From the NCBI GenBank assembly GCA_964628095.1, contig CAZVLR010000002.1, positions 12,795-76,794 of the forward strand: a stretch of 64,000 bases of DNA, read 5' to 3'. The notes beneath the pieces are model-generated. The model was given only the letters and a program-made list of their open reading frames with translations. It had not been told where the DNA came from and ran no database searches. Source of the stretch: an uncultured Candidatus Saccharibacteria bacterium. GTDB taxonomy: Bacteria; Patescibacteriota; Minisyncoccia; Minisyncoccales; CAZVLR01. The position numbers were made by a program, and so were the translations under genes. Below are positions 1 through 64,000 of the stretch, one piece after another. How positions within the stretch are numbered: the first letter of the stretch is position 1; the number at the start of each line of letters is the position of its first letter.

Positions 1-1034
1 AAGGCAGAACTAAAGCCTCAGCCAGACTGAAAGAAGGCTTTGATATGGATATTAGGGTGGTGCCCCCAAAATCCTACGGTTCGGCCCTGCAGTATTTTAC
101 TGGTTCTAAAGAACATAATATTGCTACGCGCCGCTTAGCCATTGAAAAAGGCCTGAAGCTTTCTGAATACGGATTATTCAAAGGAAAGAAAATGGTGGCT
201 GGTTGGGACGAGCCGGGAATTTACAGATTATTGGGGCTACCATATATTGAACCTGAATTAAGAGAAAATCAGGGCGAGATAGAAGCGGGCTTGGAAGGAA
301 AGTTGCCCCAGATTATATCTTTACAAGACATGAAGGGAGATTTGCATTGCCATTCCAATTGGAACGGAGGCGCAAATTCCATTAAAGAATTAATTGTTGC
401 TGCGAAAAACCTAGGTTATGAATATCTTGGCATTGCCGACCACACCAAGTTTTTAAGAATTGAAAACGGTTTAGATGAAAAAAAGCTAGGCCGACAAAGG
501 CAGGAAATAGATGGGTTGAATAAAAACCCAGAAAACTTTAAAGTTTTGCAGGGTTGCGAAGCCAATATTTTAACCGATGGCACAATTGATATTAATGATC
601 AAGCCTTGAGCAAATTAGATTATGCGATTGCGGGCATTCACTCGAGCTTTAAAATGGAAAAGGATAAAATGACCGAAAGAATGATTAGGGCCATGAAAAA
701 TCCGAATATTAATATTATTTCTCACCCTACCGGCCGGATTTTAAAAAGAAGAGACGAATACCAAATTGATTTTGATAAGGTGCTGAGAGCAGCTCGGGAA
801 TTTAAGGTGGTTTTGGAAATCAACGCTTATCCTGAAAGGCTGGACTTATCCGATCAGAATATTAAGCGGGCCAAAGAAGCTAAAGTTTCAATGATTATTA
901 ATACCGACAGCCACGAAAAAAGTCAGTTAAAGCTTATGGAGTACGGTGTTTTTCAGGCAAGAAGGGGTTGGGCGGAAAAAGAAGACATTATTAATACTCA
1001 ATCATTAGAAAAATTAATAACCTTTTTTAAATAA
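1..1034 (+). CDS. polX: DNA polymerase X family protein, C-terminal part with PHP phosphoesterase domain (5' end off-window)
   Basis: The frame is open from base 3 through the tracked ATG at 45, so the gene is cut by the window edge. YFTGSKEHN (Pol X thumb) is followed by PHP-type metal-ligand motifs HCHSNW, IADH, GIHS, SHPTGR, NTDSH. Confidence 0.85.
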   Translation, partial: GRTKASARLKEGFDMDIRVVPPKSYGSALQYFTGSKEHNIATRRLAIEKGLKLSEYGLFKGKKMVAGWDEPGIYRLLGLPYIEPELRENQGEIEAGLEGKLPQIISLQDMKGDLHCHSNWNGGANSIKELIVAAKNLGYEYLGIADHTKFLRIENGLDEKKLGRQRQEIDGLNKNPENFKVLQGCEANILTDGTIDINDQALSKLDYAIAGIHSSFKMEKDKMTERMIRAMKNPNINIISHPTGRILKRRDEYQIDFDKVLRAAREFKVVLEINAYPERLDLSDQNIKRAKEAKVSMIINTDSHEKSQLKLMEYGVFQARRGWAEKEDIINTQSLEKLITFFK

Positions 1035-1038
1035 AATT

Positions 1039-1194
1039 ATGTACCGGCGATCTCTTTTTCAAATGCACGTACCTTCGATTATTGGTATTATTATAATATT
1101 AGTAATAGCAGGAGGGGTTTTGGTTTATACTAAAAAAATGATAGATGAAATAACGGAAATCAGATACGGCAGTTTAATGGAAATTGCAAAATAG
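1039..1194 (+). CDS. possible small membrane protein (51 aa), below the ORF-track cutoff
   Basis: Hand translation of ATG 1039 to TAG 1192-1194 gives MYRRSLFQMHVPSIIGIIIILVIAGGVLVYTKKMIDEITEIRYGSLMEIAK. It has one hydrophobic helix flanked by basic residues and fills an otherwise empty 232-nt gap. No homology evidence. Confidence 0.3.
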   Translation: MYRRSLFQMHVPSIIGIIIILVIAGGVLVYTKKMIDEITEIRYGSLMEIAK

Positions 1195-1266
1195 CTTTAA
1201 AAATGAAATCGATAATTCTTCTTAAATCAATTCGACCATCGCCATTAGAAAAAGGTAAAAAAATCT

Positions 1267-1716
1267 ATGCCAGTTGAAAAATCGGCCGGAGCCGTTGTTT
1301 TTAGAAAAGAAAAAGGAAAAATTTACTATTTATTGCTGCATTATCCTTCTGGGGCTCGGACCCCCAAAGATTATTTTGATTTTCCCAAGGGGCATTTAGA
1401 AAAAGGAGAAACAGAGATAGCTGCGGCCAAAAGAGAAATTAAGGAGGAAACAGGATTAACAGACATTGAAATTACAGAGGGGTTTAAGGAGTGGATAAAA
1501 TACTTTTTTAGATTTAAAGAAAAGAATATTCTTAAATTCGTTACCTTTTATTTGGCCCGAACCAAAGAAAAAGAAGTTCGGGTTTCAAGCGAGCACACGG
1601 GATACAAATGGCTTACTTTTAAAGATGCCTTGGCCGAGTTAAAATTTAAAAATGCCAAAGAAATTCTCAAAAAAGCCGATCAATTCCTTTGCCAGCAGGG
1701 TTTATCAGACAGTTAG
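1267..1716 (+). CDS. NUDIX hydrolase
   Basis: Nudix box GHLEKGETEIAAAKREIKEETGL (GX5EX7REUXEEXGU pattern). Confidence 0.85.
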   Translation: MPVEKSAGAVVFRKEKGKIYYLLLHYPSGARTPKDYFDFPKGHLEKGETEIAAAKREIKEETGLTDIEITEGFKEWIKYFFRFKEKNILKFVTFYLARTKEKEVRVSSEHTGYKWLTFKDALAELKFKNAKEILKKADQFLCQQGLSDS

Positions 1717-1954
1717 AAAGATTCCAAGAGGTCAAGTGTCAACTTATAAGCAGGTGGCATTGGCTTCGGGTTCGCCTTTGGCTTGGCGGGCCGTGGGCAA
1801 CATTTTAAACAAAAACAAAGACAGTCAGATTCCTTGCCATCGGGTAATAAAGTCTAACGGCAAAATCGGCGGCTACAACCGCGGTGCAAAAAAGAAGCGG
1901 ATTTTACTAAAAAAAGAAAGCGTGTTAATAAAAGGTATAAATATTGGCCTTTGA
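1652..1954 (+). CDS. MGMT-family DNA alkyltransferase, single-domain (active-site/DNA-binding domain only)
   Basis: IPRGQVSTYKQVA helix-turn-helix region and PCHRV active-site cysteine motif. Only 100 aa. The only in-frame ATG overlaps the Nudix gene by 65 nt. Confidence 0.75.
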   Translation: MPKKFSKKPINSFASRVYQTVRKIPRGQVSTYKQVALASGSPLAWRAVGNILNKNKDSQIPCHRVIKSNGKIGGYNRGAKKKRILLKKESVLIKGINIGL

Positions 1955-2012
1955 CAACTCATCAAAAAGCAAAAGCTTATTATAAAAACCACTTTTAAAC
2001 TGAGGAGGGTTT

Positions 2013-2255
2013 ATGAAAAGCAATGCCGAACAGATTGAAATTTTAAAAAAGCTTCAGCACGAACATTTGAGTCCGATTATGCGGATTGCTTCACCCCTAT
2101 TTGTGAATATGACAGAAAGAAGGATTGCCATAGAAAAAGGCGACGGATTAGCGGGAGATCAAAATTACCTTACTTTTTTTAAGCAGAACATCGAGCAGAT
2201 AAAAGAGATTGCCGAAAAGGCCCTGGAATTCATTCAGTCAAGCCAGACTAATTAA
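2013..2255 (+). CDS. hypothetical protein (80 aa, helical)
   Basis: ORF preceded by a strong SD (ctGAGGAGGgttt-ATG) and followed by a hairpin terminator. No recognisable motif. Confidence 0.5.
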   Translation: MKSNAEQIEILKKLQHEHLSPIMRIASPLFVNMTERRIAIEKGDGLAGDQNYLTFFKQNIEQIKEIAEKALEFIQSSQTN

Positions 2256-2275
2256 AAGTAAAATACAGCACAAAC

Positions 2276-2316
2276 AAAAAGCCGCAGTGTTTTTACACGC
2301 TGCGGCTCTTCTTTTT
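2276..2316. terminator. bidirectional rho-independent terminator between the 2013 ORF and rplT
   Basis: Hairpin GCCGCAGTGT (2281-2290) / ACACGCTGCGGC (2295-2306), with an A-run on the left and a T-rich run on the right. Confidence 0.6.
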
Positions 2317-2320
2317 GCTT

Positions 2321-2665
2321 TTATTTTATCTTTTCAACCAGCTCAGAAAATATTTTAGGGTTATTTTCAGCCAACTGAGACAGGATTTTTCTGTCCAATT
2401 CGATGTTTTTCTTTTTCAAGCCATTCATAAACTGGCTGTAAGACATATTATTCTGCCGGCAGATAGCGTTTATCTTAATTTGCCATAAGCGCCGGAAATT
2501 TCTTTTTTTGTTTTTCCGGTCTCTAAAAGAATAGCTCCAGCCGTGCAACAGGGCGTCTTTGGCCAATTTATACTTTGATTTCCGGCCCCAGCGAAAGCCC
2601 TTGGTGTGTTGCAGGATATTTTTTCTCCGCTTTCGGGCGGTTGTTCCTCTTTTAATTCGAACCAT
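2321..2665 (-). CDS. rplT: 50S ribosomal protein L20
   Basis: MVRIKRGTTARKRRKNIL...GFRWGRK N-terminus typical of L20. Sits in the infC-rpmI-rplT order. Confidence 0.95.
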   Translation of the reverse strand: MVRIKRGTTARKRRKNILQHTKGFRWGRKSKYKLAKDALLHGWSYSFRDRKNKKRNFRRLWQIKINAICRQNNMSYSQFMNGLKKKNIELDRKILSQLAENNPKIFSELVEKIK

Positions 2666-2671
2666 ATATTT

Positions 2672-2857
2672 TTAGCGGTATAATAACTTTTTAATTTTTT
2701 TAGCTTCCGGCTTGGATAAGGGAACCCATTTTCGGCCCTGCCTGACTTTTTTTCCGGATTTTTTAGCGCGATAATGATTAAGACCGGACGGGCGCCTCAA
2801 AATCTTGCCGTTTTTGGTTATTTTGAATCTTTTTAAAACTGATTTTCTGCTTTTCAT
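2672..2857 (-). CDS. rpmI: 50S ribosomal protein L35
   Basis: 61-aa basic protein MKSRKSVLKRFKITKNGKILRR, located between infC and rplT. Confidence 0.95.
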   Translation of the reverse strand: MKSRKSVLKRFKITKNGKILRRPSGLNHYRAKKSGKKVRQGRKWVPLSKPEAKKIKKLLYR

Positions 2858-2875
2858 TTTTTTGTGATAATTATT

Positions 2876-3385
2876 TTATTGTTTTGTAACGATAATAGTG
2901 TAGCCCCGGGGCTCTCTTTTTAATTCCCGTTCGATTTTAATGGGAAGCAATTTTCCCAAGCCCTCCAGGAAGCTTTGTATTTTTCCTTTGGCGAATTCGG
3001 CTAAGGCCTTTTCCCGGCCCCTTAAAACCATTTCCACTCTAACTTTGTTCCCTTTTTTTAGAAAGTTTTCAGCTTGATTGATTTTAGTTTCCAGATCGTG
3101 GGAAGAAATATTAAAGCCAAAACGGATGCCTTTTATCTCGCCGGTCATTTTATGTCTAGCCTCCTTTTCTTTTTTTTGCAGAGAATACAGAAATTTTCCA
3201 TATTCCATAATCTTGCAAATAGGCGGTTCCACCTTTTCGGTTACCTGGATTAAATCCAGATTGCGCTCCCGGGCTAATTTTAAAGCTTCGGGCAGGTTGA
3301 ACAATCCTAACTGTTTTCCAGTTTCGTCGATTACCCGTACTTCTTTAGCCCTTATTTGGTTGTTGATGAATGGTTTTTTTAACAA
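2876..3385 (-). CDS. infC: translation initiation factor IF-3 (non-ATG start; tracked ATG at 3445 rejected)
   Basis: INNQIRAKEVRVIDETGKQLG matches the IF-3 N-domain. The tracked ATG (3445) lies inside the tmRNA gene (3394-3739). The first plausible in-frame starts after the tmRNA 3' end are TTG 3385 or ATC 3367. The exact start is uncertain. Confidence 0.85.
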   Translation of the reverse strand: MLKKPFINNQIRAKEVRVIDETGKQLGLFNLPEALKLARERNLDLIQVTEKVEPPICKIMEYGKFLYSLQKKEKEARHKMTGEIKGIRFGFNISSHDLETKINQAENFLKKGNKVRVEMVLRGREKALAEFAKGKIQSFLEGLGKLLPIKIERELKREPRGYTIIVTKQ

Positions 3386-3393
3386 TTTATTTT

Positions 3394-3739
3394 TGGTGGA
3401 GGTGAAGGGATTCGAACCCTTGTGCAAAAATATTCTCCAAGACAACGCTACAAACTTAGCCCGATTTGGTATCAGTAGAAAGTATTAATCGGACCAAATC
3501 TTTCTACTTTTTGGTCAAGATTTTGATAGTCTTTTGACCGGAAAGAGCTACCTATCTCGATTGATATAACACCAGATTTTAATTATCGAGAATTGCTAAA
3601 ACCCGATGTGCTTTAAGCGTATGCTAAAGCAGGAGCTTGAAATAAGTTGGCACTTATATCAGTTTCCGAAGGTTTTACGAGCTTTCGGAGCTCGGTTTGA
3701 TTGTTTTGGGTCGGATTTTTGTCGATTCCTGAACACCCC
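3394..3739 (-). ncRNA. ssrA: tmRNA (SsrA)
   Basis: Minus-strand 5' end is GGGGUGUUCAGGAAUCGAC and 3' end is GGGUUCGAAUCCCUUCACCUCCACCA (tRNA-like acceptor/T arm with CCA). The internal tag frame GCC AAC UUA UUU CAA GCU CCU GCU UUA GCA UAC GCU UAA encodes ANLFQAPALAYA* (3651..3613). It lies directly downstream of smpB. Confidence 0.9.
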
Positions 3740-3768
3740 CTATTAATTATTATTAAGATCTTAAGATG

Positions 3769-4218
3769 TTATTCTTTTAACGATCGCTCAATTTCCCGGT
3801 TAATCTCTTTTTTCTTAATCAGATCCCTCTTATCTTTCTTTTTCAAGCCTTTGGCCACGCCAAACTCTAGCTTAATTTTTCCTCCCTTAATATACACTTT
3901 TAAGGGTACAAAAGTCAAGCCTTGTTGGTTGGCCTTGCCAATGAGGTATTTTATCTCAGATTTCTTTAAAAGCAGCTTGCGTGATCTTTCCGGGTTATAA
4001 TCAGAGGGTGTGTTTTTAGGCTGATAGGGTGGAACTTGGCAGCCGACCAGAAAAACCTCTTCGTTTTTTAACACCACATAGCAGCCCGATAAGTTCATTC
4101 GGCCCAATTTTATCGATTTTACTTCGTGGCCCAAAAGGCTGATGCCGGCTTCAAATTTCTCTAAAATCTCGTAGTTAAAATACGCCTTTTTGTTTTCAGT
4201 GATTGGTTTAATATTCAT
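3769..4218 (-). CDS. smpB: SsrA-binding protein SmpB
   Basis: KKAYFNYEILEKFEAGISLLGHEVKS and a basic C-terminal tail typical of SmpB. Adjacent to tmRNA. Confidence 0.95.
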   Translation of the reverse strand: MNIKPITENKKAYFNYEILEKFEAGISLLGHEVKSIKLGRMNLSGCYVVLKNEEVFLVGCQVPPYQPKNTPSDYNPERSRKLLLKKSEIKYLIGKANQQGLTFVPLKVYIKGGKIKLEFGVAKGLKKKDKRDLIKKKEINREIERSLKE

Positions 4219-4297
4219 ATTGTGTTTTCATTTTAACCTAAATTCTTTCTTTTTCCAATCTTGATATAAAGGCTATAACAGGGTAAACTTAAAATTA

Positions 4298-5893
4298 ATG
4301 ATAAGGCAAAAAGTTGCAAAATCAATTGAGCAGGCCATAAAAGAGCTCCAAAAAGAGGGTTTTTTGCCAAAACTCCCAGTTTTAAATTTAGAGATCAAGG
4401 AATCGCAAAAGGAAATTTACGGCGATTACGCTTCAAGTGTTGCCTTAAAAATAGCTAAAATCACAAAAAAACAGCCCCTAGAGGTCGCCGAAAAAATATC
4501 TCACAATATAAAAAGAAAAAATAAGGACTTTTTCAATCAGATTGAGGTGATAAAACCCGGCTTTATCAATTTTTTTATTTCTCAAAAACAATTAAGAAAA
4601 GAATTGGGCGAGGCTTTAGCAGGGGGAGAGAATTTTGGGAAATTAACAGCCGGCAAGAAAATTAAAGCTAACGTAGAGTTTATTTCTGCTAACCCTACCG
4701 GCCCCCTTCATATTGGCAATGGCCGGGGTGCTTTTTTCGGAGATTGCCTGGCTAATATTTTAGCTTTTGCGGGCTTCAAAGCTTATAGGGAGTATTATGT
4801 AAACGATACTAAAAACAGCACGCAAATTTTAGAATTAGGAAAAACCGCTTTGGACCAGGGCCAATCTTACCTTTCACCGTACTTAGAATCTTTGATTTTA
4901 AAGTTAAAACCGCATCTTAAAAAGATAAAATCAGAAAGCGAAGCCGGATTTTTTGTGGCTCAGAATATTTTGGGCGACATTAAGAAATTTGTTTCTGAAA
5001 AACTTAAGATAAAAATTGATTTTTGGATTCAGGAACATAATTTATTCCGCCAGGATAAGGTAAAGAAAATCTACGATACTTTAAAGAAAAAAAATCTGAT
5101 TTATGAAAAAGACAAGGCTACGTGGTTAAAGCTCGATGCTTTTGACCTGGAAGACGGGGTATTGTTAAGAGAAAACGGCCAGCCAACATATTTTTTATCA
5201 GATATTGCCTACCACAAAGATAAAATAGACAGGGGGTTTAAAAAAATAATAGATATTTGGGGCGCCGATCATCAGGGGCACGTGCCGCGCATGAAGGCGG
5301 TAATGAAAATTCTGGGGTTTAAAGGGGAGTTTGATATTTTGATCAGCCAGATGGTTCAGTTAGAGGGCGAAAAGATTTCCAAGAGAGCCGGAAAAATTAT
5401 CTTGTTGGAAGACTTGGTTGATGCGGTCGGCCTGGATGCGGTGAAATTCTTTTATTTAATGAAATCTTTAAACACTCAAATGAGCTTTAATCTGGCCTTG
5501 GCCAAAGAAAAGTCACAAAAAAATCCGGTTTTTTACGTTCAATACGCCCATGCCAGAATCTGTAGCATTTTAAAAAAGGGTAAAACAGATAGTCTGAAAT
5601 TTAACACAAAATATTTAGAGTTTTTGGAACATCCTTCGGAAATAAAACTAATGAGAAAGATTATTCAATTGCCAGAAATTATTGAAGACACGGCCAAGGA
5701 TTATCAATTACAAAGATTGCCCCAGTATGCTTTGGAATTAGCGGAATCTTTTCATAGTTTTTACCGCGATTGCTATGTTTTATCCAAAGATAAAAACTTA
5801 GCCCAGGCGCGTTTGTTGTTGGCTTTTTGCGCCAAGAACACCTTAAAAACAACCTTAAACCTAATGGGAATTCAGGCGCCCGAGAAGATGTAA
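4298..5893 (+). CDS. argS: arginine--tRNA ligase
   Basis: SANPTGPLHIGNGRGA (HIGH region) and ISKRAGK (KMSKS-like), plus the ArgRS C-terminal anticodon-binding region. Confidence 0.95.
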   Translation: MIRQKVAKSIEQAIKELQKEGFLPKLPVLNLEIKESQKEIYGDYASSVALKIAKITKKQPLEVAEKISHNIKRKNKDFFNQIEVIKPGFINFFISQKQLRKELGEALAGGENFGKLTAGKKIKANVEFISANPTGPLHIGNGRGAFFGDCLANILAFAGFKAYREYYVNDTKNSTQILELGKTALDQGQSYLSPYLESLILKLKPHLKKIKSESEAGFFVAQNILGDIKKFVSEKLKIKIDFWIQEHNLFRQDKVKKIYDTLKKKNLIYEKDKATWLKLDAFDLEDGVLLRENGQPTYFLSDIAYHKDKIDRGFKKIIDIWGADHQGHVPRMKAVMKILGFKGEFDILISQMVQLEGEKISKRAGKIILLEDLVDAVGLDAVKFFYLMKSLNTQMSFNLALAKEKSQKNPVFYVQYAHARICSILKKGKTDSLKFNTKYLEFLEHPSEIKLMRKIIQLPEIIEDTAKDYQLQRLPQYALELAESFHSFYRDCYVLSKDKNLAQARLLLAFCAKNTLKTTLNLMGIQAPEKM

Positions 5894-5897
5894 TAAT

Positions 5898-6515
5898 ATG
5901 AAATTAAGAAATACTTATTATATTATCCGCCACGGCCAAAACATTCATCAAATAAGTAATAAAAAAAGAAAAAAGCCCTTAATCTATCCCTGGCCGGAAA
6001 AAAAGCCGATTCGTTTAACTTTACAAGGTAAAAAAGAAGTACTGGCCTCGGCTAAAATTTTAAAAAAGAAAAACATCGGTCTGATTTATTCCTCGGACAT
6101 GTTTCGTGCCAAGCAGACAAGCGAAATTTTAGCCAAAGAATTAAAAATTAAGAAAATAACTTTTGACAAAAGATTAAGAGATGGCAATTTGGGAATTTAT
6201 AATGGCCGACCCAAAGAGGTTTTTTACAAGGAATTTTTCGTGGTTAATACCGAAGAAAGATTTGCCAAAAGACCCAAGGGGGGCGAGAGCTGGAACGATA
6301 TTAAAAAAAGAACGGCTGATTTTATCAAAAGCGTGGATAAAAAATATAAGAATAAGAATGTTTTACTGGTTAGTCATGGAGACCCGCTTTGGCTTTTAGA
6401 AAGCGTTGTTAGGGGCTATAGCAATAAAAAAGCTTTTGACGCCATTTTCGACAAAAAGATTTACAAGCTGGTTATTATGAAAACCGGCGGATTAAGGAAA
6501 TTATATCCTTTTTAA
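5898..6515 (+). CDS. histidine phosphatase family protein (phosphoglycerate mutase-like)
   Basis: YIIRHGQN (RHG catalytic motif) and VSHGDP later in the protein. Confidence 0.8.
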   Translation: MKLRNTYYIIRHGQNIHQISNKKRKKPLIYPWPEKKPIRLTLQGKKEVLASAKILKKKNIGLIYSSDMFRAKQTSEILAKELKIKKITFDKRLRDGNLGIYNGRPKEVFYKEFFVVNTEERFAKRPKGGESWNDIKKRTADFIKSVDKKYKNKNVLLVSHGDPLWLLESVVRGYSNKKAFDAIFDKKIYKLVIMKTGGLRKLYPF

Positions 6516-6517
6516 AT

Positions 6518-9367
6518 ATGGATTTTGCAAAAACAGAAAAAGAAATCTTAAAGTTTTGGGCTGACAATAGAATCTTTGAAAAACTCCAGGCAAAGAATTG
6601 GGGCAAGAAACGCTGGTCTTTTTTAGACGGCCCGATTACCGCCAATAACCCCATGGGTGTGCACCACGCTTGGGGTCGGACTTACAAGGATTTGTTTCAG
6701 CGCTACAAGGCCATGCGGGGTTTTTACCAAAGGTTTCAGAATGGCTTTGACTGCCAGGGCTTATGGGTTGAGGTGGAGGTGGAAAAGGAGCTGGGCTTTA
6801 AAACGAAAAAAGACATTGAAGATTATGGCATTGAAAAGTTTGTGGAAAAATGCAAAGAAAGGGTTTTAAAGTATTCGAAAATTCAAACCGAGCAATCGAT
6901 CAGGCTGGGCCAGTGGATGAACTGGGATAATTCGTATTTTACCATGTCAGACGAGAATAATTACGCCATCTGGCATTTTTTAAAAATTTGCAAAGAAAAG
7001 GGCCTGCTTTACAAAGGCAAAGATGTAGTGCCTTGGTGCATTAGGTGTGGCACGGCTATTTCCCAGCACGAGATATTAACTGAAGAATACAAGGAAATAT
7101 CTCATAAGGCAATTTTTTTCAGATTGCCCTTGGCAAGCGAAAGCCAGACTTTTTTTCTTGCTTGGACTACCACGCCCTGGACTTTGCCCGCCAACGTTGC
7201 TCTGGCCGTAAATCCCGGGCTGAATTACGCCTATATTCAAAACGGAAAGGGTCAAACATATATATTGTTGGAAAACAAAGCCTTTTTAATCCCAGGGGGC
7301 AAGGTAGTTAAAACTTTAAAAGGATCACAATTGAAGGATTTGGAATATAAAGGACTGTTTGACGAGTTACCTTTGGCAAAAGATATTTTAGGTGATTATC
7401 GCCATAAAGTAATTACCTGGAAAGAAGTTTCTTTGGAAGACGGCACGGGCGTTGTACATATAGCTCCCGGTTGCGGGCAGGAAGACTTTAAACTGAGTAA
7501 AGAATTCAATCTGCCGGTTATTGATCCCGTGGACCAAGAGGGCAGATATAAAAAGAACCTTGGCTTTTTAGAGGGTAAATTAGTAACTCAGGTTCGAGAG
7601 GATATTTTTGACAGTCTTGAGAAAAAGGGTTTGGTTTTTAAGATTGAGGATTATTTACACCGTTATCCCACTTGTTGGCGCTGCAAATCGGAGCTGATTT
7701 TTAGATTAGTTAACGAATGGTACATTTCAATGGAGAAAATAAGGAAATCTTTGGTTAAGATCACCAAAAAAATACAATGGATACCGGATTTTGGTTTAGA
7801 AAGAGAGTTGGATTGGTTAAAAAATATGCAGGATTGGTTAATTTCCAAAAAAAGATATTGGGGTTTGGCCTTGCCCATTTTTGAATGTGCTTGTGGTAAT
7901 TTTGAAGTGATTGGCTCCAAAGAAGAATTGAAAGAAAGGGCAATTGAGGGCTGGCCCGATTTTGAAAATCATTCACCACACCGGCCTTGGGTGGATAAGG
8001 TAAAAATTAAATGCTCCAAATGCGGGCAATCCGTTGAAAGAATAAAAGACGTAGGCAATCCTTGGCTGGATGCGGGCATTGTACCTTTTTCAACCACGGG
8101 TTATTTTGAGGATAAAAAGGAGTGGAACAACTGGTTCCCGGCCGATTTTATCTGCGAATCTTTTCCCGGGCAGTTTAAAAACTGGTTTTATTCTTTGATC
8201 GTTATGAGCGCGGTTTTAGAAGGAGAAAATCCTACGAAAACTATTTTTGGCTACGCTTCCGTAAAAGATGAAAAAGGGGAAGAAATGCACAAATCCAAGG
8301 GGAATGCCATTTGGTTCGATGAAGCAGTTGAAAAGATCGGAGCCGAACCCATGAGATGGCTTTACGTGCGGCAGAACCCCGCTTATAATTTGAACTTTGG
8401 CTACAATGCGGCCCGGGACATCCAAAAGAAACTATTAACCCTTTGGAATAATTTCGTATTCTTTAAAACCTATTCTGATCAAAAAAGCGAAATTTCTTTA
8501 CCTAAAAAAATGGATAAAGCCAACGTGCTTGATCAGTGGATTATTTCCCGTTTACACGGCTTAATTGAAAAAGTAACCAAGGGCCTGGATGGTTATGACG
8601 CGGCTCAGGCAGCTTTAGCCATAGAGGATTTTTTTATCGAAGATCTTTCTTTGTGGTATATCAGGCGATCGCGCCGTCGCTTTCAGAAGCCAGATAATAT
8701 ATTAGAAAAAGAAACAGCTTTGGGCGTTCTTTATTTTACACTTTTTAACTTATTGAAAATCATTTCCCCGTTTTTGCCTTTTTTCTCAGAATCAATGTAT
8801 CAATCGATAAAAGACAAGGAGTTACCCGAATCGATTCATTTGTGCGATTGGCCAAAAATTGAGAAAGATTTAATAAATAAGAAACTGGAGGAAAAAATGA
8901 AAGCAGTTAGGGTTGTGGTAGCGGAAATTTTAGCACAAAGGGCAAAAGAAGGCATAAAAGTACGCCAGCCGCTTTCAAAGATTACCATAAAAGAAAAATT
9001 GGAAAATGAGTTTATTGAATTGATAAAAGAAGAGGTTAACGTAAAGGAAGTTTTATTCGGCAAGGAAATAAAATTAGACACTCAAATTACGCCCCAGCTT
9101 TTGCAAGAGGGCATTTTAAGGGAGGCAGTCAGGCATATTCAGATAATGAGAAAAGAATTGGGGCTACAGCCCAAAGACAAAATTTTGGTTAGGTACGAGA
9201 GCGGTGAGGAATTGAATAAGATATTCATCAATAACCGCGACTATTTAATTAAAGAATTAAAAACCGAAGATTTCTCTCAAAAAAAAGAAGAACTATCTTT
9301 TGACAAGATTTCAGAGCTTGAAATTAACAATAAGAAAGTTTGGCTAGCAATTAAGAGAAAGGGATAA
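6518..9367 (+). CDS. ileS: isoleucine--tRNA ligase
   Basis: Class I signature GVHHAWG, editing-domain motif WTTTPWTLPANVALAVNP (IleRS-type) and a KMSKS variant MHKSKGN. ValRS and LeuRS are identified separately elsewhere in the window. Confidence 0.9.
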   Translation: MDFAKTEKEILKFWADNRIFEKLQAKNWGKKRWSFLDGPITANNPMGVHHAWGRTYKDLFQRYKAMRGFYQRFQNGFDCQGLWVEVEVEKELGFKTKKDIEDYGIEKFVEKCKERVLKYSKIQTEQSIRLGQWMNWDNSYFTMSDENNYAIWHFLKICKEKGLLYKGKDVVPWCIRCGTAISQHEILTEEYKEISHKAIFFRLPLASESQTFFLAWTTTPWTLPANVALAVNPGLNYAYIQNGKGQTYILLENKAFLIPGGKVVKTLKGSQLKDLEYKGLFDELPLAKDILGDYRHKVITWKEVSLEDGTGVVHIAPGCGQEDFKLSKEFNLPVIDPVDQEGRYKKNLGFLEGKLVTQVREDIFDSLEKKGLVFKIEDYLHRYPTCWRCKSELIFRLVNEWYISMEKIRKSLVKITKKIQWIPDFGLERELDWLKNMQDWLISKKRYWGLALPIFECACGNFEVIGSKEELKERAIEGWPDFENHSPHRPWVDKVKIKCSKCGQSVERIKDVGNPWLDAGIVPFSTTGYFEDKKEWNNWFPADFICESFPGQFKNWFYSLIVMSAVLEGENPTKTIFGYASVKDEKGEEMHKSKGNAIWFDEAVEKIGAEPMRWLYVRQNPAYNLNFGYNAARDIQKKLLTLWNNFVFFKTYSDQKSEISLPKKMDKANVLDQWIISRLHGLIEKVTKGLDGYDAAQAALAIEDFFIEDLSLWYIRRSRRRFQKPDNILEKETALGVLYFTLFNLLKIISPFLPFFSESMYQSIKDKELPESIHLCDWPKIEKDLINKKLEEKMKAVRVVVAEILAQRAKEGIKVRQPLSKITIKEKLENEFIELIKEEVNVKEVLFGKEIKLDTQITPQLLQEGILREAVRHIQIMRKELGLQPKDKILVRYESGEELNKIFINNRDYLIKELKTEDFSQKKEELSFDKISELEINNKKVWLAIKRKG

Positions 9368-9454
9368 TTTTTCTTTGGAGATTCTCTGAAAAAAGCTTAA
9401 AATTAGAATAAGGGGTTGTAGGATTATAAACCAGAGCTTTAATTCCATTGTAAA

Positions 9455-10366
9455 ATGTCCAAGGCTAAACCGGTTAAAACTAAATCTTTTTCAATTGAAG
9501 AAAAGGACCGTCTAACAAAAATTCACCAAGGCATTGTTAGGGGGCGTTGGTTTTGGATAATAATTTTAGGCCTTAGCAGCGTTTCTTTGGTTATTACCCG
9601 CAAGATGAGTGCTATTCCCCTTTTTTCCTCTTATCACCCCAAAGAAAATGTTGGTTTTTATTTAATCACTCTTTTTTTGGTTTTTTATAATTTTCTTTTC
9701 TGGCTTTATTTAAAGCAAGGTGAAAAATGCACTGAAAAAGGCTTGAACAATTTAAGATATTTGCAGGTCGGTTGCGACCTGGCCCTGGTTACGGCTTTGT
9801 ATAATTTAATCGGTGGCATTGATAACCCCACCCTTTTGCTTTACTTGGTACCTATTTTAGTGTCAATCATGCTTTTTAGTGCAAAAGGCGTGTTTATTGT
9901 TACCACTTTAAGTTTGCATTTAGCTGTGTTTATTACCTTAGCCGAACATTTTGGCCTAATCGTCCATAAGTTTCGCTATCTTATCCCAATAGGAATTTTC
10001 GGCAACCTACCCATCACGCTTTATTTTTTAACAACTTTTGCCCTTTCTCTTTACGGTGCCTCTATTTTTGCTAATTTTTTAGCCGATATTTTATCACAGA
10101 AAGAAAAAAAATTGAGGGAAAAAACATCTCAAATGGAAGAAGTTAATACGATTTTGGAAATTAAGGTTCAAGCCAGAACCAGGGCCATGCAGGATTTAAC
10201 AGACTCCTTGGAACAGCAGGTTAAAGTAAGAACGGAAGAACTAGAGGGGAAGATAAAAGAAGTGGAACGGTTTAATAAATTGGCCAGCGGGCGCGAAATG
10301 AAGCTTTTGGAATTGGAAAAAGAAATTAAAACATTAAAAGATGAGTTAAAAACCGCCATATCATAA
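9455..10366 (+). CDS. membrane protein: about 6 TM helices plus a C-terminal coiled coil (signalling-helix-like), no output domain
   Basis: Six hydrophobic segments, followed by LEIKVQARTRAM...VKVRTEELEGKIKEVERFNKLASGREMKLLELEKEIKTLK. Paralog of the next gene. Confidence 0.75.
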   Translation: MSKAKPVKTKSFSIEEKDRLTKIHQGIVRGRWFWIIILGLSSVSLVITRKMSAIPLFSSYHPKENVGFYLITLFLVFYNFLFWLYLKQGEKCTEKGLNNLRYLQVGCDLALVTALYNLIGGIDNPTLLLYLVPILVSIMLFSAKGVFIVTTLSLHLAVFITLAEHFGLIVHKFRYLIPIGIFGNLPITLYFLTTFALSLYGASIFANFLADILSQKEKKLREKTSQMEEVNTILEIKVQARTRAMQDLTDSLEQQVKVRTEELEGKIKEVERFNKLASGREMKLLELEKEIKTLKDELKTAIS

Positions 10367-10380
10367 GCATTTTTAATTTA

Positions 10381-11259
10381 ATGTCAGAAGAGCTACAAAA
10401 AAATAATCAGGAAGAAAAAATCAGGCTTTTGGCTATTCATAAGAATGTGTTTTGGGGCCGGCTTTTGTGGACGTTACTTTTTTGCGGCATCGGGCCTTCG
10501 GTGATGATAATTAAAAAACTTACTTCTACCCCGGCTTTTGTTCAGCAAAGAATGACCGGAAACTATTTTGCCCTGGCCTTTGTTTTATTGTACAGTTTTT
10601 CCTTTTGGCTTTATTTAAGAAGGGGCGAAAAATGCACCGAAAAGGGTTTGAATATTTTAAGATATTTCCAAGTCGGTTGTGATTTAGTTTTTTCGCTGTT
10701 TCTTTTTTACAACGTTGGAGGAATTGACAGCCCGGCCTTCTTTCTTTTTTTATTGCCCTTTTTTGTTGGGACCATATTTTTTAAATTAAAAGGAGTTTTA
10801 TTAATTACCACCCTAATACTTGTTTTTAGTTCGGGCATTGTTTTTTTGGAATATTACGGCATTCTTTTTCACCAGTCGCATTATTTGACAAATACGGGTA
10901 TTTTTATCCATTTACCCATTACCATTTATTTTTTATTCACCCAAGCCTTTGTTCTTTATGGTGCTGCTGTTTTTGCCGGCGTCTTGGCCAATGTTTTAGA
11001 CCGGCAAGAGAAAAAATTAAAGGAAAAGAATTTATCACTAGAAGAAGCAAAGTCTTCTTTGGAGGTAAAAGTTGTGGACCGGGAGAAATCGTTAAAAGAG
11101 CTGGCTATTTCCTTAGAAGATCAGGTTTTAGCCCGAGTTAAAGAACTGGAAAACAAAATGTTAGAATTGGAGAATTTTAACAAGTTAGTAGTCGAAAGGG
11201 AGTTAAAAATGATAGAATTAAAAAAGAAGATAAAAGACTTTAAAAGGCAATTAGAATAA
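10381..11259 (+). CDS. paralogous membrane plus coiled-coil protein, no output domain
   Basis: Shares LYL(K/R)xGEKCTEKGLNxLRY(L/F)QVGCDL (22 of 26 identical by eye) and the FNKLxxxRE(M/L)K(L/M)(L/I)ELxKxIK tail with the 9455 gene. Confidence 0.75.
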   Translation: MSEELQKNNQEEKIRLLAIHKNVFWGRLLWTLLFCGIGPSVMIIKKLTSTPAFVQQRMTGNYFALAFVLLYSFSFWLYLRRGEKCTEKGLNILRYFQVGCDLVFSLFLFYNVGGIDSPAFFLFLLPFFVGTIFFKLKGVLLITTLILVFSSGIVFLEYYGILFHQSHYLTNTGIFIHLPITIYFLFTQAFVLYGAAVFAGVLANVLDRQEKKLKEKNLSLEEAKSSLEVKVVDREKSLKELAISLEDQVLARVKELENKMLELENFNKLVVERELKMIELKKKIKDFKRQLE

Positions 11260-11260
11260 A

Positions 11261-11869
11261 ATGAGCGAAAACATTTCCTTAAAACAAGAAGCAGACAGGC
11301 TTTTAAAAATTCCCGGTAACGTTAAAGGGGTGGTTTTTCAAACACATTATAAATATATTTTGTATCGTACTGGCGAAGAGGGGGTAAAAACCGTTGAGGC
11401 TAAATTAGAAGAATTGGGCCATCCGTTGAAGTTCAAAGAAATTAAATCTTGGCTTTGGTATTCAGAGGGCCTCGATGTTTTAATATTTTTAATTTTAAAA
11501 GACATTTTTAATTGGGATGATTCCGATATTTTTGACATGGGAACTTCAGCGCCCAAATACTCTTTTATTGTCGGTACCCTTTTAAAAACTTTCATTTCAC
11601 CCAAGAAGTTTTTTGAAGAAACGCCAAAGTATTGGGAAAAGCATTATAGTTTTGGGCAGATGGAGGCCCTAGAAATAAACGAAGATCAAAAATATGCCAC
11701 AGTTCGGATTAAAGACTATAATTTTCATCCAATTAGCTGTATTTATTTTAAGGGTTATTTTACCCGAATCGGACAATTTATTATTAAAACCAATAATTTT
11801 CAGGTAGAAGAGAAAAAGTGCGTTCATCGGGGCGATACTTACCACGAATTTTTATTAACTTGGGAATAA
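11261..11869 (+). CDS. soluble hypothetical protein, possibly a ligand-binding sensor module (H-NOX/DUF2378-like by gross layout only)
   Basis: 202 aa with no TM segment, tightly coupled between the membrane paralogs (1-nt gap) and the histidine kinase (6-nt gap). The H-NOX YxSxR motif is absent. The family call is weak. Confidence 0.5.
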   Translation: MSENISLKQEADRLLKIPGNVKGVVFQTHYKYILYRTGEEGVKTVEAKLEELGHPLKFKEIKSWLWYSEGLDVLIFLILKDIFNWDDSDIFDMGTSAPKYSFIVGTLLKTFISPKKFFEETPKYWEKHYSFGQMEALEINEDQKYATVRIKDYNFHPISCIYFKGYFTRIGQFIIKTNNFQVEEKKCVHRGDTYHEFLLTWE

Positions 11870-11875
11870 ATAATT

Positions 11876-13534
11876 ATGCCAGAGGATATAAAATTAAAAG
11901 AAAAATATCAGGAATTGCAGGAATCTTTCGAAGATTTGCAGCTTTATTTTGAGCAATTCACCACTTTTTTGCCAATTGCCGTTTGTAGTATTACGCCCAT
12001 AGGAGTTATTATTAGTATTAATAAATTTTTTCAGGAATTAACCGATTATAATGAAATGGAAATTGTTGGTAGGCCAGTGGAAACGCTTTTTTTGGAAAAA
12101 GAACAAGGTAAAATGCTTACTCGGGAGGTAATTGACGGTGAAGTTGTTGAAAAAGAGTTGAATTTGATTAATAAAAAAGGCGAAAAGATTCCTGTAACGG
12201 TTTCTGCTTCTCTAAGAAAAGATAAAGAAGAAAACATTTTAGGTTATTTTTTAGCCATCATTGAAATTGTTAGGTTTAAAAAATTCCAAGAAGAGCTAGA
12301 AAAAAGGCTAAAGGAAAAAACTAAGGAATTAGAAGATCGGACCAAGGCATTAGAAAATTCTAGGGGCGGCCTGCTTAATATTTTAGAAGACATGGAGGAG
12401 TCTAAAAATAAAGAGGAGGAGGAAAAAAATAAAACCCTAGCTATTATTACTAATTTTGCCGACGGCCTTTTAGTTTTTGACGAACACAGTAAGCTATCTT
12501 TGATAAATTCGCAGGCCGAAAACTTTTTTAATGTTACAGCTAAAGAAACTTGCGAGCGATCAATTCCGGAGTTGATTAAATTTCCCAATTTATCGTTGTT
12601 GATCAATCTTTTAATCGATGTTTCTCAAAAAGAGGAGAATAAAGAAGACAAAAAAAACGATCAATCTAAATTTGAAATAAGGGAAATTTTTAGACGAGAA
12701 TTGTTGATAAAAGACGATCTGGTATTAGAGGTTTCCAGCATACCTCTTTTGAAAGATGATAAAAAAACTGGCGCGCTAGTGGTAATCCACGATATTACTA
12801 GGGAAAAAATGATTGAGGTAATGAAAACAGAATTTGTTTCTTTGGCGGCGCATCAGTTAAGAACCCCCTTGTCGGCAATTAAATGGACCTTAAAAATACT
12901 TTTAGATGGCGATTTGGGCGAATTGAATTCCGAGCAGCGTGATTTTATCGAAAAAACTTATAAATCCAACGAACGGATGATTGATTTAATAAATTCTTTA
13001 TTGGATGTGGCCAGAATTGAAGAAGGGCGTTATCTTTATAAGCCAGTTTTAACCGAAATAGAGCCCATTATTCAGTTTGTGGTTAATTCCTACAAGGACG
13101 AAGTAGCTAATAAAAAAATTAACTTTGAATATTTAAAACCAAAGGAAAAAATGCCCAAAGTTTTGGTAGATGTGGAAAAAATCCGTTTGGTTATTCAGAA
13201 CTTTATTGAAAATGCCATTAATTATACGCCTGCGGGTGGTCAGGTGACAATTTCTTTAAAGCATGATAAGAAAGAAATAGAATTAATAATAAAAGATAGC
13301 GGCGTGGGCATACCCAAAGATCAGCAAGCCAGGGTTTTTACCAAGTTTTTTAGGGCCGCCAATGTAATGCGTTTGGAGACCACCGGAACAGGCTTGGGAC
13401 TTTTTATCTCAAAAAACATTGTTGAGGCCCATCAGGGGCGAATATGGTTTGAATCGGAGGAAAAGAAAGGTACCACTTTCCACTTTGCCCTACCTATTAA
13501 AACTGAATTCGACGAGTTTATCACCGGCTTTTAA
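11876..13534 (+). CDS. PAS-domain sensor histidine kinase (soluble)
   Basis: H-box SLAAHQLRTPLSAIKW, N-box ENAINYTPAGG, G1 DSGVGIP, G2 GTGLGLFIS. N-terminal PAS-like region and the coiled-coil linker KEKTKELEDRTKALENSRGGLLNILED. Confidence 0.9.
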   Translation: MPEDIKLKEKYQELQESFEDLQLYFEQFTTFLPIAVCSITPIGVIISINKFFQELTDYNEMEIVGRPVETLFLEKEQGKMLTREVIDGEVVEKELNLINKKGEKIPVTVSASLRKDKEENILGYFLAIIEIVRFKKFQEELEKRLKEKTKELEDRTKALENSRGGLLNILEDMEESKNKEEEEKNKTLAIITNFADGLLVFDEHSKLSLINSQAENFFNVTAKETCERSIPELIKFPNLSLLINLLIDVSQKEENKEDKKNDQSKFEIREIFRRELLIKDDLVLEVSSIPLLKDDKKTGALVVIHDITREKMIEVMKTEFVSLAAHQLRTPLSAIKWTLKILLDGDLGELNSEQRDFIEKTYKSNERMIDLINSLLDVARIEEGRYLYKPVLTEIEPIIQFVVNSYKDEVANKKINFEYLKPKEKMPKVLVDVEKIRLVIQNFIENAINYTPAGGQVTISLKHDKKEIELIIKDSGVGIPKDQQARVFTKFFRAANVMRLETTGTGLGLFISKNIVEAHQGRIWFESEEKKGTTFHFALPIKTEFDEFITGF

Positions 13535-13574
13535 TTTTTAATAAAAAGTAGTATAATATTAAAGACATAACAAT

Positions 13575-13946
13575 ATGGCCAAAAAAATTTTACTTATCGA
13601 AGACGAAGAAATTTTATTAAATTTGCTTGATAAAAAACTGCAGGAAGCCGGTTACGATGTAACCGTTGCTCGGGATGGCCAAGAGGGCCTAGAAACAATG
13701 AAAAGTTCCCGACCCGATCTTATTTTATTGGACATTGTAATGCCCAAAATGGGCGGCTTTGAAGTAATGGAAGAAATGAACAAAGATGAACAACTTAAGA
13801 AAATTCCAGTTGTTATTGTTTCCAACTCCGGTCAGCCAGTAGAGATTGATCGAGCCAAAGCATTGGGCGCTAAAGATTGGCTGATTAAAACTGAATTTGA
13901 TCCACAGGAAGTAATTGAAAAAGTAATAAAACAAATAGGAAAATAA
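13575..13946 (+). CDS. single-domain response regulator (receiver only)
   Basis: KILLIEDEE, phospho-acceptor context LILLDIVMP, and VIVSNS...K. 123 aa with no output domain. Confidence 0.9.
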   Translation: MAKKILLIEDEEILLNLLDKKLQEAGYDVTVARDGQEGLETMKSSRPDLILLDIVMPKMGGFEVMEEMNKDEQLKKIPVVIVSNSGQPVEIDRAKALGAKDWLIKTEFDPQEVIEKVIKQIGK

Positions 13947-13974
13947 TTTCAATAAATTTATACAATTTATTTTT

Positions 13975-14343
13975 ATGGCAAAAAAAATCTTAATTATCGA
14001 AGACGATAAATTTTTAAGAGAGCTTATCGCCAAGAAGCTTACTAAGGAAATGTATGATACGGTTGAGGCGGTGGACGGCGAAGAGGGCATTAAAACTGTA
14101 AAAGAGGAAAAGCCTGATTTGGTGCTTTTGGATTTAATTTTGCCAGGCGCCGATGGTTTTGAGGTTTTGGGTAAAATGAAAGAAGATCCGGCGTTATCCC
14201 AAATCCCAGTGATTATTCTTTCCAATCTTGGACAAAAAGAAGACATTGAAAAAGGCTTGAAGTTAGGAGCAGTTGATTATATGATCAAGGCCCATTTTAC
14301 TCCGCAGGAAATTGTCGATAAAATTAGGACGATTTTAAAATAA
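13975..14343 (+). CDS. single-domain response regulator (receiver only)
   Basis: KILIIEDDK, LVLLDLILP, VIILSNLG...K. 122 aa with no output domain. Confidence 0.9.
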   Translation: MAKKILIIEDDKFLRELIAKKLTKEMYDTVEAVDGEEGIKTVKEEKPDLVLLDLILPGADGFEVLGKMKEDPALSQIPVIILSNLGQKEDIEKGLKLGAVDYMIKAHFTPQEIVDKIRTILK

Positions 14344-14371
14344 GATCTGTTTAATTTCATAATGTAAAAAC

Positions 14372-14405
14372 ATCCCCAATTTTTTATTATCTTTGGGGAT
14401 TTTTT
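14372..14405 (+). terminator. rho-independent terminator after the receiver genes
   Basis: ATCCCCAA (14372-14379) pairs with TTGGGGAT (14393-14400), followed by TTTTT. Confidence 0.6.
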
Positions 14406-14423
14406 AATCAAAAATTTAACTAC

Positions 14424-15986
14424 ATGGCTTTGGATAGCTTGTCAGAACAATATTATTTAAAAATTGGGAAAGCTTCAGATTTGAAGATTTTTAAAGAAAG
14501 GCTAATTTACCGTCTTTTGGAAATTTTACCTGGGTTTTTAAGTTGGTTGACGCTTTTTTTAATTTTATTTTTTTCCTGGAAAGAACCGGTTTGGGTGTCT
14601 GTTTTTGTCATCATGTTTGTTATTTACTGGCTTTTTCGTACCATTTATCTTTCTTTTCACCTTTGGTCTGGCTACAAGCGCATGATTATTCACGAGAAGG
14701 AAAACTGGATTCAGAGATTAAAAGATTTTAAAGCTCAAGACTGGCGGGGCATTTATCATTTGGTGGTACTGCCTTTTTATTACGAGCCCTTGGATATTAT
14801 TAGGGAGAGCCTTAAAGCTTTAAGTAATTCTGACTATCCAAAAGACAGAATGATAGTGGTTTTGGCCGGGGAGGAGCGGGCGGGAGAAGGTGGTAAGATG
14901 GTAGCTAGAATCCTTGAGAGTGAATTCAAAGATGTTTTTTTTAAATTCTTGGTAACTTGGCACCCGGTTAATTTAAAAGGCGAGATTATCGGGAAAGGAG
15001 CTAATGAAAGCTGGGCCACCAGGCGGGTTAAAGAATTGATCATTGATCAACTTAATATTGATTACAAAAACATTATAGTTTCTTCTTTAGATGCCGACAC
15101 GGTTGTTTTTTCCGGGTATTTGAGTTGTTTGACGTATCATTATTTAACGGCAAAAAAACCAGATCGAACATCTTTTCAGCCCATTCCTCTTTTTATTAAT
15201 AATATTTGGCAGGCGCCTTTTCTTTCAAGAATTTTCGCTTTTTCTTCTACCTTCTGGCACATTATGACTCAAGAAAGGCCGGAGAAAATGATTACCTTTT
15301 CTTCGCATTCGATGAGCTTTAAGGCTTTAGTCGACGTTGATTTCAGGCAAGTTAATGTGGTATCGGACGATTCGCGGATTTTCTGGCAGTGCTTTTTAAG
15401 GTACGACGGCGATTATCAGGTGCTGCCTCTTTATTACCCCATTTCTATGGATGCCAACGTTTCAGTTAATTTAAAACAAACCATCATTAACCTTTATAAG
15501 CAGCAGCGAAGGTGGGCATATGGCGTGGCCGATATTCCCTATTTTCTTTTCGGCTTTTTAAAAAATAAAAAGATTCCCCTTAATAAGAAATTTTCTTTGA
15601 GCATGGAGCTGATTGAAGGACATTGGTCTTGGGCTACGGCCTCGATGATGATTTTTCTTTTGGGCTGGATGCCGATTATTTTGGGTGGACCGTCTTTTTC
15701 ACAAAGCTTACTATCCTTTAGTGTGCCCAAAATTACTAGTCAGATTTTAACTATTGGAATGATCGGCTTGGTTGTTTCGGCTTATTTCAGCCTGATTTTA
15801 CTGCCGCCCAAGCCGCCAAAATATGGAAGATTCAAATATGTTTTTTTTGCCGTTGGCTGGCTATTAGTGCCGGTTATTATGGTTTTTTTCACCTCCATAC
15901 CTGCCTTTGAAGCCCAAACCAGATTAATGGTGGGTAAATATTTGAGTTTTTGGCCAACAGAAAAGATAAGGAAAAAGAAATATTAA
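14424..15986 (+). CDS. membrane-embedded family-2 glycosyltransferase (processive synthase-like)
   Basis: N- and C-terminal TM segments flank a GT-A domain with SSLDADT and the QQRRW (QxxRW) motif. Confidence 0.75.
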   Translation: MALDSLSEQYYLKIGKASDLKIFKERLIYRLLEILPGFLSWLTLFLILFFSWKEPVWVSVFVIMFVIYWLFRTIYLSFHLWSGYKRMIIHEKENWIQRLKDFKAQDWRGIYHLVVLPFYYEPLDIIRESLKALSNSDYPKDRMIVVLAGEERAGEGGKMVARILESEFKDVFFKFLVTWHPVNLKGEIIGKGANESWATRRVKELIIDQLNIDYKNIIVSSLDADTVVFSGYLSCLTYHYLTAKKPDRTSFQPIPLFINNIWQAPFLSRIFAFSSTFWHIMTQERPEKMITFSSHSMSFKALVDVDFRQVNVVSDDSRIFWQCFLRYDGDYQVLPLYYPISMDANVSVNLKQTIINLYKQQRRWAYGVADIPYFLFGFLKNKKIPLNKKFSLSMELIEGHWSWATASMMIFLLGWMPIILGGPSFSQSLLSFSVPKITSQILTIGMIGLVVSAYFSLILLPPKPPKYGRFKYVFFAVGWLLVPVIMVFFTSIPAFEAQTRLMVGKYLSFWPTEKIRKKKY

Positions 15987-18074
15987 TTATTCCAAATGGA
16001 TTCTTTCTCCAAAATTCTTCAAGCCCTCTTTTAAAGAGGGGTGTTTTTTAAAACTAGGATCTGATTTTATCATTTCTTTAGCGGCTTCTTGGGTTTTTTC
16101 CACTAATAAAACATCAGTTAAAGAAGCCATGGTTAGGTCGGGAATGCCCCACTGTCTAATGCCATCAAGCGAGCCCGGGCCGCGAATTGCTAAATCTTTT
16201 TCAGCCAATTTGAAGCCATCTTCGGAGGATACCACAGCCTTCAATCTTTGGCTGGTTTTTGAAACCGGTGAATCGGTAAAAAGTAGGCAATAAGATTGAT
16301 GCTTTGATCTTCCTACCCGGCCCCGGAATTGGTGCAGTTGAGCCAGGCCAAATCTTTCAGCGTCTTCGATCATCATGACGGTGGCGTTAGGTATGTCAAC
16401 TCCTACTTCCACTACCGAGGTGGATACGAGAATATTGATTTCTCCCCTTTTAAAATTATTCATAACAGCTTCTTTTTCGGAAGACTTCATTTTTCCGTGA
16501 AGCATGGCAATTTTTAAGTCAGGAAAAACAACCTCTGAAAGTTTTTGGTATTCTTCCTTTACCGCTTTTACTTCGGCCCAAGAAGTAAGCCGGGCGCTTG
16601 CTTCAATGCGCGGACAGATGACAAAAATCTGATAGCCCAATTTCACCTGTTCTTTTATAAATTGATAAGCCATGGTTCTTTTTTCTGGGCCAACGATTTG
16701 GGTGAATATTTTTTTTCTACCCTGAGGTAGTTCGTTAATAATCGATAAATCCAGGTCGCCAAAAATAGTTAGAGTTAGGGTGCGGGGGATGGGGGTGGCC
16801 GTCATTGATAATAAGTGGGGAATGAATTTTTTCTGCTGGCAAAGGTGAGCCCGTTGTTGAACGCCAAAACGGTGTTGTTCATCCAGAATTACCAGGGCCA
16901 AATTATCGAATTTTATTTCTTTTTGAATTAAGGCATGAGTGCCAATGAGAATGTCCAACTCCCCGCTTTTTATTTTCTCTAACAGCTTCTTTCTGGTGCT
17001 GATTACAATTTCTTTTAGATCTTTTGAAAACAGGCGGTTATCTTTTCCGGTAACCAGGCCAATACTTACGTTAAAATCTTTTAATAATTCAAAAACCGTT
17101 TTAAAATGCTGTTTGGCCAGAATTTCGGTTGGCGCCATAAAGGCTGTTTGGTAGCCGGTTTTTACCGTATTTAAAGCAGCCATTGTGGCTACTACAGTTT
17201 TACCTGATCCCACATCTCCCTCGAGCAGCCTGTTCATGGGTCGCGGTTTTTCCAAATCTTTTAAAATCTGCCAGCCGGTTTTTTTCTGAGCATTGGTTAG
17301 TGGCCAAGGTAGACGTTTTACAAAATCTTTGATTAACTCCAGCTGAATGGGTAGAGCAATTGCCTTTTGGGCTTTAATTTTTTGCCTTTCCTTTTGTACA
17401 AAGAGCGAGATAAAAAACAGTTCTTCAAAGGAAAAGCGATCTTCCGCTTTTTTTGCCAGACCTTTGGAATCGGGAAAATGCACCTGCCAAAGCGCCTGGC
17501 TTAGGGGAATTAAGGAGAATTTTTTTAAAAATTCTGGTGGTAGCGGATCGGTTATACTGTTTTTTAAATTGGTTAAAATCGGCTTTATAATAAACCTAAG
17601 CCAGCGAGAAGATAGTCCGGCGGTTTCTGGGTACATTGGTACAATGCGGCCGGTGTGGGTTAAGTCGGCCGAAAGCTTTTCGTAAATGGGGTTGGAAAAA
17701 TAAAAATCCTTTTCTTTTTTGATTAGTTTTCCGGCCAGGCAAATGCTGTCGCCCACTTTTAAGGTCTTGGTTAAATAGGGTTGGTTAAACCAGATTATTT
17801 TTAAGATTCCGGATTTATCCTGTATTATCCCTTGGGTGAGAAACATTCTTTTTTTCCAAGTTCTGATGTTTTTAATTTCAGTTATTGCTCCTTGTATGCA
17901 TGCGGCTTCGTTAAGCTGTAACCGGGAAATAGGAACAATATTAGAAAAGTCCTCATAGCGGTGGGGAAAGTGGTAAAGCAGATCCCGGACGTTTTTAATG
18001 CCCAGCCTTTTCAACTTTTTTTGGTAAGCCGGGCCGACCCGAGAAAGTTGTTCAACCGGGGTTGAAAGCTCCAT
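15987..18074 (-). CDS. recG: ATP-dependent DNA helicase RecG
   Basis: Walker A GDVGSGKT, DEQHRFG, the N-terminal wedge region VGPAYQKKLKRLGI..DLLYHFPHRYED, and helicase motif VI QLHQFRGRVGR. Confidence 0.95.
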   Translation of the reverse strand: MELSTPVEQLSRVGPAYQKKLKRLGIKNVRDLLYHFPHRYEDFSNIVPISRLQLNEAACIQGAITEIKNIRTWKKRMFLTQGIIQDKSGILKIIWFNQPYLTKTLKVGDSICLAGKLIKKEKDFYFSNPIYEKLSADLTHTGRIVPMYPETAGLSSRWLRFIIKPILTNLKNSITDPLPPEFLKKFSLIPLSQALWQVHFPDSKGLAKKAEDRFSFEELFFISLFVQKERQKIKAQKAIALPIQLELIKDFVKRLPWPLTNAQKKTGWQILKDLEKPRPMNRLLEGDVGSGKTVVATMAALNTVKTGYQTAFMAPTEILAKQHFKTVFELLKDFNVSIGLVTGKDNRLFSKDLKEIVISTRKKLLEKIKSGELDILIGTHALIQKEIKFDNLALVILDEQHRFGVQQRAHLCQQKKFIPHLLSMTATPIPRTLTLTIFGDLDLSIINELPQGRKKIFTQIVGPEKRTMAYQFIKEQVKLGYQIFVICPRIEASARLTSWAEVKAVKEEYQKLSEVVFPDLKIAMLHGKMKSSEKEAVMNNFKRGEINILVSTSVVEVGVDIPNATVMMIEDAERFGLAQLHQFRGRVGRSKHQSYCLLFTDSPVSKTSQRLKAVVSSEDGFKLAEKDLAIRGPGSLDGIRQWGIPDLTMASLTDVLLVEKTQEAAKEMIKSDPSFKKHPSLKEGLKNFGERIHLE

Positions 18075-18075
18075 G

Positions 18076-18148
18076 TGCCCTCGGCAGGAATCGAACCTGC
18101 AGTCTCAAGGTCCGCAACCTTGCATTTTATCCATTAAACTACGAGGGC
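18076..18148 (-). tRNA. tRNA-Arg (anticodon GCG)
   Basis: Acceptor GCCCTCG/CGAGGGC, anticodon stem CAAGG/CCTTG, loop TTGCGGA, T arm GCAGG-TTCGATT-CCTGC, discriminator A. CCA not encoded. 73 nt. Confidence 0.85.
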
Positions 18149-18159
18149 TGGTATTGTTA

Positions 18160-18188
18160 ATTCTAAAATAAAATTAAGCTTAATTCAA
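18160..18188 (-). promoter_or_regulatory. sigma70-like promoter for tRNA-Arg(GCG)/recG
   Basis: Minus strand reads TTGAAT (18188-18183), 17 nt, TAGAAT (18165-18160). The tRNA 5' end lies 11 nt downstream. Confidence 0.5.
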
Positions 18189-18189
18189 G

Positions 18190-18218
18190 TTGACTTTAAT
18201 CTATTTTATAGATAAAAT
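18190..18218 (+). promoter_or_regulatory. sigma70-like promoter for tRNA-Ser/tRNA-Ser/infB unit
   Basis: TTGACT (18190-18195), 17 nt, TAAAAT (18213-18218). The tRNA starts at 18232. It sits back-to-back with the minus-strand promoter. Confidence 0.5.
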
Positions 18219-18231
18219 ATATTTATCAAAA

Positions 18232-18322
18232 GGAGGAGTGCGGCGAATGGTAAGCCAGCAGTTTGCTAAACTGTACCCGTCTAAAAAGCGGGTTGTGGGT
18301 TCGACTCCCACCTCCTCCGCCA
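18232..18322 (+). tRNA. tRNA-Ser (anticodon GCT)
   Basis: Acceptor GGAGGAG/CTCCTCC, anticodon stem GCAGT/ACTGT with loop TTGCTAA, long variable arm, T arm GTGGG-TTCGACT-CCCAC, discriminator G. CCA encoded. Confidence 0.9.
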
Positions 18323-18344
18323 GCCGCTAATTTATTAAATAAAT

Positions 18345-18432
18345 GGCGGGGTCGGATAACGGCTATTCCACCGGTCTTGAAAACCGGAGCTCCTTCGGGG
18401 GCTTGTGAGTTCGAATCTCACCCCCGCCGCCA
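18345..18432 (+). tRNA. tRNA-Ser (anticodon TGA)
   Basis: Acceptor GGCGGGG/CCCCGCC, anticodon stem CCGGT/ACCGG with loop CTTGAAA, long variable arm (GCTCCTTCGGGGGC), T arm GTGAG-TTCGAAT-CTCAC. CCA encoded. Confidence 0.9.
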
Positions 18433-18480
18433 GGCCGCTAAATATATAAATCGGCAATTTTAATTTTAAACAACAATTCT

Positions 18481-18852
18481 ATGCCAAGCTTTTTTAAGAA
18501 AAAGAAAAAACAGCCAGAAAACACAAAAGAAATTTTAGAGGCTTTTATGCTAATGCAGGAAAATTTCGAGAAGTTATCGCAGGAGCTGGATAAGATAAAA
18601 AAAGATAACAAATTTCACATTCAAAAATTAGGCGTGGTTAGATTCAATCCTTTTTCAGGAGTAGGTTCGGACCAAAGCTTTTCCATCGCCTTATTGGATT
18701 CAAACGATAACGGCGTGGTGATTACCAGTCTTTATACCAGAAACGAGAATCGCGTTTATGCGAAACCTTTAAAAGCCGGGCGTTCCGAATACCTGCTTTC
18801 AGCCGAGGAAAAAAACGCTATCGAAAAAGCTAAAAACGGCCTTGAGAAGTAA
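18481..18852 (+). CDS. DUF4446-like protein
   Basis: Layout and the motif VVRFNPFSGVGSDQSFSIALLD..GVVITSLY resemble the DUF4446 family as I recall it. No function known. Confidence 0.6.
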   Translation: MPSFFKKKKKQPENTKEILEAFMLMQENFEKLSQELDKIKKDNKFHIQKLGVVRFNPFSGVGSDQSFSIALLDSNDNGVVITSLYTRNENRVYAKPLKAGRSEYLLSAEEKNAIEKAKNGLEK

Positions 18853-18869
18853 AAAAGAGAAAAGTTACT

Positions 18870-20363
18870 ATGATAAAAACTCCAAAAGATAATTTAATAT
18901 TGCGGGCGCCAGTGGTGGTAGTGCTGGGACATATTGATCATGGTAAAACCACCCTGCTAGATTTTATTAGAAAAAGCCGGGTGGCAGAAAAAGAAACAGG
19001 TGGCATCACCCAACATGTGGGCGCTTATGAAATTGAGCAAAAAGGCAAGAAGATTACCTTTATTGACACGCCCGGTCATGAGGCCTTTTCACAAATTAGA
19101 TCCCGGGGCGCCCACACTGCTGATATTGCAGTATTGGTTGTTGACGCGACTGAAAGCGTTAAAACCCAAACCAAAGAGGCAATTTCACACATTAAAAAAG
19201 CAGAGATTCCTATTATTGTAGCGATTAATAAAATGGACAAATCTGAAGCTAATCCCGAAAAAGTTAAAAGAGAATTAATTAGAGAGGATATTACCGTGGA
19301 ATCAATGGGTGGTAAAGTGCCTTCGGTGGAGGTTTCTGCTAAAACCGGAAAGGGCGTGCCCGATCTTTTAGAGCTGATTTTATTAATTGCGGAAATGGAA
19401 AATTTAAAGACTAATACTTCAAAGTCGGCTGAGGGCGTGATAATTGAGGCTTTTCAAGATAGCAAAAGGGGTGCGATTGCCACTTTATTAATTAACGAGG
19501 GCAGATTGAAAGTTGGCCAAATAGTTGGCACCGAATCAGCTCTGGGGAAGGTAAAAGGATTGGCCGATTTCCGTGGAAAAGCTATAAAAGAGGCGCTTCC
19601 CTCCCAGCCGGTAATTATGATGGGTTTTGGCAAAGTGCCTTGGGTGGGAGAGAGTTTTCGGGTTTTCGAAACCTTCGAGGAAGCTGAAAATAATTTAAAA
19701 AAAGAAAAAGAGCTGGGGCCGGAAACAATCGATTTGCAGGACGACCAGAAAATTTTCAACTTAATTTTAAAAACAGATGTTTTGGGTTCGCTCGAAGCTT
19801 TAGAGGAAATATTAAGGGCCCTGCCTCAGGAAAGAATTGTTTTAAGAATTTTAAAATCGGAAGTAGGTGAGGTTAATGAATCTGATATAAAATCAGCCAG
19901 CCAGGCCAAGGCCAAAATTCTGGCTTTTCGGGTAAAAACCAACGCGGTAGCCCAGAATTTGGCCGAACGGGAAAGAGTGCGGATAATGAATTTCGAAATT
20001 ATTTACGAGTTGGTAGAAGGCGTGAGAAAATACATGGAAAAATTGGTTGAGCCGGAAATTGTCAGAAAAGATTTGGGCAAATTAAAGGTGTTGGTAGTTT
20101 TTTTGACCGAAAAGAACCGACAAATTGTTGGTGGGAAAATAGTTGAGGGCGAGGTTAAAAAAGGCCAGGTTTTTATTGAGGTTTTGCGGAATAACGAAAT
20201 TAAGGGCACGGGCAGAATGATTAATCTTCAAAAGAATAAAAAAGACGTGGATCGGGCCACCAAGGGGGATGAATGCGGCATTCTTTACGAGGGTGATATT
20301 AAAATTGAGCAGGGTGATATCGTTGTTTTTTATAATAAAGAGAGGATTAAGCCCGAAATTTAA
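18870..20363 (+). CDS. infB: translation initiation factor IF-2 (short form lacking N-terminal extension)
   Basis: G domain starts almost at the N-terminus (VVVVLGHIDHGKTTLLD, DTPGHEAF, NKMD), followed by IF-2 domains II to C2. 497 aa. Confidence 0.95.
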   Translation: MIKTPKDNLILRAPVVVVLGHIDHGKTTLLDFIRKSRVAEKETGGITQHVGAYEIEQKGKKITFIDTPGHEAFSQIRSRGAHTADIAVLVVDATESVKTQTKEAISHIKKAEIPIIVAINKMDKSEANPEKVKRELIREDITVESMGGKVPSVEVSAKTGKGVPDLLELILLIAEMENLKTNTSKSAEGVIIEAFQDSKRGAIATLLINEGRLKVGQIVGTESALGKVKGLADFRGKAIKEALPSQPVIMMGFGKVPWVGESFRVFETFEEAENNLKKEKELGPETIDLQDDQKIFNLILKTDVLGSLEALEEILRALPQERIVLRILKSEVGEVNESDIKSASQAKAKILAFRVKTNAVAQNLAERERVRIMNFEIIYELVEGVRKYMEKLVEPEIVRKDLGKLKVLVVFLTEKNRQIVGGKIVEGEVKKGQVFIEVLRNNEIKGTGRMINLQKNKKDVDRATKGDECGILYEGDIKIEQGDIVVFYNKERIKPEI

Positions 20364-20367
20364 AAAA

Positions 20368-20712
20368 GTGAAAGACAAAGCTTTAAAAGTAAATAGTTTA
20401 TTACAAAAAGAATTGAACCATATCTTTTTAAAAGATATAGAATTTCCGCAAGGGTTATTGGTTACAATTACCCGGGTGGAAACTTCGGACGATTTGTATC
20501 ATGCCAGAATTTACATCTCGGTTTTACCAGAAAACGGCGAAGAAAGAGTTTTACGGATTTTAGATAAGCTTATTTACCCGATTCAGCAGAAAATCAACCA
20601 CAGATTACGTATGCGGCCGATCCCGCAGATAAGGTTTGTAAAAGAAACTGAAACTTTTGAAGCGGGAAAGATTGAAGGGTTGCTGTACGATATTAAAAAG
20701 AACGAGCATTGA
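20368..20712 (+). CDS. rbfA: ribosome-binding factor A (GTG start preferred over the tracked ATG at 20269)
   Basis: KVNSLLQKELNHIF...ITRVETSDDLYHARIYISV is RbfA-like. The tracked ATG overlaps infB by 95 nt. The in-frame GTG at 20368 sits 4 nt after the infB stop. Confidence 0.85.
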   Translation: MKDKALKVNSLLQKELNHIFLKDIEFPQGLLVTITRVETSDDLYHARIYISVLPENGEERVLRILDKLIYPIQQKINHRLRMRPIPQIRFVKETETFEAGKIEGLLYDIKKNEH

Positions 20713-20770
20713 AAAATAGCCAGAATTTTATTAAAATAAAGAAGTTCTTGTTTTAGACGAACAATTTTTG

Positions 20771-20842
20771 GGCCAGGTAGCCAAGCAGCAAGGCAGCGCT
20801 CTGCAAAAGCGCTATACGTGGGTGCAATTCCCGCCCTGGCCT
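20771..20842 (+). tRNA. tRNA-Cys (anticodon GCA), non-canonical T-loop
   Basis: Acceptor GGCCAGG/CCTGGCC, anticodon stem GCGCT/AGCGC with loop CTGCAAA, discriminator T (typical of Cys). T arm GTGGG-TGCAATT-CCCGC. D-loop AAGCAGCAA lacks GG. Confidence 0.8.
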
Positions 20843-20852
20843 CGGATAATTT

Positions 20853-20936
20853 GCCCGGGTGGTGGAATTGGTATACACGAGAGACTTAAAATCTCTTGAG
20901 TGCAAACTCTTGTGGGTTCGAGTCCCACCCCGGGCA
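20853..20936 (+). tRNA. tRNA-Leu (anticodon TAA)
   Basis: Acceptor GCCCGGG/CCCGGGC, anticodon stem AGAGA/TCTCT with loop CTTAAAA, long variable arm, T arm GTGGG-TTCGAGT-CCCAC. Confidence 0.9.
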
Positions 20937-20939
20937 TAT

Positions 20940-21011
20940 GGCGACTATAGTGTAGCAGTAACACTGGAGTTTGTGGCACTCCCATCACGGGTGCAAGTCC
21001 CGTTAGTCGCC
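20940..21011 (+). tRNA. tRNA-His (anticodon GTG) with encoded G-1, non-canonical T-loop
   Basis: G-1 (20940) lies opposite C73. Acceptor GCGACTA/TAGTCGC, anticodon stem GGAGT/ACTCC with loop TTGTGGC, T arm ACGGG-TGCAAGT-CCCGT. D-loop AGCAGTA lacks GG. Confidence 0.8.
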
Positions 21012-21019
21012 CAAAAGGA

Positions 21020-21049
21020 AAGCCCGCCTTAGTGAGGCGGGCTTTTTTG
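21020..21049. terminator. bidirectional rho-independent terminator (tRNA cluster / htrA)
   Basis: AAGCCCGCC (21020-21028) pairs with GGCGGGCTT (21036-21044), then TTTT. An A-rich run on the left serves the minus strand. Confidence 0.7.
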
Positions 21050-21061
21050 TTAGACGTTATT

Positions 21062-22105
21062 TTATTTCTTCTCTTCCATCCTTACTTTTAATTCTAGTTC
21101 TTTACTTCCTCTTAAAACCTTAAAGGAAAGCTCTTCATCGATTTGGTATTTTTGTAAAAGGTTGGCTAAGGGGTTTTTGTCATCCACCTTTTCTTTATTA
21201 ACTTCAATAATAATATCGTATTCTTTTAACCCAGATTTGTCAGCTGCCGAATTTTTAACCACTGCTTCCTCGCCCAAGGTTTCTCTAACAATTAAAGCGC
21301 CGTATTCAATGGGGAGTTTGTGCATTTTAGCCAGTTCTTTGCTGATAAGAATATATCTAACGCCCAAGAAGGGCCTTTTTACTTTTCCATACTTCATTAC
21401 TTCCTCAAGATCCTTTTTTATATAGTTAATGGGAATGGCAAAGCCAATATTTTGGGCGCCCATTACCGTAGCCGTATTAATGCCAATAGCTTTTCCTTGC
21501 ATATTAACTAAGGGCCCGCCCGAGTTTCCGGGGTTAATAGCGGCATCGGTTTGGAATAATCCTCGTAGTTGGGATGATTGGGAATCCAGGCCTGAAAAAG
21601 CGGTAATAGCTCTACTCATGCCAGAAATAATACCGGCTGAAACCGTGTCGTGAAATTCACCCAAAGCATTGCCAATGGCCACCACCTCCTCGCCTAGCTC
21701 CACTTGGTCGGAATCTCCCAGCTCCAAATAGGCCAGATTTTTACAATCTATTTTTAGAATCGCAATATCGGAAATAGGGTCGCGCGACATAATTTTGGCC
21801 GGGCATTTTTCGGTGGGGCTTAAAATTATAGTGTAATCGGCTTCTGGATCAGCCACGACGTGGTTGGAAGTAATAATATAGCCGTCGGGCGAAACAACAA
21901 AGCCCGAGCCGCCGCCAACTTTGGTTTTTTCTTTTTCTTTATCGAATTTGGGTACGACGTATTGTTGTCCGCCAAAAGGAAAAAAATAATAGCCGTCTAC
22001 TTTAGGCAGGTCTTTTGAGATAACAATGGTGATAACTGCCGGGCAAACTTTTTTAGCGATCTCAACGATAGGTGATTTATTTTCCATATAACTCGATATT
22101 ATCAT
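21062..22105 (-). CDS. htrA: HtrA/DegP-family serine protease with PDZ domain (alternative start at 22087)
   Basis: Trypsin-like triad context (TSNHVV, DIAILK, GNSGGPLVN) plus a C-terminal PDZ. The second ATG (22087, MENKSP...) sits 8 nt after a TGnTAATAT -10 box. Confidence 0.9.
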   Translation of the reverse strand: MIISSYMENKSPIVEIAKKVCPAVITIVISKDLPKVDGYYFFPFGGQQYVVPKFDKEKEKTKVGGGSGFVVSPDGYIITSNHVVADPEADYTIILSPTEKCPAKIMSRDPISDIAILKIDCKNLAYLELGDSDQVELGEEVVAIGNALGEFHDTVSAGIISGMSRAITAFSGLDSQSSQLRGLFQTDAAINPGNSGGPLVNMQGKAIGINTATVMGAQNIGFAIPINYIKKDLEEVMKYGKVKRPFLGVRYILISKELAKMHKLPIEYGALIVRETLGEEAVVKNSAADKSGLKEYDIIIEVNKEKVDDKNPLANLLQKYQIDEELSFKVLRGSKELELKVRMEEKK

Positions 22106-22124
22106 AAAAATTTATTGTCAGCAA
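22096..22124 (-). promoter_or_regulatory. promoter abutting the htrA start
   Basis: Minus strand reads TTGCTG (22124-22119), 17 nt, TGA-TAATAT (-10 at 22101-22096), then 8 nt to ATG 22087. No SD. Confidence 0.45.
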
Positions 22125-22143
22125 CAAAAAAATATGATAATTT
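22115..22143 (+). promoter_or_regulatory. promoter for tRNA-Arg(CCT)/VanW gene
   Basis: TTGTCA (22115-22120), 17 nt ending in TGA, TAATTT (22138-22143). The tRNA starts at 22156. It overlaps the divergent htrA -35. Confidence 0.4.
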
Positions 22144-22155
22144 AAAGTAAATTTC

Positions 22156-22232
22156 GCCCTCGTAGCTCAACTGGATAGAGCAGCTCCGTCCTAAGGAGAA
22201 GGTTAGGGGTTCAACTCCTCTCGAGGGCACCA
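22156..22232 (+). tRNA. tRNA-Arg (anticodon CCT)
   Basis: Acceptor GCCCTCG/CGAGGGC, D arm GCTC-AACTGGATA-GAGC, anticodon loop GTCCTAA, T arm AGGGG-TTCAACT-CCTCT. CCA encoded. Confidence 0.9.
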
Positions 22233-22240
22233 AAAATTTT

Positions 22241-23920
22241 ATGAAGAGAAAAACCGGACTTAAAATATTAATCTTTTTTCTGGCAGTTTTATTTTTAACT
22301 GTTTTATTTTTATTAAGCCCCATTTTAAGCCGAGACCGAATGGTTTGGGGTTTAAAAGTGGTCAATGTTAATATTGGCGGGCTTTCATCTTTTGAAGCTA
22401 AAGCGGTTTTAGAAAAAGAAACGGCCAAGATTTACCAAAAAGATGTAATTTTAGAGTATTCAAAAGAAGACAGAACGTGGCAAGTAACAGTTTTAGACAT
22501 GGGTTTTAATATAGATATTGATAATACAATTAACAACGCTTTAAAAATCGGCCGGGAGGGTGTATTTAAAAGTTTTTCAGAACAAGCTTCGGCTTTATTC
22601 TTTGGAAAAAACCTGCCCCTTTCCTTTAATTTTAACAGCAAGGAGTTTGATGATTTTGGTAAAATAAACTTTTTTGAAATAGAAAATTATAAGCAGGAAC
22701 CGGAGCTCAAATACGATGTTAGTAGTAGCGATTTTATAATTCAGCCAGGGAAAACCGGCCTCATGGTTGATAAAGAAAAATTAAAAGACGATATTTTAAG
22801 TCAAATCAATCAGGGGTTTTTTAGCAAAGTGGAGCTGGCTTTAAAAAAAGATCAGCCGCTTTCGCAAATGGCCGCTGAAAAAACGCGTCAAAAAGCCTTG
22901 TTGATTTTAAATTCAGCTCCTTATTATTTAACCGATCAAGATAAAAAATGGCCTTTAAATAAAGAAACAATTTTATCCTGGTTTTTCTTTTTAGCAAAAG
23001 ATGATAATTTAGTTATTGAATTAAAAGAAAAGGAAGTCCAGAGCCTTTTGGAGGGTTTAGTGCCAGAGGTTAATCAGCCTTCAACCAATGCTGTTTTGGG
23101 CCAAAAAGACGGCCAGATGATTATTGTAAAAGAGGGCCAGAATAAAAAAGAGTTGGATTTAAAAAGCAGCTTTGAAAGCATCCAAAGAGAAATTTTAAAC
23201 GATAATCACATTGTTAATAAAGAAATTGCTTTACAGATAAAAACAGCGCCGCCAGAGGTTAATTCTAATAGTATTCAAGAATTAGGATTTACCTCTTTTT
23301 TGGGCCAGGGTTCGGCCGATTATTCCGGTTCGCCTTCAGGCCGTATTTTTAATATTAAACTGGGCGCTTCTAGAATAAGCGGAATTATTGTAAGGCCCAA
23401 CGAGGAGTTTTCTTTTAACCAGACTATCGGCGATATTAATGCTACTTCTGGTTATATGCAGGCTATTGTTCTAAAAAACAACAAAAAGGTAGTTGAATAC
23501 GGCGGGGGCGTGTGCCAGGTTTCCACCACTTTATTCCGGGCGGCCATAAACGCCGGCTTAAAGATTGTCGAGCGCCACGCCCACGCCATACCGATTGCTT
23601 ATTACGTACCCACTGGTTTTGACGCTACGGTTTATCCCGGGCAGGTAGATTTAAGGTTTCTAAACGATACGAAAAACAATATTTATATTCAAAGCTATAC
23701 CAAAGCCAGTAAGCTTTATTTTGAAATTTACGGTTCAAACGACGGCCGGGAAATTAAAATTTTGGGCCCGAAAGTTTTAGCGGTTAAAGAAGACGGTTCA
23801 ATGAAAACGCTTTTAACCCAAGAAGTCTACATACTGGGCAAATTATTGAGAAGGGATCAGTTTTACTCCATTTATAAATCGCCCGCTTCTTATACCTTGG
23901 AAGAAAATCCTTTAGATTAA
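22241..23920 (+). CDS. VanW-family cell-wall associated protein
   Basis: N-terminal TM anchor and a C-terminal VanW core GGGVCQVSTTLFRAAINAGL...ERHAH. The ATG lies 8 nt after the tRNA CCA end. Confidence 0.85.
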   Translation: MKRKTGLKILIFFLAVLFLTVLFLLSPILSRDRMVWGLKVVNVNIGGLSSFEAKAVLEKETAKIYQKDVILEYSKEDRTWQVTVLDMGFNIDIDNTINNALKIGREGVFKSFSEQASALFFGKNLPLSFNFNSKEFDDFGKINFFEIENYKQEPELKYDVSSSDFIIQPGKTGLMVDKEKLKDDILSQINQGFFSKVELALKKDQPLSQMAAEKTRQKALLILNSAPYYLTDQDKKWPLNKETILSWFFFLAKDDNLVIELKEKEVQSLLEGLVPEVNQPSTNAVLGQKDGQMIIVKEGQNKKELDLKSSFESIQREILNDNHIVNKEIALQIKTAPPEVNSNSIQELGFTSFLGQGSADYSGSPSGRIFNIKLGASRISGIIVRPNEEFSFNQTIGDINATSGYMQAIVLKNNKKVVEYGGGVCQVSTTLFRAAINAGLKIVERHAHAIPIAYYVPTGFDATVYPGQVDLRFLNDTKNNIYIQSYTKASKLYFEIYGSNDGREIKILGPKVLAVKEDGSMKTLLTQEVYILGKLLRRDQFYSIYKSPASYTLEENPLD

Positions 23921-23929
23921 AGACAGCTA

Positions 23930-23955
23930 AAAACCGCCAGATTTGGCGGCTTTTA
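23930..23955. terminator. bidirectional terminator between VanW gene and 3D-domain gene
   Basis: CCGCCA (23934-23939) pairs with TGGCGG (23944-23949), flanked by AAA on the left and TTTT on the right. Confidence 0.55.
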
Positions 23956-23958
23956 GTT

Positions 23959-24495
23959 TTAGATTTTCAAGATTTCAATGTAGGATCTTTTGACCCCGAA
24001 GTTTTTGGCTTCCCAATAAGAAGGAAACCAAATGTCTACGTTGTCGCCGTCTTTTGACCAATGCATCCGGTCTTCAACCACAAAGACTTTGTCTCCGTAG
24101 ATGGCCGGAATTCTGATTTTGGTTCCAAAAGGCAACAGGTTATTAGCCACAACGCCATCCTTTACCCAGGAGTTCGAAGCAGTCACAAAAGGAGTGCTGT
24201 CGGTTTGCTCTGGGGTAGACGAATAGGCCGTTAAAGTTACCGCCAAGCGGTCTTTTACCAAGATTTTGCCCTTTGGCAAAAGCGGATTTGAAATTGATAA
24301 AAGCGAGTTAGCCTGCAGAGTTAAAAGCTGGCCGAAGTCTTCAAGCGTCGGAATCTCCGAATCGGCTTGAATCTCCTGGGCTTTAAACTCGAACGGGGGA
24401 AAAAAGAGGTTTAAACTGATTGAAATCAAGAATATCAGGGTATACAGCCCGGCTCTTAGTTGGCTAAAAGTGGGCCTTTTTAAGGTTTTGACCAT
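23959..24495 (-). CDS. 3D-domain (MltA/RlpA-like barrel) cell-wall protein
   Basis: N-terminal anchor. C-terminal VTLTAYSS..EQTDSTP...GVVANN..PFGTKIRIP...VVEDRM....NVDIWF is typical of the 3D domain. Confidence 0.8.
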   Translation of the reverse strand: MVKTLKRPTFSQLRAGLYTLIFLISISLNLFFPPFEFKAQEIQADSEIPTLEDFGQLLTLQANSLLSISNPLLPKGKILVKDRLAVTLTAYSSTPEQTDSTPFVTASNSWVKDGVVANNLLPFGTKIRIPAIYGDKVFVVEDRMHWSKDGDNVDIWFPSYWEAKNFGVKRSYIEILKI

Positions 24496-24525
24496 ATTAA
24501 AACCCCCTACACGGGGGAATTCTCC

Positions 24526-24554
24526 ATGCTAGCATATGCTTTCGTTCCTGTCAA
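24526..24554 (-). promoter_or_regulatory. sigma70-like promoter of the 3D-domain gene
   Basis: Minus strand reads TTGACA (24554-24549), 17 nt, TAGCAT (24531-24526). Confidence 0.55.
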
Positions 24555-24600
24555 TAGTAAGGCCAAGCTTTTGAGTCGGGCCGATTTTAGAGCTTTCTAG

Positions 24601-24672
24601 AGCGGGTGAAGGGAATTGAACCCTCTTCTCATCCTTGGCAAGGATGTATAATAGCCGGTATACGACACCCGC
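24601..24672 (-). tRNA. tRNA-Gly (anticodon GCC)
   Basis: Acceptor GCGGGTG/CACCCGC, anticodon stem CATCC/GGATG with loop TTGCCAA, T arm GAGGG-TTCAATT-CCCTT, discriminator T. Confidence 0.9.
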
Positions 24673-24686
24673 TTACTTTAAATATG

Positions 24687-24760
24687 TGCCGCGGGCCAGA
24701 CTTGCACTGGCGACCTCTTCTTTTTCAGAGAAGCGCATCTACTACCTGAGCTACCGCGGC
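24687..24760 (-). tRNA. tRNA-Phe (anticodon GAA), non-canonical T-loop and irregular D-stem
   Basis: Acceptor GCCGCGG/CCGCGGC, anticodon stem CTTCT/AGAAG with loop CTGAAAA, T arm GCCAG-TGCAAGT-CTGGC. The D region GCTCAGGTAGTAGATGC pairs only if one T is bulged. Confidence 0.75.
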
Positions 24761-24770
24761 TGGGTTTTAT

Positions 24771-24842
24771 TGGGCGGTGAAGGATTTGAACCTACGGCCT
24801 TCTCGGTGTAAACGAGACGCTCTGCCGCTGAGCTAACCGCCC
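24771..24842 (-). tRNA. tRNA-Val (anticodon TAC)
   Basis: Acceptor GGGCGGT/ACCGCCC, D arm GCTC-AGCGGCA-GAGC, anticodon stem TCTCG/CGAGA with loop TTTACAC, T arm GTAGG-TTCAAAT-CCTTC. Confidence 0.9.
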
Positions 24843-24843
24843 A

Positions 24844-24929
24844 TGGTGCGGACGGTGGGAGTCGAACCCACATGCCATTTCTGGCACAGAGCCTCAGTCT
24901 GTTGCGTATACCGGTTCCGCCACGTCCGC
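24844..24929 (-). tRNA. tRNA-Leu (anticodon GAG)
   Basis: Acceptor GCGGACG/CGTCCGC, anticodon stem ACAGA/TCTGT with loop CTGAGGC, long variable arm, T arm GTGGG-TTCGACT-CCCAC. CCA encoded. The 5' end touches the rplS stop codon. Confidence 0.9.
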
Positions 24930-25340
24930 TTATTGCGCGCTTTCTACAGTGGGCGCCTCCACTGCTTCCGGCTCCTCCTGAACAACAGCTTGCGCGAATT
25001 CCTGCTTTTTCAAACGGGCTTTTTTGCCCCGAGTCTGCCTTAAATAGTAAAGCTTGGCTCTTCTTACCTTGCTTCTTTTTACTATTTCAATTTTGGAGAT
25101 TAAGGGCGAGTAGAGCGGATATATTTTTTCAACGCCCACGCCTGAAATCACCTTTCTTACGGTAATAGTCGAGCCGATTTCTTTTCCGTGCTTTCGGGCA
25201 ATCACCAGGCCTTCAAAAACTTGGACTCTTTGCTTTTCCCCCTCTTTTATCTTTTGGTGCACGCGTACGGTATCGCCCGGCCTGATATCGGGCATGTTTT
25301 TAATATATGGCTTTAAAATGTTATCGGTTTTTGTAATCAT
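24930..25340 (-). CDS. rplS: 50S ribosomal protein L19 (with acidic C-terminal extension)
   Basis: [34 protein letters not shown]... is the L19 core. Its ATG overlaps the upstream gene's TGA (ATGA). Confidence 0.95.
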
Positions 25341-26035
25341 ATGTTTTTGATAGCATTTTTTAATTCTGTTGGCAAGTCTGAGCGGAATTCTTTTTCCTCT
25401 CCTTTTGGGGTGGCTATTTTAAGGGAAAAGGCGTGCAGGAACTGGCGGGTTAGGCCTTCGGGCTCCGGCTGGTTTTTAAAGCCGTAAAGCGGGTCTTTAA
25501 CAATGGGGTGGCCCAAATAGGCCAAATGGGTACGGATTTGGTGCTTTCTACCGGTTTTGGGCAAAACCTCAAGCAGAGTGTAATCTTTGAATTTTTCAAC
25601 TGTTTTATACTCGGTAATCGCCTCTCTTTTGTTTTCCGCCTTGGGTTGGCCGGCCAGATATACTTTTTGTTTCCGCCGGTCGCTCGGGGCGCGGCCGATT
25701 AGGGTTTCAATTCTACCCGAATCGTTCTTTACTTGTCCCACCACCAAAGCCAGATATTTTTTTTCAACTTTGTTATCTTGAAACTGCTTTTGGAAAAATT
25801 CCAAAGTTTGGCTGTTTTTTGCCACCAGCAAGATGCCAGAAGTGTCTTTGTCCAAGCGGTGAATAATTCCGTATCTTGGGGCTTTTCCCGCATTTTTTAT
25901 TTCAGGGAATTTTTCTATTAGGTAATCGATTAAGGTTTTTTCTGAAATTGCTTCGTTTTCCGGGAAAACCGTAAGGCCGGCTGGCTTATTAACAACCAAA
26001 AAATCCTGATCTTGGTATAGGATGTTTAATTCCAT
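25337..26035 (-). CDS. RluA-family pseudouridine synthase (RluD-like, no S4 domain)
   Basis: LVVNKPAGL and the catalytic [15 protein letters not shown], plus KxYxALV. Confidence 0.9.
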
Positions 26036-26036
26036 G

Positions 26037-26110
26037 TGGGCGGTATAGGACTTGAACCTATAACCTTTCGCACGTCAAGCGAACGCTCTAGCCAATTGAG
26101 CTAACCGCCC
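26037..26110 (-). tRNA. tRNA-Val (anticodon GAC)
   Basis: Acceptor GGGCGGT/ACCGCCC, anticodon stem TTCGC/GCGAA with loop TTGACGT, T arm ATAGG-TTCAAGT-CCTAT, discriminator A at 26037. CCA not encoded. Confidence 0.9.
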
Positions 26111-26117
26111 CCTCTGA

Positions 26118-26190
26118 TGCGCCTGGATGGGATCGAACCATCGACCCCCACTTTATAAGAGTGGTGCTCTAACCACTGAGCTACAGGCGC
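26118..26190 (-). tRNA. tRNA-Ile (anticodon TAT)
   Basis: Acceptor GCGCCTG/CAGGCGC, D arm GCTC-AGTGGTTA-GAGC, anticodon stem CCACT/AGTGG with loop CTTATAA (34-36 = TAT), T arm GATGG-TTCGATC-CCATC. Confidence 0.8.
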
Positions 26191-26205
26191 TTTAAATTTA
26201 AAAAC

Positions 26206-28071
26206 TTAAAGCTTGGCCTTTTTTGGTGCGGATGATTCTTTTTCCGATTTGAACTGTGTTTTTATTAATTTCTCAAATTCTTCCCTTTCAATGGTTTCCT
26301 TTTCTATTAAAGTGTGGGCCACCTTGTGCAGCAGCTCTTTTTTCTTAAGCAGTATTTTCTCGGCCGACTTCTGGGCTTCTTCAATAAATTTAGCCACTTC
26401 TTTGTCGATTTTAGCCGCTACCTCTTCTGAATAATTCCTTTGGTCGGAAATCTCCCGGCCCAAGAATACCATTTCTTCCTTGTCGCCAAAAGCAATCGGG
26501 CCCAAGGACGACATGCCGTATTCTTTTACCAGTTTTCGGGCTAATTCCGAAGCTTTTCCTAGATCGTTGGAAGCGCCGGTAGTCAGCTCGTTGAATTTAA
26601 TTTTCTCGGCCGTGTAGCCGCCCAATAAAGTGGCTAATTCGGCTAAGAACTCGGTTTTGGTTGTAATTCTTCTTTCTTCGGTTGGCATTTTTAAAGTATA
26701 ACCTGCGGCCATGCCCCGGGCGATAATGGAAATTTTCCTGATAGGTTCGGCTCCGGGGGAGAAGGTAGATACCAACGCGTGGCCGGCTTCGTGAAAAGCG
26801 GCAATCTCTTTTTCCCTTTTGGAAAGCACGTGGCTTTTTCTTTCCGGTCCCAGCAGGGTTTTATCGATTGATTCCAGCATTTCGTCTTGGAACACCTGGG
26901 TTTTGTTTCTTCTGGCTGCTAATATCGCCGCTTCGTTTACTAAATTAGCCAAATCCGCGCCTGAAAAGCCCGGCGTTCTTTCGGCGATCTCCCGCAAATT
27001 AATATTTAAAGATAAGGGTTTGCCCTTGCAGTGGATTTTCATAATTTCTTCTCGGTCGTTTACATCGGGTAAGTCCAGCACTACCCGGCGGTCGAATCTT
27101 CCCGGTCTTAACAGGGCCGGATCTAAAACGTCGGGCCGGTTGGTAGCGGCAAAAATCAAAACCGTTGATTCTTTTTCAAAGCCGTCCATTTCCACCAAGA
27201 TTTGGTTTAAAGTTTGTTCTCTTTCGTCGTGTCCACCGCCAATGCCCGTGCCTCTAACTCGGCCAATGGCATCCAGTTCGTCAATAAAAATAATGCTGGG
27301 CTGGTGTTTTTTGGCCGTATTGAATAGGTCTCGAGTTCTGGCCGCACCTACGCCTACAAATAGCTCTACTAATTCCGAACCGGCAGTAGAAAAGAAAGGT
27401 ACGCCGGCTTCTGCAGCTACAGCTCGGGCCAGTAAGGTCTTACCCGTGCCCGGGGGGCCCATTAAGATAACACCCTTGGGGATTCGGGCGCCCATTTCAA
27501 GAAACTTTTTGGGGTTTTTAAGAAAGTCCACCACTTCCGCCAGCTCTTCTTTGGCTTCTTTTAAGCCAGCCACGTCTTTGAAAGTAATTTTATCTTTGGA
27601 ATGGCCTTCGGCGCCAAAAAGCCGGGCTCGGGCTTTGGTAAAATCAAAAGCCTGCATGGTGCCGGTTTTGGCCTGCCTAAAAATCATAAAAAAGAAAACA
27701 ATGAATACCAGTAAGGGAAGTACAAAAATTAAAATCGGACCTAGCCAGGTGGTCCAACCACTTTCGTTTTTAGTTTCAATTTGTACTGCTTTTAATTTGT
27801 CTTGGCTTACGCCGTAGTTAATAAGCGATTCTGATAAAGAGCTTTCGGTTTCTTTTCGGGCATTGACCTTGGAATCATCCTGATAGGTGATCTGCATGTC
27901 GTTTCCCGAAACCGTAATGCTTTTAATCTTGCCCTGGTTTATTTCTTCAACCAGTTGCGTCAGCGACAGCACCTTTTTATCTTCAAAAGGAGAGGAAACC
28001 AAAGTAAAAATCGCTGAGATTGCCAGGAAAACCAGAATTACAATTATGAAATTTTTTAATAACGCGTTCAT
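26206..28071 (-). CDS. ftsH: ATP-dependent zinc metalloprotease FtsH
   Basis: Two N-terminal TM segments, AAA+ Walker [16 protein letters not shown], Walker [12 protein letters not shown], and the zinc motif HEAGHAL. Confidence 0.95.
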
Positions 28072-28078
28072 TTGAGTA

Positions 28079-28111
28079 ATTATAATATATCACAGATTTA
28101 TAAAATTTCAA
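28079..28111 (-). promoter_or_regulatory. promoter region abutting the ftsH start
   Basis: Minus strand reads TTGAAA (28111-28106) ... TGTGATATATTATAAT. TATAAT (28084-28079) is followed by 7 nt and then ATG 28071. No SD. Confidence 0.4.
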
Positions 28112-28146
28112 ATAAAAAGAGACCCTTGGATAAACCTTAGGTCTCT
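28111..28146 (-). terminator. terminator of the zinc-ribbon gene
   Basis: AGAGACC (28118-28124) pairs with GGTCTCT (28140-28146). On the minus strand it is followed by TTTTATT. Confidence 0.5.
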
Positions 28147-28197
28147 TTATTGGAGATAGGAAGAAAATGTTTGGCAATTGTTTTTCAGTGTGGCGTG

Positions 28198-28659
28198 CTA
28201 TGCGCTTGCGCTCTGGACGAGCTTTAACTGGGGCTGTTGATCTTTGCCACCGTTAAGAAAGCCCTCGATAAAGGCGATATTCTGTTCGAACGCCTTTATT
28301 TGGTAGTGCAGCTTGTTTCCGCCTTTTTCCTGCCACAGGGTCTTTTTCTTCTGGGCCAGAGCTTCTTTGAAAACATCATCGTCAGCCCAGCCTCCGTTCA
28401 GCGCGTTCTTTATAGCTCTGTAGGCTTCATCCCTCACATTTTCCTGGAGCTGCTTGTAAGCTTCCTGGCTTTTTTCCAGCTTGATTCTGAGATCTTCAAG
28501 CCGGTTTTCCATGTGGGGTTTTGCCCAGGCTGCGGGGGTGATGATTCTGCCTTCTGCCAGTGCCTTGCCTGCCTCTATTACATACTCCTGGTAGCAAATC
28601 GGGCATACAAGGTCTCTTTCGTGCTTCTTTTCTGCGTCACAAATGGGGCATTGTTTCAT
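28198..28659 (-). CDS. hypothetical zinc-ribbon plus coiled-coil protein (start moved to the SD-led ATG)
   Basis: MKQCPICDAEKKHERDLVCPICYQ (CPxC...CPxC) followed by a helical K/E/Q-rich region. ATG 28659 is preceded by GAGAGGAGGGATTACC. The sampled GC is higher than in the flanks. Confidence 0.65.
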   Translation of the reverse strand: MKQCPICDAEKKHERDLVCPICYQEYVIEAGKALAEGRIITPAAWAKPHMENRLEDLRIKLEKSQEAYKQLQENVRDEAYRAIKNALNGGWADDDVFKEALAQKKKTLWQEKGGNKLHYQIKAFEQNIAFIEGFLNGGKDQQPQLKLVQSASA

Positions 28660-28720
28660 GGTAATCCCTCCTCTCGTTTTTATATATCCTATCTCCTTTA
28701 AATGTACTGCTATAATATTA

Positions 28721-28729
28721 ACTATATCA
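28721..28729 (-). promoter_or_regulatory. extended -10 promoter of the zinc-ribbon gene
   Basis: Minus strand reads TTTTGTGATATAGTTAAT, with TGA-TATAGT at 28729-28721. The same block occurs upstream of valS. Confidence 0.4.
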
Positions 28730-28762
28730 CAAAATAAAAAATCTGTCAAGGATATGACAGAT
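28730..28762 (-). terminator. terminator after the S1 gene
   Basis: CTGTCA (28743-28748) pairs with TGACAG (28755-28760). On the minus strand it is followed by ATTTTTTATTTT. Confidence 0.55.
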
Positions 28763-28787
28763 GTGTTTCTTTGAAATGTTTTCTGTT

Positions 28788-29882
28788 TTATTCCACTAAT
28801 TTTAAGCTCATGCGGTGCTCTTTGGGGTCGATAGTTACAATTTGAAAATCATATTGCTGGCCGATCTGCAGCTTTTCCTCCATTTTGGGCCGGCTGCCGA
28901 ATTCCGAAATATGGCATAAGCCCTGAATTTTTGGCGTTAACTGGACAAAGGCGCCAAAGGGGTTAAATTTGGTTACGTCGCCCCTTACCTTGTCTCCTTT
29001 TTGGTACTGCTTTTCAATTTCCTGCCAAGGGTCTTCCTTTAAAGCCTTTAAAGAAAGCGAAACTTTACCGTTGGAAATATCGATTATTTTAGCCTTAACT
29101 TTTTCTCCGGTTTTTACAACATCGCCCGGGTTTTCGATTAGCTGCCAGTCGAGCTCGGAAATATGAATTAAGCCTTCCATTTCCAGACCGCCCTGAGCAT
29201 CGGAAAACTTCATGAAAGCGCCAAAGTCGACAATGCCGGTAATCTCGCCCTCTACCACATCTTCTGTCTTAAAGTTCTTGAGGTTTTCCTTCATTTTTTC
29301 CGCCTCTTTCATTTTTTCAGAAAGGATAAGCTTTCCGGTTTTGGGGTCCAAATCGAAAATTTGCACCGCCATTTCCTGGCCGATAAATTTTTGCAGCTCC
29401 CTTAATATTTTATCTGTTTCGCCGCCCTCCACCTTTGGGTAGTTGGCACCGGACAATTGGGAAACAGGCAGAAAGGCCGGCACGCCGGCAATTTCAGCCA
29501 AAAGCCCGCCCTTATTGGCGCCGGTAATCCTTACGGTAATTAGTTCTTTGCCGTTTTTCTTATCAAATAAAGAATCCCAGGTAAGTTCCCGCCCAGCCTG
29601 ATTAATGGACAATTCAATATAGCCGTCTTCGTTTTCCAAATCGGTAATTTTAGCCATTATCGTGTCGCCGATTTTAAGGTCTTTTAGCACGTACTTGGCG
29701 TCGATAAATTCCTTGCCGTAGATAATTCCCGCGCCAATGGCTCCCAAATCCAAAAACATGGTGCCTTTTTTCTTGCCTATTACCTTGCCCTTTATAATTT
29801 CACCGATCTTGGGCGGTTTGATTAAATTATTTTCAGCGAGAATGTCTTTATTCATTGTTTGTGATATCCTTTTATATATCAT
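28788..29882 (-). CDS. rpsA: S1 RNA-binding domain protein (30S ribosomal protein S1-like, four S1 repeats)
   Basis: Repeated S1 OB-fold units (GxxxxGxV...G..G.i..se). 364 aa. An alternative start is ATG 29855 (MNKDIL...). Confidence 0.85.
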   Translation of the reverse strand: MIYKRISQTMNKDILAENNLIKPPKIGEIIKGKVIGKKKGTMFLDLGAIGAGIIYGKEFIDAKYVLKDLKIGDTIMAKITDLENEDGYIELSINQAGRELTWDSLFDKKNGKELITVRITGANKGGLLAEIAGVPAFLPVSQLSGANYPKVEGGETDKILRELQKFIGQEMAVQIFDLDPKTGKLILSEKMKEAEKMKENLKNFKTEDVVEGEITGIVDFGAFMKFSDAQGGLEMEGLIHISELDWQLIENPGDVVKTGEKVKAKIIDISNGKVSLSLKALKEDPWQEIEKQYQKGDKVRGDVTKFNPFGAFVQLTPKIQGLCHISEFGSRPKMEEKLQIGQQYDFQIVTIDPKEHRMSLKLVE

Positions 29883-29974
29883 ATAATTTTTAGGCGTGCA
29901 AGAGTTTTGTTAGAACAAGAGAGAGTTGAAGAGATATTTTTTTTATGATAAAATAAAACAATCAAATAAAAACC

Positions 29975-30625
29975 ATGCAGATTATTTGGCACGGACAATC
30001 TTTTTTTGAAATTATCGCCGGTCGCGCAAAGAACGGCCAGGTGGTTTTGGTTATAGATCCTTTTTCAGAGGAGATCGGTTTAAGATTCCCCAAGGTGTCA
30101 GCCGATATCGTGGCTGTTACCAGCGATTTGCCCGATCATAACAACGCAAAAGCGGTGGCGGGAAACTCTAATGAAGCCCCGTTTTTAATTTCGGGCCCGG
30201 GCGAATACGAAGTAAAAGAAATTTACATCCAGGGGATTTTGAGCAATAAAAACAATGGCAAGGAAAACACGATTTTTACCATTAAAGCTGAGGATTTAAA
30301 AATCTGCCACTTGGGCGATTTGGCCCAAAAAGAGTTGACTTCTGAACAGGTAGAGCAGATTGGCGACGTTGATGTTTTAATGATTCCCGTGGGCGGGAAC
30401 AATACCATCGATGGCAAGGAGGCTTTAAAAATCATGTCCCAAATAGAGCCCAAAATTATCATACCCATGCATTACATGCTGCCCAAATTAAAAACGAAAT
30501 TGGAAGACGCTGATAAGTTTTTAAAATCCGTAGGCGTGAAAAAAGTTGAGCCCTTGCCCAAGCTGACTATTAAGAAAAAAGACATATCCGAGGAAGAAGT
30601 AAAGATTATTATTTTAAAACCTTAA
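29975..30625 (+). CDS. MBL-fold metal-dependent hydrolase (UPF0173-like)
   Basis: MQIIWHGQSFFEI N-terminus, the ...SDLPDHNN, HLGDL and IPMHY pattern, and about 216 aa. Confidence 0.75.
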   Translation: MQIIWHGQSFFEIIAGRAKNGQVVLVIDPFSEEIGLRFPKVSADIVAVTSDLPDHNNAKAVAGNSNEAPFLISGPGEYEVKEIYIQGILSNKNNGKENTIFTIKAEDLKICHLGDLAQKELTSEQVEQIGDVDVLMIPVGGNNTIDGKEALKIMSQIEPKIIIPMHYMLPKLKTKLEDADKFLKSVGVKKVEPLPKLTIKKKDISEEEVKIIILKP

Positions 30626-30945
30626 TGAAGTTTTTAGAGCAGCTGCAACAACGCCCTGAATGGCAGAGAAAAATGATTTTATGGTTGGTGGTAATAATCT
30701 TGGGAATTTTACTTGTTTTTTTATATATTAGAAGTATCCAAAAAAGCGCCCAGAGCGCCAACTGGGACGATTTTTTTAAAAGATTAAATGTTTCTTCTTT
30801 GCAGGAGGGTTGGAACAAGACCAATGATGAGATTAAGCAAAGTGCGCCTCAGGTTAATCAGTCAGAAATAGACAAACAGGTTCAGGAAGAAATGGAAAGG
30901 CAAAAAACAGAATTCGAAAAGCAAGCTTCCACTTCAAACAATTAA
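30625..30945 (+). CDS. hypothetical single-pass membrane protein
   Basis: One TM segment (MILWLVVIILGILLVFLYI) then a Q/E-rich tail. Its start overlaps the previous stop (TAATG). Confidence 0.55.
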   Translation: MKFLEQLQQRPEWQRKMILWLVVIILGILLVFLYIRSIQKSAQSANWDDFFKRLNVSSLQEGWNKTNDEIKQSAPQVNQSEIDKQVQEEMERQKTEFEKQASTSNN

Positions 30946-30951
30946 TATTTT

Positions 30952-33435
30952 ATGCCCAAAAGCCCAAAAGAGCAAAACTTAAAAATAGGATACATTAAGC
31001 CGCGCGATATTACCGAAGAAATGAAAGACAGCTATATCGATTATGCCATGTCGGTAATCGTGTCGCGCGCTCTGCCCGACGTTAGAGACGGCTTAAAGCC
31101 GGTGCACCGCCGGATTTTGTATACTATGTATGAAGACGGTTTAACTCATGCCGCCAAATTCCGCAAATCGGCTAACGTGGTGGGTGCTTGCTTGGGCCGG
31201 TATCATCCCCACGGAGACCAGGCGGTTTATGATTCTTCCATGAGAATGGCCCAGGATTTTTCTTTGCGCTACACCTTAATTCAGGGCCAGGGCAACGTTG
31301 GTTCGATTGACGACCCGGGCGAATACGCAGCCATGCGTTATACGGAAATGCGGCTTTCCAAGATTGGCGAGGAAATGCTTAATGATATCGAAAAAAATAC
31401 GGTTAATTTTATCGATAACTACGACGGCACCAGAAAGGAGCCCATGGTTTTACCTTCGCCTCTTCCCCAATTGTTATTAAACGGTTCTTTGGGCATTGCC
31501 GTTGGCATGGCTACCAATATTCCGCCGCATAACTTAACAGAATTATGCGACGCTTTAAATTATTTAATCGACCATCCCAAAGCCGACACCGAAGAGCTTC
31601 TTAAATTCGTCAAAGGCCCGGATTTTCCGACCGGCGGCCAGATTTTTAATCAAAAAGACATTGTTACTGCTTATACCCAGGGCAAGGGGCCGATTGTCAG
31701 CCGGGGCAAGGCGGAGATTGTAGAGCAGGAAAAATCGGGGCGCCAGCAGATTATAATTTCCGAAATTCCCTATCAGGTGCAAAAAGCGGGCTTGGTGGAG
31801 CAGATTGCCAATTTGGCCTCGGAAAAAAGAATTGAAGGCATAAAAGACATCCGTGACGAGTCCGATAAAGAAGGTATGCGGGTGGTAATCGAGCTGCAGC
31901 GGGACGCGGTAGCTCAAAAGGTTTTAAACCGCCTTTACAAATTTACCGATCTGCAAAAAACTTTTCATTTAAATCTTTTAGCCCTGGTTGACGGCTTGCA
32001 GCCGAGAGTTCTGAACCTGCAAGAGATTCTTAGCTACTTTATCCAGCACAGGCAGGATGTGATAATAAGAAGAACCAAATATGATTTGGAAAAAGCCAAA
32101 GAGCGGGTGCATATTTTAGAAGGTTTGTACATTGCGCTGTCTAAAATCGATGCGGTAATCAGCACTATCCGCAAGTCAAAGGACCGGGACGAGGCTAAGA
32201 ATAATTTAATGAAGCGTTTTAAATTAACTGAGATTCAGGCCAATGCCATTTTGGAGATAAAGCTGCAGCAACTGGCTAAATTGGAAAGGTTTAAAATCGA
32301 GGAAGAGTTAAAAGAAAAAAAGAAATTAATAAAAGAATTAACAGATATTTTAAAAAGCCCGCAGAAGATAAAAGAAGTGGTTAAGAAAGAACTGAAAGAG
32401 ATAAAGGATAAATATGGGGATGAACGCCGGACCAAAGTTTCGGTTCAGAAAATCGGCGAAATTGCCGAAGAAGATTTAATCCCTCAGGAAGAAACGATTA
32501 TTACCCTAACCCAGGGCGGATACATTAAAAGAATTAATCCCAAAACCTATAAAATACAAAAACGGGGGGGCAAGGGTATAGTAGGTATGAAAACTTTGCA
32601 GGATGATACGGTAGAGCATTTCTTGGCCGCTCAAACCCACGACAACCTGCTATTCTTTACCGATTTGGGCAAGGTTTTCCGTACGCCTGTTTATGAAATT
32701 CCCGAAGGCACCAGAGTGGCGCGGGGCCGTGGGCTACTTAACTTTTTGGAGATTTCCGGCCAGGAAAAAGTTCTGTCTTTAATTCCTTCGGGCAAGGAAG
32801 ACAAGGAAGCCAATGTAAAGTACTTAGTGATGACCACCAAAAATGGTATAATAAAGAAAACCGAGCTGGACAGTTTTGAAAATGTGCGCAAATCCGGCTT
32901 AATTGCAATTACTCTTAAAAAAGACGATCTGCTTAAAAAAGTAATAAAGAGCACGGGCCATGACGAGGTGATGCTGGTCACTAAAAAGGGCCAAGCCATC
33001 AGGTTTAAGGAAAAACAGATTAGAGACATGGGCCGGACTGCTTCGGGGGTAAAAGCTATGCGCTTGAAAAAAGGAGACTATATTGTGGGTGCAGATGTGA
33101 TCAAGGCCAATTTGCCCGAAAAAAGCAAGGTGCCCAATCATTTGCTGGTGGTAATGGAAAACGGCTATGGCAAAAGAACCGACTTGAAAGAATACAAGCT
33201 TCAGGGCCGAGGGGGATCGGGCATTAAAGCCGCCAAAGTAACGCCTAAAACCGGCGACATTGTTTTCTCGGCGGTTTTAACGGGCGAGGAAGAAGACCTG
33301 ATTGTTATTTCTCAAAAAGGCCAAGTAATAAGAACGGAAATTAAGAATATTGCCAAGATTTCCCGAGCCACCCAGGGAGTAAGAATTATGAAATTGGAAC
33401 CGGGGGACAAGGTGGCTTCTGCCGCCTGCATTTAA
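30952..33435 (+). CDS. gyrA: DNA gyrase subunit A
   Basis: [27 protein letters not shown], active-site region AAMRYTE, and C-terminal beta-pinwheel repeats. Confidence 0.95.
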
Positions 33436-33446
33436 AAGACTAATAT

Positions 33447-33971
33447 ATGGAACCATTTTTAAATCCGCCGCAAGTTTTAGCCCAGTTGGAATACCACAAA
33501 AGAATGGTGGCCGCTGATTTTGGTTCGGGTTCGGGCGGTTGGGCTTTACCCCTGGCCAAAATTCTAGAAGACGGCAAGGTTTATGCCATTGATTTGCTGC
33601 CCGCGCCCCTTTCAGCCTTAAAGAGCCGGTTAACAGCGGAAAAGATACTTAATATTGAGATAGTTTGTTCCAATATTGAGGAAAAGAACGGTTCCAAACT
33701 TAAAAACGAAAGCGTTGATTTGGTATTAATGACCAATTTTCTTTTTCAAGTTGAGAAAAAAGACCTGGTTTTTGAGGAGGCTAAGAGAATTTTGAGAGCT
33801 AAGGGTAAGATTTTGGTGGTTGATTGGAAAAACGACAGCGTGCTTGGCCCGGAAAACGGCCGCTTTCCGGCCGAAAAAGCCAAGGAAGTTGCCAAGGCCC
33901 ACGGTTTTGTTTTGGAAAATGAATTCTCGGCCGGTAAGAGCCACTACGCCCTGGTATTTACAAAGGCTTGA
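33447..33971 (+). CDS. class I SAM-dependent methyltransferase
   Basis: Motif I VADFGSGSGGWALPLA and the post-I acidic AIDL. Confidence 0.8.
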   Translation: MEPFLNPPQVLAQLEYHKRMVAADFGSGSGGWALPLAKILEDGKVYAIDLLPAPLSALKSRLTAEKILNIEIVCSNIEEKNGSKLKNESVDLVLMTNFLFQVEKKDLVFEEAKRILRAKGKILVVDWKNDSVLGPENGRFPAEKAKEVAKAHGFVLENEFSAGKSHYALVFTKA

Positions 33972-34004
33972 TAATTAATCTTATATTTATTACAATTTAT
34001 TAAG

Positions 34005-34352
34005 ATGAAAAAGATACTTTTTTACGCTTTCATTCTGACTTTTTTACTGGCCCTGCCTTTGCCTTTTTTAAATCAGGCTTTTGGGGCTCAGATTACAATT
34101 CCTAATCCTTTAAATTATGACTCTGTTGAAGAGTTAATTAAGGCGATCATTGATTTTCTGTGGACCCTGGCCTTGGTTTTAGTTCCTCTTTTGGTGGTAA
34201 TTGCGGGCTTTTTGTTTATTACCGCCGGCGGGGATCCCCAGAAGGTAACTAACGCCAAAAGAATGATCACTTATATTATTGTCGGTTTTTTGGTTATTGC
34301 CTCGGCCAAAGGCCTAATTACTTTAATTCAAACAGTAATTAATAAAAAGTAA
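34005..34352 (+). CDS. VirB2/TrbC-like (T4SS pilin-like) small membrane protein, copy 1 (most divergent)
   Basis: Signal peptide (..AFGA/Q), two TM helices joined by the loop ITAGGDPQKVTNAKR. 115 aa. Confidence 0.6.
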   Translation: MKKILFYAFILTFLLALPLPFLNQAFGAQITIPNPLNYDSVEELIKAIIDFLWTLALVLVPLLVVIAGFLFITAGGDPQKVTNAKRMITYIIVGFLVIASAKGLITLIQTVINKK

Positions 34353-34363
34353 ATAACAATTAT

Positions 34364-34708
34364 ATGATAAAAAAATATTATTTGTCGTTAATATTAATAC
34401 TTTTAGCCATACCGTCGGTTTATTCGGCACAAAACAATGCAGGATACAACAACGTAGCTCCGCCCAACATAAGTTCACAGGGCATGTGGAATCTATTAGA
34501 TAAGATTATCAGTTACCTCTTCGGCATCTTTTTAGCGTTTGCTGTTATCTTTTTTATCATCGCTGCTTTTAACTTTATCACCGCTCAGGGCGAGCCCGAA
34601 AAAGTAAAAAGAGCCCGAGACTTTGTTCTTTGGGCGTTAATCGGTGTGCTGGTGGCTTTTGTTTCAAGGGGCTTAATCGAATTTATTAAGGGCCTAGTGG
34701 GCTCTTAA
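34364..34708 (+). CDS. VirB2/TrbC-like small membrane protein, copy 2
   Basis: Signal peptide (..VYSA/Q), TM1, FNFITAQGEPEKVKRARDFVLWALIG, TM2. Confidence 0.6.
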   Translation: MIKKYYLSLILILLAIPSVYSAQNNAGYNNVAPPNISSQGMWNLLDKIISYLFGIFLAFAVIFFIIAAFNFITAQGEPEKVKRARDFVLWALIGVLVAFVSRGLIEFIKGLVGS

Positions 34709-34740
34709 AAGTTTATTAATATTAAATAATCTTAATAAAA

Positions 34741-35055
34741 ATGAAAAAACATTTATTCTTAATTGCTTTATTATTGATATCGCCTTTAATGGTGGCAGCG
34801 GCAGAGACAATCCCAGATGTTGATATTTTTAAACTACTTACCAATATTACCAATTATCTTTTTGGTATATTACTGGCTACAGCGGTAATTTTCTTTATTA
34901 TAGCCGGGTTTAATTTTGTCACTGCTCAGGGCGATCCTGAAAAGGTAAAAAGAGCCCGGGATTTTGTTTTGTGGGCCATAATTGGTTTATTGGTAGCCTT
35001 TGTTTCAGTGGGCCTGGTTAACTTTATTAAAGCATTAGCAGAAAGTAGTAAATAA
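34741..35055 (+). CDS. VirB2/TrbC-like small membrane protein, copy 3
   Basis: Signal peptide (..VAAA/E), TM1, FNFVTAQGDPEKVKRARDFVLWAIIG, TM2. Confidence 0.6.
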   Translation: MKKHLFLIALLLISPLMVAAAETIPDVDIFKLLTNITNYLFGILLATAVIFFIIAGFNFVTAQGDPEKVKRARDFVLWAIIGLLVAFVSVGLVNFIKALAESSK

Positions 35056-35099
35056 CAAAAATAAAAAGGTCGAAACTTATACATTAAAGGAATAAAAAT

Positions 35100-35444
35100 A
35101 TGAAAAAAATATTACCATATTTAACGAGTATTTTGGTGGCACTGCCCATTATTGTTTCGGCACAAAATGCCTATACTCCAACTTATCCGCCCAAGCCCGA
35201 TATTTGGCTTTTACTTAATACGATTATTGCCTGGTTGTTTGGAATTTTACTTATCGTTGCTGTTATCTTTTTGATTATTGCCGGCTTTTTCTTTATTACC
35301 GCCCAGGGAGATCCGGATAGAGTTAAAAAAGCGAGAGACTTTGTATTGTGGGCAATTATTGGTATTTTGGTAGCTTTTGCCGCTCGCGGTTTGGTTTGGT
35401 TTGTGAATCAATTAGTTAGTACTAGCAGTATTCCGGGCGCTTAG
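35100..35444 (+). CDS. VirB2/TrbC-like small membrane protein, copy 4
   Basis: Signal peptide (..IVSA/Q), TM1, FFFITAQGDPDRVKKARDFVLWAIIG, TM2. Confidence 0.6.
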   Translation: MKKILPYLTSILVALPIIVSAQNAYTPTYPPKPDIWLLLNTIIAWLFGILLIVAVIFLIIAGFFFITAQGDPDRVKKARDFVLWAIIGILVAFAARGLVWFVNQLVSTSSIPGA

Positions 35445-35470
35445 GACATGGCCAAATTTAAAAGCACTAA

Positions 35471-35506
35471 AAAGCAGGCGCTGTTTTAACGCCTGCTTTT
35501 ATTTTT
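35471..35506 (+). terminator. terminator after the pilin-like array
   Basis: AAAGCAGGCG (35471-35480) pairs with CGCCTGCTTT (35490-35499), followed by TATTTTT. Confidence 0.7.
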
Positions 35507-35547
35507 AAACAAATTCTGTTATATCTATATAAATAGATAAAACTTTG

Positions 35548-35629
35548 GCCGAGGTGGCGAAATTGGCAAACGCGCTGGACTTAGGATCCAGTGGAGCAAT
35601 CTTTGTGGGTTCGAATCCCACCCTCGGCA
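35548..35629 (+). tRNA. tRNA-Leu (anticodon TAG)
   Basis: Acceptor GCCGAGG/CCTCGGC, anticodon stem CTGGA/TCCAG with loop CTTAGGA, long variable arm, T arm GTGGG-TTCGAAT-CCCAC. Confidence 0.9.
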
Positions 35630-35641
35630 CAAAAGATGATA

Positions 35642-35665
35642 AAAACGCCCAGATCGGGCGTTTTA
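35642..35665. terminator. bidirectional terminator (tRNA-Leu / hsp20)
   Basis: AAACGCCC, loop AGATC, GGGCGTTTT. Confidence 0.6.
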
Positions 35666-35669
35666 AAAT

Positions 35670-36251
35670 CTATTTTATTATTAACTTTCTTTTTTTCAAC
35701 CGTTCAATCTTCGGGATTCTGATCATTAATACTCCCTCTTTCATGGTGGCTTCGGCTCTTGCGGCGTCGGTTTCTTCTGGCAGAATGATTTTTTCGGAAA
35801 AAGGCCCCCAGAAGCATTCTTGCTTTACATAGTTTATCTCTTCTTTTTCATTGGGTTTAGTTCTTCTCCCTCGGATTAGTACAATGTCGGATTCAATATT
35901 AATATCTAAATCACTTGGTTTTACTCCGGCAATGGCTGTCATTATTACCACTTCGCCGTCGGTTTGGTAAACGTCCACGGCCAGCTCGCCTTCGGCTTCG
36001 AAAAGAGTTTCTCCGTTTTCTTCAGGTACCTTTACAAAGGCCGGAGGTTCAGTTGTTGTTTCTTTTTCCGATTCTAAATTCTTTGCTCTAATCTTTATTT
36101 TATTAGTAACCTTTTTTCTTGGCGTGGCCTCGGGCTTTTTCGATTCTTCCGTGCTTTTTTCGGAAACTTCTTTTGGTAAGGTTTCTTCTTCGGGCTCAGG
36201 CTCGATTTCTGCACCCATGCCCTTTTTTAATTTTTCGAAAAAGGAAGACAT
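35670..36251 (-). CDS. Hsp20/alpha-crystallin family small heat-shock protein (start at second ATG)
   Basis: Alpha-crystallin core LAVDVYQTDGEVVIMTAIAGVKPSDLDINI...GVLMIRIPK. ATG 36251 lies 4 nt after the upstream gene's stop, whereas the tracked ATG 36314 would overlap it. Confidence 0.85.
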   Translation of the reverse strand: MSSFFEKLKKGMGAEIEPEPEEETLPKEVSEKSTEESKKPEATPRKKVTNKIKIRAKNLESEKETTTEPPAFVKVPEENGETLFEAEGELAVDVYQTDGEVVIMTAIAGVKPSDLDINIESDIVLIRGRRTKPNEKEEINYVKQECFWGPFSEKIILPEETDAARAEATMKEGVLMIRIPKIERLKKRKLIIK

Positions 36252-36255
36252 AAAG

Positions 36256-37005
36256 TTAACAAATTTTACAAACACTAGATAGTTTTTTAAGCCTTTTAAA
36301 GCCCCAGAATACAAAGATGGCCATGCCGATTAAAATCGCGAATATTACCAAAACTTTTAAAAACAAATTTTCTACCATTATTATAGATAAATTATAAAGG
36401 CCATGCAAGGCAATGGCCAGAAAAAACCCAAAGAAAGTGTAAAGGGTTCGCCTTTTTGTTTCTAAAAATCCTAAAGCCAAAAAATATCCGAAAATAGCCG
36501 AAGTTAAAGCGTGTAGAAAGGTGGATGATAAAAACCTGATCGAGCCCAATAATATTAAAACCGCGTTTTCTCCGTATTTTGAAATCATTTCAAGCGGCAA
36601 AAACTGCTCCGGGAAAGAAAGATAAAGCAGGTTTTCCAGGGCGGCAAAGCCCAAACCGGCAATTATCATATAAAACATTATGTCTACGGGCTCGTCCAAT
36701 TCGTGGTGCTTTAAGGCTTTTTTCCTAACTACCAGGTATTTCATTAATTCTTCCGTAAAAGCTACCACCAGGAAGAAGTTTATCAGCAGGATTAATAAAT
36801 GGGGAAAATTTATTAATTTCTTTAATTCCATGCTTGCGCCCAATTCAGTAAACACGGCGGGTAAGGTTGCTAACATTCCCCAGAAAAAAACTTTCAGCAC
36901 CATTTTATTGGATTCGGGGTGGCTGTCTTTTCTCAAAAAAACCAGCAGCCAAATAAAGCTGGGTAAAAGGGCGCAGATTAACCACAATAGATAATTTTTT
37001 ACCAT
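36256..37005 (-). CDS. PrsW-family intramembrane protease
   Basis: Multi-pass membrane protein with FTEELMKY (EExxK) and HALTSAIFG...ALHGLYN (HxxxN) motifs. Confidence 0.75.
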   Translation of the reverse strand: MVKNYLLWLICALLPSFIWLLVFLRKDSHPESNKMVLKVFFWGMLATLPAVFTELGASMELKKLINFPHLLILLINFFLVVAFTEELMKYLVVRKKALKHHELDEPVDIMFYMIIAGLGFAALENLLYLSFPEQFLPLEMISKYGENAVLILLGSIRFLSSTFLHALTSAIFGYFLALGFLETKRRTLYTFFGFFLAIALHGLYNLSIIMVENLFLKVLVIFAILIGMAIFVFWGFKRLKKLSSVCKIC

Positions 37006-37006
37006 A

Positions 37007-39073
37007 TTATTTGGGGAAAGCCTCTATCATTAAGCACTCTTTTTTATTCTTTTGCGGCAGGCTTTGGTAGATTTCTTCGGTTAAAAACGGCATAAAGGGG
37101 TGCAAGAGCTTTAAAGAAGACAACAAAACGTAAAGCAGAACCTTTTTTGTCTCTTCGTTTTTGTCTTGCATTTGCTTTTTTGAGGTTTCAATATAGAGGT
37201 CGCAAAAGTTGTGCCAGAAAAAATGGTAGATTTGGCGTCCGGCCGGGCCGAATTTAAAATTCTCCAAATTCTTATTAGTCGCAATTGTTAACTTTTTCAA
37301 ATCAGCCAGGATTTTCTTATCGGCCTTGGTTAGTTTGTTAAGTTTGAATTTTCCGTTAACCTCCAGTGGTTTGTCTCCCACTTGTAAGAGCGCGAATCTT
37401 GAGGCATTCCAGATTTTATTGCAGAATTTCTTGCCCATTAAAATGTTGTCTTCCACAAACCTAATGTCCTGGCCACCCATTAAATGCCAAATAATGCCAA
37501 AGCGGGTGGCGTCGGCGCCGTATTTTTCCACCAACTGCAAGGGATCAATGCCCGTACCTAAAGATTTTGACATTCGCTTTCCTTCTTTAGTTAAAACCGT
37601 GGGGTGGATGAAAATATCCGAAAAGGGATATTTATTGGTAAACTCCAGGCCCGAAAAAATCATGCGGGCCACCCAAAGGTTAATAATGTCTCGAGCTGTT
37701 GATAAAACCTGAGTGGGGTAAAAATCTTTTAAACCTTTTGTTTTTTCAGGCCAGCCCAAAATGGCAAAGGGCCAGAGAGCAGAAGAAAACCAGGTATCTA
37801 AAACATCGTTTTCCCCTTCCAAGGGGATTTTATGGCCCCACCAGATTTGGCGGGAAATGCACCAATCTTTAATATTGGCCAGCCAGCACAGATAGCCCTT
37901 TTCAAAGTTTTTGGGGCGGATTTTAACGTTTCCCTTCTTTACGGCTTTAATAGCGTATTGGGCCAACTCCTGCATTTTTAAAAACCATTGGTCCGATAAA
38001 ATTAGTTCTACGGTGGTGTTACAGCGATAGCATTTGGGCAGGGAAATTTGGTAATCTTCGGTTTTTTCCAGCAAATTAAGTTTTTGCAAATCTTCCACGA
38101 TCTTTTGCCGGGCCTCTAACGTTTTTAATCCCCGGTAAATTTCCGGTGCCAGATCGGTTATTCGGCTCTTTTCGTTAATAACCTGCAAGCTTTCTAAATT
38201 ATGTTTTTGGCCGATTTGGTAGTCGGTTAAATCGTGGGCAGGGGTTACCTTTACAGCGCCCGTGCCAAAATTTAAATCCACCAGTTCGTCTGAAATTATG
38301 GGGATTTCCCGGTCAGTTAAGGGCAGTATAGCTTTTTTACCCACCAGGTTTTTATATTTTTTATCTTTAGGGTTCACCGCTACAGCCGTATCGCCCAGCA
38401 TTGTTTCGGGGCGGGTAGTGGCCACGATAATATATTTTTCAACCTCGTTTTTTAAAGGATACTTTATATGCCAAAGTTTTCCTGGTTCTTGCAGATACTC
38501 CAGCTCTAAATCCGACAAGCTGGTTTGACATCTGGGGCACCAATTAACCACTCTTTTGCCCCGATAAATCCAGCCCTTTTTATGATAATGCAAAAAAGCC
38601 GTTTCCACCGCCTTTTGGTATTCTTGATCCATAGTAAAGCGCGTGCGTGACCAATCCAGAGAGGAGCCGAGTTTTTTAAATTGTTCTAAAATAATATTCC
38701 CATATTTTTCCTGCCAGACCCAAATTCTTTTGATGAATTCTTCCCGGCCCAAATCAAACCTTGTTTTATTTTCCTTTTTGAGCTGTTTTTCCACCACGTT
38801 TTGGGCGGCAATGCCCGCGTGGTCGGTGCCGGGCAGCCATAAGGCCTTAAAGCCTTGCATTCTTTTCCACCTGATAAGAATATCCTGAACCGTGGCATTT
38901 AAAGCGTGGCCCATGTGAAGTTCGCCGGTAATATTGGGCGGGGGCACGGCAATAGTAAAGGGTTTTTTGTGTGTTTTGGGAAGCTTATCTGGATTAAAAA
39001 AACCCGACTTTAGCCAGAGTTGGTAGATTTTATCTTCCACTTTTTTAGGATCGTAAGCTGTGGGCAATTCCAT
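37007..39073 (-). CDS. valS: valine--tRNA ligase (short form, 688 aa)
   Basis: PPPNITGELHMGHAL (HIGH), editing-domain motif TTRPETMLGDTAVAVNP, RMSKSLGT (KMSKS). The protein ends soon after the anticodon-binding region, with no long C-terminal coiled coil. Confidence 0.9.
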   Translation of the reverse strand: MELPTAYDPKKVEDKIYQLWLKSGFFNPDKLPKTHKKPFTIAVPPPNITGELHMGHALNATVQDILIRWKRMQGFKALWLPGTDHAGIAAQNVVEKQLKKENKTRFDLGREEFIKRIWVWQEKYGNIILEQFKKLGSSLDWSRTRFTMDQEYQKAVETAFLHYHKKGWIYRGKRVVNWCPRCQTSLSDLELEYLQEPGKLWHIKYPLKNEVEKYIIVATTRPETMLGDTAVAVNPKDKKYKNLVGKKAILPLTDREIPIISDELVDLNFGTGAVKVTPAHDLTDYQIGQKHNLESLQVINEKSRITDLAPEIYRGLKTLEARQKIVEDLQKLNLLEKTEDYQISLPKCYRCNTTVELILSDQWFLKMQELAQYAIKAVKKGNVKIRPKNFEKGYLCWLANIKDWCISRQIWWGHKIPLEGENDVLDTWFSSALWPFAILGWPEKTKGLKDFYPTQVLSTARDIINLWVARMIFSGLEFTNKYPFSDIFIHPTVLTKEGKRMSKSLGTGIDPLQLVEKYGADATRFGIIWHLMGGQDIRFVEDNILMGKKFCNKIWNASRFALLQVGDKPLEVNGKFKLNKLTKADKKILADLKKLTIATNKNLENFKFGPAGRQIYHFFWHNFCDLYIETSKKQMQDKNEETKKVLLYVLLSSLKLLHPFMPFLTEEIYQSLPQKNKKECLMIEAFPK

Positions 39074-39081
39074 AATAATTA

Positions 39082-39090
39082 ATTATATCA
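39082..39090 (-). promoter_or_regulatory. extended -10 box abutting the valS start
   Basis: Minus strand reads TTTTTGTGA-TATAAT (TATAAT at 39087-39082), then TAATTATT (8 nt) and ATG 39073. No SD. Confidence 0.45.
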
Positions 39091-39096
39091 CAAAAA

Positions 39097-40125
39097 TTAG
39101 CTTATCTTTAAATTGGCTTGAGCTATAATTTCTTCTAACTTTTGCTTTTTTTTAGTTTTAAAATAGGCGGCCACAGCGATCATGGCAGCGTTATCGGTGC
39201 AGTATTTTTTATCAGGAACCAAAAAAACAAAACCCTCCCTCTCCGTTCTTTTTTTAAGCTGGCGTCTTAATTCTTCATTAGCCGCCACACCGCCCGAAAG
39301 AATTACCGATTTTACTTTATGGTCTTTGGCGGCTTTTAAGGTTTTTTTTAGTAAAACATCAATAATGGCTTGCTGCGCTTCTTTGGCGATTTCTTTTTTT
39401 TGTTCCGAGTTTAATTTTTTATTATTTTCTGTTAGTTCTTGAACCTTGTATAAAACAGCGGTTTTTAAACCTGAAAAGCTGAAATCGTAGTTTTTCTGGC
39501 TTATCATGGGCCGGGGTAGGGAAATGCTCTTTTTACCTTTAAAGCTTTTGGCAAGTTTTGCGATAATCGGGCCGCCCGGGTAGCCTAAGCCTAAAATCCG
39601 GGCTGTTTTATCCAAACATTCGCCCGCCGCATCGTCTCGGGTTTGGCCCAAAACTTTAAAGCTTTGACAGTCTTTCATTAAAATCAGCTGGGTGTGTCCG
39701 CCCGAAACAATCAAACAAAGAGCCGGGAAAACGTTTTTTATTTTACCCTCCAGCCAATTGGCGAAAATATGGGCCATTACGTGGTTTACCGGAATTAAAT
39801 CCAGTTTTAATTTTTTGGCTGTTTCCTTGGCAAAGTTAATGCCGGTCCATAAACAGGGTTCCAAACCTGGGCCCTGGGTGACGGCAATAAAATCAATTTT
39901 TGGATTCTTGGCCTTAGCCAAAGCCTTTTTAAAAACTAAGGGCAGGTTTTTAATATGTTCCCTTTTGGCCAAAAAAGGATAAACTCCGCCGTATTTTTGG
40001 TGTATTTTTACTTGAGAGGAAACGATGTTGGATAAAATTTTAAAACGGGGAGGGTTCTTTTTAATCACCTCTAAAATGGCGCAGCCAGTATCGTCGCACG
40101 AAGTTTCAATAGCGAGAATTTTCAT
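39097..40125 (-). CDS. tsaD: tRNA N6-adenosine threonylcarbamoyltransferase TsaD
   Basis: MKILAIETSCDDTGCAILE N-terminus, the HxxxH metal site (NHVMAHI) and the Kae1/Gcp fold length. Confidence 0.9.
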   Translation of the reverse strand: MKILAIETSCDDTGCAILEVIKKNPPRFKILSNIVSSQVKIHQKYGGVYPFLAKREHIKNLPLVFKKALAKAKNPKIDFIAVTQGPGLEPCLWTGINFAKETAKKLKLDLIPVNHVMAHIFANWLEGKIKNVFPALCLIVSGGHTQLILMKDCQSFKVLGQTRDDAAGECLDKTARILGLGYPGGPIIAKLAKSFKGKKSISLPRPMISQKNYDFSFSGLKTAVLYKVQELTENNKKLNSEQKKEIAKEAQQAIIDVLLKKTLKAAKDHKVKSVILSGGVAANEELRRQLKKRTEREGFVFLVPDKKYCTDNAAMIAVAAYFKTKKKQKLEEIIAQANLKIS

Positions 40126-40132
40126 ATTTTTG

Positions 40133-40141
40133 ATTATAGCA
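40133..40141 (-). promoter_or_regulatory. extended -10 box abutting the tsaD start
   Basis: Minus strand reads TGC-TATAAT (TATAAT at 40138-40133), then CAAAAAT (7 nt) and ATG 40125. No SD. Confidence 0.45.
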
Positions 40142-40227
40142 CGAGATTTAGCTTTACTTTAACCTTTTATCTTGATAAAGTAATATAATAAATTAACAGC
40201 AAATTTACAACTAAAGGGGGTGAGCTT

Positions 40228-40416
40228 ATGGCTGCCAGATTAGCAATTTTATGTGAAGATTGCAAAGTTATTCATTTATTGAGCGCCAGTGATTCCGCAC
40301 CCGAATATTGTTATAATGCCGAAAAAGATGATTGCATTGCCACACCCAAAGACGATTTGCAGGATTTCCTTTTAAAACACCAGCGCCACCACACCACAGA
40401 AGTTCCTATTGAATAG
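40228..40416 (+). CDS. hypothetical small Cys-containing protein (62 aa)
   Basis: SD-led (AAAGGGGGTGAGCTT-ATG). Sequence CEDC...C....C plus an HQRHH cluster. Followed by a hairpin terminator. Confidence 0.5.
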   Translation: MAARLAILCEDCKVIHLLSASDSAPEYCYNAEKDDCIATPKDDLQDFLLKHQRHHTTEVPIE

Positions 40417-40434
40417 GAAAAAGAGCAACAAAAT

Positions 40435-40463
40435 AAAAAGGGGTAACAAACCACCCCTTTTTT
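40435..40463 (+). terminator. terminator after the 62-aa gene
   Basis: AAAAAGGGGT, loop AACAAACC, ACCCCTTTTTT. Confidence 0.6.
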
Positions 40464-40505
40464 GATTGACTAAAAGATATTTTTTAATTAGAATATTTAC
40501 AACAC

Positions 40506-40580
40506 GGCCCATTCGTCTATCGGCTAGGACATGGCCCTTTCAAGGCTAAAAGACGGGTTCGACTCCCGTATGGGCCGCCA
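40506..40580 (+). tRNA. tRNA-Glu (anticodon TTC)
   Basis: Acceptor GGCCCAT/ATGGGCC, D arm GTCT-ATCGGCTA-GGAC, anticodon loop CTTTCAA, T arm ACGGG-TTCGACT-CCCGT. CCA encoded. Confidence 0.9.
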
Positions 40581-40635
40581 TTAATAATCTCAAACCAAGC
40601 CTCTTTTAATATATTTAAGGAGATTTTTGGCTATA

Positions 40636-40664
40636 TTGACAAAATTAGATAAAGGGTGTATAAT
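40636..40664 (+). promoter_or_regulatory. consensus sigma70 promoter of the secreted small-protein gene
   Basis: TTGACA (40636-40641), exactly 17 nt, TATAAT (40659-40664). A roughly 60-nt leader ends in the SD GAAAGGAGGAAG. Confidence 0.65.
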
Positions 40665-40730
40665 ACTAATATAGAACATAATATCATAATAATGATTGTT
40701 AAACCCATTCCTTGAAAGGAGGAAGAGAGC

Positions 40731-41078
40731 ATGAAAAGCACAATCATTTTAGTGGCTATGGTGGCAATTATCGCGATTGCAAGCGCTACTCAGGCGCAGG
40801 TGATGGTTGGTTGGCCCAATCCATCTGGTTATGGCCAATACTATGGTTATTACCAGCCATCACATCAGTCGTATACCTACCGGTATATCGATGACGGTGC
40901 AAGACACTGGGCGCGCTCTTATGAACGTGCATCTATAGTGGAAGCGGTTTCTGCAGCTGTTGTGGGGCTTGCTGGGATAGCTAAAATGCCATCTCAACAG
41001 CAGTATCAGCAGCAGCAATACCGGCCTCGCGTTCAATGCCCGCGTACATCAAACTGTGTTAGTTGCCATGGTCGTTAA
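40731..41078 (+). CDS. hypothetical secreted Tyr/Gln/Gly-rich small protein with Cys-rich tail
   Basis: Signal peptide MKSTIILVAMVAIIAIASATQA/Q. Mature part contains GYGQYYGYYQPSHQSYTYRY, a hydrophobic helix, QQQYQQQQY, and ends in QCPRTSNCVSCHGR. Strong SD and consensus promoter. Confidence 0.6.
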   Translation: MKSTIILVAMVAIIAIASATQAQVMVGWPNPSGYGQYYGYYQPSHQSYTYRYIDDGARHWARSYERASIVEAVSAAVVGLAGIAKMPSQQQYQQQQYRPRVQCPRTSNCVSCHGR

Positions 41079-41182
41079 CCCCTTTCCCTGGCGTCTTTTT
41101 TCGGGTTACCCCCATTCTGTCGATAATGGCAGAAAAAAAGAAGCTAACTTCTTTTCCTGTTAAAAGGCGCCAGGCCATTTTC

Positions 41183-41221
41183 AAAAAAAAGGACGATTCC
41201 TTAATATATCGTCCTTTTTTA
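41183..41221 (+). terminator. rho-independent terminator upstream of the recO promoter
   Basis: AAGGACGAT (41189-41197) pairs with ATCGTCCTT (41208-41216), followed by TTTT. Confidence 0.6.
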
Positions 41222-41226
41222 TTTGG

Positions 41227-41255
41227 TTGAAATAAGCATTTTTTTAATATATAAT
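41227..41255 (+). promoter_or_regulatory. sigma70-like promoter abutting the recO start (leaderless layout)
   Basis: TTGAAA (41227-41232), 17 nt, TATAAT (41250-41255), then TTGCCCT (7 nt) and ATG 41263. No SD. Confidence 0.6.
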
Positions 41256-41262
41256 TTGCCCT

Positions 41263-42024
41263 ATGGCAATTCATTATCGTACTCAGGCCATTTTTTTAAA
41301 AAAGATAGATTTGGGCGAGGCTGATCAGCTGTTTGTTATTTTTACAAAAAAATATGGAAAGTTGGAGGTTTTGGGTCGAGCCATCAGAAAGATAAAATCT
41401 AAACTAAAATCGGGCGCGGAGATTTTTTACCTTTCAGAGGTAGAATTTATTCAGGGGAAAACATATAAAACCCTGACCGATGCGATTGCAATCGAAAAAT
41501 ATTTAAATATTAGAAGAAATTTATCAAGATTGAATTTGGTAAAAAAGATAGCCGAATGTGTTGACCGTTTGGTTTTTGGCCAGGAAGCGGATTTGAAAAT
41601 TTGGAATCTACTTTTGGAAACAATTTTTCGCCAAAACAGCGAGAAGGAAAAAAAGGATCAGATTCTAAACTATTACTATTTTTTCTGGAGCTTGTTGGCT
41701 TTTTTGGGCTATCGGCCCGAGCTTTACAATTGTGCCTTGTGTCAGCAAAAACTATCTTTGGAACCCCTGGTTTTTTCACCAAAAGACGGCGGGGTTATTT
41801 GCGCTTTGTGCCAAAAATCTATAAAATTAATAAAAGTGGATCAAAAGCAAAACTTTGAAACAAGCCCCGAAACCGTAAAGATTTTGAGGTTTATTTTATC
41901 AAAGCCCTGGCCAACCATTAAGAAATTAAAAATCGACAAAGAAGAATTTTCTGCCCTGAGGGAGATTACAGGCAGTTATTACCGCTATGTGTTAGAACAG
42001 ATTTCTTTTGGGAAAGAAAATTAA
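41263..42024 (+). CDS. recO: DNA repair protein RecO
   Basis: N-terminal OB fold (RTQAIFLKKIDLGEADQLFVIFTKKYGKLEVLGRAIRK) and a zinc finger CALCQQ...CALCQ. Confidence 0.9.
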   Translation: MAIHYRTQAIFLKKIDLGEADQLFVIFTKKYGKLEVLGRAIRKIKSKLKSGAEIFYLSEVEFIQGKTYKTLTDAIAIEKYLNIRRNLSRLNLVKKIAECVDRLVFGQEADLKIWNLLLETIFRQNSEKEKKDQILNYYYFFWSLLAFLGYRPELYNCALCQQKLSLEPLVFSPKDGGVICALCQKSIKLIKVDQKQNFETSPETVKILRFILSKPWPTIKKLKIDKEEFSALREITGSYYRYVLEQISFGKEN

Positions 42025-42036
42025 CTTTGAAAAACA

Positions 42037-43695
42037 ATGAGAAAAATAATTATTTTAGTTTTAATATTGGGAGTCTTAATTAGTTTAGGTGCTTATTATT
42101 ATAAAACGAATGTTTACTCTCGGGGCAGTTTAAAGTTAGAAATTCTGGCGTCTTCGGAAATCGACGCCTTTAACAATGTAGAGTACATTGTAAAGTATAA
42201 AAACAATGGAAATGTGGTACTGGAAGAACCGGAATTGTCTTTCCAATATCCGGAAAACTCTTTCCCCGAAAACGATCAGCCCCAAAGAGTAATAAAAAAA
42301 CTAGAGGACATTTATCCGGGCGAGGAAAAAACCGTTTCTTTTAACGGCCGGGTTTTTGGCAAAGAAGGAGAAACGCCTAAAGCCTTGGCCAGTATTAGAT
42401 ACAAACCTCGGAATTTAAAAGCTTTTTATGAGTCTAATACTGAATTCGTTGCTCGGATTAAATTCGTTCCGATTACCTTTGAGCTTGATTTACCTTCAAG
42501 AATTGAAGCGGGCAAGGAAGTGGATTTTTCGCTTAATTACTTTTCTAACGCCGACTTTCCTGTTTCTGGTTTGAGGGCGAAAATTGAATATCCGCTTTCC
42601 GGCTTTGAATTTGTAAAAAGTAATCCTCAAGCCCTGGATAAAACCGAATGGGATCTGCCGCTTTTAAATAAGGCCGAGGGGGGTCGAATCCAGATCAGCG
42701 GGAAAATATCGGGCGAGCTAAACGAGCAAAAGAATTTTAAAGCCACCCTGGGCGTTTGGAAGGATGGCAAGTTCATTCTTTTAAAGGAAGTAACCAAGGG
42801 CGTGCAGATTTTAGCTTCTACCATTTCTTTATTACAAATGATTAACGGTAGCCAGGATTTTATTGCCAGCCCGGGCGATATGCTACATTACGAAATATTT
42901 TTCAGAAACACCGGCGAAGAATCTTTCCAAAACCTGTTTTTAGTGGCGCGGCTAGAGGGCAAGGCTTTTGATTTTAATACTATAAAAACTACCGATGGCC
43001 AGTTTAACAAGGGAGACAATTCCATTATTTGGGATTATCAGCGCGTGTCCAAACTTGGTTTTTTGGGCCAGGGTGAAGAAGGCAAGGTGGAGTTTTGGGT
43101 GAATTTAAAAGATAAATGGGACGTAGCGAGCAATCAAGAAAAAAACGTTGTTTTAAAAGATAACTTGATTCTTTTTCAATCGCGGGATGATTTTGAAAAC
43201 AAGGTTAATTCCAAACTGGAAATCGTTCAAAAAGGATTTTTCCAAGATAATAATATTTTTGGCAATAATGGCCCTGTCCCGCCCAGGATGAATTCCATTA
43301 CCACCTACACCATTACCTGGGAGGCCAAAAACTATTTTAACGATGTTCGGGATGTGAAGGTAAGGGCAGTTTTGCCCCAATGGGTAAGTTTAACGGGTAA
43401 GATTTTGCCGCAAGACGCCAGATTAACTTTTGATTCCCAATCGCGCGAGCTCTTGTGGCAGGTAGGCGATCTGGCCGCCACCCAAGGAGTTTTGAACCCA
43501 GGCCCTACGGTTTCTTTCCAGGTATCTTTTTCGCCTGAGCTTTCCCAGTGGGGACAGGCCTCCTTTATCATTAATCAGGCAACAATTTCTGGCGAGGACG
43601 CCTGGACTGGCAGTATTTTACAATCCAGCACCCAAGCCATTAATACCACTTTGCCCGACGACCCCACAATTAACGGTGCGGGCACGGTTCAATAA
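42037..43695 (+). CDS. hypothetical membrane-anchored surface protein with repeated beta-sandwich-like modules
   Basis: N-terminal TM anchor followed by about four roughly 110-aa segments with a recurring pattern (..Y.I.Y.N.G......L...). DUF11/CARDB-like by eye only. Confidence 0.6.
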   Translation: MRKIIILVLILGVLISLGAYYYKTNVYSRGSLKLEILASSEIDAFNNVEYIVKYKNNGNVVLEEPELSFQYPENSFPENDQPQRVIKKLEDIYPGEEKTVSFNGRVFGKEGETPKALASIRYKPRNLKAFYESNTEFVARIKFVPITFELDLPSRIEAGKEVDFSLNYFSNADFPVSGLRAKIEYPLSGFEFVKSNPQALDKTEWDLPLLNKAEGGRIQISGKISGELNEQKNFKATLGVWKDGKFILLKEVTKGVQILASTISLLQMINGSQDFIASPGDMLHYEIFFRNTGEESFQNLFLVARLEGKAFDFNTIKTTDGQFNKGDNSIIWDYQRVSKLGFLGQGEEGKVEFWVNLKDKWDVASNQEKNVVLKDNLILFQSRDDFENKVNSKLEIVQKGFFQDNNIFGNNGPVPPRMNSITTYTITWEAKNYFNDVRDVKVRAVLPQWVSLTGKILPQDARLTFDSQSRELLWQVGDLAATQGVLNPGPTVSFQVSFSPELSQWGQASFIINQATISGEDAWTGSILQSSTQAINTTLPDDPTINGAGTVQ

Positions 43696-43710
43696 TTAAA
43701 AGAAACTTTT

Positions 43711-43738
43711 ATCCCCGTTGAAGAAACGGGGATTTTTT
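43711..43738 (+). terminator. terminator after the surface-protein gene
   Basis: ATCCCCGTT (43711-43719) pairs with AACGGGGAT (43725-43733), followed by TTTTT. Confidence 0.65.
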
Positions 43739-43754
43739 GTTAAGATTAATAAAT

Positions 43755-45137
43755 ATGGCGGAAAAAAAATCTCAACCCACTTTAATGAATAAAATTATCA
43801 GCCTTTGCAAGCGGAAGGGCTTTATCTTCCCCAGCTCGGAAATTTACGGCGGAGTTTCGGGTTTGTGGGATTTGGGCCCCCTGGGTTCTTTATTGAAAAA
43901 GAATCTGCAGGATTTTTGGATAAAAAGATTTATTCTTGAAGAGGAAAATGTGGTATTGCTTGATGGCACCGTGCTAATGCATCCTAAAATCTGGGAAGCT
44001 TCGGGCCACGTGGAAAATTTTACCGATCCCTTAATGGAATGCCGGGTTTGTAATGCCAGATTTAGGGCAGATCATTTAGCCGAGGGGAAATTTATGGGCC
44101 AAGGCAAGGCGCAAAAAAAGAGCCAGTGTTTAGAATGCGGGGGCATGGACTTTACCGAACCCCGGCAGTTTAATTTAATGTTTAAAACCTATTTGGGTCC
44201 GGTTGATGACAAGGCTAATACTACTTATTTGCGCCCCGAAACCGCCCAAGCCATGTTTGTTGATTTTCTTAACGTGCTGGATTCCACCCGGCAAAAGGTG
44301 CCTTTTGGCATCGGCCAAGTGGGTAAATCTTTTAGGAACGAAATTACTACTGGCGATTATATTTTCCGCTCGCGCGAGTTTACCATTGCCGAAATAGAAT
44401 ACTTTGTTGAGCCGGGCCAAGATGAAAAATGCTTTGAAATATGGCTTGAAAAATGGCAACAGTTTTTTTCTGATTTGGGTTTGAAAAAAGAGAATCTCCG
44501 GCTTTACGAGCACCCCAAAGACAGCTTAGCTCATTATTCCAAAAGAACCGTGGATATTGAGTATAAATTCCCTTTTGGCTGGTCCGAGTTGGGTGGTGTG
44601 GCTAATCGCACCGATTACGATTTAAAAAGGCACGCTCAGTTTTCCGGGCAGGACCTGCAGTATTTTGACCCCGATACAAAAAAGAAATATTTTCCTTACG
44701 TGATCGAACCGACCCTGGGCATTGAAAGAGCCATGCTGGCCTTGTTATGCGAAAGCTATGAAGAAATAAAAGGCGGCCGGACCCAAACCACCGAAGCTGC
44801 AAAAGAAGTTGAAACAATGCTTAACTTGCCCAAAAACCTGGCCCCTATTAAGGTTGCGGTTTTACCCCTGGTTAAGAACAAGCCCGAACTGGTTAAAAAG
44901 GCCAAAGAAATTTACCAGATGCTTAAACCTTCTTTTATGGTTCAGTACGACGAGGTGGGTTCTATTGGCCGCCGCTACCGGCGCCAGGACGAGGTCGGTA
45001 CGCCTTACTGCATAACTATTGATTTTGAAACCTTGGAAAAGGAAACCGTTACTCTGCGCGACCGCAACACCATGTCTCAAGAAAGACTTCAGGTTTCAGA
45101 GCTGTTAACTATTTTAAAATCAAAACTGGAATCTTAA
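43755..45137 (+). CDS. glyQS: glycine--tRNA ligase (alpha2 type); ATG 43755 preferred over tracked TTG 43737
   Basis: RKGFIFPSSEIYGGVSGLWDLGPLG and FRNEITTGDYIFRSREFTIAEIEYF (class II motifs), plus a C-terminal anticodon-binding domain. TTG 43737 lies in the upstream terminator's T-run. Confidence 0.9.
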   Translation: MAEKKSQPTLMNKIISLCKRKGFIFPSSEIYGGVSGLWDLGPLGSLLKKNLQDFWIKRFILEEENVVLLDGTVLMHPKIWEASGHVENFTDPLMECRVCNARFRADHLAEGKFMGQGKAQKKSQCLECGGMDFTEPRQFNLMFKTYLGPVDDKANTTYLRPETAQAMFVDFLNVLDSTRQKVPFGIGQVGKSFRNEITTGDYIFRSREFTIAEIEYFVEPGQDEKCFEIWLEKWQQFFSDLGLKKENLRLYEHPKDSLAHYSKRTVDIEYKFPFGWSELGGVANRTDYDLKRHAQFSGQDLQYFDPDTKKKYFPYVIEPTLGIERAMLALLCESYEEIKGGRTQTTEAAKEVETMLNLPKNLAPIKVAVLPLVKNKPELVKKAKEIYQMLKPSFMVQYDEVGSIGRRYRRQDEVGTPYCITIDFETLEKETVTLRDRNTMSQERLQVSELLTILKSKLES

Positions 45138-45139
45138 AA

Positions 45140-46405
45140 ATGTTTAAAAAAACTACTCTTAAAAACGGTACCCGTTTGATTTTAACGCCGTTAAAGGATA
45201 CCAAAGCCATTACGCTTTTGGTGTTGGTGGCTACCGGCTCTAAATACGAAAGCAAAGAAGTTAACGGCATTTCCCATTTGCTCGAGCATATGGTTTTTAA
45301 GGGCACCAAAAACAGGCCGCAGACTTCGGATTTAGCTAAAGAGCTTGATCGCATCGGCGGTTTCTTTAACGCTTTTACGGGCAAGGAATATATGGGCTTT
45401 TGGGTAAAAGTTGACAGCAAGCATTTAAATATCGCCCTCGACATTGTGTCTGATATGCTTTTTAACTCTCTTTTTAAAGAAGGGGAAATTGAAAAGGAAA
45501 AGAAAGTTATCTTTGAAGAGATTAACATGATAAAAGACAGCCCTCAAGGCCATGTTTTAAACCTTTGGGAGGGTCTGCTTTACGGCGATCAGCCCTCAGG
45601 TTGGCTGATTTCAGGAGAAAAGGAAACGGTGGCCAAAATCAGCCGCAATAATATTTTGAATTATTTAAAAAATCAGTTTGTGGCAAAAAACATTGTTATT
45701 TCCTTGGCCGGTAATTTTGGCGAGGCAAAAATGAAAAAAGAAATCGAAAAGTTTTTCGGTGCCTTTAAAAAAGAGCAGCCCCTGGGCAAAAAACCGACAA
45801 AAGAAGCGCAAAGTAAGCCGCAATCTTTAATAGGGTTTAAAGAAACAGACCAGTCGCATCTTTGTTTGGGCGTTCGAACTTTTGATTTGTTTTCTCCCCA
45901 AAGGCACGCTTTAGCCGTATTATCAGGCGTTTTGGGCGGCGGCATGAGCTCCCGGCTTTTTATTAAAGTCCGGGAAAAACAAAGCCTGGCTTACTATATT
46001 AGAACTTTTCCCGAGCTTTATACCGATTCCGGGTATTTAGTAACGCACGCGGGCGTGGCCAATAACCGCATTGAGGAAGCGTTAAAAATTATTCTGGGAG
46101 AATACAAAGATTTATCAACAAAAAAGGTAACTAAGGAAGAATTAAGCAAGGTAAAAGAGCACATTAAAAGCCAGATTAATCTAGAGCTGGAAACTTCCGA
46201 TTCTTGGGCGTCTTTTTGCGGCGGCCAGGAGATTTTAAGAAATGAAATTCAGAGTCCAGAACAAGAATGCCGGGAGATTGATAAAATTACCCAAGATGAT
46301 ATCTTAAAATTAGCCAAAGAGATTTTCAGGCCGGAAAATCTGAATCTGGCGCTGATCGGGCCTTTTAAAGAAAAGGATAAATTTCAAAACTTGCTTAACC
46401 TTTAA
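45140..46405 (+). CDS. M16-family (pitrilysin/insulinase-like) zinc peptidase
   Basis: HLLEHMVFKGT (HxxEH) motif and the two-domain M16 length. Confidence 0.85.
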   Translation: MFKKTTLKNGTRLILTPLKDTKAITLLVLVATGSKYESKEVNGISHLLEHMVFKGTKNRPQTSDLAKELDRIGGFFNAFTGKEYMGFWVKVDSKHLNIALDIVSDMLFNSLFKEGEIEKEKKVIFEEINMIKDSPQGHVLNLWEGLLYGDQPSGWLISGEKETVAKISRNNILNYLKNQFVAKNIVISLAGNFGEAKMKKEIEKFFGAFKKEQPLGKKPTKEAQSKPQSLIGFKETDQSHLCLGVRTFDLFSPQRHALAVLSGVLGGGMSSRLFIKVREKQSLAYYIRTFPELYTDSGYLVTHAGVANNRIEEALKIILGEYKDLSTKKVTKEELSKVKEHIKSQINLELETSDSWASFCGGQEILRNEIQSPEQECREIDKITQDDILKLAKEIFRPENLNLALIGPFKEKDKFQNLLNL

Positions 46406-46409
46406 ATGC

Positions 46410-47426
46410 ATGGCTTCTAGCGAAAAAACATTGGACATCTCCTGGGGCACGGTTTTTAAACTGTTCCTGGTTGCGATTTTGCTTTACGTTATCTTTTTAA
46501 TCAGGGATATTATTATTTGGTTTGTTTTTGCGCTGGTAATTTCCGTGCTTTTTAATCCGGTTATAGACTTTTTTAAAAAGTTCAAAATTCCTCGACCCTT
46601 GGCCACGGTTTTTGTCTATATTATTTTCTTTGGCATTCTGGCCACCTTGGTTTATTTAATCATTCCCTTGTTTATTGAGGAAATCGGGCAGTTTTCCCAG
46701 CTTTTGCCCCAGTATTTTGAGAAAATCGCGCCCACTTTAAGGCAGTTCGGGTTTGATACAGACATTGAAACCCTATTTAGCACTCTTCAGGGCTATTTGG
46801 GGAAAATTGCTTCTAATATTATAAACGTTGTTTTTGCTTTTTTTGGGGGCATTTTCGCCGCTGTCTTTATTCTTTCTCTGGCTATCTACATGTCTTTGGA
46901 TGAAAAAGGGGTAGAGAAGGCCATTTTCATTTTTTTTCCAAAGAAGATGGAAGCGTACGCCTTATTGATTTGGGAAAGGTCACAAAAAAAAGTCAGCGGC
47001 TGGTTTTTTACCAGAATCTTGGCCTGCGCTTTTATCAGCGCCGCTTCTTTGATTGTCTTTTTGGTGTTTGGCACCCCCTATCCTTATTCTTTGGCTTTAT
47101 TAGCCGGCCTTTTGAATTTTATTCCGGTCGTCGGCCCCTTGCTAACCGGCGTTTTGCTTTTTCTAATTATCGGCTTGGACAACTTTTTTAAGGCGATTTT
47201 CGTGGTGGTGGCCTTTACTTTGGTCCAGCAGGTTGAAAACAACATTATTACGCCCTTTCTTTCTAAAAAAATTATTGGCATGTCGCCGGTTTTGGTTTTA
47301 ATGTCTTTGGCTATCGGCGGAATATTGTGGGGTTTTTTGGGCGCCATTTTAGCCATACCCCTGGGCGGCATTCTTTATGAATTTTTAAAGGATTTCTTAA
47401 AAAAGAAAAAAGAAGCGGAAATTTAA
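46410..47426 (+). CDS. AI-2E family transporter (PerM/UPF0118)
   Basis: Eight predicted TM segments with the loop layout and sequence style typical of UPF0118. Confidence 0.75.
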   Translation: MASSEKTLDISWGTVFKLFLVAILLYVIFLIRDIIIWFVFALVISVLFNPVIDFFKKFKIPRPLATVFVYIIFFGILATLVYLIIPLFIEEIGQFSQLLPQYFEKIAPTLRQFGFDTDIETLFSTLQGYLGKIASNIINVVFAFFGGIFAAVFILSLAIYMSLDEKGVEKAIFIFFPKKMEAYALLIWERSQKKVSGWFFTRILACAFISAASLIVFLVFGTPYPYSLALLAGLLNFIPVVGPLLTGVLLFLIIGLDNFFKAIFVVVAFTLVQQVENNIITPFLSKKIIGMSPVLVLMSLAIGGILWGFLGAILAIPLGGILYEFLKDFLKKKKEAEI

Positions 47427-47429
47427 AAT

Positions 47430-48095
47430 ATGGGCATTTTATACGTTGTAGCCACTCCTATTGGCAACTTGGAAGACATATCCTTGCGCGCCCTCCGAAT
47501 TCTTTCGGAGGCTGATTTAATTTTGTGCGAAGATACGCGCCAGACCCAAAAACTGCTTAACTTTTATAAAATTAAAAAGCCGACTTTAAGCTATCATCAA
47601 CATACCGGATTGAATAAAACAGAATACATTTTAGAGCTTTTAAAATCCGGCAAAAACTTGGCTTTGGTTTCCGACGCCGGCACGCCCGGCATTTCGGATC
47701 CGGGCGGAAAATTGGTAGCTTTGGCCACAAAAGAAAATATCCAAGTGCTTCCCGTGCCCGGCGCCTCAGCCCTAACAAGTATTATTTCCATTTCTGGAGT
47801 ACCCCTAGACCGCTTTATATTTTTGGGATTTTTGCCGCACAAGAAAAACCGAAAGAAATTCATTGCCGAAATCATTAACTCAAAATACCCAGTTATTTTT
47901 TACGAGTCGCCCTACCGCATTATAAAAACCTTAAAAGAATTACTGGTTTTATCTGTCAAAAAAGAAGTGGTGGTGGGCCGCGAGCTAACCAAGAAATTTG
48001 AAACAGTTTTAAGGGGTGATTTAGAAAATGTTTTAAAAAATATAGAAAGTGATAAGATTAATTCAAAAGGAGAATTCGTTGTAATCGTTTATTAA
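47430..48095 (+). CDS. rsmI: 16S rRNA (cytidine1402-2'-O)-methyltransferase RsmI
   Basis: LYVVATPIGNLEDISLRALRIL..ADLILCEDTR and SDAGTPGISDPG (tetrapyrrole-methylase fold). Confidence 0.9.
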   Translation: MGILYVVATPIGNLEDISLRALRILSEADLILCEDTRQTQKLLNFYKIKKPTLSYHQHTGLNKTEYILELLKSGKNLALVSDAGTPGISDPGGKLVALATKENIQVLPVPGASALTSIISISGVPLDRFIFLGFLPHKKNRKKFIAEIINSKYPVIFYESPYRIIKTLKELLVLSVKKEVVVGRELTKKFETVLRGDLENVLKNIESDKINSKGEFVVIVY

Positions 48096-48099
48096 TAAA

Positions 48100-48798
48100 A
48101 TGCTTAAAATAGACCTGCATATTCATACATCAATAAGCAAAGATTCGCAGAATACTTTGCTTGAGTATATAAACCAGGCGAAAAAGTTAAAAATGAAGGT
48201 GATTGGCATAAGCAACCACGGGCCCAAAACCGGCGTGATGATGGGCGGCGAGGTTCATTTTAGATCCATGGCGCGGGTGCCAAAGACAGTAGAAGGCGTT
48301 AGGGTTTTAAAGGGTATCGAGGCTAATATTATTGATAAAGATGGTTCAACTGACATAACCGAAAGGATATTTGAAAAATTGGATTATGCGATGGCCAGCT
48401 TTCACCAAGTCAGTCTTTATAAAAGAGGAGATATTAAGACCGATACTAGGGCCATGATTGAAACGATAAAATCTGGGCGGATTAATATTATTACCCATCC
48501 TTATGTTGTCGGTGTAGATATTGAAAAAGTCGCCGAGGCGGCCTGCAAAAACAATGTTTTATTGGAAATTGACAATAATTATTTAAAAGCAGATTATTTG
48601 CCAGATATTATTAAAATGATTGAGATCGTAAGAAAGCATAAAGATAAAATAATTATCGGTGGCGACGCCCACAATATTTGGGAGCTGGGCGACGATTCAA
48701 AAATTAATAAGATTAAAAAAGAGATCGGCTTAACCGAAGACTTGATTATTAACAATTACCAGCAAGAGCTGTTTAAAAGGTTAAACATTAAAGAATGA
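48100..48798 (+). CDS. PHP-domain phosphoesterase (YcdX-like)
   Basis: IDLHIHTSISKDS, ISNHG, SFH, THP and GGDAHN metal-ligand pattern. Confidence 0.8.
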   Translation: MLKIDLHIHTSISKDSQNTLLEYINQAKKLKMKVIGISNHGPKTGVMMGGEVHFRSMARVPKTVEGVRVLKGIEANIIDKDGSTDITERIFEKLDYAMASFHQVSLYKRGDIKTDTRAMIETIKSGRINIITHPYVVGVDIEKVAEAACKNNVLLEIDNNYLKADYLPDIIKMIEIVRKHKDKIIIGGDAHNIWELGDDSKINKIKKEIGLTEDLIINNYQQELFKRLNIKE

Positions 48799-50198
48799 AA
48801 AACAAATTTTATATCACTACGCCCATATATTATGTAAACGATAAGCCCCATTTGGGCCACGCTTATACTACCTTAGTTGCCGATGTGCTGGTGCGCTATT
48901 TTAAATTAAAAGGTGAGAAAGTTTTCTTTTTAACCGGCACCGACGAACACGGAGCTAAAATAGAAAAAGCGGCCAAGGAAGCAAAAAAAAGCCTTCGGGA
49001 ATTTTGCGATGAAAAAGCAGAGCAGTTTAAAAAAGCTTGGGCCAACTTAAACATTTCCTACGATAAGTTTATCCGCACCAGCGATAAAGAACATATTGAG
49101 GCCGTGCAGAATGTTTTAAAGGTTTTATTTAACAAGGGCCTTATCTACAAGGGAACTTACGAGGGGCTTTATTGCCCGGGCTGCGAGCAGTGCAAAACTA
49201 AAGAAGATCTGATTGACGGCCGGTGCCAAGAGCACAAATTGGAGCCGGAATTAATGAAAGAAGAAAGCTATCTTTTTAAATTGTCCCTTTTCCAGGATAT
49301 TTTAAAAGAAAAAATCGAAAGCGACGAGTTGGAAATTATACCCAAAGAAAGAAAAAAAGAAGTTTTATCTTTTTTAAAAAAACCTCTGCAAGATATTTCC
49401 ATTTCCCGGCAGAAAGTAAAGTGGGGCGTACCCCTGCCCTTTGACCAAAAGCTCACTCTTTATGTTTGGATTGACGCCTTTTTGAATTATCTGACCGGCC
49501 TTGGCTGGAAGGGCGACGTTAAAGAAGCTCCTGATTTTTGGCCGGCCGATCTGCATTTAATGTCAAAAGATATTTTAAGGGTGCATGCCACTATTTGGCC
49601 AGCTTTACTATTGGCACTCGGGTTGCCTCTGCCCAAAAGAATTTTTGTTCATGGCTACTTTACTATCGATGGCCAAAAAATGTCCAAAACCCTGGGCAAT
49701 GTTATTTGGCCCGATGAAATAGTGGAAAAATTCGGCGCAGACGGCGCCCGGTATTTGCTTTTATCAAATATGTCTTTTGGCAAAGACGGCGATATTTCCT
49801 GGCAGAAGCTAAATGAAAAATACAATGCCGATTTGGCCAACGGCTTAGGAAACCTGTTAAGCCGGACGATTAAATTAAACGAAACTCTATCAGTTCAACC
49901 GGAAAATCAGGAAAGCATAAGCGATCTTTGTAAATTAATCGAAGAACTAAAATTCAAAGAGGCCCTGGATCAAATTTGGCAGAAGATAAATTGGGCCAAT
50001 AAACACATTGAAGAAAAGCAGCTTTGGATTTTAACAAAAGACAACCCTCAAGAAGCCCAAAAAATACTAAAAGAATTGCTCTCTTTAATTTTACAGGTGG
50101 CTGAATGCCTGTTACCTTTTATTCCCGAAACCGCTCAAAAAATTAAAGAACAGATAAGGGAAAACAATAGCCAAATTTTATTTCCTCGGGTAAAATAA
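48795..50198 (+). CDS. metG: methionine--tRNA ligase (minimal form, 467 aa)
   Basis: YYVNDKPHLGHAYTT (HIGH) and KMSKTLGN (KMSKS). No C-terminal tRNA-binding appendix. Confidence 0.9.
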   Translation: MKNKFYITTPIYYVNDKPHLGHAYTTLVADVLVRYFKLKGEKVFFLTGTDEHGAKIEKAAKEAKKSLREFCDEKAEQFKKAWANLNISYDKFIRTSDKEHIEAVQNVLKVLFNKGLIYKGTYEGLYCPGCEQCKTKEDLIDGRCQEHKLEPELMKEESYLFKLSLFQDILKEKIESDELEIIPKERKKEVLSFLKKPLQDISISRQKVKWGVPLPFDQKLTLYVWIDAFLNYLTGLGWKGDVKEAPDFWPADLHLMSKDILRVHATIWPALLLALGLPLPKRIFVHGYFTIDGQKMSKTLGNVIWPDEIVEKFGADGARYLLLSNMSFGKDGDISWQKLNEKYNADLANGLGNLLSRTIKLNETLSVQPENQESISDLCKLIEELKFKEALDQIWQKINWANKHIEEKQLWILTKDNPQEAQKILKELLSLILQVAECLLPFIPETAQKIKEQIRENNSQILFPRVK

Positions 50199-50204
50199 AA
50201 AAAC

Positions 50205-51125
50205 ATGTTTGAAGCGCTAATTATTATTTTTGGCCTGGTGATTTTTGAAGCGGTAAATAGCATTGATAACGCTATTGTTAATGCTTATGTGCTAAAAACC
50301 ATGAGCCCCAAATGGCGCCGGATTTTTTTATTCTGGGGAATTATCACCGCCGTATTTATAATGCGTGGTCTTTTGCCGTTTTTAGTGGTATGGCTTTCAG
50401 TTCCTGAAATCGGATTTTTAGGGGCTTTTAAAGCCATGTTTTCCAGCTCGCCAGAAGTCGCCCATTTAATGGAAGAGAGAAAAAGCATTATTTTAATGGG
50501 TGCGGGCGTTTTTCTTTTTCTTTTGTATTTGCACTGGCTTTTTTTGGAGGAAAAACACCCCTTATTCGTTACCGATAAATTTATAAAACCCAAATACGGC
50601 ATTTGGTTTTTTGCCTGTACCGCTATCTTATTGGTGGCTTTACTTTATTTAGCCAGATCTTCGCCCTTTTTAATGTTGTCGGCCGCCTGCGGGAACGCCA
50701 TATTTTTTATTATGTACGGCTTTCGCGAGCAGGCGGAAAAACAGGGGAAAAAATTATTGGAAACTGCTTCAAAGATTTCCGATTTATCCAAATTTATCTA
50801 TCTTGAGGTGTTAGACGCCTCTTTTAGCTTTGACGGTGTCATGGGAGCTTTTGCCTTTACCACCAGCATTCCTTTAATCTTAATCGGTAATGGCATCGGC
50901 GCTTTAATTGTTCGGGATTTAACTATTCGAAGCATTGATAAAGTTTCAAAATACAAGTTTTTGAAAAACGGGGCAATGACTTCTATCGGTCTTTTGGGCC
51001 TGTTTATTATCTTAGAGAGTTTTGGTTTAGAGTTGCCCGATTATCTGCCCACCACCATCACCTTATTTTTAGTGGTTTTTGCGCTTTGGGAATCGAATAA
51101 ATTTTTAAAGAAAAACCCGGCATGA
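50205..51125 (+). CDS. DUF475 family integral membrane protein
   Basis: EAVNSIDNAIVNA and LEVLDASFSFDGVMGAFAFT motifs in a multi-pass protein. Confidence 0.7.
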   Translation: MFEALIIIFGLVIFEAVNSIDNAIVNAYVLKTMSPKWRRIFLFWGIITAVFIMRGLLPFLVVWLSVPEIGFLGAFKAMFSSSPEVAHLMEERKSIILMGAGVFLFLLYLHWLFLEEKHPLFVTDKFIKPKYGIWFFACTAILLVALLYLARSSPFLMLSAACGNAIFFIMYGFREQAEKQGKKLLETASKISDLSKFIYLEVLDASFSFDGVMGAFAFTTSIPLILIGNGIGALIVRDLTIRSIDKVSKYKFLKNGAMTSIGLLGLFIILESFGLELPDYLPTTITLFLVVFALWESNKFLKKNPA

Positions 51126-51940
51126 TTATTGATACGCACGCCCATTTAAATTTTAACGCTTTTAAAAAAGACGCCGAAAAAGTAATTCGGCGTTCTTTAA
51201 CTAATAATATTTGGATGATAAACGTTGGTTCTCAATATGATACTTCACAAAGGGCGATCGAGATAGCAAAGCATTATCCAGAAGGAGTTTTTGCCGCTGT
51301 CGGTCTGCATCCGATTCATTTGGAAACCAGCCTGGTTAAAATTAAAGACGACAAGGAAGAAATTGAAATTAAAACTAAAGAAGAGGATTTTAATTATGAA
51401 AAATACAAAGTATTGGCCCAGGCGGAAAAAGTGGTAGCCATTGGCGAAGTTGGCTTGGATTATTACTGGAAGCCCAAAAGCAAAAACCAGTTAGAGCCCT
51501 TTAAAGAAAAACAGAAAGAGATTTTAACACAACAGCTGGAATTGGCCAAAGAGCTTAATTTGCCATTAATTTTTCATTGCCGCATGGCGCACCGAGATTT
51601 GATAGAAATTTTAAAAAAGCAAAAAAATATTAAAGGGGTAATCCATTGCTTTACCGGAAATTTAGACGAGGCGCAAGAATATATTAGCCTTGGTTTGCAT
51701 TTGGGTTTTAACGGCATTATTTTTAAAACTAATCTTGACGAGGTAATAAAAACAATGCCTTTGGAAAAAATGTTGTTGGAAACAGACTGCCCTTATTTAA
51801 GCCCGCCCGGCGCTCCTCGCAGGAACGAACCCATATATGTAAAGCAGGTGGCTGAAAAGATCGCTGGATTGAAAAGTATGCAGATTGAGGAATTAGCCAA
51901 AATTACTACTCAAAACGCCAAAAAGCTGTTTTTAATTTAG
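51122..51940 (+). CDS. tatD: TatD-family metal-dependent hydrolase
   Basis: IIDTHAHLN, GEVGLDYY, FHCR, HCF and ETDCPY motif series. Confidence 0.9.
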   Translation: MIIDTHAHLNFNAFKKDAEKVIRRSLTNNIWMINVGSQYDTSQRAIEIAKHYPEGVFAAVGLHPIHLETSLVKIKDDKEEIEIKTKEEDFNYEKYKVLAQAEKVVAIGEVGLDYYWKPKSKNQLEPFKEKQKEILTQQLELAKELNLPLIFHCRMAHRDLIEILKKQKNIKGVIHCFTGNLDEAQEYISLGLHLGFNGIIFKTNLDEVIKTMPLEKMLLETDCPYLSPPGAPRRNEPIYVKQVAEKIAGLKSMQIEELAKITTQNAKKLFLI

Positions 51941-51974
51941 CTTGACCTTTAACTGTTTGAATGTTAGTTTCATA

Positions 51975-52005
51975 AAAGAAAAGAGTTTTTAAACTCTTTT
52001 TTATT
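51975..52005 (+). terminator. terminator after tatD
   Basis: AAAAGAGT, loop TTTTAA, ACTCTTTT, followed by TTATTTT. Confidence 0.5.
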
Positions 52006-52073
52006 TTGAGCACCTTTTAAACAAAATATGGAAAGTTAAAAAATGTTTAACCCTAATACAGGAGGAAGGCTTT

Positions 52074-53396
52074 ATGATACCAAGATACACTAGAAAAGAC
52101 ATGGGAGAAATCTGGTCAGATTTCAACAAATTCAGAAAGTGGTTTGATGTAGAGCTTGCTATTTTAAAAGCTAAAGAAGAATTGAGAATTGTGCCTTTTG
52201 GCACCGCGGAAAAGGTGAGAGAAAGCGCGGGTATTTCCATTAATCGTATTGAGGAACTGGAAAAAACCACCGGCCACGATGTAATGGCTTTTGTGCAGTC
52301 GATCTCAGAACAGTTAATCAAAAAAGGTCTGGCAGAGCAGGCGCAGCATTTTCATGCGGGCATGACGTCTTATGATATTTTAGACACTGCCTTAGCGGTA
52401 TCGATGCGCGATTCGATAAAGCTGTTAAGGACCGGCCTGAACGAATTGCTGGTTGTTTTAGGGGCAAATTGCCTGGCTCACAGAGATACGATTCAAATCG
52501 GTCGTACCCATGGCATACACGCTGAGCCGATTACCTTCGGCTTTAAGATGGTCAATTGGTACGACGAATTGGAGCGGCACGAAGAACGATTGGGAATTCT
52601 GAGGGAAAGAATTTCTGTGGGCAAGATTTCTGGCGCGGTTGGCACTTATGCCAATATCGATCCTGCGATTGAAGATCTTGCCTGTGAAATGCTCGCCTTA
52701 AAACCGGCGCGCATCAGCACGCAGATAATTTCTCGCGATCGGCATGCCGAATATGTTTTTACTTTGGCTTTAATTGCCGGTTCTTTGGCCAAATTCGCCA
52801 TTGAGATCAGGAATCTGCAGCGTACTGAAATTGATGAAGTGTCAGAGCCCTTTAAAAAAGGGCAAAAGGGCAGTTCGGCTATGCCTCACAAGCAGAACCC
52901 AATCGCTTCGGAAAATATTTCTTCTTTAACGCGTTTGATGCGGGGTTTTGTGCAAGTGGCATTGGAAAACCAGGAAACTTGGCACGAGCGCGATATAGCC
53001 AATTCGGCCAATGAAAGAATAATTCTGGCCGATAGCTCGATACTGTTAGACTACATGCTGGCCCGCCTTACCAACATACTGAGAAACTGGACGGTAAAGA
53101 CTTCTAAAATGGAAGACAATTTGTGGTTGTCTCAGGGCCGTATTTTTTCCGAACAGGTAATGCTGGCCTTGGCTCAAAAGGGGATGCCGCGGGAAGAGGC
53201 GCACGATTTAGTTCAGGAGCTAGCCTTGCTCTCGGCTAAAATTAATTCTCCCTTTAAAGATTTACTCTGGGAAGACCCAAGGATAAAAAAACTTTTAACC
53301 CAGGAAGAGCTGGAAGGGTGTTTTAAGCCCGAAGACCAGCTGAAAAACATTAAAAAAATCTATGACAGATTCATTTTTAGAATAGGAGGGCCCTAA
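52074..53396 (+). CDS. purB: adenylosuccinate lyase
   Basis: MIPRYTRKDMGEIWSD N-terminus and the signature GSSAMPHKQNP. SD-led (ACAGGAGGAAGGCTTT-ATG). Confidence 0.9.
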   Translation: MIPRYTRKDMGEIWSDFNKFRKWFDVELAILKAKEELRIVPFGTAEKVRESAGISINRIEELEKTTGHDVMAFVQSISEQLIKKGLAEQAQHFHAGMTSYDILDTALAVSMRDSIKLLRTGLNELLVVLGANCLAHRDTIQIGRTHGIHAEPITFGFKMVNWYDELERHEERLGILRERISVGKISGAVGTYANIDPAIEDLACEMLALKPARISTQIISRDRHAEYVFTLALIAGSLAKFAIEIRNLQRTEIDEVSEPFKKGQKGSSAMPHKQNPIASENISSLTRLMRGFVQVALENQETWHERDIANSANERIILADSSILLDYMLARLTNILRNWTVKTSKMEDNLWLSQGRIFSEQVMLALAQKGMPREEAHDLVQELALLSAKINSPFKDLLWEDPRIKKLLTQEELEGCFKPEDQLKNIKKIYDRFIFRIGGP

Positions 53397-53398
53397 CC

Positions 53399-53929
53399 GT
53401 GGAAGAAAAACAAATATCCGTTGCGATTATTATCGGTAGCGAATATGATTTTCCGCTTGTCGAGCAATCAGGCATGCTTGGAGTTCTTGACCAAATGAAG
53501 ATTGCCTGGGAGCTGTCTGTTATTTCAGCGGACCGAAACCCCCAAGAGCTTCATGATTATTGCATTGTTGCCAAGCGGCGGGGAGTCGTAGTCTTTATCG
53601 GGGCCGCAGGCATGTCGGCTAAGTTACCTGCTGCTATTGCTGTTTATACCGGCTATAAAACTCCGGTGATCGGCGTGGCTCTGCCTAGCGAAGATTTTCC
53701 CAATAGCCTCGATGCTTTATTTACCATTGTGCGCCAGCCGGGCGGTTGTCCGGTTATCTGTTCGGGCATTGGCAAGGCCGGTTTAAAAAATGCCGCTTTG
53801 ATTGCCTGCCAGATACTTTGTACTGGAAATGACGAACGCTCGTGCAAAACTTACTCAGATTTCTCGGCATATCTTAAAAGAAATCAAAAAACCCCACAAA
53901 TCCCATTAAAGGAAGGAGAAGCCTCATGA
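53399..53929 (+). CDS. PurE-like protein (AIR carboxylase/N5-CAIR mutase fold) with substituted conserved histidines
   Basis: By eye it aligns with E. coli PurE as I recall it: VAIIIGSEYD, FIGAAGMSAKLP, PVIGVAL, GIGKAGLKNAALIACQIL. SADRNP replaces SAHRTP and AAGMSAKLP replaces GAGGAAHLP. GTG start with SD AGGAGGG. Confidence 0.7.
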   Translation: MEEKQISVAIIIGSEYDFPLVEQSGMLGVLDQMKIAWELSVISADRNPQELHDYCIVAKRRGVVVFIGAAGMSAKLPAAIAVYTGYKTPVIGVALPSEDFPNSLDALFTIVRQPGGCPVICSGIGKAGLKNAALIACQILCTGNDERSCKTYSDFSAYLKRNQKTPQIPLKEGEAS

Positions 53930-54870
53930 AGAACAATTCACCGATTTTACAGACAGATTTTCCCGAAAGAAAGCTTTTCTGGCGTGGCAAAGTGCGAGAC
54001 ACTTGGGAGATTCCCGAATTACCACCCGAAAAAACAAAGGACCGGCTTTTAATGATAACCACCGACCGGCTGTCCGCTTTTGACGTGGTTATGCCCCAAG
54101 GTGTGCCCGAGCTGGGAAAGCTGCGCAACCAGATTTCTCTTTTCTGGTTTGAATATTTCAAGCATGCTTTTCCAAACCACATTTTAAGCTCGGACCAGCT
54201 TTATTGCCAGGCTTTTGTACCCGGACATTCCGAATATGATTTATTGGGCCGATGCGCTTTAGTACACCGGGCGGAAGTTTTCCGGGTTGAATGCATTGTG
54301 CGGGGCCATCTTTCCGGTTCAGCCTGGAAAAGCTACAGGGAGAGCGGCACCATTTGCGGGTTAAAATATCCGGCCGGGCTTCAAGAATCGGATCATTTGC
54401 CTTACCCAATTTTCACCCCATCAACCAAATCAGATACGGGCCACGATGAGAACATCGATTTTGACACCATGGTTAATCTTTTGGGTAGCCACTTGGCCGA
54501 GCTCTTGAGGTCGGTTTCGCTGCAGATTTATACCAAAGCCGCAGCGTACGCCTTGGAATGCGGTATTATCATTGCTGATACCAAGTTTGAATTTGGCATT
54601 CGTCGGAACGATGGCAGAACTGTGCTGGTTGATGAATTGCTTACGCCCGACTCTTCCCGTTTTTGGCCTCTGGATGAATATAATCCCGGCGGGCCCCAAC
54701 CCAGTTTTGACAAGCAGTTTGTGCGGGATTACCTTGAATCGATTAAATGGAACAAGCAGCCGCCCGCGTCCAACTTGCCCGAATCAGTTATTGAGGGAAC
54801 AAGGCAGAGATATATTCAGGCCTATCAGATGTTAACCGGCATGACCTGGTGCTCTGAGCGCTTTGAATAG
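53926..54870 (+). CDS. purC: SAICAR synthetase (long form, 314 aa)
   Basis: GKVRDTWEI, LLMITTDRLSAFD and IIADTKFEFG motifs. SD GGAAGGAG upstream. Overlaps the upstream stop by 4 nt. Confidence 0.9.
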   Translation: MKNNSPILQTDFPERKLFWRGKVRDTWEIPELPPEKTKDRLLMITTDRLSAFDVVMPQGVPELGKLRNQISLFWFEYFKHAFPNHILSSDQLYCQAFVPGHSEYDLLGRCALVHRAEVFRVECIVRGHLSGSAWKSYRESGTICGLKYPAGLQESDHLPYPIFTPSTKSDTGHDENIDFDTMVNLLGSHLAELLRSVSLQIYTKAAAYALECGIIIADTKFEFGIRRNDGRTVLVDELLTPDSSRFWPLDEYNPGGPQPSFDKQFVRDYLESIKWNKQPPASNLPESVIEGTRQRYIQAYQMLTGMTWCSERFE

Positions 54871-54893
54871 ATAAGACAGTTTTAAAGTAAAAA

Positions 54894-54928
54894 AGCGCCT
54901 TCTTTTTAAGAGGAGGCGCTGTTTTTTT
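54894..54928 (+). terminator. terminator after purC
   Basis: AGCGCCTTCT (54894-54903) pairs with AGGAGGCGCT (54911-54920), followed by GTTTTTTT. Confidence 0.7.
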
Positions 54929-54973
54929 ACATAGACAAAAAACCCAAAAAAAGATAAAATCAATTAAATCAAA

Positions 54974-57403
54974 ATGAATTACGATCCTCAGAAAATAGAA
55001 CAAAAGTGGCAAAAAAAATGGGAAAAGGAGCCAGAACTTTATTCTGTTAATGAAAAAAGCCGGGCCGAAAAGCGGTATATTCTGGACATGTTTCCCTATC
55101 CGTCTTCTGACGGTTTGCATACGGGGCACGTTGAAAGTTACACTGCCACCGATATTATTTCCCGCTATTTAAGAATGAAGGGCTATAATGTGCTTCATCC
55201 CCAAGGTTGGGACGCTTTTGGTTTGCCGGCTGAAAACTACGCCATTAAAACGAAAACTCATCCCTCTCTTACTACCCAAAAAGCCATCAAAAACTTTAAA
55301 AAACAGATGAATATGATGGGTTTTTCTTACGATTGGTCGCGCGAGATAAATTCATCCGACCCGAATTATTACAAATGGACCCAGTGGTTTTTTTTGTTAC
55401 TTTATAAAAACGGCTTGGCCTACAAGGCTAAAGCCAAGGTTAATTGGTGCAAAGACTGCCAGACGGTTTTAGCCAACGAACAGGCCGAAGGCGGCATCTG
55501 CGAAAGATGTAAAAATCCAGTTATTCAAAGAGATCTGGAGCAGTGGTTTTTTAAGATCACCAATTTTATTGAAGATCAAGGGGAAACCAGCGGCTTAATC
55601 TCCGGGCTTGGCAAGGTTGATTGGCCCGAGCATACCAAAATTGCCCAGTTAAACTGGATTGGCAAATCCGAGGGTGCAGAAATTGATTTTTTACTTGAAA
55701 ACAGTAAAGAGAAAATCAGCGTTTTTACTACAAGGATTGATACTATTTTTTCCGGTACCTTTTTAATTTTAGCGCCCGAGCATTTATTGGTTGATAAAAT
55801 CACCCAGCCAGAACACAGAAAAGAAATAGAAGAATACGTTCAAAAAAGCAAGAATAAAACCGAATTGGAAAGATTGCAGGTGGAAAAAGAGAAAACAGGC
55901 GTATTTACCGGTGCTTTTGTTGCTAATCCGGCGACTGAAGAAAAAATTCCGGTTTGGATTTCAGATTTTGTTTTGCCCGATTATGGGACAGGGGCAGTAT
56001 TTGCCGATGCGCACGATGAGCGCGATTTTGAAATGGCCAAAAAATTCGGCATTCCTTTAAAGGTTTCCATAAGGCCCGAAGACGAGAATCTTTGGCAAAA
56101 AGTAGAAAAGCTACAAGAGTGTTATTCTGGCGACGGAATTTTGGTAAACTCTGGACAGTTTAACGGGCTAATTTCTGAGGAAGCAAGGAAAGAAATTCCC
56201 AAATGGTTGGCTAAAAAGGGTTTGGCCCGGGTAAAGATTAATTATAAAATACGGGATTGGTTGGTATCGCGGCAAAGGTACTGGGGTGCGCCCATACCAA
56301 TAATCTATTGCGAAAAATGTGGAGAAGTTCCGGTGCCAGAAAAAGATTTGCCCGTTGAGCTTCCCGACGATGTTGATTTTAAACCTACTGGGGAGTCGCC
56401 CCTAATCAATTCTAAAAAGTTTCATAATGTAAAATGTCCCAAATGCGAAGCTCAAGCGCGGCGCGAATTTGACACTATGGACACTTTTGTTTGTTCTTCC
56501 TGGTACTATTTTCGCTATGCCGATCCGAAAAATGAAAAAGAATTTGCCTCCAAAGAAAGAATAAAATATTGGCTGCCCGTTGATTTGTATTTGGGCGGCG
56601 CCGAACACACGGTTTTACATTTGCTTTACGCCCGTTTTTTCACCAAAGTTTTACATAACTTGGGATATATTGGCTTTGACGAACCTTTTTTAAAATTGCG
56701 CCATCAGGGCATAATTTTGGCCGAGGACGGCAGAAAAATGTCAAAATCTTTAGGAAACGTGATTAATCCCGACGACGTGGTAAAAGAATGCGGCGCTGAT
56801 ACCTTGCGTCTTTTTGAAATGTTTATGGGCCCTTTAGAAGATATGAAGCCCTGGAGCATAAAAAGCATTGTGGGCGTGCGTCGCTTTTTGGAAAAAGTTT
56901 GGAAGCTAAAGAATAATGCAACAAAAGATGTTAAAGAAAATGAAAAAATTACAATTTTATTTCATAAAACCTTAAAAAAAGTTACCGAAGACATTGAAAA
57001 TTTAAAATTCAACACGGCTTTAGCAGCCATGATGATATTGGTTAACGAGCTGCAAAAAGAAAAAGAAATTTCAAAAGCTGTTTTTGGCAATTTTTTAAAG
57101 ATTTTGGCCCCTTTTGCCCCACACATTGCCCAAGAACTGTGGGAGGGGCTTGGCAACAAAGAAAGTATCTTTAAAGAGAGTTGGCCCGAATACGATAAAA
57201 AATTAGTAAAAGACCAAAAAGTTACTTTAATTGTGCAGATTAACGGCCGCGTTCGGGATAAAATCGAAGTTGAGGCCAACATTGAAGAGAAAGAAGCCAA
57301 GGAGTTGGCTTTATCGAGCGATAAAATAAAAAAATGGCTTGAGGGCAAGGAGCCCAAAAATATTGTCTTTGTCCCGGGTAAATTAGTTAACATTGTTTTG
57401 TAA
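54974..57403 (+). CDS. leuS: leucine--tRNA ligase
   Basis: MFPYPSSDGLHTGHVESY (HIGH), CP1 editing region, and KMSKSLGN. Confidence 0.95.
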   Translation: MNYDPQKIEQKWQKKWEKEPELYSVNEKSRAEKRYILDMFPYPSSDGLHTGHVESYTATDIISRYLRMKGYNVLHPQGWDAFGLPAENYAIKTKTHPSLTTQKAIKNFKKQMNMMGFSYDWSREINSSDPNYYKWTQWFFLLLYKNGLAYKAKAKVNWCKDCQTVLANEQAEGGICERCKNPVIQRDLEQWFFKITNFIEDQGETSGLISGLGKVDWPEHTKIAQLNWIGKSEGAEIDFLLENSKEKISVFTTRIDTIFSGTFLILAPEHLLVDKITQPEHRKEIEEYVQKSKNKTELERLQVEKEKTGVFTGAFVANPATEEKIPVWISDFVLPDYGTGAVFADAHDERDFEMAKKFGIPLKVSIRPEDENLWQKVEKLQECYSGDGILVNSGQFNGLISEEARKEIPKWLAKKGLARVKINYKIRDWLVSRQRYWGAPIPIIYCEKCGEVPVPEKDLPVELPDDVDFKPTGESPLINSKKFHNVKCPKCEAQARREFDTMDTFVCSSWYYFRYADPKNEKEFASKERIKYWLPVDLYLGGAEHTVLHLLYARFFTKVLHNLGYIGFDEPFLKLRHQGIILAEDGRKMSKSLGNVINPDDVVKECGADTLRLFEMFMGPLEDMKPWSIKSIVGVRRFLEKVWKLKNNATKDVKENEKITILFHKTLKKVTEDIENLKFNTALAAMMILVNELQKEKEISKAVFGNFLKILAPFAPHIAQELWEGLGNKESIFKESWPEYDKKLVKDQKVTLIVQINGRVRDKIEVEANIEEKEAKELALSSDKIKKWLEGKEPKNIVFVPGKLVNIVL

Positions 57404-58252
57404 ATGCCAGAAGAAATAATTATCTCTGATCGGGAGAGCCTAGAAAAAACTAAAAAATCTATTTTAAAAGATGGGCCGCAAAAGGTTCATATTTTAGCTG
57501 ATTTTGATAAAACCCTAACCCGTGCTTTTGTTGGCGGTAAAAGCACGCCTTCTTTAATTTCTATTTTAAGGGATGAAAATTATTTAACCGCCGATTATAC
57601 ACAAACAACCAAGAAGCTTTACGAAAAATACCATTTGATTGAAATTAGTCCGGAAATTCCTTTGGCCGAAAAGAAAAAATTAATAAACGAATGGTATGTT
57701 AAGGTTTTTAATTTATTGATAGATTCTGGTTTAACCAAGGAAATTTTAGAAAAGGTTATAAATTCAGACCGGGTGCAATTCCGCCAGGGATTTAATGAAT
57801 TCATCGATATTTTAAAAATTAATAATATACCTCTGGTTATTATGTCGGCTAGCGGCTTAGGGGAAGAGGCAATTTCAATGTTTTTGGAAAAAGAAGGGAA
57901 ACTGTATGAAAACATTCATATTGTTTCCAATTCTTTTCAATGGGATGAAAACGGCAGGGCCTTGGCCGTAAAAGAGCCGATTATTCACAGCATGAACAAA
58001 GACGAAACTTTGCTTGAAAACTTCCCGTTTTTTCAAAAAATTGAAAACAGAAAAAACGTTATTTTACTGGGGGATAATTTAGAAGACATTAATATGGTTT
58101 TGGGCTTTGGTTATGACAATTTGTTGAAAGTAGGTTTTTTAAACGAAAAAACAGAAGAAAGCTTAGAACATTACAAGAAAGCTTTTGACGTGGTAATTCT
58201 TAACGACGTTTCGTTAAATTATATCAATAACTTATTAAAAGAAATAATATAG
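57404..58252 (+). CDS. HAD-superfamily nucleotidase resembling the cytosolic pyrimidine 5'-nucleotidase (UMPH-1/P5N-1) family
   Basis: Motif I ADFDKTLT (DxDxT), motif II VIMSASGLG, motif IV ILLGDNLEDINM. The ATG directly follows the leuS TAA. Confidence 0.65.
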   Translation: MPEEIIISDRESLEKTKKSILKDGPQKVHILADFDKTLTRAFVGGKSTPSLISILRDENYLTADYTQTTKKLYEKYHLIEISPEIPLAEKKKLINEWYVKVFNLLIDSGLTKEILEKVINSDRVQFRQGFNEFIDILKINNIPLVIMSASGLGEEAISMFLEKEGKLYENIHIVSNSFQWDENGRALAVKEPIIHSMNKDETLLENFPFFQKIENRKNVILLGDNLEDINMVLGFGYDNLLKVGFLNEKTEESLEHYKKAFDVVILNDVSLNYINNLLKEII

Positions 58253-58271
58253 CTATCGAACGTTTTATTAA

Positions 58272-58302
58272 GAGGGCGGCTTTTAGCCGCCCTTTTCTTT
58301 TT
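58272..58302 (+). terminator. terminator after the nucleotidase gene
   Basis: GGGCGGC (58274-58280), loop TTTTA, GCCGCCC (58286-58292), followed by TTTTCTTTTT. Confidence 0.7.
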
Positions 58303-58346
58303 CTTGCCAATATGATTAGATAAAAAATCAATATTATTAAACTGTT

Positions 58347-60173
58347 ATGTGCGGTATTGTCGGCTATATTGGCAAAAAGGAGGCTTTTCCTATTTTATTA
58401 TCCGGCCTCAAAAAAATGGAATACCGGGGCTACGACAGCTACGGCGCCTGTATTTTGAATTCGCAGAACGAATTGTTTTTATGCAAGAAAACCGGCAAAA
58501 TTTCAGAAGCTCAGGAAATATATACTTTAAATCCCGAAGGTAAAATGGGCATTGCCCATACCCGCTGGGCCACCACAGGAGGCATTAGCGTTGAAAACGC
58601 CCACCCACATTCGGACTGCCACAAGGACATATTTTTAGTTCATAACGGCATTATTGAAAACTACCAAGAATTGAAAGAAAAATTAATCATTGAAGGCCAT
58701 AGATTTACTTCTGAAACCGATACCGAAGTGCTTTGCCATTTAATCGAAAAGTTTTTTGTCGATAATTTAGAGGAAGCGGTAGTTAAAGCGTTAAAATTGG
58801 TAAGGGGCACCTATGGCTTGGCCGTAGTTTCGCGCATGGACCCCTTAAAAATTGTGGCAGTGCGCAATTCATCACCTTTATTAATCGGCGTGGGCGATCA
58901 GGAATATATTTTAGCTTCCGATCCAGCCGGTATTATTGAAACAACTAACAAAGTAATTTATTTGGCCGATAAGGAAATTGCAATTTTAACTCCTATGGAG
59001 CTGGCGATTTTTGATTCGGAACTTAATAAAAAAGATAAAACCGTAGAAAAAATGGAGTGGAATGTTAAAGAGGCGCAAAGGGGCGAGTACTCTCATTTTA
59101 TGATGAAAGAAATCATGGAGCAGCCCGAGTCCATCAGTAATTCTTTAAGGGGCAGGCTGGTATTGGATTCGGGGTTGGCCAAGCTTGGCGGCTTGGAAAC
59201 GGTTCAGGAAAAGCTTAAAAATATCAATCGGATCAATATTGTCGCCTGCGGTACGGCTTTTCATGCGGGCTTGGTGGGAGAATATATGTTAGAAGAGTAT
59301 GCCGGCATTCCAACCGAAGTTGATTTTGCCTCCGAATTTCGCTACCGGAATCAGGTTTTTAACAAAAACGCCGCTTTTTTATTTATTTCCCAGTCGGGCG
59401 AAACCGCCGACACCCTGGCGGCCTTAAGAGAGGTAAAAAGAAAAGAGGGTTTGGCTTTGGGCATTGTTAATGTGGTGGCTTCGTCTTTGGCCCGAGAAAC
59501 CGAAGCCGGGGTTTATAACCATGCGGGTCCGGAAATCGGGGTGGCCTCCACCAAAGCTTTTACTTCCCAATTAACAGTGCTGGCTTTGCTAACTTTGTTT
59601 TTGGCTCGACAGCGAAACTTATCTTTGGTAATGGGTCAGAAAGTAGCCCGGGAAATTGCGAATTTGCCCGAACTTACAAAAAGAGTTTTAAAAACTTCTT
59701 CATATATTAAGCACTTGGCGCAAAAATACAAAAAACACGACAACTTCCTATTTATCGGCCGGAAATACAATTATCCTATAGCTTTAGAAGGCGCTTTGAA
59801 ATTAAAAGAAATTTCATATCTTAACGCTCAAGGCTATAGCGCGGGCGAAATGAAGCACGGGCCCTTAGCCTTGATTAACGAGAACTTCCCCACCATTGCT
59901 ATTTGCCTTTCTGATTCGGTTTACGAAAAGAATATTTCTAACATCGAGGAAATAAAAGCCAGAAAGGGCCGGGTGCTGGCCTTGGCTACTGAAGGCAACC
60001 AGGAAATTAAAAAAATTGTGGACGACGTAATTTTTATTCCCAAAACCATGGAATTTTTAACCCCGATCTTGTCTGTAATTCCCTTGCAGCTTTTTGCTTA
60101 TTACACCGCGCTTTTAAGGGGTTGCGACATCGATAAACCCAGGAATTTGGCCAAATCGGTAACGACCGAATAA
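58347..60173 (+). CDS. glmS: glutamine--fructose-6-phosphate aminotransferase
   Basis: N-terminal MCGIVGYIG (Cys2 nucleophile), two SIS domains, and a C-terminal ...KPRNLAKSVTTE. Confidence 0.95.
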   Translation: MCGIVGYIGKKEAFPILLSGLKKMEYRGYDSYGACILNSQNELFLCKKTGKISEAQEIYTLNPEGKMGIAHTRWATTGGISVENAHPHSDCHKDIFLVHNGIIENYQELKEKLIIEGHRFTSETDTEVLCHLIEKFFVDNLEEAVVKALKLVRGTYGLAVVSRMDPLKIVAVRNSSPLLIGVGDQEYILASDPAGIIETTNKVIYLADKEIAILTPMELAIFDSELNKKDKTVEKMEWNVKEAQRGEYSHFMMKEIMEQPESISNSLRGRLVLDSGLAKLGGLETVQEKLKNINRINIVACGTAFHAGLVGEYMLEEYAGIPTEVDFASEFRYRNQVFNKNAAFLFISQSGETADTLAALREVKRKEGLALGIVNVVASSLARETEAGVYNHAGPEIGVASTKAFTSQLTVLALLTLFLARQRNLSLVMGQKVAREIANLPELTKRVLKTSSYIKHLAQKYKKHDNFLFIGRKYNYPIALEGALKLKEISYLNAQGYSAGEMKHGPLALINENFPTIAICLSDSVYEKNISNIEEIKARKGRVLALATEGNQEIKKIVDDVIFIPKTMEFLTPILSVIPLQLFAYYTALLRGCDIDKPRNLAKSVTTE

Positions 60174-60255
60174 TCCACATTTTATTGTTTGATTTTTGTA
60201 TAAATAAAAGCTAAAATAATAATTGATTTAAGTAAAATCTATTTTTTATATAAAC

Positions 60256-61914
60256 ATGGCGGAGAATTTATTGGAAAAATCAGGAGAAAAAGTAATCTTA
60301 ATGGGAAATGAAGCAATTGTGCGGGGCGCTTTAGAAGCGGGTGTGGAGTTTGTGTCCACCTATCCTGGCACTCCTTCTTCGGAAATTGGCAATATTTTTT
60401 ATCGGATCGGAAAAAACCAGAACGTTTATTTTGAATTCTCCACTAATGAAAAAGTGGCCTTGGAAGCGGGCATTGGCGCTTCTTTTTCCGGTTTAAAAAC
60501 CTTAGTAGCTATGAAGAACTTTGGATTGAATGTCTGCTCCGATTCTCTTTTGCCCTTTTTATATACTGGAACAAAGGGGCCAACCGTAATTATTACCGCC
60601 GATGATCCTTCTTGCCACAGCTCAGCCCAATCAGAGGAAAACACCCGTCCCTTTGCCTACTTGGCGCACATTCCGATTTTAGAACCTTCAACCCCCCAAG
60701 AATGCAAAGATTTTGTAAAGCAGGCCTTTTTGATTTCAGAAAAGTACAATATACCGGTTTTAATTCGTAATACCACGCGGGTTTCGCATCAGCGGGCGAT
60801 TGTGGAACTGGGCCAGGTAAAAGAAAGGAACGCCATTTCCCATGGCAAATTCGTAAAAGACAATAAACGATTTGTTACTTTGCCTCCGCGCGTGCTGGAA
60901 ATGAAAAAAGAGCTTTTGGAGAAAATAAAAAAGATAGGAATTGATGCTGAAAAAAGCTCGATTAATCAAATAATTAACCAGAATCGGTTGGGCAAGGATA
61001 AAATCGGCATTATTACCTCGGGTGTTTCTTATTTGCATGTAATGGAGTCTTTAAAGGAATTAAATTTAAGTTTGCCGGTTTTTAAACTTGGTTTTTTTCA
61101 TCCTTTGCCCGAGCAGAAGATTAAAAGCTACATTAAAAAATTAAAGAAAGTTTTAATCGTTGAAGAGTTGGAGCCGTTTTTACAAAAAGAAATTGAAAGA
61201 ATCGCCAAAGAAACCAATTGCAAGTTGGAGATTTTTGGCAAAGACGTGCTTTCGGAAATTGGCGAAATGAAGCCAGAATTTGTAGAGCAGGCTTTGTTAA
61301 AAATACTTCATAAAAAACCCAAAATTGTAAAAGTGAAAAAATTGAGCGTTGAATTGGCACGGCGATCACCCCAAATGTGCCCAGGCTGCCCCTATTGGCT
61401 GGTAGTTTCGGCCATAAAAGGCGCAGTAGACACCAAAGAAGTGGTTTTTGGCGGCGATATCGGCTGTTACATGCTTTTGGGCTCGCCCCAGGTTGGCTTG
61501 CAGGATTATCTTTTATGTATGGGTTCTTCTATTGGCCTGGCTCATGGCATTAAAAAAGCTACCGGGCAAAAATTGATTACTTTTATTGGCGACTCCACTT
61601 TTTTTCATGCCGGCCTGCCCGCTTTAATCAACGCTGTTTTTAACGGGTCAAATCCTTTAATAATTATTTTAGCCAATTATACTACCGCCATGACCGGCCA
61701 TCAGCCCCATCCGAGCGTGCCTTTGTTGCCCAACGCCATTGATATTGAAAAAACCTGTCGGGCTTTAGGCGTTAAAAACTTAGTTTCTTTAGCGCCGGAC
61801 AACCAGGAAGAGTTTAAGAATAAAATCCGGGAATTTATGGCGAAAGACGAAGTGTCGGTGATTATTTCTAAAAAGCCGTGTATTTTTGTAAAAGACAAAT
61901 ATGCCCAAAAGTAA
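60256..61914 (+). CDS. iorA: indolepyruvate/2-oxoacid:ferredoxin oxidoreductase alpha subunit (IorA-like)
   Basis: MGNEAIVRGALEAGV..VSTYPGTPSSEI N-terminus and TPP-binding region CPGCPYW...GDIGCY...GDSTFFH. No CxxCxxCxxxCP ferredoxin motif is visible. Confidence 0.8.
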   Translation: MAENLLEKSGEKVILMGNEAIVRGALEAGVEFVSTYPGTPSSEIGNIFYRIGKNQNVYFEFSTNEKVALEAGIGASFSGLKTLVAMKNFGLNVCSDSLLPFLYTGTKGPTVIITADDPSCHSSAQSEENTRPFAYLAHIPILEPSTPQECKDFVKQAFLISEKYNIPVLIRNTTRVSHQRAIVELGQVKERNAISHGKFVKDNKRFVTLPPRVLEMKKELLEKIKKIGIDAEKSSINQIINQNRLGKDKIGIITSGVSYLHVMESLKELNLSLPVFKLGFFHPLPEQKIKSYIKKLKKVLIVEELEPFLQKEIERIAKETNCKLEIFGKDVLSEIGEMKPEFVEQALLKILHKKPKIVKVKKLSVELARRSPQMCPGCPYWLVVSAIKGAVDTKEVVFGGDIGCYMLLGSPQVGLQDYLLCMGSSIGLAHGIKKATGQKLITFIGDSTFFHAGLPALINAVFNGSNPLIIILANYTTAMTGHQPHPSVPLLPNAIDIEKTCRALGVKNLVSLAPDNQEEFKNKIREFMAKDEVSVIISKKPCIFVKDKYAQK

Positions 61915-62497
61915 TTCCAAAACAAAAAAAGATTTTAATATGATGATTGTCGGCACGGGCGGCCAGGGCTTAATTACCTTGCTTCAGATTATCGCCGAAG
62001 CTGCCAAGATGGAGGGAAAGGACGTAAGAACTTCCGAGCTTCATGGTTTAGCCCAGCGGGGCGGTTCGGTTGAGGTTCACATTAGGTTTGGAGAAAAGGT
62101 TTTTGCGCCCTTGGTATCTCAGGGCCGGGCCGATTTCATTTTAGGCCTAGAAATGCAAGAGGCTTTAAAAGCTCATGTTTTTGCTTCCGACAGTACAGTT
62201 TTTTTAATCAACAAAAATTTTATTCCCATACCTTTATCCAAACCGATTAGCGAAGAAGATATTATCAAAAACATCAAGAAAATATCCAAGGAGGCGTTTT
62301 TGGTGCCTGCGGCTGAAATCTGCCAGAAGGAATTAGGCAGCAGCGTGGTTTCGGGCATTTATCTTGTTTCCCTGGCTGTTTGCAAACAACTGATTCCTTT
62401 GAAGCCCGAATCCTTGGAAAAGGCCATTAGGAAAATGATTCCGGAAAGCTATTTGGAATTAAATTTAAAAACTTTCCAGCTGGCCCAGAAGAAATAA
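61901..62497 (+). CDS. iorB: indolepyruvate oxidoreductase beta subunit (IorB-like)
   Basis: MMIVGTGGQGLITL...TSELHGLAQRGGSV core. The start is either 61901 (14-nt overlap with iorA) or ATG 61940. Confidence 0.8.
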   Translation: MPKSNSKTKKDFNMMIVGTGGQGLITLLQIIAEAAKMEGKDVRTSELHGLAQRGGSVEVHIRFGEKVFAPLVSQGRADFILGLEMQEALKAHVFASDSTVFLINKNFIPIPLSKPISEEDIIKNIKKISKEAFLVPAAEICQKELGSSVVSGIYLVSLAVCKQLIPLKPESLEKAIRKMIPESYLELNLKTFQLAQKK

Positions 62498-62519
62498 TCA
62501 AAACCCTCGGTTTTCAAAC

Positions 62520-63464
62520 ATGAATAAAAAAAACATCGTTTGTCTGGGTGGGGGAAACGCCATGCCCAAAGCCGTTTTAATGGGCTTAAAAAAATATCCG
62601 GTAAAGATTTCCGCTATTTGCGCCATGCTCGACTCGGGCGGTTCGGCGGGAAGGTTGCGCAAGGACTATAAAATTGTTTCTCCCGGCGATATCCGTCGGG
62701 CTTTTCTGGCTTTAGCTGATACCTCGCCCATTATTGAGAATCTTTTCAACTACCGCTTTGACGTCGGCGCTTTAAAAGACCATAACTTTGCCAATTTACT
62801 AATTACGGCTTTAGAACTTTCAACCAATAATTACGAGCAGACCATAAAAGAGGTAAAGAAAATATTGAACGTAAAGCACGAAGTGCTGCCCTGTACTTTA
62901 GAAAAGGCCAATCTTTATGCGGTATTGGAAAACGGAAAGGTGATTTCGGGCGAAACCAATATTGATATTCCAAAGCATAACGGCAATTTAAAAATAAAGA
63001 GAGTTTTCTTAAAACCCGAAGCGAAGGCTTATACCAAAACCCTTGAGGCTATTAAAAAAGCCAATTTGATTGTTATCGGCCCGGGCGATCTTTATTCTTC
63101 TTTGGCCCAGATTTTATTGACCAAAGGCGTAAATAGGGCTATTTTAAAAAGCAAAGCTAAGAAAGTTTATATTTGCAACTTAATGACCAAATACGGCGAA
63201 ACTAATAATTTTTCGGTTCTGGACTTTACCAGGGAAATAGAAAAATATCTGGGCTTTCCCCTAGATTATGTTTTGTATAATAATGCCATGCCCAAGAGTA
63301 ACGAAATTAAAAAACAGAAAAAGATTTTTTCTTTGCTGTTGGAGACAGTGAAAATAGACAAAGGTTTATCGCCAGAAAAATTTATCGGCAAAAATTTGCT
63401 AACCCAAGGCGCGGTTGAGCACGACCCCCAAAAAATAGCCAAAGCCTTAATATCTCTTTTATGA
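62520..63464 (+). CDS. YvcK/CofD-family protein (UPF0052, gluconeogenesis-factor-like)
   Basis: IVCLGGGNAMPKAVLMGLK, MLDSGGSAGRLR and IGPGDLYSSL motifs. Confidence 0.8.
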   Translation: MNKKNIVCLGGGNAMPKAVLMGLKKYPVKISAICAMLDSGGSAGRLRKDYKIVSPGDIRRAFLALADTSPIIENLFNYRFDVGALKDHNFANLLITALELSTNNYEQTIKEVKKILNVKHEVLPCTLEKANLYAVLENGKVISGETNIDIPKHNGNLKIKRVFLKPEAKAYTKTLEAIKKANLIVIGPGDLYSSLAQILLTKGVNRAILKSKAKKVYICNLMTKYGETNNFSVLDFTREIEKYLGFPLDYVLYNNAMPKSNEIKKQKKIFSLLLETVKIDKGLSPEKFIGKNLLTQGAVEHDPQKIAKALISLL

Positions 63465-64000
63465 AGCAAAAAATTCAAGCAATTATTATGGCCGCGGGCG
63501 AATCTTCCCGTTTTTGGCCATTTAACCAAAAACACAAATCACTTTTTAAGGTAATGGGCAAACCATTGCTTTGCTATGTGATTGATGGCTTGCATGCCTG
63601 CGGGGTAAAAGAAATTGTGATTGTCCAAAACCATAAAGGCGACATCGAAAAGGAATTGAAAAACTGCAATTTGCCTTTAAAGATAAAATACGCGACTCAA
63701 AAAAAGCCAACGGGCACGGGCGACGCCATTTTGGCTGCCAAAAATCTGATTAACGGCCCCTTTTTCGTTTTGAACGCTGAAAGGATTGATTGTGCTGATT
63801 ATGTAAGGCTTATGATGGAGAAATCTAAGGGTACTAAAGCTAAAGCTGTATTGTTGGCCGGGCCCACGGCAACTCCTTGGATTTTCGGTATTTTAAAATT
63901 AAAAGGCGATAAGGTGATGGGCTTGGTTGAAAAGCCTAAAAAGGGCAAAGAGTCTTCCAATTTAAAAATCGTTGGCATTTATTTGCTGCCCAAAGAATTT
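63461..64000 (+). CDS. sugar-phosphate nucleotidyltransferase (3' end off-window; not in the ORF track)
   Basis: Hand translation from ATG 63461 (ATGA overlap with the upstream stop) gives MKQKIQAIIMAAGESSRFWPF...KPLLCYVIDGL...KPTGTGDAIL. No stop codon occurs before the window end. MAAGxxxR is the NTP-transferase signature. Confidence 0.8.
   Translation, partial: MKQKIQAIIMAAGESSRFWPFNQKHKSLFKVMGKPLLCYVIDGLHACGVKEIVIVQNHKGDIEKELKNCNLPLKIKYATQKKPTGTGDAILAAKNLINGPFFVLNAERIDCADYVRLMMEKSKGTKAKAVLLAGPTATPWIFGILKLKGDKVMGLVEKPKKGKESSNLKIVGIYLLPKEF

Follow-up and report, generated by a model that had tools for sequence, protein, structure and literature searches.

A compact series of tRNA and protein-coding genes occupies positions 28071 to 24601 of the minus strand of the window, i.e. 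the whole stretch of 64,000 nucleotides analysed, which comes from a groundwater Parcubacteria/Paceibacteria (CPR) genome. On balance, the region is probably one mixed tRNA-mRNA operon, cut by RNase P and a 3' endonuclease, which would release an effectively leaderless rlu-rplS mRNA. The part of the arrangement that goes beyond chance is the fusion of an ATG to the end of a tRNA gene, which occurs twice in the window and is kept in relatives.

The anatomy of the locus was observed directly. tRNA genes were called by ARAGORN and by Rfam cmscan, with the discriminator set to the end of the Rfam match, and junctions were read from the sequence and the ORF list. Both finders agree on the six minus-strand tRNAs, all of which match Rfam RF00005 over its full length (model positions 1-71 of 71) with 53-75 bits, the gathering score being 29. 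Upstream of ftsH the promoter scan found TTGAAA, followed by TGaTATATTATAAT (28082..28111); the last base of its TATAAT is 7 nt from the ATG of ftsH, as expected of a leaderless or near-leaderless primary transcript, and the site is likely to be the start of the whole transcription unit. The ftsH gene (26206..28071; ORF, Pfam) encodes 621 aa with FtsH_ext, AAA, AAA_lid_3 and Peptidase_M41 domains, and stops with TAA at 26208-26206. An AT-rich spacer of 15 nt, GTTTTTAAATTTAAA (26191..26205), only 1-4 nt long in relatives L007, L008, L010 and L011, leads to tRNA-Ile(UAU) (26118..26190; 74.7 bits), which has a trailer starting with TCA in place of an encoded CCA. After 7 nt (TCAGAGG) follows tRNA-Val(GAC) (26037..26110; 70.3 bits), also without encoded CCA, with its discriminator A at 26037. 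A single C (26036..26036), equivalent to tRNA position 74, separates this base from the ATG (26035-26033) of rlu (25337..26035; ORF, Pfam, NCBIfam), encoding an S4-less RluA-family pseudouridine synthase of 232 aa; this start codon has neither SD nor 5'UTR.

The rlu and rplS genes share an ATGA overlap (25340-25337), which suggests translational coupling. The TAA (24932-24930) of rplS (24930..25340; ribosomal protein L19, 136 aa; ORF, Pfam) is followed, with 0 nt in between, by G+1 (24929) of tRNA-Leu(GAG), which spans 24929-24847 and has an encoded CCA at 24846-24844 (24844..24929 in all). One nucleotide, the T at 24843, precedes tRNA-Val(UAC) (24771..24842); tRNA-Phe(GAA) (24687..24760), with a trailer starting with CAT, follows after 10 nt, and tRNA-Gly(GCC) (24601..24672), the final gene of the unit, after a further 14 nt, the last four tRNAs being likewise called by ARAGORN and Rfam. 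The gene order and every coordinate that an earlier note on this DNA had given, from ftsH to tRNA-Gly, are reproduced by ARAGORN, Rfam cmscan and the ORF map; the covariance model check of tRNA boundaries confirmed the six tRNAs, and the junctions of 0-15 nt stand.

Promoter-like sites flank the ftsH-to-tRNA-Gly unit. Past the tRNA array, the first promoter-like site (TTGACA-17-TAGCAT, 24554-24526) and the first terminator-like hairpin (TCCCCCGTGTAGGGGG + TTTT, 24518-24503), found by the promoter/terminator scan at 24503..24554 (minus), adjoin the ATG of the next gene at 24495 and probably mark where the unit ends, where the next one begins, or both. Between 26206 and 24600 the same scan detected no terminator-like site on the minus strand, and no promoter-like match other than two weak ones (9/12) within coding sequence (25739-25710 and 25363-25336), in line with the earlier note, which had seen neither terminator nor promoter pair between the units. 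The promoter scan gave 7 matches in all, in the range expected by chance (5.1 +/- 2.2), and the weak match within rlu at 25739-25710 could be the source of some rplS mRNA. A separate promoter for the tRNAs in the 3' end of ftsH was considered and rejected: its last 90 nt hold no -10-like hexamer in the window and in 8 of 9 relatives, the exception, L012, having one TACAAT 79 nt 5' of tRNA-Ile. The earlier note had taken both coding segments to be bracketed by tRNAs, which applies to rlu-rplS but not to ftsH, since a promoter-like site of its own precedes the latter and a 3' trailer of 15 nt follows it.

Conservation in relatives was also observed directly. The order ftsH-Ile-Val-rlu-rplS-Leu-Val-Phe-Gly is kept in L007-L012, whose synthases are 49-59% identical, and the order rlu-rplS-Leu-Val-Phe-Gly in the more distant L014, L015 and L022. 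The discriminator lies 1 nt from the rlu ATG in L007, L008, L010, L027 and L092 (tRNA-Val(GAC)) and L030 (tRNA-Ala(UGC)), and 2 nt from it in L013 (tRNA-Val(UAC)), L022 (tRNA-Leu(UAG)) and L032 (tRNA-Glu(UUC)); five different tRNA species are thus found 1-2 nt before rlu. Distances of 4, 5 and 7 nt occur in L011, L029 and L047, and wider ones, of 13-100 nt, in L043, L009, L026, L028, L012 and L016. At the tRNA-Glu/rlu junction of L032 the DNA reads A-CC-ATG, the A of CCA being the A of ATG, which is the only CCA/ATG overlap found at the DNA level. A similar overlap at recG, derived from back-translation of the extended proteins P0007 and P0025, was discarded, the DNA of L107 and L108 reading G-CA-ATG and A-CT-ATG.

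The opposite side of the mRNA, where the stop codon abuts the 5' end of a tRNA, is less conserved. The gaps between the rplS stop and the tRNA in relatives are 0, 0, an overlap, 6, 9, 16, 27 and 165 nt; rplS of L008 ends with a complete TAG, and in L007 the reading frame meets its first stop 18 nt inside tRNA-Leu. The proposal of the earlier note, that mRNA ends are defined by tRNA processing, gains from the comparison with relatives for the 5' end of rlu-rplS, where the junction is conserved and a -10 box is not, and less so for the 3' end.

The second tRNA-ATG fusion of the window involves recG (15987..18074, minus; ORF, NCBIfam; 695 aa), whose ATG at 18074 is preceded by tRNA-Arg(GCG) (18076..18148, minus; ARAGORN, Rfam 71.2 bits), with its discriminator A at 18076 and a C at 18075. 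The junction, A-C-ATGGA, is identical to that between tRNA-Val and rlu, with 1 nt between discriminator and ATG. The sole promoter-like site seen in the sequence for this pair, TTGAAT-17-TAGAAT (18160..18188, minus), lies 5' of the tRNA and ends 11 nt from its G+1. In relatives, recG starts 1 nt past tRNA-Arg in L109 and 2 nt past it in L104, L107 and L108, the four RecG proteins showing 62-67% identity; the spacing grows to 39 nt in L103 and to 58 nt in L105, and L106 has no tRNA. A TTGAtT...TGATAAt-like element is kept 5' of tRNA-Arg in the recG relatives, and no conserved promoter-like element was found between tRNA-Arg and recG, either in the window or in relatives. The same kind of tRNA-ATG junction recurs at other genes, at 2 nt in L014 and at 4 nt in L037. 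A third, looser case in the window, on the plus strand, consists of tRNA-Arg(CCU) (22156-22229; ARAGORN, Rfam), its encoded CCA (22230-22232) and 8 nt, AAAATTTT (22156..22240 in all), followed at 22241 by the ATG of a VanW-domain protein without SD. A protein-database query for further tRNA-fused gene families with a 40-aa translated-tRNA peptide (the N-terminal extension of P0017) gave no candidates.

Since spacing at rlu and recG varies among relatives, abutment is not obligatory, and the comparison of junction lengths suggested in the earlier note gives a divided result, with 1-2 nt in many genomes and longer spacers, or no tRNA, in others. The variation, from 1 to about 100 nt, agrees with a purely neutral compaction, by which abutment would be a by-product of deletion bias and would have no part in setting the mRNA 5' end, rlu and recG being either translated by SD-independent internal initiation on any transcripts or poorly expressed. 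The genome is indeed densely packed (median CDS-to-CDS gap about 6-11 nt, coding density about 0.93, tRNA-to-tRNA gaps 1-22 nt) and SD motifs are absent from most of its genes anyway; because short gaps of 0-15 nt are the norm, tight packing alone is not unusual and deletion bias contributes to it. Compaction does not account, however, for the sharp peak at 1-2 nt, reached with five tRNA species at rlu, with tRNA-Arg at recG and at two unrelated ORFs; abutment to several tRNA species means that the junction was made afresh at each change of tRNA. Poor expression is also unlikely, rlu and recG being conserved housekeeping genes. Taking these points together with the accessibility of the AUG, discussed below, neutral compaction alone seems an unlikely though not negligible explanation.

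The reading of the junctions depends on correct gene calls. The synthase matches PF00849 (PseudoU_synth_2) with E = 3.8e-35, and TIGR00005 with 199.3 bits against a cut-off of 192.7, which places it in the RluA family; the HRLDKDTSG motif, with the catalytic HRLD, is invariant in the aligned Rlu proteins. The label used in the earlier note, rluD-like, holds to the level of this family, but the protein falls short of the RluD equivalog (150 against 351 bits) and lacks the S4 domain, and the name RluD is unproven for it. Most of the 80 metagenome loci listed encode S4-containing RluD of other phyla without an upstream tRNA, and were used only as an outgroup.

Wrong start codons or pseudo-tRNAs might in principle have produced the junctions, as starts of recG differ between gene callers in relatives and some proteins carry N-terminal extensions of 16-38 residues. 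The RecG extensions are, however, the translated upstream tRNA gene; in alignments of 13 Rlu and of 26 RecG proteins the N-termini coincide at the Met proposed here, with conserved motifs beginning 2-5 residues further on, and RecG matches NCBIfam NF008165 from profile position 4. The alignment with relatives makes the rlu start codon secure. Junction tRNAs of relatives score 59-78 bits against the Rfam tRNA model, well over the gathering score, and an annotation artefact is hardly credible.

A different origin of the 5' end would be a promoter inside the tRNA gene, with a -10-like element in the T-arm/acceptor region driving a primary leaderless transcript from the ATG. At rlu, the hexamer at -12..-7, TATACC, matches TATAAT at 4 of 6 positions and has the spacing of a leaderless promoter; yet it lacks the conserved final T and a -35 partner, and the promoter scan made no call there. 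Relatives with the same junction read TCTACC, CTCAGT, AGTACC and ACCCGG at these positions, and recG reads TGCCGA. All these hexamers are tRNA sequence, and no conserved -10 box exists at -12..-7 of the junction ATGs in the window and its relatives, which leaves such a promoter highly improbable.

Translation of an mRNA beginning at the AUG would agree with other features of the genome. A TATAAT or TGnTATAAT is found 7-8 nt 5' of the ATG in ftsH and in the genes with starts at 39073, 40125 and 41263, and a TACAAT 8 nt 5' of those with starts at 13975 and 34005, counted from the last base of the hexamer; several genes with such a box are the first of their operons. An SD motif precedes only about 5 of 55 genes. 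Given these -10 boxes close to ATG and the scarcity of SD motifs, the genome appears competent for leaderless translation. The anti-SD motif has been detected in only 48% of Parcubacteria 16S rRNAs (PMC9297842).

In its junction context, tRNA-Val(GAC) forms an independent cloverleaf as the minimum-free-energy fold, the AUG starting 2 nt past the acceptor stem, whereas the first 50 nt of the rlu mRNA are not more structured than shuffled sequence (z = -0.4). In view of the mRNA channel of the ribosome, a tRNA folded so near the AUG should block initiation unless removed. Internal initiation on an unprocessed transcript, as neutral compaction would have it, meets the same obstacle, the 7-bp acceptor stem being rich in G+C.

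An encoded CCA is absent from 10 of the 15 tRNA genes of the window. CCA-less tRNAs have their 3' ends trimmed and CCA added, and the tRNAs encoded by these genes therefore need both steps. The 64 kb of the window were searched for genes of RNase Z, of the RNA and protein parts of RNase P and of the CCA-adding enzyme, and none was found; a Lactamase_B_3 protein at 29975-30625 is at most a putative RNase Z. In 12 of the 15 genes the discriminator is directly followed by C (position 74), and in Bacillus subtilis cytosines at 74 and 75 inhibit RNase Z. The RNase Z enzyme of this organism, or its specificity, may accordingly differ.

Both the lack of an RNase Z gene in the window and the unfavourable C at position 74 would also suit tRNA maturation coupled to mRNA decay, with no precise cut. 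In that case 3'-to-5' exonucleases, PNPase or similar, would make the tRNA 3' end by degrading the mRNA as a long trailer, and the sole templates for protein would be precursors, or molecules cut at another place, e.g. by RNase J or RNase Y near the AUG. In CPR, 90% or more of the genomes have kept PNPase, RNase J and RNase III (PMC12641178). A 5'-monophosphate mRNA would be a substrate of RNase J, which counts against a leaderless mRNA made by processing. Decay coupling, on the other hand, offers no reason for an ATG that stays within 1-2 nt of the discriminator in different lineages and with different tRNA species; uncut precursors would meet the steric block of the tRNA beside the AUG, and 1.1-2.1 kb of mRNA would be wasted for each tRNA matured. 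We consider it improbable.

According to the preferred reading, that of a punctuated operon, a single unit would comprise promoter, ftsH, tRNA-Ile, tRNA-Val, rlu, rplS, tRNA-Leu, tRNA-Val, tRNA-Phe and tRNA-Gly, with transcription beginning at the ftsH promoter, whose -10 box lies 7 nt from the ATG. The tRNAs would fold within the precursor and be excised, RNase P cutting the 5' end of each, and a 3' endonuclease, of RNase Z type or of like specificity, cutting at the discriminator or one base past it; the CCA-adding enzyme would then finish the CCA-less tRNAs. Cleavage at the 3' end of tRNA-Val(GAC) would make the 5' end of the rlu-rplS mRNA, pCAUG... or pAUG..., which, being effectively leaderless, would be translatable without SD. 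Translation of rplS would proceed by coupling at the ATGA overlap, and the RNase P cut at tRNA-Leu(GAG) would end the mRNA exactly at UAA. The same logic would apply to tRNA-Arg(GCG)-recG (18148-15987), with its sole promoter 5' of the tRNA. Co-transcription, enzymes, exact cut sites and mode of translation are all predictions from the DNA sequence.

As a broader and more tentative proposal, mitochondria-like punctuation may be a regular, selected mode of expression in Paceibacteria (CPR), one cut before the AUG yielding both a tRNA ending in N73-C74 (or C74-C75), ready for CCA addition, and a leaderless 5'-monophosphate mRNA.

tRNA punctuation in mitochondria was reportedly described by Ojala, Montoya and Attardi in 1981. 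The likeness lies in tRNAs flanking coding sequences with 0-2 nt (here 1 nt between tRNA-Val and rlu, 0 nt between rplS and tRNA-Leu and 1 nt between tRNA-Arg and recG), and, by prediction, in the polycistronic unit, the leaderless mRNA and the ends at RNase P and RNase Z sites. The present case differs in belonging to a bacterial chromosome with sigma-70-like promoters and many conventional operons, only some genes being punctuated. Its stop codons are complete, as the TAA of rplS, and polyadenylation is not needed to finish them; rlu-rplS stays bicistronic, with an ATGA overlap, and punctuation is here a prediction from DNA.

Among bacterial systems, the thrU-tyrU-glyT-thrT-tufB operon of E. 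coli similarly combines tRNAs and a protein gene on one strand under one promoter, the tRNAs being cut from a co-transcript that doubles as mRNA. There the coding sequence keeps a spacer of about 100 nt with an SD, whereas here the ATG lies 1-2 nt from the discriminator, without the 5'UTR and ribosome-binding site of its own that tufB has past its tRNAs, and processing itself would therefore have to create the translatable 5' end.

Primary leaderless mRNAs of Actinobacteria, Deinococcus and archaea share with the predicted rlu-rplS mRNA an AUG at, or a few nt from, the 5' end and SD-independent initiation. The -10 box that typically stands 7-8 nt from the ATG in their promoters is present in this genome at ftsH and several other genes, but not at rlu and recG; rlu would be leaderless in the functional sense, with the AUG no more than about 5 nt from the 5' end, what precedes its AUG being an acceptor stem and one C, with no SD and no usable 5'UTR. 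Leaderless mRNAs of Streptomyces and E. coli (PMC4681348) and of mycobacteria (PMC4633059) are described as primary transcripts only. Such mRNAs start with the triphosphate of transcription initiation, whereas the 5' end considered here would be a monophosphate, a product of processing from a tRNA.

In plant mitochondria, t-elements and other tRNA-like structures set mRNA ends, and tRNA-like elements are known in Haloferax. In these systems too RNase P and tRNase Z recognise a tRNA shape beside the mRNA and thereby fix its end, but the present elements are real, high-scoring tRNA genes, presumably used for decoding rather than mimics, in a bacterial host. RNase Z of Thermotoga maritima cuts past the encoded CCA; such a bacterial cut 3' of the discriminator would fit the A-C-AUG and A-CC-AUG junctions.

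A search of open-access papers and preprints found no earlier description of tRNA punctuation in bacteria, of leaderless mRNA made by processing, or, in CPR, of either leaderless mRNAs or RNase Z. To our knowledge, and within that search, accounts of translatable leaderless mRNAs made by tRNA excision are confined to mitochondria, and to tRNA-like elements of plant mitochondria and haloarchaea.

The junctions suggest that in this genome tRNA excision creates leaderless mRNA, much as in mitochondria, and the model predicts 5'-monophosphate mRNA ends at the AUG or 1 nt before it. If the broader proposal is true, tRNA punctuation and processing-generated leaderless translation would operate in a bacterial chromosome, and the housekeeping genes rlu-rplS and recG would be embedded in units driven by tRNA promoters, with their expression tied to tRNA transcription and maturation. 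The finding bears on gene annotation in CPR genomes, with one practical result already, the spurious N-terminal extensions, of translated tRNA origin, in several database RecG proteins. If confirmed, it would mean that bacterial tRNA excision can yield translatable leaderless mRNAs, which bears on gene expression in ultra-small CPR bacteria and on the origin of mitochondrial-type gene expression from bacterial parts.

Six minus-strand tRNA genes, on which ARAGORN and Rfam cmscan were concordant, lie between 26190 and 24601: tRNA-Ile(UAU) (26190-26118), tRNA-Val(GAC) (26110-26037), tRNA-Leu(GAG) (24929-24847, with an encoded CCA at 24846-24844), tRNA-Val(UAC) (24842-24771), tRNA-Phe(GAA) (24760-24687) and tRNA-Gly(GCC) (24672-24601). 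The end of each Rfam match was taken as the discriminator, i.e. the last tRNA base before CCA. All the junctions listed in the earlier note were borne out by the sequence and the ORF map. The ftsH stop codon TAA (26208-26206) is followed by 15 nt and tRNA-Ile, which a 7-nt spacer separates from tRNA-Val(GAC); a single C (26036) stands between the discriminator of the latter and the ATG, at 26035, of a pseudouridine synthase gene, here called rlu. This overlaps rplS by an ATGA (25340-25337), the rplS TAA (24932-24930) directly adjoins G+1 of tRNA-Leu, and the last four tRNAs are spaced by 1, 10 and 14 nt. Pfam and NCBIfam identified the proteins as FtsH, ribosomal protein L19 and a RluA-family pseudouridine synthase, lacking the S4 domain and scoring under the RluD equivalog cut-off. 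The source is a bacterium of the Parcubacteria/Paceibacteria (CPR) from groundwater, to which the closest named genome is Ca. Paceibacter normanii.

Coding density is about 0.93 in this genome, with a median gap of about 6-11 nt between coding sequences on the same strand; short gaps by themselves are not special here. A start codon just 1 nt past a tRNA discriminator is unusual; it leaves no space for a 5'UTR, a Shine-Dalgarno (SD) sequence or a promoter. The same junction, A-C-ATGGA, is found in a second place, where tRNA-Arg(GCG) (18148-18076, minus strand) is followed by a C and the recG ATG at 18074. In a third, looser case, tRNA-Arg(CCU), with encoded CCA, is followed after 8 nt by an ATG at 22241. 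CCA is encoded in 5 of the 15 tRNA genes of the window, and CCA-less tRNAs require 3' trimming and CCA addition. Since a C follows the discriminator in 12 of the 15, the single C preceding the rlu and recG start codons is most simply explained as tRNA position C74.

Comparison with loci from relatives (L numbers) revealed that the full order, from ftsH to tRNA-Gly, is kept in L007-L012, whose synthases are 49-59% identical to that of the window, and the portion from rlu to tRNA-Gly in the more distant Parcubacteria L014, L015 and L022. Counting from the ends of the Rfam tRNA matches, the rlu ATG is 1 nt past the discriminator of tRNA-Val(GAC) in L007, L008, L010, L027 and L092, and of tRNA-Ala(UGC) in L030; it is 2 nt past that of tRNA-Val(UAC) in L013, of tRNA-Leu(UAG) in L022 and of tRNA-Glu(UUC) in L032 (A-CC-ATG). 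Distances of 4, 5 and 7 nt occur in L011, L029 and L047, and range from 13 to about 100 nt in L043, L009, L026, L028, L012 and L016. As five different tRNA species adjoin the rlu start codon at 1-2 nt, the junction must have been re-created independently. The same arrangement was seen before two unrelated ORFs, at 2 nt in L014 and at 4 nt in L037.

The recG junction behaves similarly in relatives with about 65% RecG protein identity. The ATG is 1 nt past tRNA-Arg in L109, 2 nt past it in L104, L107 and L108, and 39 and 58 nt past a tRNA in L103 and L105; in L106 no tRNA is found upstream, and a TATAAT belonging to recG itself lies 11 nt from the start codon instead. The proposed Met is the common N-terminus in the Rlu alignment, and RecG N-termini also align at the proposed Met, so that the start codon assignments are secure. 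That the junctions merely reflect misannotation is hardly credible, being contradicted by these alignments and by the tRNA scores. Five database RecG proteins from Patescibacteria gene calls (P0007, P0017, P0019, P0025, P0092) are extended at the N-terminus by 16 to about 110 residues. In P0007, P0017 and P0025 the extensions correspond to the translated upstream tRNA-Arg gene and promoter region, as seen in the DNA of L107-L109, and the protein sequences of P0019 and P0092 suggest the same origin; the fusion of tRNA and ATG seems to have misled gene annotation in a systematic way. In the Rlu alignment, the synthases of the closest relatives (L007-L012) are about 45 residues short of the window protein and of more distant Parcubacteria, the missing part being residues ~24-70 of the window protein, with the EKFPEIKN stretch.

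The 3' side is less constrained than the 5' junction. The rplS stop adjoins tRNA-Leu (0 nt) in the window as it does in L008, and lies 6, 9, 16, 27 and 165 nt from it in other relatives. In L007, a Ca. Paceibacter normanii single-cell genome, rplS (4591-4968) runs into tRNA-Leu(GAG) (4951-5034), the first in-frame stop, a TAG, being 18 nt inside the tRNA, so that cleavage by RNase P would leave a non-stop rplS mRNA; alternatively, the missing stop may be a sequencing error. The proposal in the earlier note that tRNA processing sets the mRNA ends is partly supported, and is reinforced by the relatives at the 5' junction.

Further tRNA-related sequences were noticed around these loci. In L015 (Moranbacteria RIFOXYB1_FULL_43_19), the intact tRNA-Leu(UAG) is separated from the rlu ATG by a disrupted second tRNA-Leu(UAG)-like copy (3838-4000). 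This copy has an anticodon arm, a T arm interrupted by some 45 inserted nt, and an acceptor 3' strand, for which a matching 5' acceptor strand was not seen; as the 3' strand is followed by A-CA-ATG, the 3' portion of the tRNA has been retained at the start codon. Partial tRNA-like 5' halves (e.g. GCGCGTGTAGCTCAGCGGTAGAGCA...), possibly remnants of tRNA duplication or decay, are found directly upstream of the intact tRNA-Ile(UAU) in L009 (~2900-2975) and L012 (~3560-3636). Assorted small genes, resembling by eye VOC/glyoxalase, HIT, GNAT, NUDIX and glycosyltransferase families, interrupt the Leu-Val-Phe-Gly tRNA array of relatives or come right after tRNA-Val (L014 1794-4041; L008 3088, L023 675, L024 2161, L026 4476, L035 1017), and tRNA arrays may be places where accessory genes insert and are expressed.

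Two anticodons also deserve mention. GCG, in the tRNA-Arg at 18076-18148 (minus strand), was detected by ARAGORN also in L103, L104, L105 and L017; the usual bacterial anticodon is ACG, normally deaminated to inosine. UAU, in the tRNA-Ile at 26118-26190 (minus strand), is kept in L007-L012, L027, L029 and L092, whereas AUA is decoded in most bacteria by a tRNA-Ile2(CAU) modified to lysidine. TilS is perhaps not needed, and AUA decoding may proceed without it in this lineage.

A promoter and terminator scan found no terminator-like site on the minus strand from ftsH to tRNA-Gly, and only two weak promoter-like matches, both within coding sequence and at chance frequency. Promoter-like sites occur on either side of the unit. 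Ahead of ftsH, a TATAAT stops 7 nt short of the ATG. Beyond tRNA-Gly, a TTGACA-17-TAGCAT precedes the hairpin TCCCCCGTGTAGGGGG and TTTT (24503-24554, minus strand), the T-run being separated only by AAT from an ATG at 24495; this element may act as a terminator for the tRNA unit, as a hairpin stabilising the 5' end of the next mRNA, or in both roles. For recG, the sole promoter-like site lies 11 nt upstream of tRNA-Arg, and relatives have a similar element before the tRNA. A promoter within the tRNA gene itself is very unlikely: a TATACC is present at the right spacing in the window, but relatives lack it, and the -12 to -7 hexamers of tRNA-abutting start codons, in window and relatives, are tRNA sequence with no conserved -10 box.

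The genome is, by direct observation, poor in SD sequences and leaderless in character. GGAGG-like motifs precede only about five window genes (starts at 28659, 40731, 52074, 53399 and 53926), and an anti-SD motif was detected in just 48% of Parcubacteria 16S rRNAs (PMC9297842). Like ftsH, the genes starting at 39073, 40125 and 41263 have a TATAAT or TGnTATAAT that ends 7-8 nt ahead of their ATG, and those starting at 13975 and 34005 have a TACAAT at 8 nt, a spacing that marks primary leaderless mRNAs; operon-first start codons with a -10 box at 7-9 nt comprise these five and those at 28071 and 58347. The pattern implies, at the sequence level, that primary leaderless mRNAs would be common in this CPR genome. 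The strong SD genes at 52074-54870 (plus strand) are clustered, apart from those at 28659 and 40731; three are purB, purE and purC homologues, with a local G+C of 0.44-0.45 versus about 0.40, which could indicate horizontal acquisition or a different initiation mode. At 34005-35444 (plus strand), four tandem paralogues of 104-115 aa match PF18895 (T4SS_pilin).

Folding bears on how the rlu start codon may be reached. The tRNA-Val(GAC) cloverleaf is the minimum-free-energy fold in context, the rlu AUG begins 2 nt past its acceptor stem, and over its initial 50 nt the rlu mRNA has no more structure than shuffled sequences do. Neutral compaction would fit the shortness of gaps in general and the fact that spacing varies in some relatives; it is nevertheless unlikely, given the sharp peak at 1-2 nt, which recurs with many tRNA species and in several genes, and given that a folded tRNA only 2 nt away would probably make the AUG inaccessible. 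Less likely still is a coupling of exonucleolytic tRNA maturation to mRNA decay: PNPase, RNase J and RNase III are retained in CPR genomes (PMC12641178), but the conserved junction spacing would be left unexplained.

No description of this arrangement for bacteria or CPR was found in the literature searched, the coverage of which was incomplete, so that its absence is not proven. In tufB-type bacterial tRNA-protein operons a 5'UTR and an SD sequence, absent here, are kept; the 5' end of primary leaderless mRNAs is the transcription start, whereas here it is proposed to be a processing product. The closest likeness in working is mitochondrial tRNA punctuation with leaderless mRNAs, from which the present case differs in that its stop codons are complete, its message is bicistronic and other parts of the genome have ordinary promoters. 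The gene layout, its conservation and the lack of a promoter at the junctions are, like the SD-poor and leaderless character of the genome, direct observations. On balance, we infer, with slightly better than even confidence, a single mixed tRNA-mRNA unit, whose tRNAs would be cut out of a shared precursor by RNase P and a 3' endonuclease. Cleavage at the 3' end of tRNA-Val would give the rlu-rplS message a pCAUG or pAUG 5' end, to be translated as a leaderless mRNA, with rplS coupled to rlu through the ATGA overlap, and RNase P cleavage at tRNA-Leu would place the mRNA 3' end at the UAA; tRNA-Arg and recG would follow the same scheme.
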